The translations under genes and the position numbers were made by a program. DNA of 63,060 nucleotides, filler included. It is 5 parts of 5 records of this genome, joined end to end, with 100 filler letters (N's around TTAATTAATTAA, not from the genome) between each part and the next. Parts side by side here need not be neighbours in the genome. Positions count along the whole stretch, not along the records: positions 1 to 17,230 come from SRR31156797_10223; 4 more parts are not named here. One strand, written 5' to 3'. How positions within the stretch are numbered: position 1 is the stretch's first letter; every line of letters begins with the position of its first letter. Shown piece after piece: positions 1 through 63,060 of this stretch. A model generated the notes under the pieces. It made no database searches, had not been told where the DNA came from, and saw only the letters and a program-made list of their open reading frames with translations.

Positions 1-23
1 GGCGGGCCAAGTCCCGCCCGTAC
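1..23. repeat. REP-like palindrome (GTAG/GTAC-type), truncated by window start
   Basis: Minus strand reads GTAC-GGGCGGGACTTGGCCCGCC: a tetranucleotide foot plus GC-rich hairpin, near a RAYT remnant. Confidence 0.55.
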
Positions 24-70
24 ATTCATTGGGAATCGGGATATATTTTTTGAATTAAAGGAGAAATAAT

Positions 71-481
71 ATGAAAAGAACGATCATCATTTCAATCCTC
101 CTTCTCTTCCTGCTATTATCTATCCCTGCCCCCGCCCAAGAAACAGAATTTGACGATCGCATCCTGGCCCCATCCGAGTGGATGTTCGGCGCCTGGGTGG
201 ATGCCACAGAGAACATCGGATTTGAGATCAGCGAAACCGACATCCGCATGCTCTTTACCAGCTATGGCGGCTTCCAGGAAATGGCGGATGGCTCAGACAG
301 GCAAGCCATTGTGGACGTCGATAGCGTTGCCGCGGACTATTACGCCTTTTTCTATCTTGTCCCCGCCGCTGGCATCGTCCAGCACTACGAATTCATCCAG
401 AAAAGCGAAAGCACGCTGGAATACACCCTGAAGCATGGGAAAGAAACCATGGTGGGACCGATTATTTTGACGAAAAAATAA
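71..481 (+). CDS. Hypothetical secreted protein
   Basis: AGGAG RBS; classic signal peptide MKRTIIISILLLFLLLSIPAPA; no recognisable domain. Confidence 0.7.
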   Translation: MKRTIIISILLLFLLLSIPAPAQETEFDDRILAPSEWMFGAWVDATENIGFEISETDIRMLFTSYGGFQEMADGSDRQAIVDVDSVAADYYAFFYLVPAAGIVQHYEFIQKSESTLEYTLKHGKETMVGPIILTKK

Positions 482-486
482 TTATC

Positions 487-518
487 TGTAGGGGCAGACC
501 TATGTGTCTGCCCCTACA
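487..518. repeat. GTAG-family REP palindrome
   Basis: Perfect 13-bp inverted repeat TGTAGGGGCAGAC-ctatgt-GTCTGCCCCTACA just downstream of the RAYT remnant. Confidence 0.8.
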
Positions 519-523
519 ATTAT

Positions 524-828
524 TTATTTATAATTTGTAGGATTATTCCGGATATATTCCCTTTTAATATCAATTTCAAAATCCCTTAAGATCCTATCAT
601 GAAATGATCCGGCATAATGACATATTCATCAATTTGAATATGATTATATCGATCAAATATCCATTTCCAGCGATCATCAATAATTTTCCCGATCTCACTT
701 AGGATAATTTTTCCATCCAATATGTTACAAAATGGATATTTGCGATTATTTGGCTCGATCGTTACAAAATATATCCCTGCCTTCGAATAATCATATCCTT
801 TCAATCTGATGATTTTCCGCTTTCTCAT
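524..828 (-). pseudogene. REP-associated tyrosine transposase (RAYT/TnpA-REP) with internal deletion
   Basis: N-terminus MRKRKIIRLKGYDYS..GIYFVTI..DEYVIMPDHF joins out of frame to the C-terminal motif SFHDRILRD..EYIRNNP; central part missing. Confidence 0.85.
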
Positions 829-976
829 ACACAATATTATGCCAATAATTTCAAAAATAAAAACCCATGAACGGAAAATGAGATCTGCATCACGAAAATA
901 AAGTTGACAATCCTCTTTTTTCTTTACAAATTGGCATATGTCATAAATATATAGAATAGAAGTAAAAAGGTCGGTT

Positions 977-1522
977 ATGAAAAAGCTAATTTTACCGGTT
1001 TTGATCCTTATCACATTTTTATTAACCGCATGTCTTCAGGATCCCTCACCCCGTTATGTTCCGGAAAGGGTTGTGGCTTACCTATATGGCAATAGCGGAT
1101 TGGACGAGATCCTTGAGTATGTTTACGCTATTGACGGTTTGAGCATACAGGGATCACACGGTATCAGATATATTACCGATCTGCCTGAAGACAGCACCGA
1201 TGCTCTTCGGACAGCTATGAGAAAAAAAGACTATTTCTGGTATTATACCACCACTGCGGGATATTTTGAGGGAGTATTGCGAGGAGCCGTAAACTTCAAT
1301 GACATGTCAGAAGAAGACAAGGACGATTGCCTGGCATTCTTTGAAAAATATCATATGCAGCGTGATACCACCGATACCTTCCTGAATTCTCTCTATCTGA
1401 AGGTCCCGTCCGGACTGGAACTCTATTGGGTTGAACTCTTATCACACGACGACTTCTTTTGGAACGTGGAAGTAGACTGGTACGGATCTTTCGATGAACG
1501 TTGCGTGAATGAATCGAAATAG
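977..1522 (+). CDS. Hypothetical lipoprotein
   Basis: Lipobox LTA-C after hydrophobic leader; 181 aa ORF. Confidence 0.7.
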   Translation: MKKLILPVLILITFLLTACLQDPSPRYVPERVVAYLYGNSGLDEILEYVYAIDGLSIQGSHGIRYITDLPEDSTDALRTAMRKKDYFWYYTTTAGYFEGVLRGAVNFNDMSEEDKDDCLAFFEKYHMQRDTTDTFLNSLYLKVPSGLELYWVELLSHDDFFWNVEVDWYGSFDERCVNESK

Positions 1523-1574
1523 CTTTAATAATCGGTGTATCAAAAATCCTTAATCCATAATTTTCTCGTCACTA

Positions 1575-1647
1575 CCAGTTACTAGTCACTAGTTACCAGT
1601 TACCGACCCCAGACCCCAGATCCCGGATCTGTGGCGCCCGTCACAGA
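1575..1647. repeat. Short 7-mer tandem repeats plus hairpin
   Basis: CYAGTYA x4, then GACCCCA/GATCCCG x3, then TCTGTGGCG-cc-CGTCACAGA stem. Confidence 0.7.
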
Positions 1648-1731
1648 ATATCGCTTGTAAACAATCTTATTTATCTATAAATTTTCCTCTTATTGAAGGA
1701 ATAAGCAATCAGTATAATATTAAAGAGAATC

Positions 1732-3213
1732 ATGCAAGAAAAACTCAAACTTTCCCAATTAGAACAATATTTATCTAAAGCAGCATGGATACTGAAGGGT
1801 CCTGTAGACGCCTCAGACTTTAAAGTATATATTTTCCCGCTTTTGTTTTTTAAACGTATTTCTGATGTCTATGATGAAGAGTATGCACTTGCTCTTGAGG
1901 AATCCGGTGGTGATAAGGAGTACGCTAACTTACCCGAATTCCATCGATTTATTATTCCTGAGGGATGCCATTGGAATGATGTTCGTGAGCAAACAACAAA
2001 TGTAGGTTTAGCGATTGAAAAAGCTTTACGCGGTATTGAACAATCAAATCAAAAATATTTATATGGCATTTTTGGTGATGCTCAATGGAGTAATAAGAAT
2101 AAACTTTCTGATCGTCTACTGGTTGATTTAATTGAGCACTTTTCACAATATGTTTTATCGAATAATAATGTTGATTCTGATTTATTAGGTAATTCTTACG
2201 AATATTTAATTAAACATTTTGCTGATTTAACCAATAAAAAAGCAGGTGAATTCTACACGCCGAGATCGGTAGTTCATTTGTTAGGTTTAATTCTTGATCC
2301 CCATGAAGGCGAAACAATTTATGATCCTGCCTGTGGAACCGGGGGCATGTTACTTGAAAGTGTTAATCATTTGCAGGATAAAAACGAAGATTATCGAACA
2401 CTCAAGCTTTTTGGTCAAGAAAAAAACCTAACCTCAAGCTCTATTGCTAGAATGAACATGTTTTTGCATGGAATCGAAGATTTTCAGATTATACGCGATG
2501 ATACATTAAGAAATCCTGCCTTTTTTGAAGCGGATGGATTAAAAACCTTCGATTGTGTGATTGCAAATCCACCTTTTTCACTCAAGGATTGGGGTGCCGA
2601 GAACTGGGCAAATGATCCATATGGACGGAATATTGCTGGTGTTCCTCCCAAAGGCAATGGTGATATGGCTTGGGTTCAGCATATGATCAAATCCATGAAT
2701 AGTACCGGGCGTATGACGGTAGTGCTCCCTCATGGTGCACTGTTTCGTAAAGGAGCCGAAGGTAAGATTAGAAAAGCCCTGTTAGAACAAGATTTGTTAG
2801 AAGCAGTAATTGGTTTAGGACAAAACATATTCTATGGCACTCAACTTGCCGCTTGCGTCATGGTGTTTAAACAAAATAAAAATGAAAACAAAAAAGGTAA
2901 AATATTATTTATTGATGCTTCCGATCAAATACGAGTCGGGAGAGCTCAGAATTTTTTAGAACCAGAACATGTTAAGCAAATATATGAGTGGTATCAAAAA
3001 TTTGATGATGTTGAAAATTATGCAAAAGTAGCAAATGTCGAAGATTTAAAAGAAAATGATTATAACCTAAATATTCCATTGTACGTTGAAAAAATAATTG
3101 AGGATAATTTACCCTCAGTTGAGGAAGCATTAAGTGACTTAAAAAATGCGTGGAATGCCTCTCTAAAAGCAGAAGAAAAATTCAAAGCGATATTGAAAGA
3201 TTTTATAAAATGA
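1732..3213 (+). CDS. hsdM: Type I R-M methyltransferase M1 (NPPF, predicted m6A)
   Basis: GEFYTP, DPACGTGG (motif I), NPPF (motif IV), HsdM N-terminal domain. Confidence 0.95.
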   Translation: MQEKLKLSQLEQYLSKAAWILKGPVDASDFKVYIFPLLFFKRISDVYDEEYALALEESGGDKEYANLPEFHRFIIPEGCHWNDVREQTTNVGLAIEKALRGIEQSNQKYLYGIFGDAQWSNKNKLSDRLLVDLIEHFSQYVLSNNNVDSDLLGNSYEYLIKHFADLTNKKAGEFYTPRSVVHLLGLILDPHEGETIYDPACGTGGMLLESVNHLQDKNEDYRTLKLFGQEKNLTSSSIARMNMFLHGIEDFQIIRDDTLRNPAFFEADGLKTFDCVIANPPFSLKDWGAENWANDPYGRNIAGVPPKGNGDMAWVQHMIKSMNSTGRMTVVLPHGALFRKGAEGKIRKALLEQDLLEAVIGLGQNIFYGTQLAACVMVFKQNKNENKKGKILFIDASDQIRVGRAQNFLEPEHVKQIYEWYQKFDDVENYAKVANVEDLKENDYNLNIPLYVEKIIEDNLPSVEEALSDLKNAWNASLKAEEKFKAILKDFIK

Positions 3214-4673
3214 CCCAAAAAGAACTCGAAAAATATCTCTGGGGGGCAGCAACTGCTCTCCGTGGAACGATCGATGCGGGAGATTACAAGCAGTACATCT
3301 TTCCATTACTCTTCTTTAAGCGAATTTGCGATGTCTACGACGAGGAGTACGCCAAGGCTCTTGAAGAGAGTGACGGCGATATCGAATACGCTGAGTTTGC
3401 CGAAAACCATCACTTCCAGGTACCCAAGGGCTCTCATTGGAGCGATGTGCGTGAAACTACCGTGAATGTGGGAATGGCGCTGCAGGAAGCGATGCGAGAG
3501 ATTGAGAAAGCCAACCCGGGAACGCTCTACGGTATCTTTGGTGATGCAAGCTGGACCAATAAAGATCGCCTCTCCGACGAGACACTCACCAATCTCATAG
3601 AACACTACTCACAACACAAGCTCGACCTGGCTACAGTTCCCGATGATCAACTGGGCAATGCCTACGAGTATCTCATTAAAGAGTTTGCCGATGACAGCGG
3701 CCACACGGCAGCGGAGTTCTACACCAACCGCACCGTGGTAAAACTGATGACGATGATTATGGACCCTCAGCCGGGTGAATCGGTGTATGATCCCACATGT
3801 GGTTCTGGTGGGCTCCTGCTTAACTGTGCTCTTCACCTCAAAGAAGAGGGCAAAGAATACCGTACTCTAAAGCTCTACGGACAGGAGATTAACCTGATAA
3901 CCTCGGCTATTGCCCGAATGAATATGTTCATGCACGGTATTGAGGAGTTCTCTATTATCCGTGGTGATACCTTGGCACAGCCTGCCTTTCTGGAAAACGA
4001 TGAGTTGAAAAAGTTCAATGTGATTCTTGCTAACCCCCCTTACTCTATTAGTCAATGGGATAACAAGTCCTTTGAAAGCGACCCTTGGGGACGAAATATG
4101 TGGGGGAATCCTCCAGCAGGTTGTGCTGATTATGCGTTTCAACAGCATATTCATAAAAGTTTGGATGAGGAAAATGGAAGATCTGCAATACTTTGGCCAC
4201 ACGGAATTTTATTCCGTGAAATGGAAAAGAAAATGCGTGAAGAAATGATTAAAACAAATACTGTTGAGTGTGTTATTGGTCTTGGGGCAAATCTTTTCTA
4301 CAATTCTCCTATGGAAGCTTCAATTCTTGTGTGTAACAATAACAAAAAAGCAGATAGAAAAGGTAAAATTCTTTTCATAGATGCACTAAATGAAGTTAAA
4401 AGGGAAAAAACTAATTCTTACTTAACAGAGAAGCATATTAACAAAATTTATGAGGCTTACCTTAACTTTAGTGAAGTTAAAGACTTTTCTACGATAATGA
4501 CTATAGATGAAGTTTTAGGAAAGAATTCTAATTTAAAAGTGTCAAAGTATATCCGGTCATCAAAAATGCCCGATAGAGACTCTTCTACATTCAAAGAGCT
4601 CTACGATAACTTCATAAGCTCCGGGGAAGAACTAAAAAGTAATATGTCAAATTTATTTAAGGAGTTGAAATAA
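3210..4673 (+). CDS. hsdM: Type I R-M methyltransferase M2 (NPPY, predicted m4C)
   Basis: AEFYTN, DPTCGSGG, NPPY; ATGA overlap with the M1 stop; clear paralogue of M1. Confidence 0.93.
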   Translation: MTQKELEKYLWGAATALRGTIDAGDYKQYIFPLLFFKRICDVYDEEYAKALEESDGDIEYAEFAENHHFQVPKGSHWSDVRETTVNVGMALQEAMREIEKANPGTLYGIFGDASWTNKDRLSDETLTNLIEHYSQHKLDLATVPDDQLGNAYEYLIKEFADDSGHTAAEFYTNRTVVKLMTMIMDPQPGESVYDPTCGSGGLLLNCALHLKEEGKEYRTLKLYGQEINLITSAIARMNMFMHGIEEFSIIRGDTLAQPAFLENDELKKFNVILANPPYSISQWDNKSFESDPWGRNMWGNPPAGCADYAFQQHIHKSLDEENGRSAILWPHGILFREMEKKMREEMIKTNTVECVIGLGANLFYNSPMEASILVCNNNKKADRKGKILFIDALNEVKREKTNSYLTEKHINKIYEAYLNFSEVKDFSTIMTIDEVLGKNSNLKVSKYIRSSKMPDRDSSTFKELYDNFISSGEELKSNMSNLFKELK

Positions 4674-5794
4674 TGAAACTGTCTTTAGATAAATCAAATT
4701 GGCAAAAAGTTCTTTTTGGTGATGTGGTTAAAAAAGTAACTAATAAAGTTGCTCCATTTGAGTATAACTCTGATATCGTTGTAGAAGGTGGACACATCAA
4801 TAAACGGGATTTTCATATTCGTGACTATGAAAATAAAAACGAATTAGGATACCTTGGCCCAGCATTTCATATGGGGTTTAAAAAGAGGCAGATACTTTAT
4901 GTATCAAGAAATCCCCATTTAATGAAAGTCGGTTATCCAGATTTTGATGGTATATGTTCGAATACCACATTCATTATGGAGACTATAAACGAAGAGGTAT
5001 TACGAAATGATTTAATACCTTTTCTGATGCATTCAGATACCTTTATAGAACAATCTGTTAGTAATGTCCGAGGAGGGGTTAATCCGTATGTGAACTGGGG
5101 TGATTTAGCCTGCATAGAATTCCTCCTTCCCCCGAAAGAGCAGCAAGCGGAACTGGCGGAACTGTTCTGGTCGATGGATGAGGTGATTGAGAAAGAGTTG
5201 ACGGTGTTGGAGAGTTTGAAAGTTTCACGAGAAGCAACTTTCGAAGAACTCGTTGAAGAATCTCAAGGAAAAATGACTCCTTTATCAAAAATACTGGTAC
5301 CAAAAAAAAGTAAAAGTGCAGTACCACATCATCGAAAAAAGTACATCGGTTTAGAACATATTACTTCTGGTAGTTTCAACTGTACTGAATATGGAAATAC
5401 AGAAGATGTTCAAGCTCAATGTAATATTGTCGATACTGGTGATTTGTGTTATAGCAAATTGAGACCGTATTTGGACAAAGCCTTTATTGCGTCATTTGAT
5501 GCCGTCTCAACTACAGAATTACTAATTTATGATACGAAAGATGTGTCAAAAGATTACTTGCTGTATCACCTCCATAGCAAACCTTTTGTTGATTATGTAT
5601 CAGGAAAAGGCTTTGGTACAAAGATGCCAAGGGTTAGTCATAAAATTATTGGTGAATATCAGGTTAAAATTGTAAAAAATGAAACTGATATTCTTAATAG
5701 TATGCAAAAGATTATGCTCGCAGATTATCAGTTAAGAGAAAAGCTTGCTTCATCAAAATCTCTCCAAAAATCCCTCATCAACCAGGTATTCTAA
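4673..5794 (+). CDS. hsdS: Type I R-M specificity subunit
   Basis: Two TRD-like halves separated by LPPKEQQAELA coil; TAATG overlap with M2; lies between hsdM and hsdR. Confidence 0.9.
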   Translation: MKLSLDKSNWQKVLFGDVVKKVTNKVAPFEYNSDIVVEGGHINKRDFHIRDYENKNELGYLGPAFHMGFKKRQILYVSRNPHLMKVGYPDFDGICSNTTFIMETINEEVLRNDLIPFLMHSDTFIEQSVSNVRGGVNPYVNWGDLACIEFLLPPKEQQAELAELFWSMDEVIEKELTVLESLKVSREATFEELVEESQGKMTPLSKILVPKKSKSAVPHHRKKYIGLEHITSGSFNCTEYGNTEDVQAQCNIVDTGDLCYSKLRPYLDKAFIASFDAVSTTELLIYDTKDVSKDYLLYHLHSKPFVDYVSGKGFGTKMPRVSHKIIGEYQVKIVKNETDILNSMQKIMLADYQLREKLASSKSLQKSLINQVF

Positions 5795-5795
5795 T

Positions 5796-8765
5796 ATGTC
5801 ATTTACCGAACTCAATAGCGTAGAGCACTACATCGTTCATCAGCTCACCGGTGTCAATCTCAATGAGACTAATGCCATGGCAGAACCACCTGCCACCTAT
5901 GGAGCAGCGTGGAAATATATCTCGGCCTCTGATCTGGACCGCGGTGTCAATGAGGTGCTTGTAGAGAGCACACTCAAAGCAGCGTTAATACGGCTCAACC
6001 CGGAGATAGCCGCAAAGCCCGAGCTTGCCGATGAAGTTATCTATAAACTTCGTGCTATTCTTATTTCGGTACAACAGACTGGTTTGGTGCGAGCCAACGA
6101 GGAGTTTTTCCTCTGGCTCTCTGGCGAAAAGACAATGCCCTTTGGGGAGAACAACTCACACCGTTCCGTACGTCTTATCGACTTTGATGATATTACTAAT
6201 AACGACTATGTGGTGACCAATCAGTTTCGCATTCACCACCGAGAGACAAAAATTCCCGATGTGGTGATGCTCATTAACGGTATTCCCGTGGTGGTGGGTG
6301 AGGCAAAAACACCTATTCGCCCTTCAGTCTCATGGCTAGATGGCGCGCATGAAATTCATGATATTTATGAAAACAACGTTCCACAATTATTTGTGCCCAA
6401 TATTTTATCTTTTGCTACCGAAGGGAAAGAGTTTTATTACGGCGCTGTAAGAACTGCATTAGAATTTTGGTCACCTTGGCGTCTTGAGAATGATGAAGAG
6501 GCGTTTTCTAAGAAACTGGGGTTAGCTGAAATTGGGAATGAAATGTCTGATTTGCTAAGTCCGGTCCGCTTATTGGATATTCTTCAGAATTTCTCTCTTT
6601 ATTCCAGCGATAAGAAAAAACGAAGAGTAAAAATTATTCCTCGTTTCCAACAATATGAAGGAGCTAATAAAATTGTTGAAAGAGTGATCAATGGGCATGT
6701 TAAAAAAGGATTAATCTGGCATTTTCAGGGATCTGGTAAATCTTTTTTAATGGTGTTTGCTGCTCAAAAATTGAGACGAGCAACAGAATTAAAAAGTCCA
6801 ACAGTAATTATTCTAGTTGATCGCACAGATCTCGATACCCAAATTTCTGGCACCTTTAATGCCGCAGATGTAGCGAATGTTGAAACCACTGATAGCATTA
6901 AACAACTTCAGCATTTGCTGGAACGTGATACACGCAAGATTATAATTTCCATGATTCACAAATTTAAAGATGCGCAGCCGAAAATGAATACACGGGATAA
7001 TATCATTGTTTTGGTTGATGAAGCGCATCGAACACAAGAAGGTGATTTGGGTCGACAAATGCGCGCTTCCCTGCCGAACGCATTCTTGTTTGGCTTAACT
7101 GGAACACCCGTAAATAAGGCTGACAAAAATACATTTTGGGCCTTTGGGGCATCAGAAGATCAGGGTGGATATATGTCACGCTATACGTTTCAGGATTCTA
7201 TCCGTGATGATGCCACCTTACCTTTGCACTTTGAACCACGCTTGGTAGATGTTCACGTTGATAAACGAACCATTGATAAAGCAATGGAAGAGTTTAAAGA
7301 AAGTGCAGCCTTATCTGATGAAGAAGCAGATGCCCTGAGTAAAAAATCAGCAAAAATGGCTGCTTTTTTGAAATCACCAGAACGTGTAGCTAAAATTGTT
7401 AAGGATATAGCGAATCATTTTAGTGAAAAAGTTGCTCCCCATGGTTTTAAAGCCATGATTGTCACGCCAGATCGCTTTGCTTGCGTTCAGTACAAAGAAG
7501 AGTTAGATAAATATTTTCCCGAAGTAGCCAGCACGATTGTGATGACCACTTCCGCAAATGATGAATTTGAATTCAAACAAAAATGGGGAATAGATAAAAG
7601 CAAACAAGAACAAATTATTGATGAATTTAATGACCCACAATCTGAGTTAAAATTCATAATTGTTACAGCAAAACTATTAACAGGTTTTGATTCGCCGATT
7701 TTACAAACCATGTATCTTGATAAATCAATAAAAGATCATACTTTGCTCCAGGCTATCTGTCGTACAAATAGAAAGTACAAGAATAAATCTTTTGGTCGCA
7801 TTGTTGATTACTTCGGTGTTTTTGATGATGCCGCAAAAGCACTTGAATTTGATGAAGAAAGCATAAAGACAGTCATTTCAAATCTTTCAGAACTACGTGA
7901 AAAGCTTCCAGAGGCTATGAAAGATGCCTTGAATCATTTTATTGGCGTCGATAGAAGTATTAGCGGTTTTGAAGGTTTAGAAAAAGCCCAAGAAGCTATC
8001 AAAACAGACGAACAAAAAGATGCCTTTGCTAAGGATTATAAATATTTATCTAAACTATGGGAATCACTATCACCAGATCCTATTTTAAATTTATTTAATG
8101 AGGATTATAAATGGTTATCACAGGTATTTGAATCTGTAAAACCTGCCTCAGATAATATTGGAAAGTTGTTGTGGTTCTCATTGGGAGCACAAACCACCAA
8201 ACTCATTCATGAAAACATTCATGTAGGAGATGTTCATCAATTGGATGAATTTGTTTTGGATGCAGATGTAATTGAGGATATCTTCAATAATCCTGATCCG
8301 AAAAATGCAAATAAATTACAGAAACTCCTCATTAAGCGTTTTAGAAAACATGGCAAAAATCCAAGATTTATTAAACTAAGTGAACGTCTTGAAAAATTAC
8401 GAGATAAAGCTGAGCAAGGGCTCATTACATCCATCGAATTCATAAAAGAACTTTGCAAATTAGCAAAAGAAACCGTTCAAGCCGAAAAAGAACTAGAAGA
8501 AGCCATACAGGATAAATCTCCCAAAACTGCACTTACTGAATTATTTCTTGAACTTAAAACCGATCAAACACCAGCTGTGGTTGAACGCATTGTTAACGAT
8601 ATTGATTCGATCGTACGAATAGTAAGATTTCCCGGTTGGCAAAATACAAATTCCGGAGAACGCGAAGTTCAAAAATCACTCCGTAAAGCTCTATTAAAAT
8701 ATAAATTACACAAAGACCAAAATCTGTTTGATAGAGCGTATGCATATATCAAAGAGTATTATTAA
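5796..8765 (+). CDS. hsdR: Type I R-M restriction subunit
   Basis: PDVV..INGIP..GEAK nuclease motif, QGSGKS Walker A, DEAH, GLTGTP, LTGFD, QAICRTNR. Confidence 0.95.
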   Translation: MSFTELNSVEHYIVHQLTGVNLNETNAMAEPPATYGAAWKYISASDLDRGVNEVLVESTLKAALIRLNPEIAAKPELADEVIYKLRAILISVQQTGLVRANEEFFLWLSGEKTMPFGENNSHRSVRLIDFDDITNNDYVVTNQFRIHHRETKIPDVVMLINGIPVVVGEAKTPIRPSVSWLDGAHEIHDIYENNVPQLFVPNILSFATEGKEFYYGAVRTALEFWSPWRLENDEEAFSKKLGLAEIGNEMSDLLSPVRLLDILQNFSLYSSDKKKRRVKIIPRFQQYEGANKIVERVINGHVKKGLIWHFQGSGKSFLMVFAAQKLRRATELKSPTVIILVDRTDLDTQISGTFNAADVANVETTDSIKQLQHLLERDTRKIIISMIHKFKDAQPKMNTRDNIIVLVDEAHRTQEGDLGRQMRASLPNAFLFGLTGTPVNKADKNTFWAFGASEDQGGYMSRYTFQDSIRDDATLPLHFEPRLVDVHVDKRTIDKAMEEFKESAALSDEEADALSKKSAKMAAFLKSPERVAKIVKDIANHFSEKVAPHGFKAMIVTPDRFACVQYKEELDKYFPEVASTIVMTTSANDEFEFKQKWGIDKSKQEQIIDEFNDPQSELKFIIVTAKLLTGFDSPILQTMYLDKSIKDHTLLQAICRTNRKYKNKSFGRIVDYFGVFDDAAKALEFDEESIKTVISNLSELREKLPEAMKDALNHFIGVDRSISGFEGLEKAQEAIKTDEQKDAFAKDYKYLSKLWESLSPDPILNLFNEDYKWLSQVFESVKPASDNIGKLLWFSLGAQTTKLIHENIHVGDVHQLDEFVLDADVIEDIFNNPDPKNANKLQKLLIKRFRKHGKNPRFIKLSERLEKLRDKAEQGLITSIEFIKELCKLAKETVQAEKELEEAIQDKSPKTALTELFLELKTDQTPAVVERIVNDIDSIVRIVRFPGWQNTNSGEREVQKSLRKALLKYKLHKDQNLFDRAYAYIKEYY

Positions 8766-8799
8766 ACTAATAAATTATCAATAACATACGGGCTAATTT

Positions 8800-10428
8800 A
8801 TGTCTGATGTAATCAACGATTTATCATTTCCTGAATGGGTTGAAAAAGAAGCCGCAGAAACAGGTGGACTAGATCTTCTTGGTTTAAGAAATGTAGCTCA
8901 ATCGATAAGTACTTATTGCCTGAATGGAATTACCACAATCTCCCCACAAATTAGATATTTGGGAATCCGTGCTTGGATTTTGCAAATGTATTCGGAATGT
9001 CAACTGCCAGATGATTATAAAACATATATTAAATTTGGAGCAAATCTAGAAGCTGCGGTAGCTATAGGCACAAAATTAAATGATACAACTGTGACAGGTA
9101 TCGTTGGTAGCACCAAAGCAGAAGAAATTATTGAAAACAGCAATGATACTATTGAAATTGATCGACTAGTCTCTCAATTGGTTATAAATATGTATACTGG
9201 CCCCTCAATTGATTTAGGAATAGCTTTTCAGAGGGAATCAGGAATAACTGGTTTGACAAAAGAACGTGGCGAATTACTGGCTAATTCTATTATGGAAAAA
9301 GTCAATGACCTTGATATTGTAAAAAAAATATTTTTTAAAAAAAAAGTAGAACAATTCTCACATTCTGAATTAATGGAATTAGGTAAAATTCTTTCTATTA
9401 ACAATATACCAGAAGAAGAAAGAGAAATTCTGATTGATATTATTATTCCGCCTAACAAAAGTCCGATTGGATGGGACAATGATATTAGAAGAGTTGCTAC
9501 ATATACCCTATTGCTTAAATTAGCAAAGAAATTAGATGCTATCCCAACGGTCGATAAGTTTTTTGAGGAGATAAATAATCCATCAGAAGATATCAGAGAA
9601 ATATTTAAGGAAATATTAGATGGATGGCTATGCTTTCTCATTCGTGATTCTTTGGCAGTCGCCCATGAAAAAGCACTAGATATTATTAATCATGAACTTG
9701 AAGTATCTCCAAATGAATCAATAACAAGAAAAAGATTATTAAGCACTTTACTTAATGATTATCAAGCTATCATTACTGAATTGAGTATATTTGGAATACC
9801 CGTTGATCAAAAAACACACAAAGAACTTAGATTCAATGATGTCCTGAAGATTGTTGAGGATTCTCTAAACTTTCCTGAACAAAACTCAACTCTTCAAAGA
9901 TGGGACAACACAAATTTTAATGAAAAGTTTCTTATTGAGGAAATACAATCAAAGTATAATGAAAGTGCGGTTTTATTACCAATTGTGTGGATCTTATCAT
10001 ACTTGAGAACAAAAAACATGGATGATGATAATGAATTGCTAGCTGGTCTCTCAAAGGGTGGATGGGGACGTCTTGGGCTTAAGGAAGTAATTATCCCATC
10101 AATAGAAAAATGGAAAATTGAAAATCCAAAATTTTACCAAGTGGTTTTTGAGTTATTAGATAGAACAATTGATCAGCATGTAAGAATATGTTGGTCCAGG
10201 ATGGCAACTGATATAAATAAAGATGTGTCAGTCATTAAATCTGATGGCGATCGAATTCAATTTAGAAAGAAATTTGAAGCTGGTAGAACGGCATCCAGAG
10301 TTAAAGAGGCAATTGGATGGCTACAACAATTACAGTTAATTAATGAAACAGGTATATCTAAAGAGGGAGAAAAAGTTTTAGAAAGAGGTCTAAATACATT
10401 AAAAGAATATTGTAAAGAAGAGAAATAA
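8800..10428 (+). CDS. Hypothetical protein, partner of PLD-family nuclease (DxLG..GITT..RY N-terminal motif)
   Basis: 542 aa AT-rich ORF; TAATG coupling to the next gene; C-terminus resembles a winged helix (AIGWLQQLQLI..ISKEGEKVL); function not assignable. Confidence 0.75.
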   Translation: MSDVINDLSFPEWVEKEAAETGGLDLLGLRNVAQSISTYCLNGITTISPQIRYLGIRAWILQMYSECQLPDDYKTYIKFGANLEAAVAIGTKLNDTTVTGIVGSTKAEEIIENSNDTIEIDRLVSQLVINMYTGPSIDLGIAFQRESGITGLTKERGELLANSIMEKVNDLDIVKKIFFKKKVEQFSHSELMELGKILSINNIPEEEREILIDIIIPPNKSPIGWDNDIRRVATYTLLLKLAKKLDAIPTVDKFFEEINNPSEDIREIFKEILDGWLCFLIRDSLAVAHEKALDIINHELEVSPNESITRKRLLSTLLNDYQAIITELSIFGIPVDQKTHKELRFNDVLKIVEDSLNFPEQNSTLQRWDNTNFNEKFLIEEIQSKYNESAVLLPIVWILSYLRTKNMDDDNELLAGLSKGGWGRLGLKEVIIPSIEKWKIENPKFYQVVFELLDRTIDQHVRICWSRMATDINKDVSVIKSDGDRIQFRKKFEAGRTASRVKEAIGWLQQLQLINETGISKEGEKVLERGLNTLKEYCKEEK

Positions 10429-12998
10429 TGAATTTAAGGGAGTTATGTAGATTAAGAGATTATGAGACGGTTATTGGAACCACCTATAGCTTTGATCCTT
10501 TGTTTTTTGAAAGGGTGATATTAAGGGACTTAAGATTAGGTAATGGTAGAAGAATAATCATTATTGGAGATGCTTCCCAGCTTTCAGAATCTATTAATCG
10601 ATGCTCTTCTCAATTAAAACAAATTGGAAACACAGTCATCATCGAACCGATCCATTTAAAAGGGGCTTTTCATCCTAAAATTCTATTAAAGTTATGTAGA
10701 AATAGTGCTATACTTGCAATTGGTTCGGGAAATATGACAAATGGAGGCTGGGGAGATAATCAAGAAATATTTACAAAATGGGAAATAAAAAAAGATAATC
10801 CAAACTCAGCAGCAATTATTAGTAAAGTTATAAAATGGCTTTTCCCATATGTTCAAAGCGAAATAGCACAAAAATCACTAAATAGAATTTATGATAAATA
10901 CGCAAGTGGTAATAATTCTGAGAACAGCGAATTTGATTTTTATATCACCGAACAGAATAAAACACTTTCGGAGTTTATAAAAACGAAATGGCAAGGAAAG
11001 AAATTCTATACTTTAAAAATATTTACTGGTTCCACAGATAAAAAAGGTGCGTTTATAAAATGGTGTCATGATAATTTTGGAATAAGAAAATGTATTGTAG
11101 CTGCCAATGAGTACAACATATCTTTTGATCTAAACGAAATAAATAAAATACCAGTTGATATCTCAATTTCACCAATTGAATCAAATTCTATGATGCATGC
11201 TAAATTTTATCTTTTTGAGGGACAAGCTGAATCATGTGTAATAACAGGATCAGCAAATTGTTCGAGTAGAGCGTGGCTTCAATCACCAGAAAATGGCGGA
11301 AATGTTGAAGCAATTGTTGTTTATGATAATATTGACTTAGATAATTTTAATGAAATTGTCGATAATTTCTCAACAGAGACAATAAGTATTGATCAAATTA
11401 AACATAAGGAAGTAGAACAAAATAACTCGACTTCTTATAAATTCCTGATATCGAGTCTTACACTTGATATTTTGAATAATGAGCTGAGACTTGAATTTAA
11501 AAAAGCTCCCCCTGTTGGTAGTGAAATTGAAGTAATAATTAACAAAAACTCATATAAACTTGTTGCTGAAAATCCTTCTGTTTGGAGGGGGAATATTGTT
11601 GATATTCAAAGTGATTCATTTAATAAAACGCTTTTTGGAGATATTTATATATTTGAAGAAAACAAGGAACCAACAATAATTCACCACTGGATTAATAATA
11701 TCTCAAATATTGAGTTTGCTTCAAAGAGTCGCCAAATATCAAATGCATTACAAAAATATATAAACTCAAGCAATAATGACGAATTTAATAATGCATCTAA
11801 AGAAATAGCTTTAGTATGCAATAAAATCCTTGAGGAGCCTGATTTGTTTGAGGATCCAATATTTATAAAGCATAAATCTTCTAAAAAAGATTTTGAAGAG
11901 GACACTCAAAATACTACACCACTCACATCAGATTCATTATTTAAATCAATGGCTGATATTGACGAAAACACCAACAATATCCTATTGACTGGAGGTAAGA
12001 TTAATACATCATTATCAATTTCTAGTATTATAGGATTCTTTTTTGATTACCAAGATGAATTAAATAATTCTCCTACTGACACAGAAGAAGAAATTGGTAT
12101 TGATGATGTTGAAGAAGTAGATGCTAAAGACACTCATAAACAAACTGTAAATAATAATAAACCTCAATCTCAGTGCCAAAAAATTGATAAAAAAATAATA
12201 CAAAAACTTAACAAACAAATATCAGAGTATTTTACAAAATTAAGAGATGAGTCATTTAGAGATAATTGTAGTGTAACTAGATTCAAAGAGGCAATATCAT
12301 TACCATTAGTTATTGGTGTCGTGGGTAAGCAGAGTGGTTGGTTGGATCCATTTACATTTCAAAATTGGGTCATTACCATCATTGATATAATATTTAACAT
12401 GGAAATAGATTCTCATAAAGGATTAATTGATTACGTAAAATCTCGCTATTATGAAGATAAACGGTCAGATATTTTTAATCAAGTTATTGGTGATGGAACA
12501 CTTTGGGTAGCATTGTTAACAGGTATTGGTGAGGCAGAGTGGGAAGGAGAGAATAGCAAGATTAATAAGGCAATTGCCATCTCAACTGTAATGCAAAATC
12601 AATCTATTATTTCATCAACAAATGTTGGGCAATTAAAAGCATTAATTGATAATCATAAATTTAAACAAACCGCAGATTGGATTAAGAATAAGCCTCAAAA
12701 AATTATTAAAAGTCTTAAAGAATTAAATCGATATCTAGACAAACATTTTAATACATTTTTAAATAATCAAATTGGCGAAGAGCATTGTAGGGGAGATTTA
12801 GTATATGGTGACAGAGGTTGGGGATTTGTTCAAAATGAAAAAGTCAGTATAGATGATAATACTATTATTAAAGCGTATATGCATTCACTTGGTAAAGAAT
12901 TTAAGGTTAAATCATCTGGTTTTTATGTTAATTTAAGAATAGCACAAAAGAATGATGCGAAATTGAGAAGATTACTATTGGCAATTAACGAAATATAA
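10428..12998 (+). CDS. Phospholipase D-superfamily (nuclease-type) protein with two HxK motifs and long C-terminal extension
   Basis: TTYSFD..FFE; FHPK..GSGNMT..GW..NQE; MHAK..TGSANCS..AW..NVE. Confidence 0.8.
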   Translation: MNLRELCRLRDYETVIGTTYSFDPLFFERVILRDLRLGNGRRIIIIGDASQLSESINRCSSQLKQIGNTVIIEPIHLKGAFHPKILLKLCRNSAILAIGSGNMTNGGWGDNQEIFTKWEIKKDNPNSAAIISKVIKWLFPYVQSEIAQKSLNRIYDKYASGNNSENSEFDFYITEQNKTLSEFIKTKWQGKKFYTLKIFTGSTDKKGAFIKWCHDNFGIRKCIVAANEYNISFDLNEINKIPVDISISPIESNSMMHAKFYLFEGQAESCVITGSANCSSRAWLQSPENGGNVEAIVVYDNIDLDNFNEIVDNFSTETISIDQIKHKEVEQNNSTSYKFLISSLTLDILNNELRLEFKKAPPVGSEIEVIINKNSYKLVAENPSVWRGNIVDIQSDSFNKTLFGDIYIFEENKEPTIIHHWINNISNIEFASKSRQISNALQKYINSSNNDEFNNASKEIALVCNKILEEPDLFEDPIFIKHKSSKKDFEEDTQNTTPLTSDSLFKSMADIDENTNNILLTGGKINTSLSISSIIGFFFDYQDELNNSPTDTEEEIGIDDVEEVDAKDTHKQTVNNNKPQSQCQKIDKKIIQKLNKQISEYFTKLRDESFRDNCSVTRFKEAISLPLVIGVVGKQSGWLDPFTFQNWVITIIDIIFNMEIDSHKGLIDYVKSRYYEDKRSDIFNQVIGDGTLWVALLTGIGEAEWEGENSKINKAIAISTVMQNQSIISSTNVGQLKALIDNHKFKQTADWIKNKPQKIIKSLKELNRYLDKHFNTFLNNQIGEEHCRGDLVYGDRGWGFVQNEKVSIDDNTIIKAYMHSLGKEFKVKSSGFYVNLRIAQKNDAKLRRLLLAINEI

Positions 12999-13044
12999 TA
13001 AAATGATGTATATCGATAATAAATTAAATATTACAGAGTAAATT

Positions 13045-13929
13045 ATGCCACTTATTGATAATGATATGAAAATTCGCATAGCTGCTTTTGATTGGGTAAA
13101 GAAACAATCAGAGAAGTATGACTATGCAATTCCTCGAGAAGTTTTAAGAATAGGTTTTGAGTTCAAACAAAAAATGATTCCCTTAGTAAGTCAGCCCGGT
13201 ATCTGGAAACCTGCTATTTTAGATTTTCCAATCTCAATAACATCTACGTTAAGAAGCAAATATGAAGATGTCCAAGAGGAAGATTACTTGCTTTATAATT
13301 ATTGCAGAGAAAAAGATCCATATTATAGAGATAATGTTTACTTGCGAAAAACTATGATAAAAAAACGACCTTTGATATATTTTGTAGAAACTATTCCTAA
13401 AAGATATTTAGCGCAATTTCCCGCTTATATTATTGATGATGATATTGATAATGAGAAATTTAAGGTTGCTTTTGATGAAGCAAGAATGACAGATGCCAAT
13501 TATATTGTTTCTGATATTAGACGACAATATGTTACACGAGAAATAAAGCAAAGGATCCATCAAGCAAAATTTAGAGAGCAGGTTCTACACGCTTATAAAT
13601 GTCAATGTACATTATGTCGCTTAAAGTATCGTGAGCTTCTTGATGCAGCACATATTATTCCTGATGCTGAAGAACATGGTGATGCTGTTGTCAATAATGG
13701 TTTATCTCTTTGTAAAATTCACCATGCAGCATTTGATAAAAATATTATTGGTATTTCGCCTGATTATCAGATTAAAGTTCGAGAAGATATTTTGCATGAA
13801 GTCGATGGTCCTATGCTAAAGCACGGGATTCAGGAGATGAATAATCAGAAGATTATTTTGCCTTATCATAAAAGGGATTGGCCAGATCGGGAGAGGCTGG
13901 AAGAGCGGTTTACCATGTTTAATCAATAG
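13045..13929 (+). CDS. HNH endonuclease, putative restriction enzyme
   Basis: RIHQAKFREQVL..CTLC..LDAAHI..NGLSLCKIHHAAFD; separate N-terminal domain (GIWKP..ISITS..YED). Confidence 0.88.
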   Translation: MPLIDNDMKIRIAAFDWVKKQSEKYDYAIPREVLRIGFEFKQKMIPLVSQPGIWKPAILDFPISITSTLRSKYEDVQEEDYLLYNYCREKDPYYRDNVYLRKTMIKKRPLIYFVETIPKRYLAQFPAYIIDDDIDNEKFKVAFDEARMTDANYIVSDIRRQYVTREIKQRIHQAKFREQVLHAYKCQCTLCRLKYRELLDAAHIIPDAEEHGDAVVNNGLSLCKIHHAAFDKNIIGISPDYQIKVREDILHEVDGPMLKHGIQEMNNQKIILPYHKRDWPDRERLEERFTMFNQ

Positions 13930-13938
13930 GAAATATCA

Positions 13939-15231
13939 ATGAATGATGAAAATTTAAACCAAATTAATTATGAAGAAGAAAGATCTCCTTTTGAGGAGGT
14001 AATTAGAGATTATATTAATAGAATTAACGCTCAGAATGATATCTATCCACTAATTCTTAATCTTATTGCCGCAAAAACAATTCAAGAATATGAATTATTA
14101 AATAAATTCATCGAAAAAGATGAAGTTGAAATTAAGGAAGATTTAGAAAAAATATTTATTCCAATTGATAAAATTCAAGAATACTTTGATCTTCGGAATA
14201 CGATGGAAACCTCTGTTGCGGCAATATCAATATACCCGAGGAACTCAATTGTATCATTTGTTTGTCAGTTTGATGCGTTTTTGAGTGAGTTATTAAGGAT
14301 TGTTTACTATTCAAAACCTGAGATTCTAAATTTTTCAGATAAAAATATTCAATTTTCTGACTTAGTAGAATTTGACTCAATTGACGATGCAAAAGAATAT
14401 ATTATTGAAAAAGAAATTGAATCGGTATTGCGTGAAAGTCATTTAAAGCATTTCGAATGGATGGAAAAAACTTTCAAAATGAAACTCAGGAAGGATTTGC
14501 CAAGTTTTATTGAATTCTTAGAAATTACTGAAAGACGAAATCTATATGTTCATAATAATGGTAAGGCTTCAAGACAATATATTGAGAATTGTAAAAAGCA
14601 CGGCATCTCAGATCTTGAAGAAATTAAAGTTGGAGAAGAATTATTAGTTGATATTGAATATTTTAATAAATGTTATAATGTGCTTTTTGAAATTGGCGTG
14701 AAGCTTAGTCAAGTATTATGGAGAAAATTAATACCAGATCAAATTGAAGAAGCTGATGTTTATCTTAATGTGATTTGTTATGATTTGCTTGTAGGTAATC
14801 AAAATAAATTAGCTCTTAACTTACTAACATTTGCTACTGATACATTAAAAAAGCATTGTGATGAAGAAATGCTTTGTTATTTTAGAATAAATAAAGCCCT
14901 AGCGTATTATCAATTGGATGAAAAAGAGAAAGCCAAAGAAACTATACTTTCTTATGATTGGTCAGCAACCGGGAATCATTTAAAACTTGCGGTATCTGTA
15001 TTGAAAGAAGATTATAAGGAGGCTAGTTTGATAATGAAGGTTATTGGCAATAGTGTAAAACCAAGCAAATCTGATTATAGTGATTGGCCTCTTTTTAGAA
15101 AATTTAGAGAAACTGATATTTTTAAATCAACTTATAAAGAAATTTTTGATGAAGAGTTCATGTTTATTGAAAAAAACCCAGTAGAATTGAAAGATATTGT
15201 TAATAAAATGATTGAACTGAATGAAGAATAA
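13939..15231 (+). CDS. Putative HEPN-domain protein with helical (TPR-like) C-terminus
   Basis: FDAFLSELLR helix and Rx4H motif (RNLYVH-NNG); helical-repeat-like C-terminal half. Confidence 0.6.
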   Translation: MNDENLNQINYEEERSPFEEVIRDYINRINAQNDIYPLILNLIAAKTIQEYELLNKFIEKDEVEIKEDLEKIFIPIDKIQEYFDLRNTMETSVAAISIYPRNSIVSFVCQFDAFLSELLRIVYYSKPEILNFSDKNIQFSDLVEFDSIDDAKEYIIEKEIESVLRESHLKHFEWMEKTFKMKLRKDLPSFIEFLEITERRNLYVHNNGKASRQYIENCKKHGISDLEEIKVGEELLVDIEYFNKCYNVLFEIGVKLSQVLWRKLIPDQIEEADVYLNVICYDLLVGNQNKLALNLLTFATDTLKKHCDEEMLCYFRINKALAYYQLDEKEKAKETILSYDWSATGNHLKLAVSVLKEDYKEASLIMKVIGNSVKPSKSDYSDWPLFRKFRETDIFKSTYKEIFDEEFMFIEKNPVELKDIVNKMIELNEE

Positions 15232-15331
15232 TTAGTATTCATCACTACATCAACATCCTCACTGCGTTCGCAAGGCAAAAGTAAAAAGGCCCGCCTTCAT
15301 TAAAGCTTCGGCTGACAGGCAAAAGATAAAA

Positions 15332-15742
15332 GTGAAAAAACTCTACATCGACATCGACGGCGTTCTCCTCACATCCCGGCATACTCAAGCTGCTCCCGGA
15401 GCGGAGAAATTGATCGATTTTGCAGTTAAAAACTATGACTGTTTTTGGCTCACTTCTCATTGTCGTGAAGGAGACGCAAGTTTTGTATTACGCTTGCTGT
15501 CGCAGTATTTCGATGAAGCGACAATGGAAAAGCTGGAAAGCGTAAAAGCGACCGATTGGCAAAGCTGGAAGACGGATGCCATTGATTTGGAGTCCGATTT
15601 CTATTGGCTGGATGATCGTCCCATGCATGCAGAGATGCAATTGCTGAAAGAGTATGGCAAATTGGATAGATTGATTGTAGTTGATTTAAATCGTCCGAAT
15701 GAAATGGAAAATATTATTGAGTTATTGAAAAAGCATTTATAG
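15332..15742 (+). CDS. Small HAD-superfamily phosphatase
   Basis: GTG start; LYIDIDGVL motif I, WLTS motif II, WLDD motif IV. Confidence 0.75.
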   Translation: MKKLYIDIDGVLLTSRHTQAAPGAEKLIDFAVKNYDCFWLTSHCREGDASFVLRLLSQYFDEATMEKLESVKATDWQSWKTDAIDLESDFYWLDDRPMHAEMQLLKEYGKLDRLIVVDLNRPNEMENIIELLKKHL

Positions 15743-15829
15743 TTGTTTTGTATCGCAATGCTCGCGGAGGTCTCCCTTACGGGACCCCTTCGGGGCTGAA
15801 ACAAGTTCAGGATGACGCCCGCGAGCGCA

Positions 15830-15885
15830 CCCATACTCCCACACTCCCAAACTCTCTCAGTGCCCAGTGCTCAGCGCTCAGCGCT
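15830..15885. repeat. Short tandem repeats downstream of pfkA
   Basis: CCCAnACT x3 then CYCAGYG x4. Confidence 0.7.
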
Positions 15886-15888
15886 TAA

Positions 15889-16875
15889 CTATATTGACAT
15901 GATGTCAATAATTTCTAATTTCTTCTCATCCATTTTCCTCTTATCCCGCTTACTCTCGGCAAAGGGATGATGCGCAATGTCACCGTTCTTAACACCGATC
16001 ATAACGCCGCTTTCGCCGGCAAGAAGGGCTTCGACGCTGGCAACACCCATGCGGGTGGCGTATATGCGGTCCCCGGCTGTGGGAGAACCGCCTCTTTGAA
16101 GATGACCCAAGATGGTCACGCGCACGTCGTATTCGGGATGCTCTTTGCGTACGTCCTCTGCGATCTGAAAGGCGCCGCCGACCTGATCACCTTCTGCGAC
16201 CAGTACAATGGAACTTTTTTTGTGCTTGAGTTTATCGTCGGCTAAATATTTTTTCAGTTTATTTAAGTCATCGGTGCGTTCAGGGACCAATACACCTTCG
16301 GCGCCGGTGGCGATGCCGCTGTTCAGGGTAAGGAAGCCTGCTCGGCGCCCCATGACCTCGATGAAAAATAATCGATTGTGTGCTGATGCGGTGTCGCGGA
16401 TCTTGTCCACGGCTTCGACGACTGTATTTAATGCGGTATCATATCCGATGGTATAATCGGTGCCAATAATGTCATTATCTATCGTGCCGGGTATGCCTAC
16501 CACGGGGATGTCGAATTCTTTGCTGAATTCCTGCGCGCCGGCAAAGGAGCCATCACCGCCAATAACAACCAAAGCATCAATGCCGTGCTTTTTGAGGTTC
16601 TCGTAACCTTTTTTGCGTCCCTCGTAAGTGCGAAATTCCTTACAGCGGGCAGTTTTTAAAATGGTTCCGCCTGTTTGAATGATATTGGATACCGAGCGCG
16701 ATGTCATGCTCTTGATCTTGTCGTCCACCATGCCCTGATAGCCACGCTTGATGCCGTAGACCTCCATCTTGTTGAATAATGCCGTGCGGACTACTGCCCG
16801 TACCGCTGCGTTCATGCCGGGACTGTCGCCGCCAGAGGTTAGGACTGCTATTGTTTTTATGTTCGTTGAGTTCAT
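15889..16875 (-). CDS. pfkA: ATP-dependent 6-phosphofructokinase
   Basis: TSGGDSPGMNA, GGDGS, PGTIDND, EVMGR, GHLQRGG. Confidence 0.97.
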   Translation of the reverse strand: MNSTNIKTIAVLTSGGDSPGMNAAVRAVVRTALFNKMEVYGIKRGYQGMVDDKIKSMTSRSVSNIIQTGGTILKTARCKEFRTYEGRKKGYENLKKHGIDALVVIGGDGSFAGAQEFSKEFDIPVVGIPGTIDNDIIGTDYTIGYDTALNTVVEAVDKIRDTASAHNRLFFIEVMGRRAGFLTLNSGIATGAEGVLVPERTDDLNKLKKYLADDKLKHKKSSIVLVAEGDQVGGAFQIAEDVRKEHPEYDVRVTILGHLQRGGSPTAGDRIYATRMGVASVEALLAGESGVMIGVKNGDIAHHPFAESKRDKRKMDEKKLEIIDIMSI

Positions 16876-16929
16876 GTGAGTGTCCTTTGATTGTTCTGTG
16901 CGTCAATATAAATATTTTATTCATAGTGC

Positions 16930-17194
16930 ACAATGAACAATGTACAATGAACAAGGTTGTTCAATGTTGAATGTGATCGCTTTGCCCCAGGTTAAAACCA
17001 GGGCTTACTGAAAACCTTCAGTAACAGCGGGGTTTAAACCCCGTGTAGGAGGCAAGACTCCGCAAGGAGTCGAATATAGTAGTTTAAATTTCCAATATGA
17101 ATAGAACCGCGTCGTGGTTCAATATATTCAACCCCTACAGGGTTGGGATGTTAAATGGGAATTATTTTCTACTATATTTGACCACTATGTGGTC
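16930..17194. repeat. 7-mer tandem repeat followed by a cluster of palindromes (REP/MITE-like)
   Basis: ACAATGW x3; hairpins TTACTGAA..TTCAGTAA, GCGGGGTT..AACCCCGT, GACTCC..GGAGTC, GAACCGCG..CGTGGTTC, CAACCC..GGGTTG, GACCAC..GTGGTC. Confidence 0.7.
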
Positions 17195-17230
17195 CGGATA
17201 GTAAGTATTAATTCACAATTTATAATTCAT

Positions 17231-17330
17231 NNNNNNNNNNNNNNNNNNNNNNNNNNNNNNNNNNNNNNNNNNNNTTAATTAATTAANNNNNNNNNNNNNN
17301 NNNNNNNNNNNNNNNNNNNNNNNNNNNNNN
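17231..17330. other. Artificial contig linker
   Basis: N-run + TTAATTAATTAA (stops in six frames) + N-run. Confidence 0.99.
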
Positions 17331-17777
17331 ACCTGTGCAGAATTTGGAGAAACGGCTTCCTTTACTGTCGACGTCGATGGAACGCCCCCTTACTTCTTCC
17401 TCTGGCATCATAATGGTGAAAGTATTCCGAACAGCAACTCGCAGACTTTGACGATTGAGAATGTCGAAGCGGCGGATGCTGGTGAGTATTATGCGATTTT
17501 CGTTGAGTATGCTGCTCCCGATTGCGAGGTCACAACTGAGACAGCTACCCTGGAAGTTGGCAATTGTCCTGGCATTCCAGTTTGCGAACACGCGGTCTGG
17601 GGTGATCTCGATGATGACGGTGATATTGATCTCGCAGACTTCGGCATTTTCCAGGATTGTTTCGGTCCTGAGATGGCACTTATCGAGGGATGCCAGTGTG
17701 CCAACCTCGATTCGTCCAACTATGATATTGATCTGCTCGACTATTTGCTGTTCGAATCGGTCCTTGCGGGTCCTTGA
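17331..17777 (+). CDS. C-terminal part of a secreted protein: Ig-like domain + dockerin/EF-hand-like tail (5' truncated)
   Basis: Frame open from the contig edge: FTVDVDGTPP..WHHNG..TLTIENV..DAGEY; GDLDDDGDIDLADF and DIDLLDY Ca-binding-type repeats. Confidence 0.8.
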   Translation, partial: TCAEFGETASFTVDVDGTPPYFFLWHHNGESIPNSNSQTLTIENVEAADAGEYYAIFVEYAAPDCEVTTETATLEVGNCPGIPVCEHAVWGDLDDDGDIDLADFGIFQDCFGPEMALIEGCQCANLDSSNYDIDLLDYLLFESVLAGP

Positions 17778-17806
17778 ATTACCAGTCGTGTGGAGTTCTG
17801 ATTTCC

Positions 17807-17838
17807 GGGGCGGCCTTTAAGGTCGCCCCTTTTCTTTT
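17807..17838 (+). terminator. Rho-independent terminator
   Basis: GGGGCGGCC/GGTCGCCCC stem followed by TTTTCTTTT. Confidence 0.8.
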
Positions 17839-17923
17839 GGTGTACAGTTGATTTTTCTCCGTGACGGCCTAGGCTGGCTACCCAGTAAGGATTTTTGACT
17901 TGTATACCGTACTGGAGATACCC

Positions 17924-18934
17924 TTGATCGTCCCTGAAGCCATCATTGAAACCATTCTGAACATGAAAAATATTGTCGTCATCGGTCACGTGACGCCCGA
18001 TGCGGATGCACTGGCATCCATGCTGGCTATTGCCAAGGGATTTGCAGAACCAGGTGTGCGAAAGCTTGCAATTTCCCTGCCGGAGAACGCGGTTTCACAG
18101 CGACTTGCTTTCCTGATTGAACAAGATTGTCCGCCCAGAGCTGATCGTGCTGCGTTTGAGGCAGCGGATGGTTTCATTGTTCTGGACACTGCGAGAATCG
18201 GTCGTTGCTGCCTTCCTGATACAGTTTCCGAGGATTGGACTGAAAGCAGGACGATCATCAATGTGGATCATCATACGAGCAACACCGAGTTTGGAACTTA
18301 TAACTGGATTGAAGCTGAAGCTGCCAGCACATCAGAGCTAGCGTATGAACTTCTGGCAAAGGCGAATCGAACGATTACACCGGAGATGGCATCTGCCCTT
18401 TATTCGGGCATCCTCACAGATACTGTCGGCTTCACGGTTGCGACCGCTGGTCAACATGCATTCAAGGTTGCAGGCGAACTTGTTCGGCTGGGGGCTGATG
18501 CTGAGGAAGTAGGAGAGCGTATTCATCAAAGTCTAGGCGAGGGAGAATTCCAGTTACTCAGAGTGATTTATGACAACACAAAGACAGATGCCGACGGTCT
18601 GATTGCATACAGCACCGCAAATCATGAAGAGATTGTTGGAGCGGGATGCTCGGCTTCAGATATTGATGAGCAGGTCAATGTCCCGCGGTCCATTTCGGGA
18701 GCTAAGATTGCCCTGCTTCTTACCGAAGGCGTCTCGGGCAAGACGAGGATCAATTTTCGCGGGAAAGGCGGAATGCATGTCCTGGGACTAGCCAAACGTC
18801 TCGGCGGAGGCGGTCATAACAAAAGTGCCGGAGCGATCCTGGAGAAACCACTGGAAGAATCGATTCCAGTTGTTCTGAAGGAAGCTCGTGCCTGGCTGCA
18901 GGATTGCGGGAATGAACCGGGATTGTCCGACTGA
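17924..18934 (+). CDS. DHH/DHHA1 phosphoesterase (NrnA-like nanoRNase/pAp phosphatase)
   Basis: GH..PDADA, NVDHH, TDT, GGGGH..AG; TTG start after GGAG (alternative ATG at 17963). Confidence 0.9.
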   Translation: MIVPEAIIETILNMKNIVVIGHVTPDADALASMLAIAKGFAEPGVRKLAISLPENAVSQRLAFLIEQDCPPRADRAAFEAADGFIVLDTARIGRCCLPDTVSEDWTESRTIINVDHHTSNTEFGTYNWIEAEAASTSELAYELLAKANRTITPEMASALYSGILTDTVGFTVATAGQHAFKVAGELVRLGADAEEVGERIHQSLGEGEFQLLRVIYDNTKTDADGLIAYSTANHEEIVGAGCSASDIDEQVNVPRSISGAKIALLLTEGVSGKTRINFRGKGGMHVLGLAKRLGGGGHNKSAGAILEKPLEESIPVVLKEARAWLQDCGNEPGLSD

Positions 18935-19096
18935 ACAATGCGTTTGAATACCTGGAGGCATTGCCCTTCTGATATGCCATTTATTTTCAGATAATTACAA
19001 AAAAACAGCATCCTGCGATGTACTCTCAGGCCAGCATGGATACAATCTTTTTTTCAGGAATACCGATAAACAGAACCTAGTGGAAGATAAGAGATT

Positions 19097-19678
19097 ATGG
19101 CTCAGGAAAAACCATTCCTCACGATCGTATCGGGGCTGCCTCGCTCAGGCACTTCATTGATGATGCAGATGATCCACGCTGGTGGCATCGGTGCAATGAC
19201 TGACAACATCCGCTCTGCGGACGAGGATAATCCCAAGGGATACTACGAATTCGAGCCGGTCAAGAAGACAAAAGAAGATCCTTCCTGGCTGGAAAGCAGC
19301 CATGGCAAGGTCGTTAAGATGGTGCATCTTCTTCTTCTGGATCTGCCGCGCGAGAATTACAACTATCGCGTGATCTTCATGCGACGGACGCTTGACGAAG
19401 TGATCGCATCCCAGAACATCATGCTTGACCGCCATGGCAAGGGTGGAACTCCCCTGCCGGAAGATCGCCTGAAAGAGGTTTTTGAAGCCCAGATTCTAAA
19501 AGTACTCACCTATGCACGCGACGAGCCTTCCTTTGAACTCAAGGAAGTCTGGTATAACGATCTCCTGAAAGAGCCGCAGCCAATCGTTGATGACCTGGAT
19601 GCATTCCTGGATGGCGGAATGGATAAGACTGCGATGCTTTCCTGTATCGACCCGTCCCTGTACCGGAATAAACGCTGA
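19097..19678 (+). CDS. Sulfotransferase-family P-loop protein
   Basis: VSGLPRSGTSLMM PAPS-binding loop; IFMRR..EVIASQ. Confidence 0.8.
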   Translation: MAQEKPFLTIVSGLPRSGTSLMMQMIHAGGIGAMTDNIRSADEDNPKGYYEFEPVKKTKEDPSWLESSHGKVVKMVHLLLLDLPRENYNYRVIFMRRTLDEVIASQNIMLDRHGKGGTPLPEDRLKEVFEAQILKVLTYARDEPSFELKEVWYNDLLKEPQPIVDDLDAFLDGGMDKTAMLSCIDPSLYRNKR

Positions 19679-19726
19679 GTAACCGTCTGAACGAATTATT
19701 CTCAGGCAGGCTAAGGAACAGGCAGA

Positions 19727-20470
19727 ATGATCAAAGCCGTACTCTTTGACCTAGGCGATACTCTGATTCGCTGCGAGTCGACCGATCCCAGGCACTATTA
19801 TGCCGAGGGGATTCATATGGGGTACGACTACCTTTCCCAGCAATACAACAACCTGCCGCCATTTGAAAAGTATTCACGGAAAATCTATCACAGCATCGCC
19901 CTTTCTTATGTCTGGAGTCGGATTATCTTCGGTGAAGTCGAGCCTATCAGTGCCGTCCAGAAAGCTCATCGAGGACTTGGAATCTCCCTCGATACTGAGC
20001 AGGCCAATGAGCTTGCTGAGCGATACTTTCAGCCCATGAAAGAAGCATACAAGGCAGAACCGGATGCGGTTGACACCATTCGGACGATTCATGAAAAAGG
20101 CTATCGCCTGGGGATTATTTCCAACACTTTCACGCCTCCACGGGCTCTCGATAACCAGCTCGCCGACTACAAACTTCTTGAATTTTTCCCGATCCGGGTG
20201 TATTCCTGCGATGTTGGAAAGATGAAACCCCATCGGCGAATTTTCGAGAAGGCACTTGAGGAGTTGAATCTTCCCGGCGAATCCTGCATCTACGTGGGCG
20301 ACAAGCCGAAGATCGATGTCCGCGGAGCCCACCGAATGGGGATGACCGCGATCCTGAAACTTGGCGACCGGACACCTAAGAAAATCCACCCGAGTCCGGA
20401 TTTCGTCATCCACGAACTAGCCGAGATTCTACCTATCCTCGATTCCATCGGATCGCCCCTTACTGAATAA
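19727..20470 (+). CDS. HAD-superfamily hydrolase
   Basis: FDLGDTL, ISNT, KP, VGD..DV.GA motifs. Confidence 0.9.
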   Translation: MIKAVLFDLGDTLIRCESTDPRHYYAEGIHMGYDYLSQQYNNLPPFEKYSRKIYHSIALSYVWSRIIFGEVEPISAVQKAHRGLGISLDTEQANELAERYFQPMKEAYKAEPDAVDTIRTIHEKGYRLGIISNTFTPPRALDNQLADYKLLEFFPIRVYSCDVGKMKPHRRIFEKALEELNLPGESCIYVGDKPKIDVRGAHRMGMTAILKLGDRTPKKIHPSPDFVIHELAEILPILDSIGSPLTE

Positions 20471-20539
20471 CAATCAGCCTTCACTCTATCCTGCATACAC
20501 TCTGCATGTTAGAATCGAGAAGATAGATAAGGGTGATCC

Positions 20540-22465
20540 ATGGCAGGAATTCCATTTACTCCCGATCAGCAACGTGCGATCCAAACGACGGACAACAGCA
20601 TCGTCGTAACGGCAGCAGCAGGCTCCGGAAAGACTGCGGTTCTGGCTGCGAGATGCGCATATCTCGTGTGCGATCTTCCTGGCGAGCAGCAATGCTCCAT
20701 GGACGAACTACTCGTTGTCACATTCACAGACGCTGCAGCTGCCGAGATGCGGGAACGCATCACTTCCGTTATCCGCAAGCGGCTGAATTCGAACCCACAA
20801 GATCTTCGGCTTCGCGAGCAGCTTGCCTTGATGCCTGCAGCACAGATTTCAACGATACACTCTTTCTGCCGATGGATCATTCAGCGGTGGTTCAACCTTG
20901 CTGACATTGAACCAAGTCCCACTCTGCTCGATGGTGAACAATCCACCCTTTTGAAACTGAATGTCTTAAACGAGGGCTTCCTCCGGCTTTACGAGGCGGA
21001 TACTGAAGTCGCCAAACGTTTAAAACACCTCGTAGACATATACGGGATGGGACGTGACGAGCGTATTGCTGAACAGGTTCTGCAGATCGCCAATTTCGTT
21101 GACAGTCTGGCTGAACCCGATGAATGGCTTTCTCGGGCAACGGATTATGAACGAAATTTCAGTTACTGGTTCGAGTATCTGCTCTCCGTACTGCAACAGG
21201 AGAAGCGGGAATGCCAGAGGATTGTTTCCCGGATATTGACTGACTGGCCTGCCGGATCTTTCCTGGTTGATCCCATCGAAGATCATCAGCGAAGTCTTAC
21301 AACGTGGATTTCGGGGCTCAAGAATCAACAATTCGACGAGGTGTCACGGGCCATTTCAGATACTCGAATTTCATTCAGAGGAGGTCCGCAAGTAAAGACA
21401 GGTAAAACTCCCGATGATGTCGCTTATGAAATCAATTCTGCCCGACACGCCTTCAACAAGATGAAGGATCAGTTCAATAAACAGATTCCACCGCTGTTTG
21501 CGGGATTTACTCGGGACGAACTTCAGGCAGATCTGAAGAAAGTTCACCCGTTCGCGTTGACAATCATCGATCTTGTGCAGGATTTTCGCCACAATTACAC
21601 TCAAGCCAAGAGGGGTATGGGAGTCGTCGATTTTAATGACCTGGAGCGGCATGCCTACACGCTGATCAGCCAGAAGGAAGAAGTCTCGAAGTCTCTTCGG
21701 AATCGCTTTATGCATGTCCTGGTCGATGAGTTCCAGGACGTCAGTCCTCTTCAGGACGCCATCCTCCGGGCTGTCAGCCGGGAGGATGATCCGGATCGCC
21801 CTAATAATCTGTTTGTCGTTGGCGATGTAAAACAAAGCATCTACCAGTTCCGACTCGCTGAGCCTGAGCTTCTCCTGAACCGTGAAGCATCCGGAGAATT
21901 GCACGACCACCAGATCACGACCATCCGCCTGCGGGAAAACTTCAGGAGCCGGGCCTGCGTGATTGATGGCGTCAATGCACTCTTCCAGCGTCTGATGATC
22001 CCGGAAACGGGTGGCGTTGATTACAGGCAGCAGATCCTCAGATGCGGCCGAAGTGATTCCTACGCAAAAGAAAACAATCCGATCGAACTACACCTGCTGG
22101 AAAAGAATCTTTCCGAAAAAGGGAACCGATCCGATGAGGAATCTGACAGTGAAATGGAAGGATCGGCCAGCCCGGATATGACAGATCCTCACATGCGGGA
22201 AACCTGCGAACGGGAAGCCCATCTCATTGGAACCCGCATCCAACAGATGCTCGACACTGGTGCCACGACTGATGACGGTCGCCCGCTCGAGTATCGGGAC
22301 ATCACGATTCTTCTGAGGTCAACCCGTCACACGGCTGGCCCCATGGCAGAAGTTTTGAATGGCATGGGGATTCCTACCTATACCAATGCCCGCGAATCAC
22401 TCCTGGATACACTTGAGATTCGGGATGTACTGTCCCTACTCTCGATTCTTGACAATTTTCAACAG
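20540..22465 (+). CDS. addA: AddA-like UvrD helicase-nuclease subunit (3' truncated)
   Basis: AAAGSGKT, VVTFT..AA.EMRERI, ISTIHSFC, VDEFQD, VGDVKQSIY.FRLA, ENFRS. Confidence 0.85.
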
Positions 22466-22565
22466 NNNNNNNNNNNNNNNNNNNNNNNNNNNNNNNNNNN
22501 NNNNNNNNNTTAATTAATTAANNNNNNNNNNNNNNNNNNNNNNNNNNNNNNNNNNNNNNNNNNNN
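22466..22565. other. Artificial contig linker
   Basis: N-run + TTAATTAATTAA + N-run. Confidence 0.99.
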
Positions 22566-23363
22566 ACCGGGTCTACCGCCACCGGGACGACCACCGGAAG
22601 GTCTGTCGTCAGAAGGACGACGCCTTGCTCCGCCCGGACCTTCAGCTGCACGCTGTGCTGCCTGAAGGTTGGGATCAGGTCTGGAAATAATTTTTACTTT
22701 GGGCGCTTCAACTTCTTTTTTCTTTTTGCGCTTCTTCTTCTTAGGCTCGGCTTCTTTAGTCTTTTCTTTTTTCTCTTCCGCTTTTGCAGCAGGCTTTTCT
22801 TCAGCCTTCTTTTCTTTAGCCTTAGCGGGCTTTTCAGCCGGAGCTTCTTTCACGGGTTCTTTATCTTCAACAGCCTTGGCGGCGGGGGGAGTTTCCGCTT
22901 CGGGTGTTTTAGGCTCTTCTACTGCGGGGGCTTCTTCTTTTTTCTCAATGTCTTCAGGCTTAATTACTTTTACCATGGGCTTCTCGCTTTTAGCGGGAGC
23001 CTTCTTAGCCGGCTTCTTCTTTGCAGGAGCTTTTTCTTTTGCAGCTTCCTGTTTCTTTTCAGCCGGAGCTTCTTTCTTTTCTTCTTTTGCCGGAGCCTCT
23101 TTTTTAGTCTCCGCTTCTTCGGCTTTTGCTTTACCTCGTCCGCCTTTACGACGGCGTACGATTACACCTGGCTGTACCTCACGCTGTTCAACCTTTCCGG
23201 ACTTGCCGGAGAGTTCTTTGCGGATGGTATCTGCCTGTTCCGTATCAATGGTGGCTACAGTACTTTTGGCCTGTACACCGATTTCGCGGAGTTTTTGAAG
23301 GATGTCTTTGGTATTGACCCCGAGTTCGGTGGCCAATTCCTTTACTTTGATTTTTGAAGCCAT
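22566..23363 (-). CDS. infB: Translation initiation factor IF-2, N-terminal part (truncated)
   Basis: KVKELATELG IF2_N motif, K/E/A/P-rich linker, follows rimP-nusA-ylxR. Confidence 0.92.
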
Positions 23364-23369
23364 ATGGTT

Positions 23370-23615
23370 CTACCCCCTGAAGTTCTTCTTCCGTGGCCGA
23401 AAAAATTTAAATCTTTCAAGGCATTTTTCATTGCCGCAGACATAATAGCCTCGGCCCTGCATTACCTTTTTTTCATCCGGAATAAGCCCGCTGTCGGAAG
23501 CCCCCTTGCCCACAACGAACCTGAACAGTTCTTCTTTGGCAAAACGCTGCCTGCAAATGACACATGACCTCGTGGGGTCATGTTTTTCTGTGCTGTCCTT
23601 TCCGGTCAAATACAA
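23370..23615 (-). CDS. ylxR: YlxR/DUF448 RNA-binding protein
   Basis: PTRSCVICR..L.RFV..GRGYYVC..C; operon position. Confidence 0.88.
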   Translation of the reverse strand: MYLTGKDSTEKHDPTRSCVICRQRFAKEELFRFVVGKGASDSGLIPDEKKVMQGRGYYVCGNEKCLERFKFFRPRKKNFRG

Positions 23616-23654
23616 CTGCCTTTATTGAGTCTCCGGGGTTTCCCCCGGAGTATA

Positions 23655-25046
23655 TTATTCATCTTCTGAAGTCTGAATTTCAGACTCTTCGTTGACAGAA
23701 TCTTCAACCTGTTCTTCCACCTGTGTGGAAGTTTCGGTTTCAGTTTCTTCTACCGATTCTTCCGCTTCTACAGGAGCTTCGGTTTCAATTTCTTCTGTTA
23801 CTTCATCTTCAATGTCACCGATGCCCAGCAGCATGATGGCGGATTTCATGTCGGATACCTTGGAAGAAGTCATGCCGGAAATGGACATGAGGATTTCTTC
23901 GGAAGCATTGGCAACCTGACTCACGGTTTCAAACCCTGCGGAGAGGAAGTTATCAACCGGAATCTCAGCTACACTTGCCAGCTGGTCAAGGCCCTTGCTT
24001 GCGGCATTCATTTCGCCGTAGCGGCTTTCTGTGAAGACATCGATCTTCCAGCCCAGCAGTCTTGAAGCGAGTTTTACGTTCTGTCCTTTACGGCCGATGG
24101 CAACGGTGAGCTGATCATCGGGAACAACCACTTCAAGGGTTTTCTCTTCTTCATCCACAGCGATTCTGGTGATTACCGCAGGGGAGAGGGCGTTCTGGGC
24201 GTACATGGCGATGTCCTGACTCCAGACAACGATATCAATACGTTCACCGCGCAGTTCCTGAACAATGTTCTGGATACGGGAGCCGCGGATACCGACGCAT
24301 GCGCCGACAGGATCAACATCACGATCAAGGGAGTTTACTGCCACTTTGGCGCGCAGACCCGGATCACGGGCAACACCCATGATTTTGACGGTTGCGTCAT
24401 CCACTTCGGGAACTTCCCTTTTGAAAAGTGAGCTCATGTAATCGGGATGTGAGCGTGAAACAGTGATCTGGGGGCCGCGGGATTCTTTCTGTACATCAAT
24501 GATGAAAGCCTGAACCCGGTCTCCGCGTTTGTATCTTTCGCGGGGAATCTGTTCACCCTTGGGCAGGACAGCTTCGGTGCGGCCGAGGTTGATGATCCAG
24601 CCTGTACGGTCGCGGCGCTGAATGATACCGCTGACGATTTCATGCATGCGGTTTTTGAATTCATCGTAGATGATTTCCTGTTCCGCATCACGCATGCGCT
24701 GGATGATAACCTGCTTGGCGGACTGGGCGGCGATCCTGCCCAGATCTTCGACTTTGAGTTTGAAACCCATTTCGTCATCAATCTGCACGTTGGGATCGTG
24801 TTCTTTTGCTTCTTCGAGTGTGATCTCGCTGATTTCGTCTTCAACTTCTTCAGCAACTACCTTGAACTGGTAGACTTCGATTTCGCCGGCATCTTCATTG
24901 AAGTTGACTTCGATATCCATGGCATCGCCATACTTGCGGGCCACCGAAGAACGTACCGCTTCTTCAAGGGTATCGATGAGCAGGTCTCTGTCGATCCCAC
25001 GGTCCTTGCTGATCTGGTCAATCGCTTTTTTGAGTTCAGAACCCAT
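23655..25046 (-). CDS. nusA: Transcription elongation factor NusA
   Basis: GRIAAQSAKQVI, S1 and KH domains (ARDPG.RAK, AIGRKGQNVKLA); GGAG RBS before ATG 25046. Confidence 0.97.
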   Translation of the reverse strand: MGSELKKAIDQISKDRGIDRDLLIDTLEEAVRSSVARKYGDAMDIEVNFNEDAGEIEVYQFKVVAEEVEDEISEITLEEAKEHDPNVQIDDEMGFKLKVEDLGRIAAQSAKQVIIQRMRDAEQEIIYDEFKNRMHEIVSGIIQRRDRTGWIINLGRTEAVLPKGEQIPRERYKRGDRVQAFIIDVQKESRGPQITVSRSHPDYMSSLFKREVPEVDDATVKIMGVARDPGLRAKVAVNSLDRDVDPVGACVGIRGSRIQNIVQELRGERIDIVVWSQDIAMYAQNALSPAVITRIAVDEEEKTLEVVVPDDQLTVAIGRKGQNVKLASRLLGWKIDVFTESRYGEMNAASKGLDQLASVAEIPVDNFLSAGFETVSQVANASEEILMSISGMTSSKVSDMKSAIMLLGIGDIEDEVTEEIETEAPVEAEESVEETETETSTQVEEQVEDSVNEESEIQTSEDE

Positions 25047-25121
25047 ATCGCTCCTCCGCTTCGGCACAATTTCCATGACACATGTTCTGTGCCGGCTAGC
25101 CGAATGACTGCCTTATTAATT

Positions 25122-25589
25122 TTATTTAAACTCGTGGACGAGTTTTGCTTTCTTTATTCTATCCCATTCGATTCTGATGGGATCTTCCTGATCTTCTAGC
25201 TTGAGCAGGAGTCCTTCCTCGTCAGTCTCCTGAAGAAGTCCTTTGAATTTCTTGCGGCCTTCAAGGGAAAAGACAAGGGCGATGTCCATTTTTTTACCTA
25301 CATAGGCGGACATCTGCTCCGGTTTGAAAAATTTTCTTTCCAGTCCGGGCGAGGAAACTTCAAGAACGTATGCGCTGTCGATTACTTCTTCAACTTCAAG
25401 CATGAGACCTACATCTCTGCTCACTTCTGCGCACTGGTCAATGCTTACGCCGTTTTCACTGTCTATATAAATGATGACAGCAGGACGGTTAGCGGAAGTT
25501 ACTTCCACGCCCCAGAGGGTTAGCCCCATTGATTCAATGGTCGGCTCCACGAACTGGCTTACTTTTTTGGCTAATGAGCCCTGTTCCAC
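25122..25589 (-). CDS. rimP: Ribosome maturation factor RimP
   Basis: Y.LEVSSPGLER motif; upstream of nusA. Confidence 0.95.
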   Translation of the reverse strand: MEQGSLAKKVSQFVEPTIESMGLTLWGVEVTSANRPAVIIYIDSENGVSIDQCAEVSRDVGLMLEVEEVIDSAYVLEVSSPGLERKFFKPEQMSAYVGKKMDIALVFSLEGRKKFKGLLQETDEEGLLLKLEDQEDPIRIEWDRIKKAKLVHEFK

Positions 25590-25627
25590 GACTTACCCCG
25601 TATATCTGGTTTTCAGGCGGACAAAAT

Positions 25628-25816
25628 AAAAAAAAGTGGACCTGAAGAAGGCCCACCTCAGCATCTTAACCCAACGTAAGGTTGAAAAAATTGAGGCTGA
25701 TGCGAATGTATGAGGTTTGCCTGAAACTTCAAAAGTCTAGATGTATGCCCGTTGGGAACACTGAGATACACCCGCACCGAGTTCAGCAACTTAGGCATAA
25801 CCAGAATCAATGTCAA
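25628..25816 (-). promoter_or_regulatory. sigma70 promoter and rimP leader with terminator-like attenuator
   Basis: TTGACA(25816-25811)-17 nt-TAAGTT; hairpin GTGGGCCT..AGGTCCAC + T8 at 25656-25628. Confidence 0.65.
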
Positions 25817-26023
25817 GTCCTGAATGAGTGTTTGGAGTGAGGAATAAAGAAGTCTTAATGGGACTTGTATCGGTTGCAGGTCTGTTGATGAGTATCATTA
25901 TATTATAGTAGCCGCAACCCGGTAGCCTTTGACTTTGCCTTCCTATGCAGGTAGATTTGACTTACCGTATTATGGAATTATTATTTAATTATACGGAACA
26001 GACCAATAAACAGGATTTAAAAA

Positions 26024-26296
26024 ATGCCGGTACTTACTGATAATATAGTTGCAGGACCCGCAGGGCACGTGCAGGCCGCCCCCGCGGCGACTTTTAGTGC
26101 CGGTCCGGCCGGTTCAACCGTTCCCGGACCCGCAGGGCATGTGGTTATATCACCAGCCACACAGGGTGTTCGCAGTCTTGATGCAACCATTGCTTTTGAA
26201 GCTGAGGATGCCACCATCGGCTATCAAAGTCCTGAGGTTACTCAGGGTATAGTTCCCGAAGTAAGGGTTGGGGTGGTGGTTCACTGCTCCGCCTGA
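26024..26296 (+). CDS. Small hypothetical protein with GPAG repeats
   Basis: AGGA RBS, 90 aa, three GPAG units, followed by its own terminator. Confidence 0.55.
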   Translation: MPVLTDNIVAGPAGHVQAAPAATFSAGPAGSTVPGPAGHVVISPATQGVRSLDATIAFEAEDATIGYQSPEVTQGIVPEVRVGVVVHCSA

Positions 26297-26320
26297 TAAT
26301 AAGCCCGACTGATTGAATGT

Positions 26321-26360
26321 ATCCCGGTCAAGTGTATGCTTGGCCGGGATTTTTTTTGTT
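26321..26360 (+). terminator. Rho-independent terminator
   Basis: ATCCCGGTCAAG..CTTGGCCGGGAT stem + T-run. Confidence 0.8.
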
Positions 26361-26370
26361 TCCATGTCTT

Positions 26371-26387
26371 TTGGCCTGCACTTTGCA
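26371..26387 (+). promoter_or_regulatory. sigma54 (-24/-12) promoter of the flgF operon
   Basis: TTGGCCTGCACTTTGCA: GG-N10-GC. Confidence 0.75.
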
Positions 26388-26440
26388 TGAACAGGTGCAG
26401 CAACTAATGCGGAGTAAATCCTCTTTCAGGAGAAAAAGAC

Positions 26441-27208
26441 ATGCGATCCAGTATTTTCAGTGCCCTATTCGGGGCCATGTCCAACGAACACAGGATTGAT
26501 ATCAGCGCCAATAATTTGGCGAACGTCAATACTACCGGCTTTAAACGTGATAACTGCGCTTTTCAGGACACGTTTACCAGATTTGCCCATGACTACGTGG
26601 CTGACGCCAAACCGTATCTCAGGGATAAAGATATGTTGCCGGAAGCAAAAATCATGGCCCGTCCCAGACTTTCCGAAGAAGTGATCGACATGTCGCAGGG
26701 GTCTTTTCAGAAAACCGGCAATCCTCTTGATTTAGCGATTCGCGGTGACGGTTTTTTTAAGGTTCAGAAAGACGGCGGAACCTTTCTCACCAGAAATGGT
26801 GTTTTTACCCTTTCATCTGAAGGAACACTTGTCACAGAACAGGGGTATCCGGTCATGGCTAATGGCGGGGAGGTCAGTCTTCCTCCTCGTTCCAGAGTTT
26901 CTGTCGACGGCGAAGGCGTGATCTTCGCAGACGGTCAGGAGGTCGGCCGACTCGATTTTGTCCAGCCTGCAGATTTCCGCGCCCTTGAAAAGAAGGGGGA
27001 AAATCTATTTGTCAATGAAGGTGGAGAAGTCCCTGCTGAAGGTGAAGTTGTTCAGGGCTACATTGAAAAATCAAACGTAGAAGTCGTTAATGAAATGGTT
27101 GCGATGATTGAATGTCAGCGCAGCTTTGAGATGTATCAAAAGATGATAACCACCACTGACCAGCTTGACCAGAAGGTTATTCAGCAGGTTGGCCGGGCAA
27201 TGATGTAA
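26441..27208 (+). CDS. flgF: Flagellar basal-body rod protein FlgF
   Basis: ANNLANVNTTGFK; TGNPLDLAI; E.SNV..EMV; precedes flgG. Confidence 0.9.
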   Translation: MRSSIFSALFGAMSNEHRIDISANNLANVNTTGFKRDNCAFQDTFTRFAHDYVADAKPYLRDKDMLPEAKIMARPRLSEEVIDMSQGSFQKTGNPLDLAIRGDGFFKVQKDGGTFLTRNGVFTLSSEGTLVTEQGYPVMANGGEVSLPPRSRVSVDGEGVIFADGQEVGRLDFVQPADFRALEKKGENLFVNEGGEVPAEGEVVQGYIEKSNVEVVNEMVAMIECQRSFEMYQKMITTTDQLDQKVIQQVGRAMM

Positions 27209-27233
27209 TAAATTAAAACAGGGGGATATAATT

Positions 27234-28016
27234 ATGATGCGTTCACTCTGGACAGCGGCCACAGGTATGGTTGCCCAGCAGACTCACATCGACGTTCTTT
27301 CCAACAACCTTGCCAACGTGAACACTCAGGGGTTCAAAAAAAGCAGGGTGGAATTTGAAGACCTCATGTACCAGACCATGAGAATTGCCGGTTCAGAAAC
27401 CGAGGGCGGTAACAAGCTGCCCACAGGTATGCAGATCGGTATGGGGGTAAAAGAGGTCAGTATTCACAAATTCTTTAGCCAGGGTTCTTTTGAAAGCACC
27501 GGTAACCCCCTTGATATAGCTATTGAAGGTAACGGCTTCTTTCTTGTGGACCGCAATGGTGAAGACGCTTACACCCGTTCGGGTGCATTTAAGCTCGACA
27601 GCGATGGGCGTCTGGTTACCTCTAACGGTTATGCGCTCCAGCCAGAATTTACCGTACCCCCCGAAGCAGTGAACGTAGTTGTTTCTGAAGACGGTCACAT
27701 TGCCGCAGTGGACAAAAACGGTACCGAGCTTTCTAGTGCTGATATCACTGTTTATGACTTCATCAATGAAGCCGGACTGAATGCTGTTGGTAAAAACCTT
27801 TACGTTGAAACAGAAGCTTCCGGTGCGGCGATTCAGGGAACTCCGGGTGAAGATAACTTCGGTACTCTGGCTCAGGGATACCTCGAAGGTTCAAACGTTG
27901 AGCTGGTTGATGAAATGGTCGGACTTATTGTCGGACAGAGGGCTTACGAGACTAACTCCAAAGCGATCACCACTTCTGATTCCATGCTTCAGACTGCAAT
28001 TAACGTTAAACGATAG
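27234..28016 (+). CDS. flgG: Flagellar distal rod protein FlgG
   Basis: MMRSLWTAATGM.AQQ..NNLANVNT; 260 aa; QRAYE.NSK. Confidence 0.96.
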   Translation: MMRSLWTAATGMVAQQTHIDVLSNNLANVNTQGFKKSRVEFEDLMYQTMRIAGSETEGGNKLPTGMQIGMGVKEVSIHKFFSQGSFESTGNPLDIAIEGNGFFLVDRNGEDAYTRSGAFKLDSDGRLVTSNGYALQPEFTVPPEAVNVVVSEDGHIAAVDKNGTELSSADITVYDFINEAGLNAVGKNLYVETEASGAAIQGTPGEDNFGTLAQGYLEGSNVELVDEMVGLIVGQRAYETNSKAITTSDSMLQTAINVKR

Positions 28017-28043
28017 TAATTAACTGACAGGACGGGGTTTATC

Positions 28044-29048
28044 ATGACTAAGGCAGATTTTATCAAAATGTTTCGCAAGGGTGCATTGATGCTTCTGATT
28101 GCTGCGCTGGTGGCCTCTTTTGCCGCTGCCCCGGCATCGGCTTCAAAAGAGAACACCGACTGGCGGATCAAGATTAAATCTGCCGCTGTGGTCAATAATC
28201 CAAGGGTTACCCTTGGTGATATTGCCGAGTTTTACGGTGATCTTCCGGCGCAGACCAAGGCTGACCTTTCCGCGGTGGAACTCTGGAATGCCCCGGCCCG
28301 CAGTCGTAAGCCTGTCAGGGTCAACCGCGCTAAGTTGCGGGTTATTCTCCAGCACTATCTTGGTGAACTGGTTCGTAATTGCATTATACCGTCTACTCTG
28401 ACTATGCAGTCTGGCGGCAAGGTTATGTCGCAGGAGCAGTTGCAAAGAGCTGTTGTCAAAGTCTTGACCCCGCAGGCAGAAGCCATGGGTGGAGATTACA
28501 AACTCAGAGAATTCAAGTTGCCTCCCTATCTGTTTTTTAAAGATTCCATGGATAGTTTGAGAGTCCAGATCCCCCGAGCTCTCAAGCCGGGAAGCAATAG
28601 CTTCAGGATGGAAATTGTCAGTGTAGATGATAGGGTGTTGCGCCGACTGGCAGGATCTTTGTTTGTCGATCTTTGGAAACCTGTTCCTTGTCCTGTTCGG
28701 CCTATTAACCGCAAGGAATTGGTTACCCCTGATCTGATTACCTGGAAGAGCAAGAATATAGCCCATCTGGGCAACCGGGTCTGGGATGGTAAGGGTGGAC
28801 CTTGGCGGGTGAAGATTCCCGTGGGAACCGGGCAGCCCATTATGCGTTCATCTATTGAACCGGCTCCGGTTATTGCCAGAGGAGACAAGGTTACCTTGTT
28901 ATTCAGAGGCAAGCATTTGAAACTTACCGTTCCGGTGGAGGCCCTTGAGGATGCCGGGGTTGGTCAAAGTATCACGGTACGCAATTTGCAAAGTAAGCGT
29001 AAGGTTGTTGCTACAGTCGTCAACGCTCAGACCGTTCAGGTTAAGTAA
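28044..29048 (+). CDS. flgA: P-ring formation chaperone FlgA
   Basis: Signal peptide; C-terminal RGD.V..EALED..G..I.VRN..S. Confidence 0.9.
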   Translation: MTKADFIKMFRKGALMLLIAALVASFAAAPASASKENTDWRIKIKSAAVVNNPRVTLGDIAEFYGDLPAQTKADLSAVELWNAPARSRKPVRVNRAKLRVILQHYLGELVRNCIIPSTLTMQSGGKVMSQEQLQRAVVKVLTPQAEAMGGDYKLREFKLPPYLFFKDSMDSLRVQIPRALKPGSNSFRMEIVSVDDRVLRRLAGSLFVDLWKPVPCPVRPINRKELVTPDLITWKSKNIAHLGNRVWDGKGGPWRVKIPVGTGQPIMRSSIEPAPVIARGDKVTLLFRGKHLKLTVPVEALEDAGVGQSITVRNLQSKRKVVATVVNAQTVQVK

Positions 29049-29069
29049 TTTAGCGGAGGAATTAATAGA

Positions 29070-29768
29070 ATGAAAAAAACAACACTGGCAACTATGCTTC
29101 TTTTGGCCATTTGTGCCGGGTGCTCTCCTGCCAAGCAGGCTCCGACCCCCATGCCGGTAATGACTCCGCCCGCTCAGTACGAACCCGAGCCTATGAATAA
29201 CCCCGGTTCGCTATTTGCGGCTACTGATTCCGAATATCTTTTTGATGATAACAGGGCTCGACGAATCGGCGATATTGTGGTGGTGACTGTTTCAGAAACC
29301 AGCAAGGGCAAGCATACTTCTGATTCCACGGCAGAGAAGGAAAATAAAACAGATTTGAGCGTTACAAATTTCAGTGCTGGCCTTGCTACTGCAGTAGATC
29401 CTTTCAATATGAAGGGCGGATCAGGAAGTACTCCTTTGATTGGTTCTTCCACTTCAAACAAATTTTCAAGCACCGGTGAGACTAAAAATGAGTCAACTCT
29501 CTCTGCATCCGTGGCCTGCAGGGTTGTCCGGATTCTTCCGGGCAATGTTATGCAGGTGGAAGGTGCGCGTCAGGTGCGCATAAACGATGAAACTCAGGTG
29601 CTGGTCGTGCGCGGGTTGCTTAGACATCGCGATATCGGTCCCAGTAATACCGTGGCATCCAGCTATTTGGCAGATGCCCACATCGAAGTTTATGGTCGCG
29701 GCATTCTTGCAGATAAGCAAAGACCCGGCTGGCTTTCCAGAATTCTTGATAATGTATGGCCCTTCTAA
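29070..29768 (+). CDS. flgH: Flagellar L-ring protein FlgH
   Basis: Lipobox AGC; GSLF, D.RA..IGD, PGWL.R..VWPF. Confidence 0.95.
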   Translation: MKKTTLATMLLLAICAGCSPAKQAPTPMPVMTPPAQYEPEPMNNPGSLFAATDSEYLFDDNRARRIGDIVVVTVSETSKGKHTSDSTAEKENKTDLSVTNFSAGLATAVDPFNMKGGSGSTPLIGSSTSNKFSSTGETKNESTLSASVACRVVRILPGNVMQVEGARQVRINDETQVLVVRGLLRHRDIGPSNTVASSYLADAHIEVYGRGILADKQRPGWLSRILDNVWPF

Positions 29769-29827
29769 TGACAGGGCAAAGTATCTGTAAGGTTTTATAA
29801 AAGCTACAGAGATCAATGGAGGGAAGG

Positions 29828-30961
29828 ATGAAATTCGCTAACATGATGAACAGAATGACAGCAGGGCTTGCGGCAGCCGTATTGCTCCTGTTCATCGTAC
29901 TCATGAACGCCCAGTCCGCGGAAGCGGTTAGATTGAAGGATATTTCATCCTTCAGCGGCGTGCGTGATAACGATCTGGTCGGTTACGGTCTGGTTGTCGG
30001 TCTCTCGGGAACGGGGGACGGAACTAATTCCGCATTCACAATCACCTCCATGATCAACATGTTGGAAAAAATGGGTGTTCAAGTTGACCGTTCTTCGATC
30101 AAGCCCAAGAACGTTGCCGCAGTAATGGTCACCGCCAAGATGCCTGTTTCCGCTAAGCCCGGAGCACCGCTCGATGTAACTGTTTCATCTATCGGGGATA
30201 GTAAGTCTCTTTTCGGCGGCGTGCTCTTGATGACTCCCCTTAAAGGTATTGACGGTAAGGTCTATGCACTTGCTCAAGGTGCATTGACTGTGGGTGGATT
30301 TTCTGCAAGCGGCGAGGCAGCCACTGCATCCAAGAACGTAGTTACCGTGGCCCGCATTCCTTCCGGGGCAACCATTGAACGCTCTGTTCCTTTTGATTTT
30401 AATCGTCAGCAAAAGATTACCATTAATTTGGGTATTTCCGATTTTGGTACCACCATGCAGGTTGTGAAGAGGATCAACGGCGTAGTTGGTGGCTCTTATG
30501 CCACAGCGGTTGATGCTTCTACTGTAGATCTTGCTATTCCTGAACATTTCCGGGGCAACATGGTCCCGCTCATGGCCTCTCTTGAGAATCTTGAAATTGC
30601 GCCTGATACCAAGGCCAAGGTTGTGGTTGATGAGAAGACCGGAACAGTGGTTCTGGGACGTAATGTGCGTCTGACCAAGGTCGCAATCGCTCACGGTAAC
30701 CTGCAGGTTGTTATTGCAGAAGGTGCAGACGTAAGTCAGCCAGGTCCTTTTGCTCCTGAAGGTGCGGAGACCGTGGCAACTCCTGAGACAGAGCTTCAGG
30801 TTGAGGAAGACAACAACAGGCTGATGCTTGTTGAAGGCGCAACTTTGCAGGAACTTGTGGACGGACTTAACGCCATCGGTGCTACCCCGCGTGACCTGAT
30901 CTCTATCTTGAGAACAATGAAGGTTGCCGGAGCACTGCACGCAGAGCTTGAGGTGATTTAA
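29828..30961 (+). CDS. flgI: Flagellar P-ring protein FlgI
   Basis: [33 protein letters not shown]. Confidence 0.97.
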
Positions 30962-30990
30962 GGCACTAAAAGAATAACTCGCTTATAGAA

Positions 30991-31044
30991 ATTAAGAACA
31001 AGAAAAGCCCGGCAGTAATATGTCGGGCTTTTCTTGTTCTTAAT
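30991..31044. terminator. Long bidirectional terminator hairpin
   Basis: ATTAAGAACAAGAAAAGCCCGGCA / TGTCGGGCTTTTCTTGTTCTTAAT inverted repeat. Confidence 0.85.
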
Positions 31045-31056
31045 CTATGGAAGGGA

Positions 31057-31166
31057 GCGGTCAAACTCTTGACCGCACAGGGGCGAAATTATGTTGAAAC
31101 ATGGGGTGAAATTAGAGCTAAGCGTTGATGAATAGCGGGTTGGGGTAAGACGGTACGCGATTTGCA
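31057..31166 (+). promoter_or_regulatory. Enhancer-like palindrome and sigma54 promoter of flgJ
   Basis: GCGGTCAA-actc-TTGACCGC (31057-31076); CGGTACGCGATTTGCA (31151-31166, GG-N10-GC). Confidence 0.65.
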
Positions 31167-31234
31167 AAATAGGGGGAAAGCGGTTCTGGCAATAGTCGAA
31201 ACGCGAGACCGTGTACGAACTGGAGGTAATCTAA

Positions 31235-31957
31235 ATGATAGACAGCGCTATGAATACAGCCAATGCGCAGGCCAAAGCTGAAAGCAAAGAATTGCAGGGC
31301 TTCAAGCGTAAGCTTACCAGCCTGAACGACCGCCTTTCAGGCGGAAAGGATCAGGAGGTGGCCTTGCGGGATGCCTGCAAGAAGTTCGAAGCGGTCTTTA
31401 TGGGCAAAATCTGGCAGCAGATGCGTAAGAACGTGCCTAAGGGCGGCTACCTGAGCAATAGATATGAGCAGCAGTACACCGCCATGTTTGATAAGGATTT
31501 TTCTGAGAAGCTGGCTGAGGGCGGCGGTATCGGGCTGGGCGACATGCTTTACGACCAGTTGCGCGCCAAACTGGAGAATGCAAGCAAATCCACCCTGCCG
31601 GGTACGGGTAATTCGACTGCCCTGAAGACTCTTGATGAAGTCGGACGTCAGGGTTCTGTTCATGGAACCCATTTGGCCTCTATTAACAAAGGCGGAGAAG
31701 ACGGGATACCCGGAATTCCTCTACCCAAGCCCGGAATTTCTCTCGAAGATGAAGATTTTAGTTTTGGGCAACGCGTCGAGCGTCAGGTTGCACGTGAGAA
31801 TTCCGCAAATTCAGCTGCTTCAAATCCCATGAGCAGGACTGAGGCCATGGCTAAAATTGAGGAACTGGCCCGGAAGATCGAGCAGGAGCATGACACAAAA
31901 GTTTATGTGCAGGGCGTGACTGCTGATGAAATTGGCAAGAAACTTGCTGGTATATAG
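31235..31957 (+). CDS. flgJ: Rod-binding FlgJ-like protein
   Basis: LRDAC..FEAVF..MRK..GGIGL..MLY.QL rod-binding domain; no muramidase domain. Confidence 0.8.
   Translation: MIDSAMNTANAQAKAESKELQGFKRKLTSLNDRLSGGKDQEVALRDACKKFEAVFMGKIWQQMRKNVPKGGYLSNRYEQQYTAMFDKDFSEKLAEGGGIGLGDMLYDQLRAKLENASKSTLPGTGNSTALKTLDEVGRQGSVHGTHLASINKGGEDGIPGIPLPKPGISLEDEDFSFGQRVERQVARENSANSAASNPMSRTEAMAKIEELARKIEQEHDTKVYVQGVTADEIGKKLAGI
31932..31948 (+). promoter_or_regulatory. sigma54 promoter embedded in the 3' end of flgJ, driving flgNKL
   Basis: TTGGCAAGAAACTTGCT, GG-N10-GC. Confidence 0.65.
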
Positions 31958-32034
31958 TCAAGGTTTTGTTAAGAAATCTTTGAAAAACATAAAATTTAAT
32001 AAATATCAGGCTCTTAAGTAGGGAGGAGAGGGAA

Positions 32035-32514
32035 ATGATCAAACTTATACAGGCAAATCTTGACAGACAGTCAAAGGCAGTCTTGTTGCTCTCCATGCTT
32101 CTTCAGGAAGAATTTTCCCTGCTTATGAATAAGGATCCGCACGGTGTTACCGGGGTTGAACTGGTAATTCAAGAGCTTATGAGACAGATTTCAGCTGAGC
32201 GCATGTCTATGAGATCTTTCGTTCAAAAATTTGACCCTTCCGCACAGCGGCTCGGTCAGATTCTTCCTGCCATCGAAGATGGTCAGCGTAAGGAAATTGA
32301 AAGGCTTCTCTCTAAGATTGATGAGCTTGAACAGAAGTGCGGTATTCAGGCTACCAAGAATCATCAGTTAGCTCAGGCTCTGCTCGAGCAATCTTCTTCC
32401 ATGTTGGATTTCCTGCATAAGGAAATTACTCCCAAGGAAAAGAATGTTTACTCTGCACGCGGTCGTTATTCAAATCCCAAGCCTCAGGCTTCATTAATTA
32501 ACGGGAGGCTCTAA
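32035..32514 (+). CDS. flgN: Flagellar export chaperone FlgN
   Basis: Helical 159 aa, N..L motif and terminal Y..G; immediately before flgK. Confidence 0.82.
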   Translation: MIKLIQANLDRQSKAVLLLSMLLQEEFSLLMNKDPHGVTGVELVIQELMRQISAERMSMRSFVQKFDPSAQRLGQILPAIEDGQRKEIERLLSKIDELEQKCGIQATKNHQLAQALLEQSSSMLDFLHKEITPKEKNVYSARGRYSNPKPQASLINGRL

Positions 32515-34628
32515 TGCCCGGTGTTAATTCTCTTTTGAATCTGGGCACAGGGGCCCTTTTCGCTTCCCAGTCGGCGATATCCGTAACCGGTGATAACATT
32601 TCCAATGTTAACACCGAAGGATACTCCCGCCGTAAAGTTCGCCTCGAAGAACGGGTCAGCATAAACTACAGTCCGGGCCAGCTTGGTACCGGAGTCCGTG
32701 CCGCTGAAGTTTACCGTAATTTCGACCAGTTCGTAGAGAACAGCTATAATGACAAAGCCACCATGCGTGAGCGTTGGGATACCCTTCACAGCACTTTGAG
32801 TAGTGTAGAATCACTTTTCAACGAATCAAAGGGATACGGCCTTAACTCAAGTCTGACTAAATTTTTCAATGACTGGCAGGACCTTAGCCAGCGTCCTAAT
32901 GACGCGGCTTCCCGTCAGCAGTTACTCAGTGATACCACCAACCTTGTCAATTCCCTGCATAGTATGCAGAACGACATGACCCGCTACCAGCAGCAGGTTG
33001 AGGATTACATCAAGCAGGATGTGACCAAGGCTAACGATATTATGGAGCGTATTGCTGAGATCAACCAGCGTATCAATGTGGATCAGGTTGACGGTCAGAA
33101 TAATCCCAATGCCCTTTATGATGAAAGAGCAACTTTGATTCGTGAGCTTTCCGAGATCATGGATACAAAGATGATCGATAATGGAAAGGGTAATGTCACC
33201 ATCACCACCGGGGCCGGACAGACTTTGGTGGACGGCGATAAGCATTTCAGTCTTTCTTACGATGGACCGCAGAGTCAGAATAACCTGACCCCGAGTTCAA
33301 ATTTTGATGGTAAAGCCTATTTTTCCGGTTCCAGTGAGTTTGAGTACACTCTGGAATGTGTAACCGCAGGCGGTATGGGAACTGCTGAGTACCGTGTCTC
33401 TCTCGATGGCGGAACTACTTGGCTCAAGAACGATGATGGTACCGTAAAAACATTTACTGCCAACGCCGAATCCGGGGCCATTCAGGTAGATGACTTGCAA
33501 ATCTGGTTTGGAAGTGGTTCGGATGCTTCCACTGCTCCCACCACCAACATGTCTGTGGGTGACAAATTCAACATCGTACCCAAGAGTGCTTTGTACTGGG
33601 TTGAGAATACCTCCACTAAGGAGAATATTACCCCGCAGATTAACTTTGCAGGGCAGGATAATACCAGAAGGGTTACCGGTGGTTCTCTGGCGGGGCTCTT
33701 CAACTTTCGCGATAACGCAGTGGGTAGATACAAAGAGCGCATGGACGCCCTGACCAAAGAACTCGTCTGGCAGACTAACCGTATCCATTCACAGGGAGCA
33801 GGGCTTAAGGCTCATACCTCTCTCGAAGGAACTTACGGCGTTAACACTGATACTGCAGCTCTGGGTAGCGGATCTTCCGGTCTGCCTTTCGCAGACAGGC
33901 TTCAGTCCGGTAACTCGCTGATGTATTTTTATAATTCTACCACCGGTGCCATGGAAGCTTCCGGACAGATTGATTTCAGTTCCATTGCTCCTCCGGGTGT
34001 CCAGAATTTTGATCCTTCTGTTCACAGTCTTGAGGATGTGGAATCAGCAATTAATGCATCTTTCGGAACATATGTTGATGCTTCCATTGTGAACCACAAG
34101 CTGCATATCACCGCCAAGGACGGTTATAATTTTCAGATGGGAACCGATACTTCCGGTCTGTATGCGGCTCTGGGGTTGAATACTTATTTCAGCGGTTCCC
34201 AAGCTTCAGATATCGCGGTTAACGGCGGAGTCAACGGAGATATTGATTTCATCAATGCCGGACATGTGAACGGAGCCGGTGAGGCCAATGAAGGTGATAA
34301 TACTAATGCTCTCAAGATGAAAGCCATGGGTATGACCGATCTGGACATTACCACCGCTTTTGACGGCACCACCAATCAGACTCTGATCGAATATTACGAT
34401 GGTACTGTCGCGGTGGTAGGTGCTGATACCGGAACCGCCAAGTTTAATAAAAATTTTCAGGAAACACTCGCATCCGATCTTAACGAGAAGCAGCAGGCTG
34501 TGTCGGGTGTGAATATTGATGAAGAAATGAGTAACCTGATCAAATTCCAGCACTCATATACTGCTGCTGCAAAGCTGATCACAACCGCTGACCAGATGCT
34601 TCAGACCCTGCTGGGAATGAAGAATTAA
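32514..34628 (+). CDS. flgK: Hook-associated protein FlgK
   Basis: NISNVNTEGYSR; SGVNIDEEM.NLIKFQHSY.AAAK. Confidence 0.96.
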   Translation: MPGVNSLLNLGTGALFASQSAISVTGDNISNVNTEGYSRRKVRLEERVSINYSPGQLGTGVRAAEVYRNFDQFVENSYNDKATMRERWDTLHSTLSSVESLFNESKGYGLNSSLTKFFNDWQDLSQRPNDAASRQQLLSDTTNLVNSLHSMQNDMTRYQQQVEDYIKQDVTKANDIMERIAEINQRINVDQVDGQNNPNALYDERATLIRELSEIMDTKMIDNGKGNVTITTGAGQTLVDGDKHFSLSYDGPQSQNNLTPSSNFDGKAYFSGSSEFEYTLECVTAGGMGTAEYRVSLDGGTTWLKNDDGTVKTFTANAESGAIQVDDLQIWFGSGSDASTAPTTNMSVGDKFNIVPKSALYWVENTSTKENITPQINFAGQDNTRRVTGGSLAGLFNFRDNAVGRYKERMDALTKELVWQTNRIHSQGAGLKAHTSLEGTYGVNTDTAALGSGSSGLPFADRLQSGNSLMYFYNSTTGAMEASGQIDFSSIAPPGVQNFDPSVHSLEDVESAINASFGTYVDASIVNHKLHITAKDGYNFQMGTDTSGLYAALGLNTYFSGSQASDIAVNGGVNGDIDFINAGHVNGAGEANEGDNTNALKMKAMGMTDLDITTAFDGTTNQTLIEYYDGTVAVVGADTGTAKFNKNFQETLASDLNEKQQAVSGVNIDEEMSNLIKFQHSYTAAAKLITTADQMLQTLLGMKN

Positions 34629-34655
34629 GGTTCAAAAGGCTGAGGGAGAAAGGCT

Positions 34656-36230
34656 ATGAGAGTATCACAGCAAATGCTTTTCAACACATATGTGTCCAAT
34701 ATGAATAGGTCCTTAACCGATCTGGTGGATACAAATATTCAGGCACAGACCCAGAAGAAGGTTAATAAACCTTCCGATGATCCTGTGGGCATGGCTCGTA
34801 TTCTCGATCATCGTGAAACCCTTGCTACAGTTAAGCAGTACCGGGATAACATTGATACCGCCAAGGGTTGGCTTTCCCTTTCGGATACAACCCTGACTCA
34901 GGTCTCGACTATTCTGACCCGTGCCAAGGGGCTGGCCGAGCAGGGAGCTACCGGTACCATCACTGCTGACAACAGGGAACAGATCAGCTATGAAGCCCGC
35001 CAGCTTTTTCAGCAGTTGGTGTCCCTAGCCAATACTGAATATGAAGGAAAGAGTATCTACGCCGGGCACAAGGTGGAGGATAATGCCTTTGCTGAAAGGC
35101 TCTGGATGACTACCAATGATTCCAATGTTTCTTCACGAAATTTCACTATCACCGGCAGTGCAGATAAAACCATTGTGGTTCAATTCATAGAGTCCGGTGA
35201 CATCGGTGGCGGTGCCGATCTTGATTATCGCTACTCCAAGGATGGCGGAAAGACCTTCACCACTAAGACTCTTGCTGCCGGTAATACCCAGCTGGATTTT
35301 GATGGCGTGACTATGGATTTTGATCTGGGAACTCCTGCGGTCAATATTCCGGTCACAGCGAACTCGCCGACTGATACTAATGACACTTCCGGTACCTGGA
35401 TGTGGGTGCGTCCCACTGCACAGTATATGGGTGACGACGCGGATGCCATTGATGTGGTTGGAATGAATACCAACCTGAACGGTCCCTTGAATCAGGCTGA
35501 AGGTGCTTTTACCAAGGATGTGGTTGTCCGCATTGACAACACTACCGATCTGGCTAGCCAGATAGAATATTCATACAGTCTTGATGGTGGTGTCAGCTGG
35601 GTCGAAGGTAATATCAAGACTGCTGACGGGGTTACCTCTAACGCTGTATTGACCATTCCCGGCGGAACTTTGACCATTCATTCCAATGGTGGTGCAAATG
35701 CTTTGGCATCAGGAGCACAGTTCCTAGTTCATCCCGATACTGCGGCAATGGATGTCCAGATTCAGGAAAATGAATATGTGCGCATCAACGATGTGGGCAA
35801 GGATATTTTCGGCGGTGTTTACCAGCAGCCCGGGGCTAGCGGAGCCAGTGTTGTTTTTAATAACAACAGTACGCTCACGGGGGACGGTAGTTCGCCAACG
35901 CAAAACCTGCTCGAAACCATGGGTAACCTTGTGGCTTTTCTGGAAACCAATAACCAGAGTGGTGTGCAGGAATGTCTTGAAAGTTTGAAATTAACCCACA
36001 AGCATGTGCTGACCAAAGCTGCCGATGTCGGTGGCAGGGAGAACAGGCTTGCGGTTGCGGATCAGGTTCTTTCCAGTCTCGAGCTGAACGAGAAGGACCG
36101 TATCTCGCATATTGAGGATGTTGATGTGGGGGAACTTATGACCAAGCTTTCCCAGCAGCAGATTGTTTATGAGGCTGTGCTGAAGAGTTCTTCCATGATC
36201 ATGAAGATGAACCTGCTCAATTATGTTTAA
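34656..36230 (+). CDS. flgL: Hook-associated protein FlgL
   Basis: MRVSQ..KPSDDP; flagellin-like termini, EDVD..LLNYV. Confidence 0.95.
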   Translation: MRVSQQMLFNTYVSNMNRSLTDLVDTNIQAQTQKKVNKPSDDPVGMARILDHRETLATVKQYRDNIDTAKGWLSLSDTTLTQVSTILTRAKGLAEQGATGTITADNREQISYEARQLFQQLVSLANTEYEGKSIYAGHKVEDNAFAERLWMTTNDSNVSSRNFTITGSADKTIVVQFIESGDIGGGADLDYRYSKDGGKTFTTKTLAAGNTQLDFDGVTMDFDLGTPAVNIPVTANSPTDTNDTSGTWMWVRPTAQYMGDDADAIDVVGMNTNLNGPLNQAEGAFTKDVVVRIDNTTDLASQIEYSYSLDGGVSWVEGNIKTADGVTSNAVLTIPGGTLTIHSNGGANALASGAQFLVHPDTAAMDVQIQENEYVRINDVGKDIFGGVYQQPGASGASVVFNNNSTLTGDGSSPTQNLLETMGNLVAFLETNNQSGVQECLESLKLTHKHVLTKAADVGGRENRLAVADQVLSSLELNEKDRISHIEDVDVGELMTKLSQQQIVYEAVLKSSSMIMKMNLLNYV

Positions 36231-36379
36231 GAAATTTATTTAAATGTAGATAGTTGTGCTTGCCCGCAGGGCCTTTCTTGCGCTACTACTTACCCAGTGC
36301 TGAAAATATTTTCCATGGTGGCGGATATTTTCGATCAAAGCAGAAACAATCCAAAAGGATTATTTACACTCATATTGAT

Positions 36380-36619
36380 ATGCTAATTCTGACCCGGAGA
36401 CCGGGGGAAGCCCTTTACCTGGATGACAATATAAAGATCACGGTATTAAGCGTGCAAGGACGGCAGGTTAAGCTGGGCCTTGAGATACCGGCTGAGACTA
36501 CTGTCTATAGGGAAGAGGTTTACCTCAAGATTAAAGAACAGAACCGTTTGGCGCTTGAAAACACAGAGCAGGATCTTCTTGCTGCGACCGAGTTATGGCA
36601 AAAGAAAGAAAAAAAATAA
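36380..36619 (+). CDS. csrA: Carbon storage regulator CsrA
   Basis: [20 protein letters not shown]; real start 36380, not 36254. Confidence 0.95.
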
Positions 36620-37038
36620 TCAGGACCCGTATCGGGGAAAGAGAGATTACCGATGAAGGTATCATTTACTTTTCCCGTGGATTGATCGGCTTTGACGATA
36701 AGAGGGATTTCGCTTTAATTCAGCTTAGCGAAAATTCTCCATTTCTCCTGCTGCAGAGTCTCGAAGATCCGGGCCTTGGTCTGCTGGTGGCTGATCCTTA
36801 CAGTTTCATGGACGACTATGAAGTTCGGTTAAGTGAAGCTGAGAAAAGAATTTTAAGAGTGGAAAATGTCCGCCAGCTTGCTGTGCTGGTGACGGTTACC
36901 ATTCCTCCGGGAAGACCTAACGAAACCACTCTCAACCTCGGCGGTCCCATTGTGATCAATTCCGAGGCAAGACGCGGTATGCAGGTCCCGCAGGTGGACT
37001 CCAAATATCCGACACACTTCCGCCCGGCGAACGATTAA
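36595..37038 (+). CDS. fliW: Flagellar assembly factor FliW
   Basis: GLIGF, LQS, DP..F..Y, T.NL.GPIVIN; adjacent to csrA. Confidence 0.93.
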
Positions 37039-37212
37039 TATTCATAGTTTCGGGGCATAAAATAAATGTCATTTTATTTTATGAATATCATCAAATTAAA
37101 ATTTTAATTTGATGTCCTTGAAACCTCAGACGTTGCCGGGTCAGCGGTGTGGGAAAGCTCCCATATATTTTAGTCATCAAAGCGGTGAAATCCTTGATCG
37201 GGTTTCACCGTT

Positions 37213-37512
37213 TTACTTTAAGAATTCCACTTCATCACGCACGAGATTCATGGCCGTCTTGCGAATATCCGGCTTGTATGTTCCTGAGCGTACCTGTTCC
37301 CTGAGATCTCTTACCTTCTGTTCTCTGGTGTCCGGGCTTTCAGTGGCTGCCTGCCGAGCTGTGCCGAGCAGTCTTGCCTGAGACGAGACATTTACAACGT
37401 CCCGGCTGGGAGCGGAACTTTGCTGCTGGGCTTGTGTCTTGTCCGCAGCATTGTTCACCCGGTTATCAGAGTAGGCCTTGAGAGGGGTCTGGCTATACTG
37501 GTTAATCTTCAT
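37213..37512 (-). CDS. flgM: Anti-sigma28 factor FlgM
   Basis: D.V.VS..A..R..KV..L...V.SGTY.PD. Confidence 0.9.
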   Translation of the reverse strand: MKINQYSQTPLKAYSDNRVNNAADKTQAQQQSSAPSRDVVNVSSQARLLGTARQAATESPDTREQKVRDLREQVRSGTYKPDIRKTAMNLVRDEVEFLK

Positions 37513-37570
37513 AATCCCCCCCGGGGTTACCAAATTTACAATAATATGAGGTTACGTGGAGCGGCCAGCA

Positions 37571-37987
37571 TCAGAGCATGGTCCGGTCAACCTTGTCCAG
37601 TGTGATCTCCCAGAGTCGGTTCATGACCTGCGCTTTTTCATCGCGCGGCAGATCAAAAACACCTTCCGGGGTTTCTTTTAGAACTTGCACATCGCTGCCA
37701 TCGAGAGGGTACTCGAAAACATAGCGATCACCGAAATCAAGTTCCAGCTGTTCTAATATATCGGACACTACCGGATTTTCATTACCCGAGACGATGAGAT
37801 TTTCGATAATTTCCCGGGAAACTTTTTCTATAAGCTCGCGACGCCTTGCCTGTCGTGAAATAGTAACCGTGTCAGGAGACTCGGTCCTCTTCAGGGCACG
37901 CCTGAATCGGGCCAGCCGCTTGGCACTGGTCAGCTGCTTTCCATAGGTGCGCAGCATGTTACGTATTTCTGCAGGGTTGTTAGCCAC
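37571..37987 (-). CDS. FlgM-associated protein (DVU0524-like)
   Basis: RNMLRTYGKQL..D.VTIS; GTG start with GGAGGA RBS; upstream of flgM. Confidence 0.75.
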   Translation of the reverse strand: MANNPAEIRNMLRTYGKQLTSAKRLARFRRALKRTESPDTVTISRQARRRELIEKVSREIIENLIVSGNENPVVSDILEQLELDFGDRYVFEYPLDGSDVQVLKETPEGVFDLPRDEKAQVMNRLWEITLDKVDRTML

Positions 37988-38011
37988 GTTACATAATCCT
38001 CCTCATACTCT

Positions 38012-38040
38012 GTATCGGCAGGTTTCAATATATACTTTAG
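38012..38040 (-). promoter_or_regulatory. sigma28 (FliA) promoter
   Basis: CTAAAGTAT-N12-GCCGATAC upstream of the flgM operon. Confidence 0.75.
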
Positions 38041-38220
38041 GGGAATTTAAGAAAAAAATGAAAAATATTTTTACATCTTTTACAATGGCTTAGGTGCGGA
38101 TGTGAAAATAAGCTTAAAATTAGTCCCAAAAAAAGTATAGTGATGGCAAATTATAATCTTCTTTTTTTTAAAGCAGCAAATAGTTGAATCTTGGGCTTCT
38201 TTCTAATAGGAGAGTTATCT

Positions 38221-39072
38221 ATGTCAGATAGTCAAGGTTCTGTTTTAATTGTCACCAAGTCCGGCGGAGGCGCCGCGGCTGAATTGGGTGGGGAAATTGC
38301 CCGTTGGCTCAGCCTGCGCGGTGTTGATTCCGATATTGTTGAGCATCCTTATCCCCCGGCAAGGATAAACGTTTCCGTTTACCGGGAAAATACCATGCTG
38401 GTCTTGGTTTTGGGTGGAGACGGTACATTCATTAGTGTTGCCGGAAATGTCATTGACTGGGAAGTTCCGGTACTGGGGATAAATCATGGCCGGGTTGGAT
38501 TTCTGGCCGAGGTCCTTCCTGAAGATTGGGAAATCGCATTGGAAAGGTTTTTCAGCAATGAACTGGATCTTTCTCCCCGAACTACTTTTGATTATGAAGT
38601 TCAGCGCGGAAACGGCATTGTGGCACGTGGGGTAGCGATCAATGATTTGGTTATTTCCCGTGGCGCTGTAGCCAGAATTATTTCTCTTGATATCGGTCAG
38701 AAGGGTCAGTGGATCAAGAATTTACGTGCTGATGGGTTGATAGTTTCCACTCCCACCGGATCTACCGCCTATAATGTCTCTGCCGGAGGCCCGTTGGTGC
38801 ATCCGGAGCTTGCAGCCATGTGTTTGACCCCCGTCTGTCCCTTTTTAAATGGTATCCGTCCCATGGTTCTGCCTGTGGACACTCCATTAACCATTGATAT
38901 TGGTGAAACTTCCGGCGATGTCTACCTTACCGAAGACGGACGTGTCCCATATCCTTTAAGTGTGGGATACCGGGTGATTATTTCCAAGCATAAGAAAGAC
39001 CTCATGCTGGCCCGCATCCGCAGTAATACTTTTTTTGAAAAATTGAGAAGCAAAGGCTTTCTCACGGAGTAA
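38221..39072 (+). CDS. nadK: NAD kinase
   Basis: LGGDGT, G.VGFL, ND, DGLIVSTPTGSTAY..SAGGP. Confidence 0.95.
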   Translation: MSDSQGSVLIVTKSGGGAAAELGGEIARWLSLRGVDSDIVEHPYPPARINVSVYRENTMLVLVLGGDGTFISVAGNVIDWEVPVLGINHGRVGFLAEVLPEDWEIALERFFSNELDLSPRTTFDYEVQRGNGIVARGVAINDLVISRGAVARIISLDIGQKGQWIKNLRADGLIVSTPTGSTAYNVSAGGPLVHPELAAMCLTPVCPFLNGIRPMVLPVDTPLTIDIGETSGDVYLTEDGRVPYPLSVGYRVIISKHKKDLMLARIRSNTFFEKLRSKGFLTE

Positions 39073-39079
39073 CCCAGCA

Positions 39080-40708
39080 GTGAGCATTCTGCCTGATTTT
39101 ACATCCATTAAAGATCTTAAGTACGGAGAAGATCCGGTTTTTGACGCTTGGCTTCTTCATTTTATGACCGCCAACCATCTGGAAAGCATCATTGATCCGG
39201 TTAAAAATGCATCTCCTGAACAATTGCGTTTCATGGTTGCCTTGGATGATAATCAGGTCTTTGCGCCCTGCTCGGACTGGCAGTTCAACAGGCTTGTTAC
39301 TCCGGGGCTGGAGTCCGACCTGCTTGATGTATATGTTTTTGTCTGGCGGTCACTGGTGAAGCTGGTCAAAAATCATGTTTCCGACCGCTACCAGCGTAGG
39401 CTGATTTTAAATCTCTGTCGTCATAAGTTTAAGCAGGCCCTTGATTCTTCCATCATGATTCCCCTGCGTTTGCTCAAGAACATGATCACCATTTTCCTTT
39501 CCCGCAGCGGGCTGGATGATCCTTACCGCAACCGCAAGGAATTGCTGTTCAGCCGGGGCAAGGCATTTGTTGAAAGTGATTTCTTTAAGCAGTCCATGGA
39601 GTCCTGTCCTTATCCAGCACCGGACTGTGAAAATCTTGCAGACATGCGTTTTGAACTGGACATGATTGAGCTGGAGCGTGTCTTTCGCCTTTCCAGTTTG
39701 CCGGACCAGTGGAGTCAGGCTTTGTTCGGTGAGGATTATAAGATCTTCTCACAGATGTACTCTCGGGACAAAGTTGATTTTTCCCCGGTGCGTCAGGTTT
39801 TTCATGGTAATGAAGGCGGTCTGAAAATTTTGTTCATACCGGATGAAACCGGGGGGCTGATGGCTGACCTGTTGATGATTAAGTCTTTGCTGCGTCAGGG
39901 GCACAGTGTCATCCTCGCCCTGAAGGAAGGATTTTGGTTTGATTCACCAACCTTTTGGGACCGTGAAAGCAACCACTTGCTGGCAGATGCCTTGAAGGAT
40001 GCCTTGTTTGTTTCTGAGGAAAGGATCTCCAAGAATGACCTCCTTTCAAGCCTGCGGGAGAATCCGTTTGTGGTTATTTCCGACGGCACGAGAGAGCGGC
40101 TGAACCTGATCCGCTGCAGCGTGACTTTTGCCCGGGCATGGAAGGAATCCGATCTGATCATTGCCAAGGGCTGGGGCAACAGACGCAGGCTCATAGGTAA
40201 CAGCAACCTTTTCACCCGTGATATCATTTGTTTTTACCGCAATCTTGAAGGTGATTTCAAACTTGAGCTCAAGGCTAAGTCCCCCAAGGTTAATAAGTTT
40301 ACTGAAGCGGGAATTTCCGCCAAGGCCAATGAGATTATTGCCGAGATGCAGCAGGCCCGCAGTGAACGCAAGGCGGTTATGTTCTACAGTGCCATCGTAG
40401 GCAGTATTCCCGGTCAGGTTGATACAGCCATCAAGGTGCTGAATACATTTGTGGGCCATTTGCGTGACAGGCTTGCCGATACCTACATTATCAACCCGGC
40501 GGAACATTTTGAAGAAGGTATGGACGCCGATGATCTCATGTTCATGTGGGAGAAAGTTCAGCGTAGCGGTTTTATTACCATCTGGCGTTTCCAGACCTAT
40601 GCTGATATCGAGAAGAGCTTTGAGTTAATGGGTGAAAAAGTCCCACCGGTCTGGGCGGGTAAAGACGCTACTTATTCCACCGGATGCACCAAGGAAATGC
40701 ACATTGCG
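39080..40708 (+). CDS. ARMT1/DUF89-like domain protein (3' truncated)
   Basis: DPY..K, D..GG...DL, SDG, DLIIAKG.GN motifs of damage-control phosphatases. Confidence 0.65.
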
Positions 40709-40808
40709 NNNNNNNNNNNNNNNNNNNNNNNNNNNNNNNNNNNNNNNNNNNNTTAATTAATTAANNNNNNNNNNNNNNNNNNNNNNNNNNNNNNNNNNNN
40801 NNNNNNNN
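40709..40808. other. Artificial contig linker
   Basis: N-run + TTAATTAATTAA + N-run. Confidence 0.99.
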
Positions 40809-41781
40809 TGGCCAGCAGGGGCCAGGTGTAGTTGGTGATCTTATACCCCTGGACAATGGAGAGGTTGTAAAGGGCATAGACAATCAGGGCCAGGATCACC
40901 GGCCCCAGGAACTTATGGCAGACAAACCGGTCGATTTTGTCCGTGAGGCTTTTGCTGGTTCTTGGCTTCTGGGTGACGAACAGGCTGTTGAGTCTGTCCG
41001 CTTCCCTGTAACGGGCGTAGGCGATGTGTTTTTCCGGGGATTCTTCCTGCTCCCGCCTGAACCGGTTCCGCTCGGTTTCGGCCAGGGCAAGGATCTTGTC
41101 GGAATCGGGGAGGGTCTGGTTGAGCAGCTTTTCCACCTCGAGATCCCCCTCCATGAGCTTGATGGCCAGCCACCTGAGGGGATAGGAAAAGGTGCCGGCG
41201 GCAGCGGTGATTTCCGCTGCGATGGCCTGGATGGCAGGCTCCATGGGGCCGTAATCGACCTGGAAGTTGGAGTGCACGCCGGAAGCGATGGAAGCCTCGA
41301 TGGCTTGGATGAGGTCTTTCTTGCCCTCCCCGCGTTTGATGGCTGTGGGGATCACCGGGGTGCCCAGTGCCTGCTCAAGTCCGTTACAGTCGATGGTCAT
41401 GCCGTTTTTGACGGCCACATCCATCATGTTGAGGTCCAGGACCACCGGGGTTTCCATCTCAAGGAGCTGGAAGGTGAGATAGAGGCTGCGCTTGATGCTC
41501 GAGGCATCGGCCACGTTGATGATGGTTTCCGGCTTGTCGTGGAGGATAAAGTCCCTGGAGACCTTTTCCTCGGGGGAGAATGAGGTCAGGGAATAGGTGC
41601 CGGGAAGATCCACGATCTCCACCCGGGTGCCGTTGATCGAATAGGAGCCTGACAGCTTTTCAACGGTGACCCCGGGATAGTTGGCAACATGCTGGCTTGC
41701 CCCGGTGATGGCATTGAAAACCGTGGACTTGCCGCAGTTCGGCTGGCCGGCCAATGCAATGAGGCGTTTCTGGCTGGCCAT
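40809..41781 (-). CDS. feoB: Ferrous iron transporter FeoB (3' truncated)
   Basis: GQPNCGKS, NYPGVTVE, DLPGTYSL, LNMMD. Confidence 0.96.
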
Positions 41782-41782
41782 C

Positions 41783-42004
41783 TCAGCTGACTTTAACATA
41801 CGCTGCCTCTTCATGTCTCAGACTTAAGAAATATCCGTTTATTTCAATCTCCATGGGATCTTCAAGGGGGGAGTTCCGGATTACGTTCACCTTGAGGCCG
41901 GGGTAGAGGCCCAGATCCATGAGGCGCTGGCCAAGCTTTCCCGTGGCCGTGACCTTTTCGATGCTGACGCTGCCCCCGGGGGTGGTGTTGCTCAATGAAG
42001 TCAT
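41783..42004 (-). CDS. feoA: FeoA
   Basis: RLMDLGLYPG..PL.DP..LSLR..EA. Confidence 0.95.
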   Translation of the reverse strand: MTSLSNTTPGGSVSIEKVTATGKLGQRLMDLGLYPGLKVNVIRNSPLEDPMEIEINGYFLSLRHEEAAYVKVS

Positions 42005-42071
42005 TTTTTCATCCCGTTATCTGTTGTCAATTATATTAATCATGGGTCAATTTGTTTCTTGTTCATGATTG

Positions 42072-42420
42072 AGTTTGGAACAACGAACTTATAGAGCTAA
42101 AAAAAAAGCAGGTCAAGGAAAAAGTTTGGTTAGCCTAATATTTTATTCTTTTAGAACCTTTCCCCCGACGGCATCTCTTTGATGCAGGTTGTTTTGGCAG
42201 CGCCCGGGCAGTTGCCGCAGGAGCCGCAGGAAGAACATCCTTTGGGGCTGGTGATGCTTTTCAGGGTGTAGAGCCCGGCAATGACCACAATGATCGAGGT
42301 CAGGGCGATGTCTAAATATTCCATGTTGAATCCTCCTTGGGTTGATCTGGCTCTGAAAGAAAATTATATTCTAAAGCCTTTTCTTTTAAAGTCAAGAAAA
42401 AGATTTTGGGTTGCCGAACT
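42072..42420 (-). promoter_or_regulatory. Two sigma70 promoters with three 18-bp DtxR/MntR-like operators
   Basis: AGTTTGGAACAACGAACT (42072), AGTTTGGTTAGCCTAATA (42123), ATTTTGGGTTGCCGAACT (42403); -35 boxes TTGACC (42116-11) and TTGACT (42395-90). Confidence 0.6.
42151..42324 (-). CDS. FeoB-associated Cys-rich small membrane protein (57 aa, absent from ORF track)
   Basis: AGGAGG RBS; MEYLDIALTSIIVVIAGLYTLKSITSPKGCSSCGSCGNCP..; TM helix + CxxCxxCxxC. Confidence 0.8.
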   Translation of the reverse strand: MEYLDIALTSIIVVIAGLYTLKSITSPKGCSSCGSCGNCPGAAKTTCIKEMPSGERF

Positions 42421-42579
42421 TTGTTGTTGAAATGAGGGGGGCATGCTGTTGCGGGAAACCGGTTGGCGGGTGTCAATGCCAGGCCGCCCGTGGGGGGGGG
42501 ATGGAAAACCAGGCTGTGGAATCATCCGTGAGAATATGTCTGCAGCCTGGTTTTTATTGGTTGATGCTTGAAAGGGCTG

Positions 42580-43011
42580 TTAACCCCTTTCAAGTATTTT
42601 TTTGAGTCTCTTCAGGTCGGATTTGATCTGTTTCTTTGCTTTCATCTCAGCCAGTTTCTTGCCAAATTTGATGGCGCTGAGATCGGCCTTCCCAGTGACG
42701 GTAACCTCGGTTTTATTGCCCTTTTCTTCAACCTGGAACTTGCTTGATCCGGATACGGTCGGGGAGGTGAATTCATAGGTCATCACCTGGTTGGGTTCAT
42801 ATTCGGTGACCACCCCATCGGTCTGCAGGTTTATGCCAAGAAAGGAGTTGACATACCTGTAGGTCGCGCCAACTTCCATGCCGTCGCCATTTGTCTGCTG
42901 GTAAGAGACAAAGTTTGATTGCCAGGTTGCATTGTTTTTGGGATCGGTGGCAAACTTGAATACGGATTCCACATCGGAATCGATGGTGATGGTTGAGCTG
43001 AAAAGTGCCAT
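42580..43011 (-). CDS. SRPBCC/polyketide cyclase-fold protein
   Basis: ITID...VF.F..D..N..W..VT.YEP..L..LK..LE. Confidence 0.82.
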   Translation of the reverse strand: MALFSSTITIDSDVESVFKFATDPKNNATWQSNFVSYQQTNGDGMEVGATYRYVNSFLGINLQTDGVVTEYEPNQVMTYEFTSPTVSGSSKFQVEEKGNKTEVTVTGKADLSAIKFGKKLAEMKAKKQIKSDLKRLKKILERG

Positions 43012-43258
43012 GTGGGGATGAATTCTCCAGGTGACTGATAAATTTGAAACTATAAAACCAAAGGCCCCTATATGCCATTATTCCCTTTGAAAATCAATAG
43101 ATATGTTTGTTTTTTGGAAGGGCTGGGGGCGAAAAAACGGAAAAAGGATGGATTTCATTTTCCCCCGGGTGTATGGGGAGGGGGAACCGCTTTGAACAAG
43201 GAGACGAGAGAACCATGGACAACCAAGAAGTAGGCCCTTTGCCCGGAGAGACGATGCC

Positions 43259-43831
43259 ATGACCAAAGATCTGGACACCCTTACCTCAGAGGCGCTGGGC
43301 CGCCTTTTTCCCATCATTTTATCGGACCCAAACCCGGAATGGCCCAACCTGTTTCGCCGGGAGAAGGCGCGCATCGTTTCTCTTCTGGGAAAAGAGCGGG
43401 CCATCCGGGTGGAGCACATCGGCAGCACCGCCGTTCCCGGTCTTCCGGCCAAGCCCACCATCGATATTCTGGTGGAAATTCCCAAAGGGGAAGAGGTGAA
43501 AGAGGCGATCATCGCCATCATGGCCGCCCGGGGCTATATCCACATGCGCGACCAGACAGATCACCTCATGGTGGTGAAGGGGTATACCCCCCGGGGCTTT
43601 CAAGGGCAATGCTATCACATTCACATGGCGCCCGGGGAGCATGACGGGCTCTGGGACAGGATCTATTTCAGGGAGAGCCTTCGGCGGGACCGAAAGCTTG
43701 CCCGGGCCTACGAACGGCTGAAAATCAGGCTGGCCTCGGCCCACCGGTATGACCGGGAAGCCTACACCGAGGCAAAGGGCGACTTTATCGTACGCGCGAC
43801 CCGGGCGGCCAGGAAGCGGTTGCAGCCCTGA
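43259..43831 (+). CDS. GrpB/UPF0157 nucleotidyltransferase-fold protein
   Basis: EHIGSTAVPGL.AKP.IDI; FR..LR; Y..LK; YT.AK..FI. Confidence 0.9.
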   Translation: MTKDLDTLTSEALGRLFPIILSDPNPEWPNLFRREKARIVSLLGKERAIRVEHIGSTAVPGLPAKPTIDILVEIPKGEEVKEAIIAIMAARGYIHMRDQTDHLMVVKGYTPRGFQGQCYHIHMAPGEHDGLWDRIYFRESLRRDRKLARAYERLKIRLASAHRYDREAYTEAKGDFIVRATRAARKRLQP

Positions 43832-43858
43832 ACCGGGGGGGGGACGTCAGGATGCCAT

Positions 43859-44521
43859 TTATACGGTTCTTCTTCTCAAGCCCACAAGGGCTGCAAGGCC
43901 GGCGCCAAGAAGCCAGACTCCCGCTGGAACAGGTACGGCCTTAATGGTATATTCTTCACCGAACTTCAGGTTCTGGGAGGCGGAACCATTATTTGCAAAT
44001 TGAAAGCTGTCCATCCTTTTCGGGTCATAGGCTGTGAATTTAATTTCAAAGTCATCACCGATTATTCCGCTGATCATCCCTCCGTCGGAATTGTTGTTGA
44101 AGCTGAATTTGCCATTAAATGTGTTGCTTTTGCCGTTTTCTTTGAATTCTTTTTTCTTATCATCACTCACGGATACATATGGATCACCACTACTTCCAGT
44201 GACACTGGTACCCGTTTTTACGGATTGCCGCTTTTCCCAGTCAAAACCGTCCTTTCCGAATATCAGCCCGAATGAATACTCTTTTGTATCACTTTCCTGG
44301 TAAAGCCATGCAAACCCCTTTTTTCTCCCCAAAAGATCGTTAAGTCCTTCGGGATGGCCGGAAGCAGATTTGTAATTATAATGGTCTTCAGCCGTCATGT
44401 CGGAGCTGAACAGATCAATTTCCTGCACCAGGCCGTTTGAGTCAAAGAGGCCAAAGGTCGCAGCTTGGCTTGCCGATGCGGTCAGAATCAATGCTGACAG
44501 AAGCAGTAAGTTTTTTTTCAT
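43859..44521 (-). CDS. Exosortase-target surface protein (VPxPA/PEP-CTERM family)
   Basis: Signal peptide ..ASQA; C-terminus AVPVPAGVWLLGAGLAALVGLRRR. Confidence 0.9.
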   Translation of the reverse strand: MKKNLLLLSALILTASASQAATFGLFDSNGLVQEIDLFSSDMTAEDHYNYKSASGHPEGLNDLLGRKKGFAWLYQESDTKEYSFGLIFGKDGFDWEKRQSVKTGTSVTGSSGDPYVSVSDDKKKEFKENGKSNTFNGKFSFNNNSDGGMISGIIGDDFEIKFTAYDPKRMDSFQFANNGSASQNLKFGEEYTIKAVPVPAGVWLLGAGLAALVGLRRRTV

Positions 44522-44552
44522 TTTTGATTGTCCCCTAAAAAAGGTTCTTTTT

Positions 44553-44628
44553 TAGGCAACCGGCCTGTCTCCGTTGGAGATGCCTCGGCTTTCCGTCCCT
44601 GCCTCACGACAGGTTTGGCTTTTTCTTA
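44553..44628 (-). ncRNA. c-di-GMP-I (GEMM) riboswitch
   Basis: Minus strand AAAAG-CC-AAA-CCTGTC-GTGA-GGCAGG-GAC-GG-AAA-GCC..TCTCC-AAC-GGAGA..GGTTGCC matches GEMM architecture with a GNRA loop; lies in the 5' UTR of the PEP-CTERM gene. Confidence 0.88.
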
Positions 44629-44916
44629 TGAATTTTATCAAAAATAAATATACATTTTGCCAGACCCTGTAAATACGCCATTGGTACCATTTTTTTAACA
44701 ATCCGACACCATGGCAATTGACATTAAAAAAACAGTAAAGTAAATAATCTCTAAAATATGCGCATGGTTCCCATTGCAGCCAGACCTGCCGGGATGCCGG
44801 CAAATCAATGCGTTTCGGCAATATAAAACCGGCAATATCGGAACCGGGCCGGCAGTTTGTGTCAACACTCTTTCATGGTTTGATTATTGAAAGAAACTAA
44901 AGGAATAGTTGAATTT

Positions 44917-45471
44917 ATGGGGAAAAATAATAATCAAAGAAGCGCGGAACGGTTCAAGCTTGCAGTCCCGGTACAACTCAAAAAACCAACCAACCCTGTG
45001 ACATCCAAGACGGTTTGGGATACCACTACCATGGATATATCCTCCACGGGCGCGTTTGTTGAAACCGATCATCCCCTTGAAGTCGGCTCAGAGCTGGAGC
45101 TGAACATTGACATCCCACTTAGTGCATTGAAAAAAATAACCGGAGACAGGGCCAAGGTAACTATCAAAGCAAAGGTTGTACGGAATTCATTCCAGGGAAT
45201 GGGACTGAGCTTTGATAAATTCGGTGAATTTCAGTATCTGGCCGAAGACCGGAATCTGGCTGACAATCAGGAGCCCCTGACCCAGAGAGAGCAGGAGATC
45301 CTGGAAAAAATTGCCCAGGGAGCCTCCAATAAAGAAATTTCCCAGGAACTCTTTATAAGCCCCCATACCGTAAAAACCCATCTTCATAACATCTTTAAGA
45401 AAATCAATGTCAAAGGGCGACTGCAGGCGGCCTTATGGGCGGCCAGCAATCTTTCCGAACAGGAAGCATAA
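44917..45471 (+). CDS. PilZ-domain / LuxR-HTH fusion transcription regulator
   Basis: RSAER (RxxxR) and DISSTG (DxSxxG) PilZ motifs; LTQREQEIL..G.SNKEI..LFIS..TVKTH..NIFKK. Confidence 0.88.
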   Translation: MGKNNNQRSAERFKLAVPVQLKKPTNPVTSKTVWDTTTMDISSTGAFVETDHPLEVGSELELNIDIPLSALKKITGDRAKVTIKAKVVRNSFQGMGLSFDKFGEFQYLAEDRNLADNQEPLTQREQEILEKIAQGASNKEISQELFISPHTVKTHLHNIFKKINVKGRLQAALWAASNLSEQEA

Positions 45472-45671
45472 TCCTGCTTTAACATGGCAATGTGCAGGAC
45501 ACAGGCCGCTGTTATCCGCGAATTAGGGCCTGCCGGATCTGTGCTGCCAAGGGGCTGTAATCCCAAGGCCTCTTGTTCCGGTAAATCCGGAGGCCGGCCC
45601 CCCGCTGCAATGGGAGCATGGCCTCGCCAAGGTGGAAGAGGCGGCCAAAAAACATCTTTCCATCCCATAGC

Positions 45672-46241
45672 CTACATAAACTTTTTTCTTTTTTTATACC
45701 ACTCCTGATCCCCATATAGTTTCTCAAGGCATTTAACGCATAGACCGTGGGAGAAAAGTATCTGGGAGTGACTTTCGATATATTTTTCAATGGAGTGCCA
45801 ATAACCGTCATCATCGCGAATGTTTTTACATGATGAACAAATGGGTAATAGACCTCTGAGGGTTTTCATTTCAATATGGGTATTTACCCGGGCAATTAAC
45901 TCTTCGCTGTTAAAGGGCTTGGATATATAATCAATCCCGCCGACCCTGAATCCCTTGACAATATCGGCGGTGCTTGTTTTCGCTGTCAAAAAAATAACAG
46001 GAATATCTTTTGTCTTCATGTTCGATTTTAATTTTTCACACACCTCAAACCCATCAATCCCCGGCATCATTATATCCAGAAGAATCAAGTCCGGCGGTTC
46101 GCTTGTTATAAAATCCAATGCCTTCCGGCCATCCGAAGCAGCCCCTACGTCATACCCGTTATTGATCAAAAGCGTGCCAAGGACTTTTCTGTTTTCAGGG
46201 TTATCATCCACAATTAAAATAAGTTTTTTATTGATTTTCAT
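45672..46241 (-). CDS. Response regulator (REC + Cys/His-rich C-terminal domain)
   Basis: [41 protein letters not shown]. Confidence 0.9.
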
Positions 46242-48681
46242 TGAATGCATCCCATTGGCCGTTTGCTTTTTCCATCCACCCGGTGAATTCATCAAGTGCA
46301 ACCTCAATGGCGACCGTGTCTATATTCTCCGCGCAAGCGATGAGGTGCCTTCCGTATTGACGAAGATCGTCAATCCCGTGTGCCTCCGCAATGGCCTCAA
46401 GTCGTTCACCAAAAATCCGGATTCTGCTGATGATCATTGCATTTTTCAAAGCGCCGCACGATGACCGAACTTCCGTATTTAACAGCAGCATTAAGTCCTC
46501 CGGCTTTTTTATCTTTTCAAAATCGATATTCCCAGGGGGAGCGGAAGGCAATGGCGGCTGCTCGGATATTGAGCATTTGAGGAATTTCGCCAGCATGTAA
46601 AGCAATTCATTTACTTTAAAGGGTTTACTCAAATATTCATTAAACCCTTTTTTCATTAGATTCTCCCGGGTGTCCATTGACGAAGATGCGGTTAGGGCCA
46701 CCACCGGAATTTTATCAGTCCTGGGATTCTCCTTTATTTTCAGTGTTGTTTCAATGCCATCTAAAATCGGCATCCTGATATCCATAAGAACAAGATCCGG
46801 CACATCTTTATCTATCATTTCAAGGGCGGTTTTCCCATTTTCAGCAGTCTCAACATGTAAGCCGATCCTGGACAATATCTCACGGACGACATCCCGATTT
46901 GATTTAACGTCATCAACGACAAGAATCGTTGCATCCTCAAAGGAGATATTTTCCAGGGCATAGGGGTCTTTGGACGTGACGGATGTCTTGTCACAGACCG
47001 CAACGGGGACATGGGGTACAATCACCTCAAAAACGGTTCCCTTTCCGGGGGTACTCCTTACGGCAATGTCGCCACCCATGGCCGTGATCAGCTTTTTACA
47101 AATGGTGAGTCCTAATCCTGTTCCGCCAAACTTACCGGTATCGAGTCCTTCATGCTGTTTAAACGCTTCAAAAATGTTATTAATTTCCTGGGGAGATATG
47201 CCTATTCCGCTGTCTTCCACGGCGATAACAAGTCCGAATTCACTCTCATCTTCTTTTGAATGGGAGGTAACGGTTACTTTGATGAACCCTTTTTCGGTAA
47301 ATTTAGCCGCATTACCAACCAGATTCAACATGATCTGCCTTATTCTTACTTCATCAAGAACAAGAAGTTCAGGTATCTCTTTTTCTATATCAACGATGAA
47401 CTCAATTTCTTTTGCTTCAATTTTTGATCTGAATATCTGTTCTATTTCATCAATGACCGATTTAATATTCAAAATAGCGGGTTTCAATTCAAGCATGCCG
47501 GCTTCAATTTTTGACAGATCAAGAATATCATTAATCAGGGTAAGCAGGCTTTTCCCCGCAATTTGAATGGATTGAACATGGCTTTTCCCCTTGTCTTCCG
47601 CCAGCATGGAAGACAACAGTTCACTGAATCCGATGATTGCATTCAAGGGGGTTCGGAGTTCATGACTCATATTGGCCAGAAAATCACCCTTGGCCTGATT
47701 GGCGGCTTCGGCGGCTTCTTTTGCCTGGCGTAATGCTTGTTCGGCCTCTTTTTTGTCTGAAATATCCTCCATGATGATAATGATACCCCTGAATATTTCT
47801 CTCAAATCCATTATCTTTGACAATTTGATGTGGAAATATTTGGCTCCGTTATGCGTCCTGATCTTTTTTTCAAAGCTTGCAGTGGAATCGTCGCTATCAA
47901 TAAAATCGTCAAGGTTCTCTGCCAACCATGGAAAAACGTCATTTATTGTTTTACCAATAAAAAAAGCGTGTTTTTTTTCATGGCTCTCCGTTTTATCCGG
48001 TTCCCCGGAAGCCAAAGTGACGGTTTTAATATAGTATTGGGCGCCCGGTGTGTCTGTGCCATGGAGCATTACCGAAGCCGCCAGGTTCAGATCAGCGATC
48101 CGTTTTTGACCATCAATAATAAATACGGGATTGGGGACGCCTTCAAAAATCGTTAAATATCTGTCCTTTTCCCTGGACATGGCTCGATTGCGAACTTGAA
48201 GTTCTTCGATGAGTTTGGTTTTATCTGTCTCAGCCCATTGGGCGCAAAAGGCCACAGTCATGCGGTCAAACATCCGTCCAACGTATCTCAGGCAGAGATC
48301 TTCATACTCACTGTTGAATTCGGCATGCCTGACAAGATCCAGCCATGCCTCTTTGTAATAAACGATCAGTCCGTGAAACATCTCCAGGCTGACGCCCCGT
48401 TCCCGATGTCTCATGGCCGTATTCACCAAAAAAGAGCAGATTGGATCATGCCTGAAATCATGCCCTTTGTTAAATTCAAAATCAGGATAACAGGTTTCCA
48501 GCCCTTTTATCAAAGCACCGGAAATGCCTTTAATACATCGGTGCCAGGCTTCTTCCAGTGAGGCTATTTCTCCCATGTCAACCACTTTTTTCGCATAGTA
48601 AAGCAGCCTTTTTATTAACCATTCTTCATGGCTGGTTAAAAGTTCCTTCAGGGGCGACATTTCATTGGGTAGCGGATTCAT
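46228..48681 (-). CDS. Cytoplasmic hybrid histidine kinase (helical sensor-PAS-HisKA-HATPase-REC)
   Basis: [43 protein letters not shown]; start 48681 has an RBS (ORF open to 48771). Confidence 0.92.
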
Positions 48682-48825
48682 CCATCCCTCTCCTGGGTTC
48701 GAAATATAAGCAACATCGCATCGCTTAAAAAATCCGGTTGATTCGTTTGGGTGCTGACTGTCATTATACATGGGATCGTGGCATACTAAAACCTTTTTGG
48801 TTCCGGCTGGTTACGGCCAGGCGGT

Positions 48826-51237
48826 TCACGGGCGGGCGCCCAGTCTCAGCGAGAGCAGGGCCGCGCAAAGGTAGAAAAGGGCGGCCAGGGACAGCACCCG
48901 GTCGAACCCGGAGAGGATGGCGATCAGGGCCGCCCCCAGGGTGGCGATCACGGAAAAGAGGTTGTTGACCCCAAAGGCCCAGGCCACCCTGGCGGGAGAG
49001 ATGCCCTTCACCCGGGTGAGGCCCTTGGGAAAGGGCAGGCCCATGGCCATGCCAAGGGGCAGGAGGGCGGCCATGGCCGTTGCCATCTTGGCCGGGGGGG
49101 ACCAGGCCGCGCAGGGGGCCAGCAGTGTGTCCAGGCCGAGCCAATAGAGAAGGATCAGGCCGGTGACGAGCAGGTTGGACCAGAACAGCCCGTGCCGGCC
49201 CGGGAAGAGACGGTCCGACCACCAGGCCCCCAGGCCGGAAAACATCAGCAGGCTGGCCAGGATCACCCCCATGGACACGGCCGGGGCGGACAGGAACAGG
49301 ATCAGTTTCTGCATCAGGGGAATCTCCACAAAAAAGAATCCGATGGCGATGGCGCTGAAATAGCCCCCCAGGCGGAGGTTCAGGGGGGCCATGGCGAAAT
49401 CCCTTGCAAGGACCAGGGGGAGCAGGATGAAAAGCAGGCTGGCTCCAAGGGCCAGGCCCAGGAGGATGAGGAGAAGCAGATAGCCCCACTGGGTGAATGC
49501 GATGGTCCGGGTGCCGGTGTGCCGGATTTCGTGGACCAGCCGCCAGCGGAAAAAATGGTAAAAGTAGGGGCGGTCGTCAATGGCCGGGGTGATGTCAAAG
49601 GGGTAGGCCCGCTCAAAGGATGCCGCATCCCCGGAAACCAGGGCCTGGATGGCGTCATGGTACACGGGCCGTTCCGTTTGGATGAACCGCCGGGTCTCTT
49701 CGGCCCGGATGCCGGGATGGTGGATCACGTCAAAGAGCCGCCGGTGGCAAAACGTCCGGGTGATCTCGATCTGTTCCCGGGAAAAGGGCCGGTTGGATAC
49801 CACCAGGGTGGCCGTCTGAAGGCTTCGGATCAGGATGAGATGGTCGGCGGGCGCCTGGATCCCCGACCGCTTCAGGGCATGGATCGTGATGTTGGCCATC
49901 TTGATGACATCCCTGGGCGGGGTGGTGATCCACCGGGAGATGGCCAGGACCCCATGGGGGGAGAGAAGGTCCAGGAACTCCCGGATCGCCTCCACCGTGT
50001 AGAGATAGGTTTCGTGCATGGCGGCAAGGCCCGCGGCGGCGGATCCCGCGGCATCGATCATCTTGATCTCTATGAGGTCGAATTTTTCCTTAGCACGCCG
50101 TGCATAGGCACGGGCATCCCGGTTGACGGTCACCAGGTTTTCCTGGTTGTAGATGTTTCCTGAAAAGCCGGCGAACCGGGTCTCCATGAGATCGATGACA
50201 TTTGGGTCCACCTCCAGGCCGACGATCTGTTTGAACCCGTGGAGGTTGGCTCCCAGGATCCCTTCGCCGCCCCCCATGCCCACGATCAGGATGCGCTCCC
50301 GTTTTTCTCCTGGCACCAGGTGGTGGGCCAGGGCCGGGGGCATGTGGTCCAGGTAGGCGATGGCCGTGTTGTCGCCGGTGTAGGGGGCCATGGGGCTCAT
50401 GGCCTGGCCGTCGTAGAAGAGCCCCTTGTGGACCGGCACGGGCACCGGGGTGATGAGGCTCAGGCCCGGGGTGCTGCGAAGCCCCGTGGCTTCCACCGCC
50501 TGGACCGTGGAGAGGGGGGAGAACCGCTCCGCCAGGATTTTTGCATGGGGAAGGGTCAGGGCCCCCGAGATCGCCTTGTACTGGGAGACCCGGGTGAGGT
50601 TAAGGCCGGTGACCGACAGGGAGAGCAGGGCGGTCCAGGCCACGGAGAGGGCAAGCCCAGCCATAAGGGCGGATTTTCCTTTTTCCCCCAGCAGGATGAG
50701 AAAGGGCACCAGGGCGGTGGCGATGATGATGATGACGATCACCATGGGATGGAATCGGTAGAGCAGGAACACAACGGCCAGGGCGCCCAGGCCCGATCCC
50801 GTCAGGTTGGCAAAGTAGATTTTCGAGACCTTGAAAAACCGGAGCCCCGTTCCCACCACCATGGCCCCGAAGAAGAAGGGCACGGCCATGGCGGCCAGCT
50901 TGAGCAGGAGAAACAGGATCTGGTTGGGATCCAGTCCCACCTCAAAGGGGTTGAAGGGGATCTTGCAGTAGAGGACGAACCCCAGGGTCAGGGAGATCGG
51001 ATAGAGGAGGGTGAAGAGGAGCAGGCATCGGTACAGGCGCCGCTGGATGACGGGCTCCAGCACCATGATCACGGACCCGCTCGCCCCGAAGCCGAGCATG
51101 GCCATGCCGATGATGATGGCCGCCAGGTTATGCCACTGGACCAGGGCCGATACCCTGGCCAGGGCGATCTCGTGGCCGATGAGGGTGAGGGAGGTCACAA
51201 AGACGATCACCCGGACGGCGCGGCTGCCGGGGGTCAT
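48826..51237 (-). CDS. Polytopic membrane protein with spermidine-synthase-like SAM methyltransferase domain
   Basis: TM bundles flanking ILIVGMGGG..LEVDP..DAR..FDLI..YLYTVEA. Confidence 0.82.
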   Translation of the reverse strand: MTPGSRAVRVIVFVTSLTLIGHEIALARVSALVQWHNLAAIIIGMAMLGFGASGSVIMVLEPVIQRRLYRCLLLFTLLYPISLTLGFVLYCKIPFNPFEVGLDPNQILFLLLKLAAMAVPFFFGAMVVGTGLRFFKVSKIYFANLTGSGLGALAVVFLLYRFHPMVIVIIIIATALVPFLILLGEKGKSALMAGLALSVAWTALLSLSVTGLNLTRVSQYKAISGALTLPHAKILAERFSPLSTVQAVEATGLRSTPGLSLITPVPVPVHKGLFYDGQAMSPMAPYTGDNTAIAYLDHMPPALAHHLVPGEKRERILIVGMGGGEGILGANLHGFKQIVGLEVDPNVIDLMETRFAGFSGNIYNQENLVTVNRDARAYARRAKEKFDLIEIKMIDAAGSAAAGLAAMHETYLYTVEAIREFLDLLSPHGVLAISRWITTPPRDVIKMANITIHALKRSGIQAPADHLILIRSLQTATLVVSNRPFSREQIEITRTFCHRRLFDVIHHPGIRAEETRRFIQTERPVYHDAIQALVSGDAASFERAYPFDITPAIDDRPYFYHFFRWRLVHEIRHTGTRTIAFTQWGYLLLLILLGLALGASLLFILLPLVLARDFAMAPLNLRLGGYFSAIAIGFFFVEIPLMQKLILFLSAPAVSMGVILASLLMFSGLGAWWSDRLFPGRHGLFWSNLLVTGLILLYWLGLDTLLAPCAAWSPPAKMATAMAALLPLGMAMGLPFPKGLTRVKGISPARVAWAFGVNNLFSVIATLGAALIAILSGFDRVLSLAALFYLCAALLSLRLGARP

Positions 51238-51239
51238 GG

Positions 51240-51950
51240 CTACTGCCTTGTGAGGGGCACGAACCGGACCTGGGTGATCACTTCGGTCCGGATGTCGTTC
51301 TCTGATTTCCGGGTGATGCGCAGCAGGTTCTGGACCCTGAAGGGCGGCCCCACCGGGATGCACATGACCCCGCCGATCTTGAGCTGTCGGACCAGGGGCG
51401 GGGGCACCGACTCGGCCGCGCAGGTCACGATGATGGCGTCATAGGGCGCGTGTTTCTCCCAGCCGAAGAACCCGTCCCGGTGGATGGATGATACGTTGGC
51501 GCAGCCCGTTTCCTTGAGGGTTTGCTTTGCCCGGTCGTGGAGGGGCTTTACAATCTCCACGGAATAGACCTCCTTGGCGATTTGTGAGAGGATCGCCGCC
51601 TGGTAGCCGGACCCGGTTCCCACCTCAAGCACCCTGGACGCCTTTGGCAGATCCAGGAGCTGTGTCATCAGGGCCACCACATAGGGCTGGGAGATGGTCT
51701 GGCCAAAGCCGATGGGAAGTGGACGGTCTTTATAAGCGTGGGATCTCAGCTTTTCCGGGACAAAGAGATGGCGGGGCACCGTCTCCATGGCCCTGAGCAC
51801 GGCCGGGTCCGATACCCCCCGGCTGCGGATCTGGGTGGCGACCATCTTGTGCCGGGCCGCCTCAAAGGAATGGGGTTTCATCTCTGTCGACGCCGTGGCC
51901 GGCTGCAGCCAGAGGAGAAGGAAAATCAAGGATGTGGCAAAAGGTTTCAT
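51240..51950 (-). CDS. pcm: Protein-L-isoaspartate O-methyltransferase with N-terminal signal peptide
   Basis: VPRH.FVP, GQTISQP, VLEVGTGSGYQAA, PYDAIIVT, VRFVPL. Confidence 0.93.
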   Translation of the reverse strand: MKPFATSLIFLLLWLQPATASTEMKPHSFEAARHKMVATQIRSRGVSDPAVLRAMETVPRHLFVPEKLRSHAYKDRPLPIGFGQTISQPYVVALMTQLLDLPKASRVLEVGTGSGYQAAILSQIAKEVYSVEIVKPLHDRAKQTLKETGCANVSSIHRDGFFGWEKHAPYDAIIVTCAAESVPPPLVRQLKIGGVMCIPVGPPFRVQNLLRITRKSENDIRTEVITQVRFVPLTRQ

Positions 51951-52714
51951 GGGCCTGCCTCCTGGGTATCCAGGTAAATGCCAAGTGCCTTGAGCCGTTC
52001 TTTCATGGCCCCGTGGTGGGAACCCTTCCAGTAGATCCGGCAACAGCCGGGGCAGATGGAGAACCTGGTGTAATAACGTTTTGTCTTTGGCTCCAGCCGG
52101 TGGAGGATCTTTTGTTTCTCTACGGGCTTAAGCCGGCGGTTGCAGGTGGTGCACCTGGAGAGAAAATCAAACCTGTTACCGGCCAGGCCGAAGAAATCAA
52201 GGACCTCCTTGAGCTGGAGATAGGAATCATCCTCGCGAATCCGCCTGGCAAACACGATGCGCTTTCTCTTTAGTAGCTCCGTGTCCCGGGTCAGGACGAT
52301 CCGTTGCTCCCGGGCTGCGATCCTTGCCACCTCAATATCCCTGAACCCGTTGGAGTAAACCGTGTCAAACCCCAGGGCCAGGAGCAGTCTGGCAAGCCTT
52401 CCCACGTTGACATCGGCCACAAACCGGACCCGGTCAAAGGGCTGGGGCCGCAGGATGGTTTTTTGGGTGATGTCAAAGGGCGCCGGGATCGCCTTGACCA
52501 CGATCTGCTCATTGTTTTGGGGCATAAAGGAGAAGTCCACCTCCCGGTGGTTGACGAGGATGGCGCCCACCTCCGTGTGGGGGACGCCAAGGGATTCGAT
52601 CATGTCCTTGATCGAGGCTTTCCTTCCCTCCAGGGTGAAAATTCGGCTCATATGGCCCCTGGAGGCGAGGAAAAAGAGAAAGTGCCTGTCAAAGAAAAGT
52701 ATGGGTGCGTTCAT
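51947..52714 (-). CDS. Ubiquitin-like + Mut7-C (PIN-fold) RNase domain protein
   Basis: SIKD.IESLGVPHTEV; F.AD..GRLAR.L..LGFD; LTRD; RC..CN; C..C..IYW.GSH. Confidence 0.88.
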   Translation of the reverse strand: MNAPILFFDRHFLFFLASRGHMSRIFTLEGRKASIKDMIESLGVPHTEVGAILVNHREVDFSFMPQNNEQIVVKAIPAPFDITQKTILRPQPFDRVRFVADVNVGRLARLLLALGFDTVYSNGFRDIEVARIAAREQRIVLTRDTELLKRKRIVFARRIREDDSYLQLKEVLDFFGLAGNRFDFLSRCTTCNRRLKPVEKQKILHRLEPKTKRYYTRFSICPGCCRIYWKGSHHGAMKERLKALGIYLDTQEAGP

Positions 52715-52974
52715 GTAATGGCAATGGCTCCTGTCATGGGATGCTCCCGTGTAAAAATTTTTCCTTCGGGGGGACGGTCAGCGGGTCGCGTATCTTTGCG
52801 ATTCGGGGTCGCGGGTGATGGAAAAAGAATAGCATACCCGGGGAAAAAGTCCAAACTTCATATGGTTAAGCGCTTGACAGCAGCGGGCCCGGCATATTAC
52901 CTTTTGAAAATGCAGGGCGCAGACGGATGGCCTTTACGCCATTCCCAGCAGGCCGTGCCTGTCAGGTGGGAAAC

Positions 52975-53754
52975 ATGGAAAGAACAAGTTTTTTTATCGT
53001 AATCCTGGCGCTGGTGCTCCTGACCTTCGCTGCCAAAGGGGTTCAGGCGGAGCCGCTCAGGATCGGCACGGACAAGTGGCCGCCCCATGAAGATATCTTC
53101 AACCTTGAAGCCCCGGGATTCTGCACCGAGGTGGTCCGGGCGGTGTTCAAGCGGATGGGGGTGGCGATTACCATTACCGAGTACCCCTGGACCCGGGCCC
53201 TTGATTTTGTCTTCAAGGGCCGGAACGATGCCCTGTTCTGTGCCCTTTTTACCGAAGAACGGGCACAATTCTGCCACTATCCCGAGGAGGCCATTGAAAC
53301 ACTGAGATACCTCCTGTTCATCAAAAAGGAGAACGCCGGCACCTTGAAGTTCGACTCCTATGACGATCTCAAGGGAAAGCGGATCGGGATCGTCCGGGGA
53401 TTTGCCTATCCCATGGAATTTATGGACTTCATTGAAGCGGAAAAAAACGCCCAGGCGGTGGAGAGCGATCACCTCAACTTCCAGAAGTTGATGCTGGGAA
53501 GAATCGATTACACCATTGCCGACCTGGCCAACGCCAAAATTATTATCCGGGAGCTGGGGTTGACCGGCCAGGTGGTTCCCGTCTCTTCCAATGTAATCCT
53601 GGAGAGCGGTCTCAACCTCATTTTCAGTAAAAAGACGGTGACCGAGGCGTTTGTGAAGAAGTTTTCCCATGCCTTGAAGGCGTTTAAAAAAGAGGAAGCC
53701 TATGGAAAAATCTGGGAAAAGTATTACGGCCCGGTCGAAGCGGGGGCGAAGTGA
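52975..53754 (+). CDS. Periplasmic substrate-binding protein (family 3-like)
   Basis: Signal peptide; WPP, PW.RA, DLKGK.IG..RG, GRID; precedes a sensor kinase. Confidence 0.85.
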   Translation: MERTSFFIVILALVLLTFAAKGVQAEPLRIGTDKWPPHEDIFNLEAPGFCTEVVRAVFKRMGVAITITEYPWTRALDFVFKGRNDALFCALFTEERAQFCHYPEEAIETLRYLLFIKKENAGTLKFDSYDDLKGKRIGIVRGFAYPMEFMDFIEAEKNAQAVESDHLNFQKLMLGRIDYTIADLANAKIIIRELGLTGQVVPVSSNVILESGLNLIFSKKTVTEAFVKKFSHALKAFKKEEAYGKIWEKYYGPVEAGAK

Positions 53755-53794
53755 TGGTGAGAATGGCCGACATAAAGGACGTAACGGATTGTGA

Positions 53795-55033
53795 ATGAAA
53801 TTAGTCCCTGGTTCTAAAGATATACTGGCCCGGCAGCTGCTGGTTTATATCCTGCTGGTCAGTTCCCTGTTCACCCTTCTGGCCACGGGGCTTCAGTTGT
53901 GGGTGGATTACACCAAGGATGTGGATCTGCTGGGGACCCGGATCCATGAGGTGCGCAAGACCTATATGGACAGCCTCTCCCTGAGCATCTGGAACATGAA
54001 CGTAAACCATGTGGATGCCCAGCTCAAGGGCATCCTGAAGCTGCCCGAGATCTCCTACCTGGAACTTGAAACCCTCGACACCACTTATGGGGTGGGGGAG
54101 AAGCCCCCGGCCATCAGAAGCGTAGTGTTCGAGTTTCCCATTGAATACGTGGATCCCCAGGGCCAGTTTGATCCGGAACCGGTGGGAGCGCTGGTCATCC
54201 ACGGGGATCTTCAGTACATCTATGAACGGCTCATGGACAGGGTGCTGATCATCCTTGGGGCCCAGGCCGTCAAGACTTTTTCCGTGTCCGTGTTTGTCCT
54301 GTTTCTCATCTGGTACTTTGTGAGCCGCCATCTTTACCGCATGTCGGAGTTTGCCGGACAACTCAACCTGGAGAGCCTTGGCACCCCCCTGGTCCTGGCA
54401 GGTGAGCGAACCCGGAAAAACGAACTCGACATGGTGGTGGACGCCCTCAACTCCATGAGCGTCAACCTGATGCAGGCCCGGGAGAGCCTCAAGAAAGAGC
54501 TTCGCACCCAGCAGCGGCTCAATGCCAGCCTTATCAAGACCATTCGGGACCGGGATCTCGCCGAGACGTCCCTTTCCCAGAGCGAGGCCCGGTTCCGGGT
54601 CCTTGTGGACAACATCCCCGGTGCCGTGTACAGGAGTGCCAGCGATCCGGCCTGGACCATGGAGTTCATCAGCGACACCATTGAAGAGATCTCCGGGTTT
54701 CCTGCCTCGGATTTCATCAGCAGCAGGGTCCGGCGCTTCTGTTCCATCATTCACGTTGACGATGCCCCCGTGGTTCGGCAGAAGATTGAAGCGTGCCTGG
54801 CAAAGCAGGAACCCTACTCCCTGGAGTACCGGATCGTCCATGCCGGGGGGGAGATCCGGTGGGTCAATGAAAAAGGGCAGGGGATCTATTCGTCCGACGG
54901 GATCCTCGCAAGTCTGGTGGGGGCGTTCTTTGACGTGACCGAGCGGCGCCGCACCCAGGAGATGATGATCCAGACGGAAAAGATGATGTCCGTGGGCGGG
55001 CTTGCGGCGGGCATGGCCCATGAGATCAACAAC
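53795..55033 (+). CDS. Membrane sensor histidine kinase with HAMP and PAS (3' truncated)
   Basis: Two TM helices, PAS (IHVDD..EYRI..G.IRWV), EKM.SVG.LAAGMAHEINN. Confidence 0.9.
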
Positions 55034-55133
55034 NNNNNNNNNNNNNNNNNNNNNNNNNNNNNNNNNNNNNNNNNNNNTTAATTAATTAANNNNNNNNNNN
55101 NNNNNNNNNNNNNNNNNNNNNNNNNNNNNNNNN
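55034..55133. other. Artificial contig linker
   Basis: N-run + TTAATTAATTAA + N-run. Confidence 0.99.
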
Positions 55134-56896
55134 TGTGGGCTCCCCATCTCCCTGGACGGCAATGATAGAATGCCCGGCCACGCCCTTTGCCAGAGGAATC
55201 GTACTGAAGGCATTATGGCCGGATTGTCCGGAGACATGCTGTCGATACTGGTTATATTGCTTTCATAACGCCATTGTTCCGGAATGTTCTCTGCGGGAAT
55301 TGCAGCCATGACATTAGAGGTGATGTTTAGTGCGTCTGCGGGTAAAGATACCATCTTGCGTACAAGGTTGGTGACCCATCCTGTGACAAGCTTGCTGCCC
55401 CTGTGCGGCGTGGACAAAAATATAGTCCGCTTTACAAAGGGTAACGGCTCAAACATGGCTGTGCGTTGGATGAGTTGCTGCTGTTCTTCTGAAAGTTCCA
55501 ACTCATTCAGTCCCTTGCCTGTAAGTGCCCGAATGACCTTATCTCCGGTATTCACCGCTGTAAGTTTTGTAAGCAGGCCTCCCTGGCTATGCCCGACGAT
55601 CACCATCTGGTTCATGGATGCATCACGACCGTCAGGATCTAATGCGTGAACCTTCTCCCTGAGCGCCCCCCTGAAGTACAGGGCCGATAAATTTACGGGC
55701 CGATTGCTGTCATAAAAATAGAACCAAAAATTATATCGATTCCGGATCAAAGGATCTGCAACAAGGGCGTTGCACATCTCTGCCCATGCCAAGGGGTTGC
55801 TGAAGGTCCCATGGACAAAAACCACAGGAATCGTCCCCTTTCTGTGAGGCAGAATCTCGTACAATCCTGTCGGGTATCTATTTTTCCCTGTAAAAAATTC
55901 TCCCATCCCCACATGCCAGAGCTGGTCCTGATTCAAAGTGTGAGCCAAATGGACGCTTAAATCTATTTCCAGGGGGACCTTTACACCTTCAATCTTGACC
56001 TGTGGGGCATCCAAAGGGGTATATAAAGCCAACTCGCCTTTTAGACGTCCCTTGTGAAAACCAGCCAATCCCCCTTCAATTCGCATCAGCAGAATACCGG
56101 GCAAACTTCGTTTTAACGTCTGCATTTTTTCCTGAGGCATCGCCACCAGAAAGGGTACACCTATTCCGGACTCACGGTTCCGATGATCTAAACCGAAAAC
56201 ATCCAATTGATCCGATGCAATAACAAAATTGTTTTCAGAGTTCAGATCCCAGGGGAATTCGCCTTTGTTTATGGAAAGGTCCATACTACCCGAGGGAAGG
56301 TCCCGAGGGCCTTTTCTTATGCTCAATTGACCATCTTCCCCCTGCATTGCCTTTGCCAGGGAAGTATTGTAAATATTACATGCCCACCTGAATGTACGGT
56401 CCCAGGTATTTGGCGGTTCATCCATATACGGTTCAAAGAGAAAGAAATAGGCAAACAAGGCTGCATTAAGGTAATATATTCTTGATTCGCCGGTAAACCC
56501 AATGGCCCTGTCCCTAGCAGGTTTCCCAGCAGCATCGTAGCTTAACTCTGCCAGTACGAAGAGCAGATCCCGCCGCTTATCAGAAAGCGTTTTCTTTTCA
56601 AGAATCGCCACCACCCCCTTGGGGTCTGTACGATATTGAGAGGCCAGATTATACCGGGACAAGACTTTCATTGAAAGCGTACTGATGGATCTGCTGTTCA
56701 AGGCATTTTTACTAATTTTGATGTGGGCTTGATCAAAACCGATATTTCTTGTCCCTATCCGGGTCCCGCAACCACAAAGCAAGCATAAACAAAGGGTCCA
56801 GACAAAGAGGTGAACGCATCCGCAATTCACCACCCCGACATGATATACCAGCCTGTTTTTTTTACCAACAGCCCTTAAATGTCTTCCGCTGGCCAT
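55134..56896 (-). CDS. Alpha/beta hydrolase lipoprotein (3' truncated, apparent frameshift near 55211)
   Basis: LCGC lipobox, PVVFVHG, GHSQGG nucleophile elbow, STPHRGS. Confidence 0.85.
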
Positions 56897-57067
56897 GTGT
56901 AATTCTCCGGCTCAAATTGTTTTTTTAAGCCTGTTACCTATGCCAGGCGTCTTTTTCTGTCTTAATAATAGTTCTGTGGGCTCAAACCCGAAGAAAAACG
57001 GTTTTAACCTTAAATCCCAAAATCGTCAGGTCTACTATTCATATTTAAACAGTGTATAATAGGGGCC

Positions 57068-57101
57068 GGTGGTTGCAGGGAAACTTTTTCCTGCAACCAC
57101 C
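57068..57101. terminator. Hairpin downstream of arylsulfatase
   Basis: GGTGGTTGCAGG/CCTGCAACCACC 12-bp stem. Confidence 0.7.
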
Positions 57102-57114
57102 CTAAACTGCCGTC

Positions 57115-58725
57115 CTAATCGTGGGGTGTCAGTTCCGCTCCCTTGGGTGTAACTTCAGAGGTGCGGTGGGGATATTTTTGAACCATCATCATATGCTGCC
57201 GAAGACCGTTCTGAATAGGGGTTACGGCAAACAGTCCACTGTACATGGCTCCGAACTTCTCACCGGGATCACGCTTGACATTATAAAAATCCATAGCGGG
57301 CAGACCTCCGTGGGATCCCTTGATATGAACCTTGAAATCCCTATACCTCATGGCACCCAAAACCCCTCCACTGTAATGGAACATCATATTCCGGCGGCCA
57401 TGGCCTTCACCCAGAAGAAAAAGGGCTGTCTGGTCGACACCGTCGGTGATCCTGTCTGACGGGATCTTGTCCGTAGCACCGGCGATACGGGCGGCTGTTG
57501 TAAAAAGGTCTGTGAGATGGATCATGTCACTAGGGGATTGACCCGGTTCGATCATGCCGGGCCACCATGCCATGGCCGGAACACGGACCCCGCCCTCAAG
57601 CACATCCCCCTTGCCGCCTCTCAGCCAGCTGTACCCGGAGGTCGGCCAGAAGGCATACATGGGACCGTTATCACTGATCCAGACCACCAATGTGTTCTCT
57701 GCGATTTTTTCAGCCTTTAGCGTGTCAAACAACTGCTGCATATGGGCGTTGTGCTCAGCCATTTGTGAAGCCTGGGCATTTTTTTTATCAACATGGGGGT
57801 CATCCATGTGCTTTTTGCTGCCATGAATCTGGCAGGCATAAGTGGCCCAGTAAATGAAGAAAGGCTTGTCGCTTTTTGATTTTTCTTTGATATAGCCGGT
57901 TATCTGCTGGATTGATTCCTGCTCAAAGGCTTCCTGGCGGCCGATACCGAGCTTTCCGGCAACCCCTGGTATCGGCTTTCTGCCTTTGCCTTTTTCACCG
58001 ATGTAGCCGGCAACGGATAAATCAATCCCCGTCATTTCTTTGTATTCCTCAACACCCGGGAAATCATAAAAGGGCGCTTTGGCAGGTGTCGGACCACGCT
58101 GATACATATCTGCAGATTCCGGCCAGGCATCCGGGGCGCCGTTGAACAGGCCATAGTAGGCATAGTTATATCCCTGGTTTTCAGGGGCCTGATTGGGCAG
58201 ATCACCCAAATGCCATTTGCCCCACATGGCCGTATTGTATCCTGACTTGGAGAGGACCTCTGCAACAGTCTCTTCTTCTTCTGACAATCCGTCAATCTGC
58301 CCGGGCCACAGGACAGACAGCAGCCCTGTCCGAATCGGATGGCGGCCCGTGTTTATTGCGATCCGCGACGGGGTGCAGGAGGGCTCTGCATAGGCCGACC
58401 AAAAGGCCATTCCCTCTCCAGCCATTATGTCCAGAGTCGGGGTGGGGGTTCCGCGATGCTTACCGCCGCCCTGCCAGCCAAGTTCCCCCCAGCCGACATC
58501 ATCGGCGAGGATGTAAATGATGTTGGGTTTCTTGCCAAAGCGCTTCTCAAGCTGCGCCAGTTTCTGATCAATGGTTTTATCCTCATCTGCCCAGGCCTTT
58601 TTGAATTTTTTCTGATCTGCCTGGTGATAACCGTCGTAAACCGGGTTTGCATGGATTGCCGTGGCCGGAATAAATACCGCCATCATGAAAAACACAGAAA
58701 AGAACCCTAAAATTTTACTTTTCAT
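57115..58725 (-). CDS. Secreted Cys-type arylsulfatase
   Basis: PNII.ILADD.G, CTPSR formylglycine motif, GKWHLG, SDNG, EGG.RVP. Confidence 0.93.
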   Translation of the reverse strand: MKSKILGFFSVFFMMAVFIPATAIHANPVYDGYHQADQKKFKKAWADEDKTIDQKLAQLEKRFGKKPNIIYILADDVGWGELGWQGGGKHRGTPTPTLDIMAGEGMAFWSAYAEPSCTPSRIAINTGRHPIRTGLLSVLWPGQIDGLSEEEETVAEVLSKSGYNTAMWGKWHLGDLPNQAPENQGYNYAYYGLFNGAPDAWPESADMYQRGPTPAKAPFYDFPGVEEYKEMTGIDLSVAGYIGEKGKGRKPIPGVAGKLGIGRQEAFEQESIQQITGYIKEKSKSDKPFFIYWATYACQIHGSKKHMDDPHVDKKNAQASQMAEHNAHMQQLFDTLKAEKIAENTLVVWISDNGPMYAFWPTSGYSWLRGGKGDVLEGGVRVPAMAWWPGMIEPGQSPSDMIHLTDLFTTAARIAGATDKIPSDRITDGVDQTALFLLGEGHGRRNMMFHYSGGVLGAMRYRDFKVHIKGSHGGLPAMDFYNVKRDPGEKFGAMYSGLFAVTPIQNGLRQHMMMVQKYPHRTSEVTPKGAELTPHD

Positions 58726-58762
58726 TTCTCTTCCTCCTTTAATAATTTATTATTTTTAGCTT

Positions 58763-59986
58763 TTAATTCATCCAGCTGAACAGGGCCGAGGGTGCCGCCG
58801 GAATGATAAAAAACCTAAAATCCCATTTGGCTCCGGGTATATCATCCGGCATGATAACAGAATAATGAACTTCAAAGCCGATACGGACCGGCACCTTACC
58901 GAACTGGAAGGTCCGGTTGATACCCAGGCCGATGGGAACAGTAAACGCATTGTCACTGTTTTGTTCCCAGTTCATGATGATATTCGGAGAAGCACCGATG
59001 GAGGTAACGTCGTCAATGCTGTAGTATATAAAATACTGGAGATTCGTCATGTTCACATCATCACGGTCACTGTCCCCGGCATAATCCCAATAGTGCATGG
59101 CCAGACCACCCACTTTCCATTTCGGTCCCATATACACACCAAGTGCTGACGGTCCGGCCGTCCATTTTCCTGTGCCCAGAATGTCATCGGTGGCGGTTGG
59201 AATGCCAAGGTCAAACCCGGCGCCCCAGAGAAAGGATCCGCCACTGTCAAGCTTTATCCCCTTGCTCGGGGCAAAAAGCCCCACATAATACATGTCGCCG
59301 AACCCTGTGGTCCTTCCGTCAAACAGATCTATGGGAAGTGCTGAAAAATCAGATGGTGGCAGTGTGGCACCAGGTCCTTCTCCATACTGCTGGTCACTGC
59401 CTGCAGAATCAATCTTGTCCTGATCCAGGGGCATCGAGGGCACAGTCCAGATAACCCGGTTGATAAGATTCCAGTCTTTGTTCAGTTTTTTGGGGAACTG
59501 GGCAATACCTGTATAAACACTTTTGATTGCAGTTTCGCCCTCTGTCTGTTCTTCCATTTGGTATACATCAAATTGAGTGAACAGCATGGCCACATTTCCA
59601 AGAGGGTTGTCCATAAGTTTTGACATTTGTGCAAGCGTTGGCTGACATCCAGCCCGCATGACTTCTCCGAGATCGGCTTCCGGGTCTTTGGCAAACGCCT
59701 TGCAGACTTCAGACTCAGCCTTTGTATCTGATGCTTCAGCCTCAATTTTTTTAACATCGTTCTGGGCAAGCAGGTAGTCTGTCTCTATTGTTTCCCATTG
59801 ACTAGTTTCCCTTGGTGTGTTTGCTCCGAAAAGAGGCATGTCGGTATTTGCCAGCCAGCCTTGATTGCTATACTGAATATCCTTAGTACCTGTTCCCATT
59901 GCTATGCCATGACAAAAAAGGGAAAGGGACAATAGTACGGAAAATACATTTATGGTTTTCTTGACACTTAACATAAGGTTCTCCAT
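58763..59986 (-). CDS. Hypothetical exported protein, probable outer-membrane beta-barrel
   Basis: Signal peptide; NPL, TGFGD, PTA..LG.GKW.AGP, alternating aromatic strands. Confidence 0.65.
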   Translation of the reverse strand: MENLMLSVKKTINVFSVLLSLSLFCHGIAMGTGTKDIQYSNQGWLANTDMPLFGANTPRETSQWETIETDYLLAQNDVKKIEAEASDTKAESEVCKAFAKDPEADLGEVMRAGCQPTLAQMSKLMDNPLGNVAMLFTQFDVYQMEEQTEGETAIKSVYTGIAQFPKKLNKDWNLINRVIWTVPSMPLDQDKIDSAGSDQQYGEGPGATLPPSDFSALPIDLFDGRTTGFGDMYYVGLFAPSKGIKLDSGGSFLWGAGFDLGIPTATDDILGTGKWTAGPSALGVYMGPKWKVGGLAMHYWDYAGDSDRDDVNMTNLQYFIYYSIDDVTSIGASPNIIMNWEQNSDNAFTVPIGLGINRTFQFGKVPVRIGFEVHYSVIMPDDIPGAKWDFRFFIIPAAPSALFSWMN

Positions 59987-60000
59987 AAATAACCAGTTAA

Positions 60001-60666
60001 TTATTTTGCACTGCTGATCCTCAGAGATAATTTCTTAGCCCAATATTCAAGCGTGGAATAAGCATGCTTCTCCGTGTAATCCTCTTCTTTTTTAACATCT
60101 ACCCCCAATCCGTGGGTTTGAACCACCGACGCGATAGATTTTCCAGTCAAGCTGTCAGTTATTTCACCTTCCATTCCTAGAACCGCGACACTGTCTCTTA
60201 CTCCGGTTGCCTCTCCAACGCCTGTAATGACAAGGCCAGCTGGGATAAAGTTGTAAACCTTCATCCCCTTTCGCTGGACATCAATGCTGGTGATGGCGGG
60301 CCGAATTCTGGCGACACCAGGACCGCCCTTCTCTACGATTTCATAACGTTGGGACAATTCTGCGACAATGGATTTATGAAGATGAGCTGTCAATGCATTG
60401 GCGACGTAAGGATCAACTTTCGTTGTTTCTCCAATCAATTCTGGAGCAAAATGAAGGGATACAGGATCAACCATGAATTTTCCATAGGATCTAAAAGAAA
60501 CGCCCGATGCCTGCCAATACATGGCCCCTTTCTTATCCATGGGGTCAGGCTGGAGTTGGCTGTAGTCTTTTAAAAAGCCACTGTACTTCTGCTCGCTTGT
60601 TACGCAACCGGTCGTCATAATAAATAAAAAGGCAATGGTACTGACTATGACAAATTTTAATTTCAT
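60001..60666 (-). CDS. DUF3313-like lipoprotein
   Basis: TGC lipobox, SGFL.DYSQL, R.AIT, E....DS.TG. Confidence 0.75.
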   Translation of the reverse strand: MKLKFVIVSTIAFLFIMTTGCVTSEQKYSGFLKDYSQLQPDPMDKKGAMYWQASGVSFRSYGKFMVDPVSLHFAPELIGETTKVDPYVANALTAHLHKSIVAELSQRYEIVEKGGPGVARIRPAITSIDVQRKGMKVYNFIPAGLVITGVGEATGVRDSVAVLGMEGEITDSLTGKSIASVVQTHGLGVDVKKEEDYTEKHAYSTLEYWAKKLSLRISSAK

Positions 60667-60742
60667 TTCTAAACTCCTCTTTTTTAAAATTATTATATTT
60701 ATTCTGCTGTGTTGCAAATTCGTTTAAAGTATGCCGATGGGT

Positions 60743-61069
60743 TTAAACTTTACTTCTGATGCGCTCGATAAACTCTATTCCTAAAGCCCGTTTTACGTCC
60801 AATATGATAATGCCCGGCTTGATTGTAGCCTGCTCGGATGCTTCTAAAATATTGCTGAACTCCTTAGACGATAAATACGATTCAAAAAACTCCCTTGATT
60901 CCCATATTTCTTCAATTCTGATAAGGTTTTCGTCTTCCAGACTCTGATAGTATGTATATTTTTTGCAGCCTTTCCTCGCGCGTGTTAAACCGGCATCCAA
61001 CCTTAGTATCCTTAATATTTCCCTTCGCTTTTCTGAAGTTAATACTAGATCGATATTTAAAACGTACAT
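60743..61069 (-). CDS. ABM (antibiotic biosynthesis monooxygenase)-fold protein
   Basis: R...GC..Y......E.WES; AGGAGG RBS. Confidence 0.75.
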   Translation of the reverse strand: MYVLNIDLVLTSEKRREILRILRLDAGLTRARKGCKKYTYYQSLEDENLIRIEEIWESREFFESYLSSKEFSNILEASEQATIKPGIIILDVKRALGIEFIERIRSKV

Positions 61070-61126
61070 CCCGCCTCCTGTTGTGAGATTCTCCACAAGC
61101 CTGCCTGGGAACTGATAAACTAAAGT

Positions 61127-61286
61127 TTACAATATGTGTGCCAGTATGAGAACATAGGAAGATCGGGTGGAAGGCACTGATTTATTTGGGTATTGTAAAG
61201 ATAACACAGTCCCATCTGTTTAGAATTCAATTATTTTAGTTCTGAAATAGAGGCTTAGGTCTGAAATATCAGAATAGGGATTTCAG
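61127..61286 (-). promoter_or_regulatory. sigma54 promoter with upstream activator-like repeats
   Basis: CTGGCACACATATTGTAA (-24 perfect, -12 variant GT); TCTGAAATA at 61241 and palindrome TCTGA-AATA-TCAGA at 61260-61273. Confidence 0.55.
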
Positions 61287-61339
61287 TTTGGAGAAATTAC
61301 TTCAACCTAAGAGCCTTTTTGGACCAATCAATGTATATT

Positions 61340-63060
61340 TTAAGAGGATATGCCAAGTTTTTTCATTCTAGACCATAAGGTTTTGGGGTTCATACCAAGC
61401 AAGTTTGCCGCTCCTTTTTTTCCACTAACAATATTCCGGGTTTTGGCCAGGGCGGACCGAATATGTCTAATTTGCATCTCCTCCATTGTGATAAACTCAC
61501 CGGCCGCCAGTGTCTGTTGACCATTTAATTTTACCTGTAATACATGCCCTTGGCACTCAATCATTGCTTTTTCGATCACGTTTTTAAGTTCACGGACATT
61601 CCCAGGCCAGTGGTGTGACCGGAGACTTTTCATATCCTCCTGACTGATATGCTCTATCAGCTTGCCCATACTCCGGCTGTAAAGCTTTATAAAGTGCCAT
61701 ACCAGAATGGGTATATCTTCTTTTCGCTCTCTCAGCGGGGGAACAACGATGGGAAAAACATTCAGCCGAAAAAACAAATCATTCCGAAAACGCCCCTCTT
61801 GAATCTCCTTCTCCAGGTCTCGATTGGTGGCGGCAATCAACCGCACGTCCACATTCACAGTGGACGTGCTGCCAAGCTTTTCAAATTTACCATCTTCTAA
61901 AACCCTGAGCAGTTTTGCCTGAATTTGTAGAGGGAGTTCACCGATCTCATCCAGAAAAAGTGTTGATTTGTCTGCGCTCTCAAACCGGCCGATCTGACTG
62001 GTTAGCGCGCCAGTATAGGCACCTTTTTCCCGGCCGAAAAGTTCACTTTCGATGAGAGATCCTGGAAGCGCAGCACAGTTTACATTGACCATGAACCTGT
62101 CACACCTGGAACCCAATTCATGGATAGCCTTTGCAACCAGTTCCTTGCCAGTGCCCGTTTCCCCAAAAATCAATACGGCGGATTCGGTTTTGGCCACCTG
62201 ATTTATTTTTTCTACCATTTTATGGATATGCCGGCTTTCTCCGATAATACCATGATGCGATTGACGCTTTTGTTTTGTTGGGAGTAACAGCGTTTTTTCC
62301 CTTGATATCGATTGCTTAAGTTTTGAAATTTCCGATTGGGAATGATGCAACCTTTTTTGGGTTTCAACTTGCTTGGACCTATCTAATACCAGTCCACGGT
62401 AATATCGAATCTTTTCATGCTTGTTTCCAGATAGCTCCAGGGATAGCTTTACGTGGAGTTCTGAGTTGTCTTTTTTTTTAAATTTGGTATCGAACCCTTC
62501 CAGAGCGCCTTTTTGCGACAGAACCTTCAAAAAGGTTTTTCTATCCTCTTTACTCATGTAATCTTTTAATAGGGAATTAGATATTAATTTTTCCCTGCTC
62601 TTTTCTCCCATTAATTTGACCAATTGAGCATCGGCGTCGACAATGGTCATATGAGTGTCTGCCAGTACCTTGAATGAGCCCAGATCTAAATGATCAATCA
62701 TGGACTGGTAAATCCTCCTGGATGACAACAATTCCTGAACAGTTTCCTTCCGGTTGAGCCCTTTTCCGATCAGGTCGGAGAAGAGTCCAAAAGCTTCAAG
62801 ATCCTGGTCTGTAAAGTTGTTTTCCGGTCCTACCCGTCCGGCAAGCAGCACGCCTTGTCCGCCTGTTTTCATGACTACAGGTGCGGCCATACATGCGGCC
62901 ACACCAAGTGAGGCAAGCACCTTTTTTTCAGCAATGGCATCTCCCGGTAATTCCATCGGGGAATCCAACTTAATGCTTGCTCTCTTATCTATTTGATTCA
63001 CCAGCCAGGGGTATGAGGTAGCCGGGATCGAAAAAAGAGTTCTCCCATTTTGCCCCCCCG
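61340..63060 (-). CDS. sigma54-dependent enhancer-binding protein (GAF/PAS-AAA+-HTH), 5' truncated
   Basis: GETGTGKE, ESELFG.EKGAYTGA, LFLDEIGE, WPGNVREL, Fis-type HTH; frame open to window end. Confidence 0.93.
   Translation of the reverse strand, partial: GGQNGRTLFSIPATSYPWLVNQIDKRASIKLDSPMELPGDAIAEKKVLASLGVAACMAAPVVMKTGGQGVLLAGRVGPENNFTDQDLEAFGLFSDLIGKGLNRKETVQELLSSRRIYQSMIDHLDLGSFKVLADTHMTIVDADAQLVKLMGEKSREKLISNSLLKDYMSKEDRKTFLKVLSQKGALEGFDTKFKKKDNSELHVKLSLELSGNKHEKIRYYRGLVLDRSKQVETQKRLHHSQSEISKLKQSISREKTLLLPTKQKRQSHHGIIGESRHIHKMVEKINQVAKTESAVLIFGETGTGKELVAKAIHELGSRCDRFMVNVNCAALPGSLIESELFGREKGAYTGALTSQIGRFESADKSTLFLDEIGELPLQIQAKLLRVLEDGKFEKLGSTSTVNVDVRLIAATNRDLEKEIQEGRFRNDLFFRLNVFPIVVPPLRERKEDIPILVWHFIKLYSRSMGKLIEHISQEDMKSLRSHHWPGNVRELKNVIEKAMIECQGHVLQVKLNGQQTLAAGEFITMEEMQIRHIRSALAKTRNIVSGKKGAANLLGMNPKTLWSRMKKLGISS

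Follow-up and report, generated by a model that had tools for sequence, protein, structure and literature searches.

Genetic organization of the locus

The window, by which is meant the whole stretch of DNA analysed (63,060 nucleotides, filler included), carries a Type I restriction-modification (R-M) operon, two genes here called A and B, and genes for an HNH endonuclease and a 430-aa protein, all on the same strand (Table 1). The arrangement described in the first-pass annotation agrees with the ORF coordinates and the sequence: the gene for the 542-aa protein A begins 34 nt past hsdR (8766-8799), and its TAA stop overlaps by one base with the ATG of the gene for the 856-aa protein B, forming a coupled TAATG junction. 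Both genes are real, given that A has 143 relatives in the database (E<=0.001), all unnamed, and B has 184, which are ~860 aa long, and that both proteins fold confidently in AF2 (pLDDT 90.9 and 83.6).

The GC content of the island is 28-34%, against ~50% in its flanks. The HNH endonuclease (13045-13929) also matches a PT-DNA restriction-like NCBIfam model at E 3.2e-20, below the cut-off, and region 13045..15231, which holds this gene and that of the 430-aa protein, gave a TagI match (E 0.004), and Atlas pointed to HEPN_LA2681 at only 0.75. Relatives of these two proteins are absent from 29 A-B loci of other species and are not conserved with the pair. At those loci the neighbours include hsd genes, BrxC, DUF1156/DUF499, Qat, YhcG, WYL regulators, integrases and transposases; such surroundings characterise defence islands and mobile DNA.

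Table 1. Features of the A-B locus and its neighbours in the window.
Feature	Position	Strand	Basis or remark
Type I R-M operon	1732..8765	+	Pfam, PADLOC; context upstream of gene A
hsdM genes (two, paralogous, 47% identical)	1732-3213, 3150-4673	+	Pfam N6_Mtase/HsdM_N; PADLOC MTase_I
hsdS	4673-5794	+	Pfam Methylase_S; PADLOC Specificity_I
hsdR	5745-8765	+	Pfam HSDR_N/SWI2_SNF2/T1R_D3; PADLOC REase_I
Gene A, 542 aa	8800..10428	+	Mostly helical, unnamed family; AF2 pLDDT 90.9
A residues 7-16, N-terminal strand, invariant P11 and W13	8818..8847	+	Predicted contact with B; invariance
A residues 22-53, motif GGLDLLGLR...GITT..P..RY	8863..8958	+	Region common to ZacA/DUF6361
Gene B, 856 aa, putative PLD-superfamily nuclease with long C-terminal extension	10428..12998	+	PLDc_2, ZacB matches
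B residues 1-330, two-lobed PLD catalytic domain	10428..11417	+	Fold, invariance, hhalign against ZacB
B first half-site FHPK...GSGN, H82/K84/N102	10671-10733	+	Sequence
B second half-site HAK...GSAN, H257/K259/N277	11196-11258	+	Sequence
B residues 338-425, Ig-like beta-sandwich	11439..11702	+	AF2 strands; cytokine-receptor/CBM-type sandwiches Z 6.5-8.4
B residues 480-582, acidic disordered linker	11865..12173	+	pLDDT below 50
B residues 588-856, C-terminal region	12189..12995	+	AF2; conservation
HNH endonuclease, 294 aa	13045-13929	+	HNH_2 E 1.1e-9 (Pfam); PADLOC HNH E 1.7e-22
Unnamed protein, 430 aa	13939-15231	+	Same strand, downstream of HNH endonuclease gene

Protein B

The single Pfam family found in B is PLDc_2 (residues 246-299, E 2.2e-11); NCBIfam gave no meaningful match, and PADLOC returned ZacB (E 1e-15) and PDC-M27B (E 1.2e-10). 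The two PLD half-sites recognized at first pass (HPK..GSGN and HAK..GSAN) are intact, and H82, K84, N102, H257, K259 and N277 are invariant across 63 aligned homologues. In VIA the PLD fold aligns with yeast Tdp1 at Z 19.6 (309 aa), with PLD at Z 18.8, and with the PLD lobes of SauUSI, Nuc, BfiI and NgoAVII at Z 9-11, and Foldseek places B with Tdp1-type tyrosyl-DNA phosphodiesterases at E 1.8e-10. A fold of the Tdp1 type would also suit a DNA-repair enzyme.

The remaining ~500 residues, described earlier as devoid of recognisable domains, indeed have no convincing structural match except a generic Ig-like fold, but the model does resolve them into an Ig-like sandwich, helices (residues 425-470), and helical and beta domains. 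The disordered segment, the acidic linker of the first-pass annotation, encloses the acidic stretch DTEEEIGIDDVEEVDAKD and holds a short conserved segment in which G533 and F539 are near-invariant (63 sequences). The C-terminal region comprises a helical domain (588-780) with a conserved GDGTLW motif (688-693) and a small beta domain (785-835); its structural matches are weak helical-repeat ones, an Atlas search gave no usable match, and comparison with ZacC returned no similarity (hhalign probability 0.1%). These C-terminal ~250 residues are conserved in the A-B family and are not shared with ZacB.

Protein A and its predicted complex with B

Protein A matched zero Pfam families and no NCBIfam model meaningfully. 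Its mean column identity over 68 sequences is 51%, a strong conservation that gives no hint of a recognition subunit whose specificity varies. The best-conserved region is formed by residues 22-53 (GGLDLLGLR...NGITTISPQIRY), where G23, D25, L26, G28, L29, R30 and R52 are invariant. The AF2 model is confident and mostly helical, and Foldseek found zero matches to it at E<=0.001. The top VIA matches are the recognition domains of N.BspD6I (Z 8.6, rmsd 6.2, 211 aa) and FokI (Z 7.3, rmsd 5.1, 207 aa), then BpuJI and many winged-helix regulators, with PadR/MarR-type chains at Z 5-6.4, all in a range (Z under 8-13) where VIA deems scores common for helical proteins. The winged-helix-like end first ascribed to A is only moderately supported by the PadR/MarR-type alignments.

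Prediction of A together with residues 1-430 of B gave ipSAE values of 0.75, 0.85 and 0.78 (median 0.78) against 0.00 for the best control, by a mark that 51 of 78 solved complexes and two of 108 mismatched pairs reach. Contacts agree in at least 80% between runs and partner pLDDT is at least 83; the result is unlikely to be memory of a known structure, as sequence searches returned no solved relative. In the interface list and among the lowest-error pairs, A residues 7-16 lie against B strand 112-118, beside the second HxK site, and this N-terminal strand touches B residues 253-260, 271 and 273, adjoining the catalytic H257/K259. By hand tally, positions at least 90% conserved make up 6 of 35 interface residues of A compared with 84 of 542 overall, so that the predicted interface of A is not enriched in conservation, and 11 of 55 compared with 62 of 430 in B; the hallmark GGLDLLGLR/GITT/RY motif falls outside the predicted interface. 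The two proteins are modelled as a complex, in which A is proposed to serve as the DNA-binding or sensing subunit and to hold B by its PLD domain.

The same geometry bears on an arrangement resembling abortive infection or toxin-antitoxin systems, in which A would be mainly an inhibitor and sensor that shuts B until a phage cue frees it to degrade host and phage DNA. The predicted position of the N-terminal strand next to H257/K259, the translational coupling with A first, and the high conservation of A, more easily reconciled with an unchanging contact to a protein or ligand than with DNA specificity that varies, are all in keeping with it. It is nevertheless considered unlikely: the approach of A to the active site is a feature of the model only, A at 542 aa far exceeds the size of a typical antitoxin and appears to contain winged-helix-like DNA-binding units, and the related Azaca system cuts phage DNA selectively in vitro, with no suicide nuclease reported in the available part of its description (bioRxiv 10.1101/2025.07.10.664194).

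Conservation of the pair

A full-length homologue of B lies directly 3' of A in all 29 related loci of other species; a 4-nt overlap joins the two genes in 19 of these, and in 24 the spacing falls between -14 and +2 nt. The pair is also found on two plasmid types and two IMG/VR contigs, and its distribution is rare and patchy across phyla. The neighbour tally proposed at first pass was run by clustering all flanking ORFs of the 29 loci: A and B alone occur in every locus and no third gene is conserved, hsd genes adjoin the pair in four, and helicase-like ORFs are absent from the flanks in 21 (phmmer, 10 SF1/SF2 seeds). In fourteen cases no gene within 200 nt of the pair runs in the same direction. 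Overlap is kept down to 31% identity in A and ~23-25% in B, and its retention in such divergent pairs, together with full-length proteins and invariant catalytic residues, points to long purifying selection. The two genes make up a stable module rather than a triplet that has broken up.

Relationship to Azaca

Azaca is composed of ZacA (a DUF6361 protein), ZacB (a PLD nuclease) and ZacC (an SF2 helicase), and comparisons of sequence indicate that A-B is probably a two-protein, helicase-free distant relative of this anti-phage system. The likeness, already named at first pass, is real but distant. Gene order corresponds to the first two genes of Azaca, a protein of unassigned role and then a PLD nuclease. 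The double HxK PLD domain of B aligns with ZacB over residues 11-319 (hhalign probability 97.2%, E 4.5e-11), and the PADLOC ZacB model is matched by 49 of 49 B members; the E value of ~1e-15 for B, though, covers 100 of 586 profile positions, and B (856 aa) differs from ZacB (~615-710 aa) in its C-terminal half. The direct link between A and ZacA is weak: the PADLOC ZacA model reaches A at residues 18-109 with E 0.015 and matches 8 of 24 A members, hhalign aligns residues 22-143 (E 0.0028, probability 10.8%), and none of the 24 members matches Pfam DUF6361. A is longer than ZacA (542 against ~390-440 aa) and is alignable over ~100 residues only. The scores of the pair lie far below family level; for comparison, the ZacA model detects true ZacA genes at E 1e-83 to 1e-132. 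A-B would not be called Azaca by the PADLOC 2023 models.

A bridge is provided by a sibling family, A'-B', located in six genomes (G085, G758, G409, G663, G697 and G129), for which searches found no name. The homology of A' with A extends along the entire protein (hhalign 99.2%, E 6e-20), and A' matches both ZacA (E 1.6e-7) and DUF6361 (E 2.4e-4). It thereby bridges A and ZacA, which have in common an N-terminal motif D-x-L/G-G ... G-T/I-S/T-T ... R-Y ... W. Gene order and overlap are as in A-B; B' shares the PLD domain with B (27-29% identity, E 1e-18) and its C-terminal half does not align. A UvrD-like SF1 helicase of ~905 aa stands beside A'-B' in three of six loci (L049, L061 and L063), and no helicase was found with the seeds used at L062, L064 and L065.

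Unlike Azaca, A-B comes without ZacC or another dedicated helicase, as had been noted for the window and as now holds for the family. Searches for ZacC in five A-B genomes gave short generic helicase-motif matches only, likewise obtained in 6 of 14 control genomes. A ResIII, DEAD or RecQ-like gene lies directly upstream of the pair at three loci (L013, L014 and L026), and the helicases that adjoin A-B belong to unrelated families. According to the available part of the preprint, Azaca confers protection against T4 and cuts T4 DNA in vitro, and cleavage required all three proteins and the Walker A motif of ZacC (bioRxiv 10.1101/2025.07.10.664194). Since this sole characterised relative needed all three, helicase-free cleavage by A-B is only putative. 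The ZacC requirement, and the UvrD-like helicase kept at some sibling loci, would be compatible with the window holding a broken, non-functional remnant of a three-gene Azaca whose helicase was lost, the outcome that the first-pass annotation named as fatal to its proposal. Such a remnant is highly improbable: the pair without a helicase is the family norm, with all 29 loci keeping A-B and none sharing a third gene; A and B are full length with every catalytic residue invariant; the overlap has been maintained to the low identities given above, a sign of long purifying selection; and B carries ~250 family-conserved C-terminal residues absent from ZacB.

Association with Type I restriction genes

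In addition to the window, hsd genes lie directly upstream of A-B and co-directional with it in 4 of 29 other loci (L002, L016, L018 and L027), in each case with hsd first and A-B following. In these cases A belongs to no fewer than four distinct lineages, 31-37% identical to one another, and the hsdM genes are only 24-32% identical, so the juxtapositions are independent. The juxtaposition is recurrent but not required. It was suggested at first pass that A-B uses or guards the Type I complex. As such an accessory it would exploit HsdR translocation in place of the missing helicase, or fire when an anti-restriction protein blocks Hsd; PrrC with EcoprrI offers an analogy for guarding a Type I complex. 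Co-transcription with hsdR is likely in the window, as the 34-nt gap is inferred to be too short for a typical promoter, and the fixed order at independent hsd-adjoining loci and the ResIII, DEAD or RecQ-like genes upstream at three others lean the same way. On the other hand, 25 of 29 loci have no adjoining hsd, and the module therefore cannot depend on Type I R-M. Nearly half of the pairs (14 of 29) stand without a co-directional neighbour, no helicase-like ORF flanks 21, the helicases that do occur are of unrelated families, and adjacency is weak evidence, Type I systems being common in defence islands. An accessory role is accordingly only partly supported and rated as rather improbable.

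Comparison with other PLD nucleases and Type IIS enzymes

The model of A aligns over ~190-211 residues with the arrays of three winged-helix units in FokI, N.BspD6I and BpuJI (Z 6.0-8.6), to which sequence searches found zero similarity. In FokI the cleavage domain is held by the third winged-helix unit, and the C-terminal part of A is comparably predicted to hold the PLD domain of B. Unlike the Type IIS domains, A forms a polypeptide of its own, and it is not accompanied by a conserved cognate methyltransferase. As in BfiI, NgoAVII R, SauUSI and the END nucleases, the catalytic PLD lobe would be a DNA endonuclease joined to a separate DNA-sensing part; B aligns with the SauUSI, BfiI and NgoAVII lobes at Z 9.2-11.2 in VIA. 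Those enzymes have one HxK lobe per chain and form the site by dimerisation, whereas B has both in one chain, like Tdp1, and their sensing part is fused to the nuclease (a B3-like, SRA-like or iEndoIII domain), whereas the candidate sensor of A-B is a separate 542-aa protein. The available part of a preprint on END nucleases reports that these single-chain enzymes restrict hypermodified phages, a PLD nuclease plus a sensor domain sufficing without a helicase (bioRxiv 10.1101/2025.03.31.646159). B further resembles DISARM DrmC and the PADLOC candidate PDC-M27B in being a PLD nuclease of the type found in defence systems; at E<=0.001, DrmC is matched by 15 and PDC-M27B by 45 of 49 B members, with scores weaker than those to ZacB and the PLD domain covered in part. 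PDC-M27A gave no match to A at E<=10, nor to 24 A-family members at E<=1, and clustering of flanking ORFs at the 29 loci found no conserved drmA- or drmB-like neighbour.

Proposed function

A role outside defence, either in DNA processing or repair (Tdp1-like adduct removal) or in maintenance of a mobile element, has in its favour that tyrosyl-DNA phosphodiesterases are the best fold matches of B and that plasmids carry the pair, which is also met near integrases and transposases. A chain with two PLD lobes, however, always aligns best with two-lobed structures such as Tdp1, and the nearest sequence profiles of B are the defence nucleases ZacB, PDC-M27B and DrmC. The rare, patchy distribution across phyla, the low-GC island and the neighbouring defence systems (Type I R-M, Qat, BrxC, DUF1156/DUF499 and HNH) also speak against this role, which seems doubtful.

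The reading preferred here, with a probability of roughly 0.55, takes A-B to be a nuclease module of two proteins, complete in itself and belonging to a defence island. On this reading it is a distant relative of Azaca that lacks a helicase, and A positions or gates B. The stand-alone two-component system envisaged at first pass holds as a conserved module; its anti-phage role, like DNA binding by A and the trigger, is what we infer. B would be the effector, a single chain whose two HxK...N half-sites may complete a Tdp1-like PLD active site. A, mostly helical and probably built of winged-helix-like units, would be its partner, with the N-terminal strand (P11, W13) and the 454-487 helix-hairpin predicted to clamp the PLD domain beside that site. 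On binding DNA, A may position or gate B, and the complex would then cut foreign DNA without ATP-driven translocation. A-B would thus act as a restriction-type enzyme without a methyltransferase of its own, and its target would most likely be DNA whose base modifications mark it as non-self, a kind of target reported for Azaca and other PLD restriction nucleases.

The island and its gene content

The genes encoding A, a 542-residue protein, and B, a predicted nuclease of 856 residues and of the phospholipase D (PLD) type, lie in an island of low GC content (28-45% over about 1.7-15.7 kb of the window, and 28-34% over 8-15 kb) in which every gene is oriented on the + strand. From 16 kb the GC content is about 50% and housekeeping genes begin (pfkA and genes for a DHH phosphoesterase, a HAD hydrolase and a UvrD-type helicase); the pfkA gene is 34-42% identical to the pfkA copies of three other genomes that carry A and B. 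The ORF coordinates and the sequence agree with the first-pass annotation that A begins 34 nt past the stop codon of hsdR and that A and B are coupled by TAATG, the TAA stop of A overlapping the ATG of B; each of the motifs that it quoted for the two proteins is found in the translations.

Features of the window and of a related locus (positions in L049, a locus of the sibling family A'-B', count along that locus)
Feature	Position	Strand	Remarks
hsdM (first)	1732-3213	+	493 aa; 47% identity to second hsdM
hsdM (second)	3150-4673	+	507 aa
hsdS	4673-5794	+	
hsdR	5745-8765	+	
A	8800-10428	+	542 aa
B	10428-12998	+	856 aa
HNH endonuclease	13045-13929	+	294 aa
Uncharacterised protein	13939-15231	+	430 aa
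A'-B'-UvrD-like helicase	L049 2900-9593	-	509 aa, 808 aa (PLD), 904 aa; also in L061 and L063

The Type I restriction-modification (R-M) operon that precedes A is formed by tandem hsdM paralogues followed by a single hsdS and a single hsdR, and such a two-methylase Type I system is unusual. As called, the two hsdM ORFs overlap by 64 nt, and the second may therefore truly start further downstream. In the HNH protein downstream of B, the HNH_2 domain is C-terminal and the first 140 or so residues have no assigned domain. Its similarity to phosphorothioate-DNA-dependent restriction endonucleases is below the NCBIfam cut-off (E 3.2e-20), and it matches TagI (PDB 6ghs) at E 0.004; it is likely a Type IV-like endonuclease. 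The 430-residue protein has no match in Pfam, NCBIfam or PADLOC. It falls with ESM Atlas clusters of nameless bacterial proteins of about 440 residues (score 0.97-0.98), has a weak ESM Atlas lead to HEPN_LA2681 (0.75), and may itself belong to the defence genes of the island. The island's left edge has a strong bidirectional terminator-like hairpin (487-518; stem of 13-14 bp with 8 G-C pairs), followed by small unannotated ORFs. Scans of positions 1-17000 predicted 75 promoters against 64.9±8.2 in shuffled sequence and 12 terminators against 10.0±3.4; neither count exceeds the shuffled expectation, so the scans are uninformative on transcription units.

Structures of A and B

The fold of A was predicted from 68 sequences with high confidence (pLDDT 90.9, pTM 0.89); the model is mostly helical, and confidence is low at residues 1-22 only. 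Nothing matched A at normal thresholds in Pfam, NCBIfam or PADLOC, or at E<=0.001 in Foldseek searches of the PDB and of the BFVD viral models, and no credible relative came from searching the PDB with sequence profiles of A and B (best Pumilio, E 0.005, and LIC12922, E 0.41). In an exhaustive fold search (VIA), the first two ranks for A were the DNA-recognition domains of N.BspD6I (Z 8.6, rmsd 6.2, 211 residues aligned) and FokI (Z 7.3, rmsd 5.1, 207 aligned); BpuJI (Z 6.0, 191 aligned) was also matched, as were single winged-helix regulators of the DtxR/MntR, PadR and MarR types (Z 5-6.8), over regions of about 48-206 and 221-542. Type IIS enzymes have a three-winged-helix array of the FokI D1-D3 type, with which A aligns at Z 6.0-8.6, a range common for helical models, so that the description of A as a multi-winged-helix DNA binder is a lead from modelling rather than a result.

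In B, both HxK...N half-sites and the PLD fold are present, and B is a protein of the PLD (HKD) superfamily. Its model, built from 63 sequences (pLDDT 83.6), has a two-lobed PLD domain at residues 1-330, which matches yeast Tdp1 (Z 19.6, 309 aligned), PLD (Z 18.8), vaccinia F13 and PLD4 in VIA; Foldseek gives E 1.8e-10 and Pfam PLDc_2 E 2.2e-11, and the lobes taken singly align with SauUSI, NucT, Nuc, BfiI and NgoAVII at Z 9-11. All 63 sequences have H82/K84/N102 and H257/K259/N277 without exception. The spacing from Lys to Asn is 18 residues in both half-sites and the classical Asp is missing, an arrangement that we take to resemble the Tdp1-type 'HKN' motif. PLD enzymes are typically metal-independent. 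Beyond the PLD domain, the model comprises an Ig-like sandwich (338-425), helices (425-470), an acidic, disordered linker (480-582) in which a small segment is conserved (G533, F539), a helical domain (588-780) that contains a conserved GDGTLW motif, and a small beta domain (785-835). The last two domains have no convincing fold match, and an ESM Atlas search with residues 585-856 gave no usable match. As regards END nucleases, which are PLD nucleases with an inactive EndoIII sensor, B has no HhH-GPD match in Pfam at E<=0.01, and no EndoIII chain is found among its best 50 VIA matches when it is searched as a whole chain.

Predicted A-B complex

Complexes of A with residues 1-430 of B were predicted using ESMFold2 without family alignments. 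The ipSAE was 0.75, 0.85 and 0.78 in the three runs (median 0.78), and the highest of three controls scored 0.00; in the benchmark, 51 of 78 solved complexes and two of 108 mismatched pairs attained this mark, and blindly drawn pairs of neighbouring genes passed in seven of 44 cases. The runs share at least 80% of contacts, with a partner pLDDT of at least 83. In the best run, residues 7-16 of A, which include the invariant P11 and W13, pair with strand 112-118 of B and touch B residues 253-260, 271, 273, 297 and 306-313, so that the predicted contacts of this segment adjoin the second HxK site; further contacts are predicted for A residues 422-434 and 454-487. By hand tally, conserved columns are not enriched at the interface on A (6/35 vs 84/542 overall) and are slightly enriched on B (11/55 vs 62/430). 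The GGLDLLGLR/GITT/RY motif of A lies outside the predicted interface and could contact DNA, the C-terminal half of B, or a ligand.

Size, pairing and spread of the families

At E<=0.001, A has 143 relatives of about 540 residues, and the best of them is 59% identical to it; no Pfam domain is found in any of the 120 listed, and where the source supplies a name it is 'hypothetical'. An A profile searched against 1.84 billion cluster representatives matched 215 at E<=1e-30 and 1540 at E<=1e-3. For B there are 184 relatives of about 860 residues, annotated at most as PLD-like or HKD nucleases. The exact A and B proteins were not found in a collection of 15 billion proteins.

A peptide-pattern scan of about 185,000 species, one genome per species, recovered 29 loci (designated here by L and a number), and the family is thus rare, with the reservation that a single peptide pattern undercounts it. 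By their record labels, these loci belong to Acidobacteriota, Pseudomonadota, Desulfobacterota-type MAGs, Bacteroidota, Hydrogenedentota and Neomarinimicrobiota. A full-length homologue of B directly follows A in all 29. The two genes overlap by 4 nt in 19 loci and are spaced by -14 to +2 nt in 24; the remaining five spacings (-62 to -172) are probably an artefact of choosing the start of the longest ORF. When the 1765 flanking ORFs were clustered, only A and B were present in every locus, the clusters ranking next were shadow frames within A or B, and the biggest cluster of genuine neighbours spanned five loci. In 14 of the 29, neither flank of the pair has a gene in the same direction within 200 nt. 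Fused long forms of B (1499-4280 residues) were sought and none was found, a result that the tool rates as weak evidence.

A plasmid search (four records) located the pair on plasmids of Roseomonas and on a megaplasmid of Cupriavidus. One Roseomonas plasmid has it beside qatC and qatD (PGAP names), with genes for a P-loop NTPase and a hypothetical protein ahead of it, and PGAP labels both A and B as hypothetical. The pair is also present on two IMG/VR contigs, one of them apparently the region of locus L008, while a tblastn search of a phage collection with A gave no match.

Neighbouring genes

The three nearest ORFs on each side of the 29 pairs were surveyed with Pfam (72 upstream and 72 downstream ORFs). 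Among the top 25 families listed, the upstream neighbours include N6_Mtase (4), Methylase_S (3), DEAD (4), Helicase_C (4), ResIII (2), BrxC/D (1) and TnsD (1), together with integrase-core or transposase domains, and the downstream neighbours include phage integrase (4), WYL (2) and WCX (2). In DISARM, DrmC is accompanied by the helicase DrmA and by DrmB (DUF1998); DUF1998 is not among the families listed here. Methyltransferases account for at most a handful of the 144 ORFs, and none is conserved with the pair.

The first-pass annotation had proposed that the pair has no helicase of its own, and the wider survey sustains this. ORF clustering of the 29 loci and the window yields no conserved third gene, and a phmmer search with ten diverse SF1/SF2 seeds found no helicase-like ORF in the flanks of 21 of the 29 loci, a tally that undercounts helicases because several contigs are short. 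The helicases flanking the other eight (L013, L014, L018, L019, L021, L022, L026 and L029) are of mixed families: HsdR, ResIII, DEAD/Cas3-like, a RecQ-like core within a 1412-residue protein, and the SNF2 protein of a DUF1156/DUF499 system. Matches to the model of ZacC, the SF2 helicase of the Azaca anti-phage system, in five A-B genomes are short and generic, covering helicase motifs only (E 5.6e-15 to 9.6e-5, no more than 137 of 1019 positions), and similar ones occur in six of 14 control genomes, which indicates that A-B has no dedicated helicase.

Two of the flanking helicases are large RecQ-like proteins, encoded upstream of A-B together with small ORFs in L026 (270-5367; 1412 aa) and L019 (428-8381; 1190 aa) and related to each other at E 3e-56; L026 holds the closest relative of the window's pair, at 59% identity. 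These genes and their small ORFs may form another uncharacterised system.

In four of the 29 loci (L002, L016, L018 and L027), as in the window, hsd genes lie directly upstream of A in the same direction, with hsdM in each survey case; such linkage is missing from the other 25, and it is not obligatory. L018 has a full hsdR-hsdM-yhcG-hsdS operon that ends where A begins. Its gene for a YhcG/DUF1016 PDDEXK nuclease (7654-8838) is embedded between hsdM and hsdS. The order in all five hsd-linked cases is hsd, then A-B. Since these cases fall into at least four lineages of A, with 31-37% identity between lineages, and their hsdM genes are mutually only 24-32% identical, the juxtaposition must have arisen repeatedly.

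Kinship with Azaca

According to the available text of the preprint that describes it, Azaca is formed by ZacA (DUF6361), ZacB (a PLD nuclease) and ZacC, and confers strong protection against T4; cleavage of T4 DNA in vitro required all three proteins and the Walker A motif of ZacC, and was unaffected by mutation of conserved ZacA residues (bioRxiv 10.1101/2025.07.10.664194). The PADLOC ZacA model matched six of 401 genomes. Five are genuine Azaca loci (E 1e-83 to 1e-132), with consecutive genes for ZacA (about 390-440 aa), ZacB (about 615-710 aa) and ZacC (about 1020-1130 aa).

Profile-profile comparison (hhalign) aligns B with ZacB over both PLD lobes (97.2%, E 4.5e-11, 285 columns), and their C-terminal halves are unalignable. 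The PADLOC ZacB model recognises all 49 members of the B family, but weakly (best 2.9e-17) and along part of its length; 45 of them also match PDC-M27B and 15 match DrmC. That the C-terminal half of B might be a decayed ZacC-type helicase was considered and ruled out, as hhalign against ZacC gives a probability of 0.1%. For A the relationship is more distant. The hhalign comparison with ZacA gives a probability of 10.8% (E 0.0028) over residues 22-143, with a motif pattern common to both; the PADLOC ZacA model scores A at E 0.015 and eight of 24 members of its family at E<=1 (best 4.4e-4), and Pfam DUF6361 matches none of the 24 at E<=1.

The sixth ZacA match was weak (genome G085, E 1.6e-7) and led to a sibling family. 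This genome encodes a protein of 509 residues, A', followed by a PLD protein of 808 residues, B', and a UvrD-like SF1 helicase of 904 residues. A' shares homology with A from end to end (hhalign 99.2%, E 6e-20, 481 columns) and has a sub-threshold DUF6361 match (E 2.4e-4); by these profile comparisons it is a bridge between A and ZacA, and through it a remote homology of A and ZacA over the N-terminal 100 or so residues becomes plausible, short of family membership. Relatives of A' occur in seven of the 401 genomes, which belong to a single order, at six distinct loci; a further locus, L066, holds a fragment only. The UvrD-like helicase adjoins A'-B' in three of the six (L049, L061 and L063), once upstream rather than downstream, and was not found with the search seeds used in L062, L064 or L065. 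In L062, a protein similar to the HNH protein of the window (E 2e-14) is encoded directly after A'-B'. The three genes of L049 adjoin those for a divergent SNF2 helicase and an MmeI-like methyltransferase-endonuclease, and themselves look like an Azaca-type system with an SF1 motor in place of the SF2 helicase.

Azaca has the ZacC helicase, whereas A-B is without it, and A has no family-level match to ZacA; on both counts the pair falls outside Azaca, yet it is clearly kin. In the superfamily that these alignments outline, the constant core is an A-type protein with a PLD nuclease, and the helicase varies: SF2 in Azaca, SF1 in part of A'-B', and none in A-B.

Proposed mechanism

On the most likely reading, A-B would act as a self-contained nuclease complex of the defence island. 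B would supply a complete single-chain PLD site, A would bind beside that site and supply DNA contacts or sensing, and the complex would cut foreign DNA without a motor. Against this proposal stand the dependence of Azaca, the sole characterised relative, on its helicase and the Tdp1-like fold of B, which would fit a repair enzyme as well. Because no methyltransferase is conserved with A-B, self-protection would have to come either from a target that the host lacks or from gating by A. The first option, with modified bases or a phage-specific form of DNA as the possible target, fits the preference of Azaca for T4 DNA (bioRxiv 10.1101/2025.07.10.664194) and the restriction of hypermodified phages by END nucleases, which are helicase-free PLD enzymes (bioRxiv 10.1101/2025.03.31.646159), as far as the available text of the two preprints goes. 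The second would correspond to abortive infection, with the gating of B by A providing the self-protection.

A more far-reaching reading, to which we give a probability of about 0.15, is that A-B is a minimal, ancestral-type core of an 'Azaca superfamily' in which the helicase is optional, working independently of ATP, with A sensing non-self DNA and unlocking the Tdp1-like single-chain PLD site of B, and co-operating with Type I R-M systems or other translocases. On this ancestral-core reading, the multi-winged-helix subunit would sense hypermodified bases or DNA structure, and co-operation would explain the repeated capture of the pair at the 3' end of Type I R-M or other translocase operons. 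The pair might then, for example, serve as a second layer, cutting modified or anti-restriction-protected DNA missed by the Type I enzymes, or alternatively act on DNA reeled in by the neighbouring motor.

Significance

A-B is not called by the PADLOC 2.0.0 models. Searches of the main texts of open-access papers and bioRxiv preprints found no helicase-free Azaca-like pair, and Azaca only as three genes; they gave nothing on 'PDC-M27', and their other PLD matches concern unrelated systems. No earlier description of the pair was found in that literature. Azaca is among the least understood of the recent anti-phage systems, and a widely conserved natural version without the helicase raises the questions of whether an A-type subunit and a PLD nuclease are the functional core and of what the helicase contributes in Azaca. 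The confident model of A and the specific interface predicted near the active site of B lead to directly testable mutations. Should the pair prove active, it would offer a compact nuclease independent of ATP and a possible reporter of modified phage DNA, as proposed for END nucleases in the available text of their preprint (bioRxiv 10.1101/2025.03.31.646159), and its recurrent position behind Type I R-M operons would be a tractable example of defences that are layered or that co-operate; should it prove inactive, the strict conservation of the family would still want an explanation. The interest of A-B lies both in what it may say about the core of Azaca-type systems and in this recurrent position behind Type I R-M.
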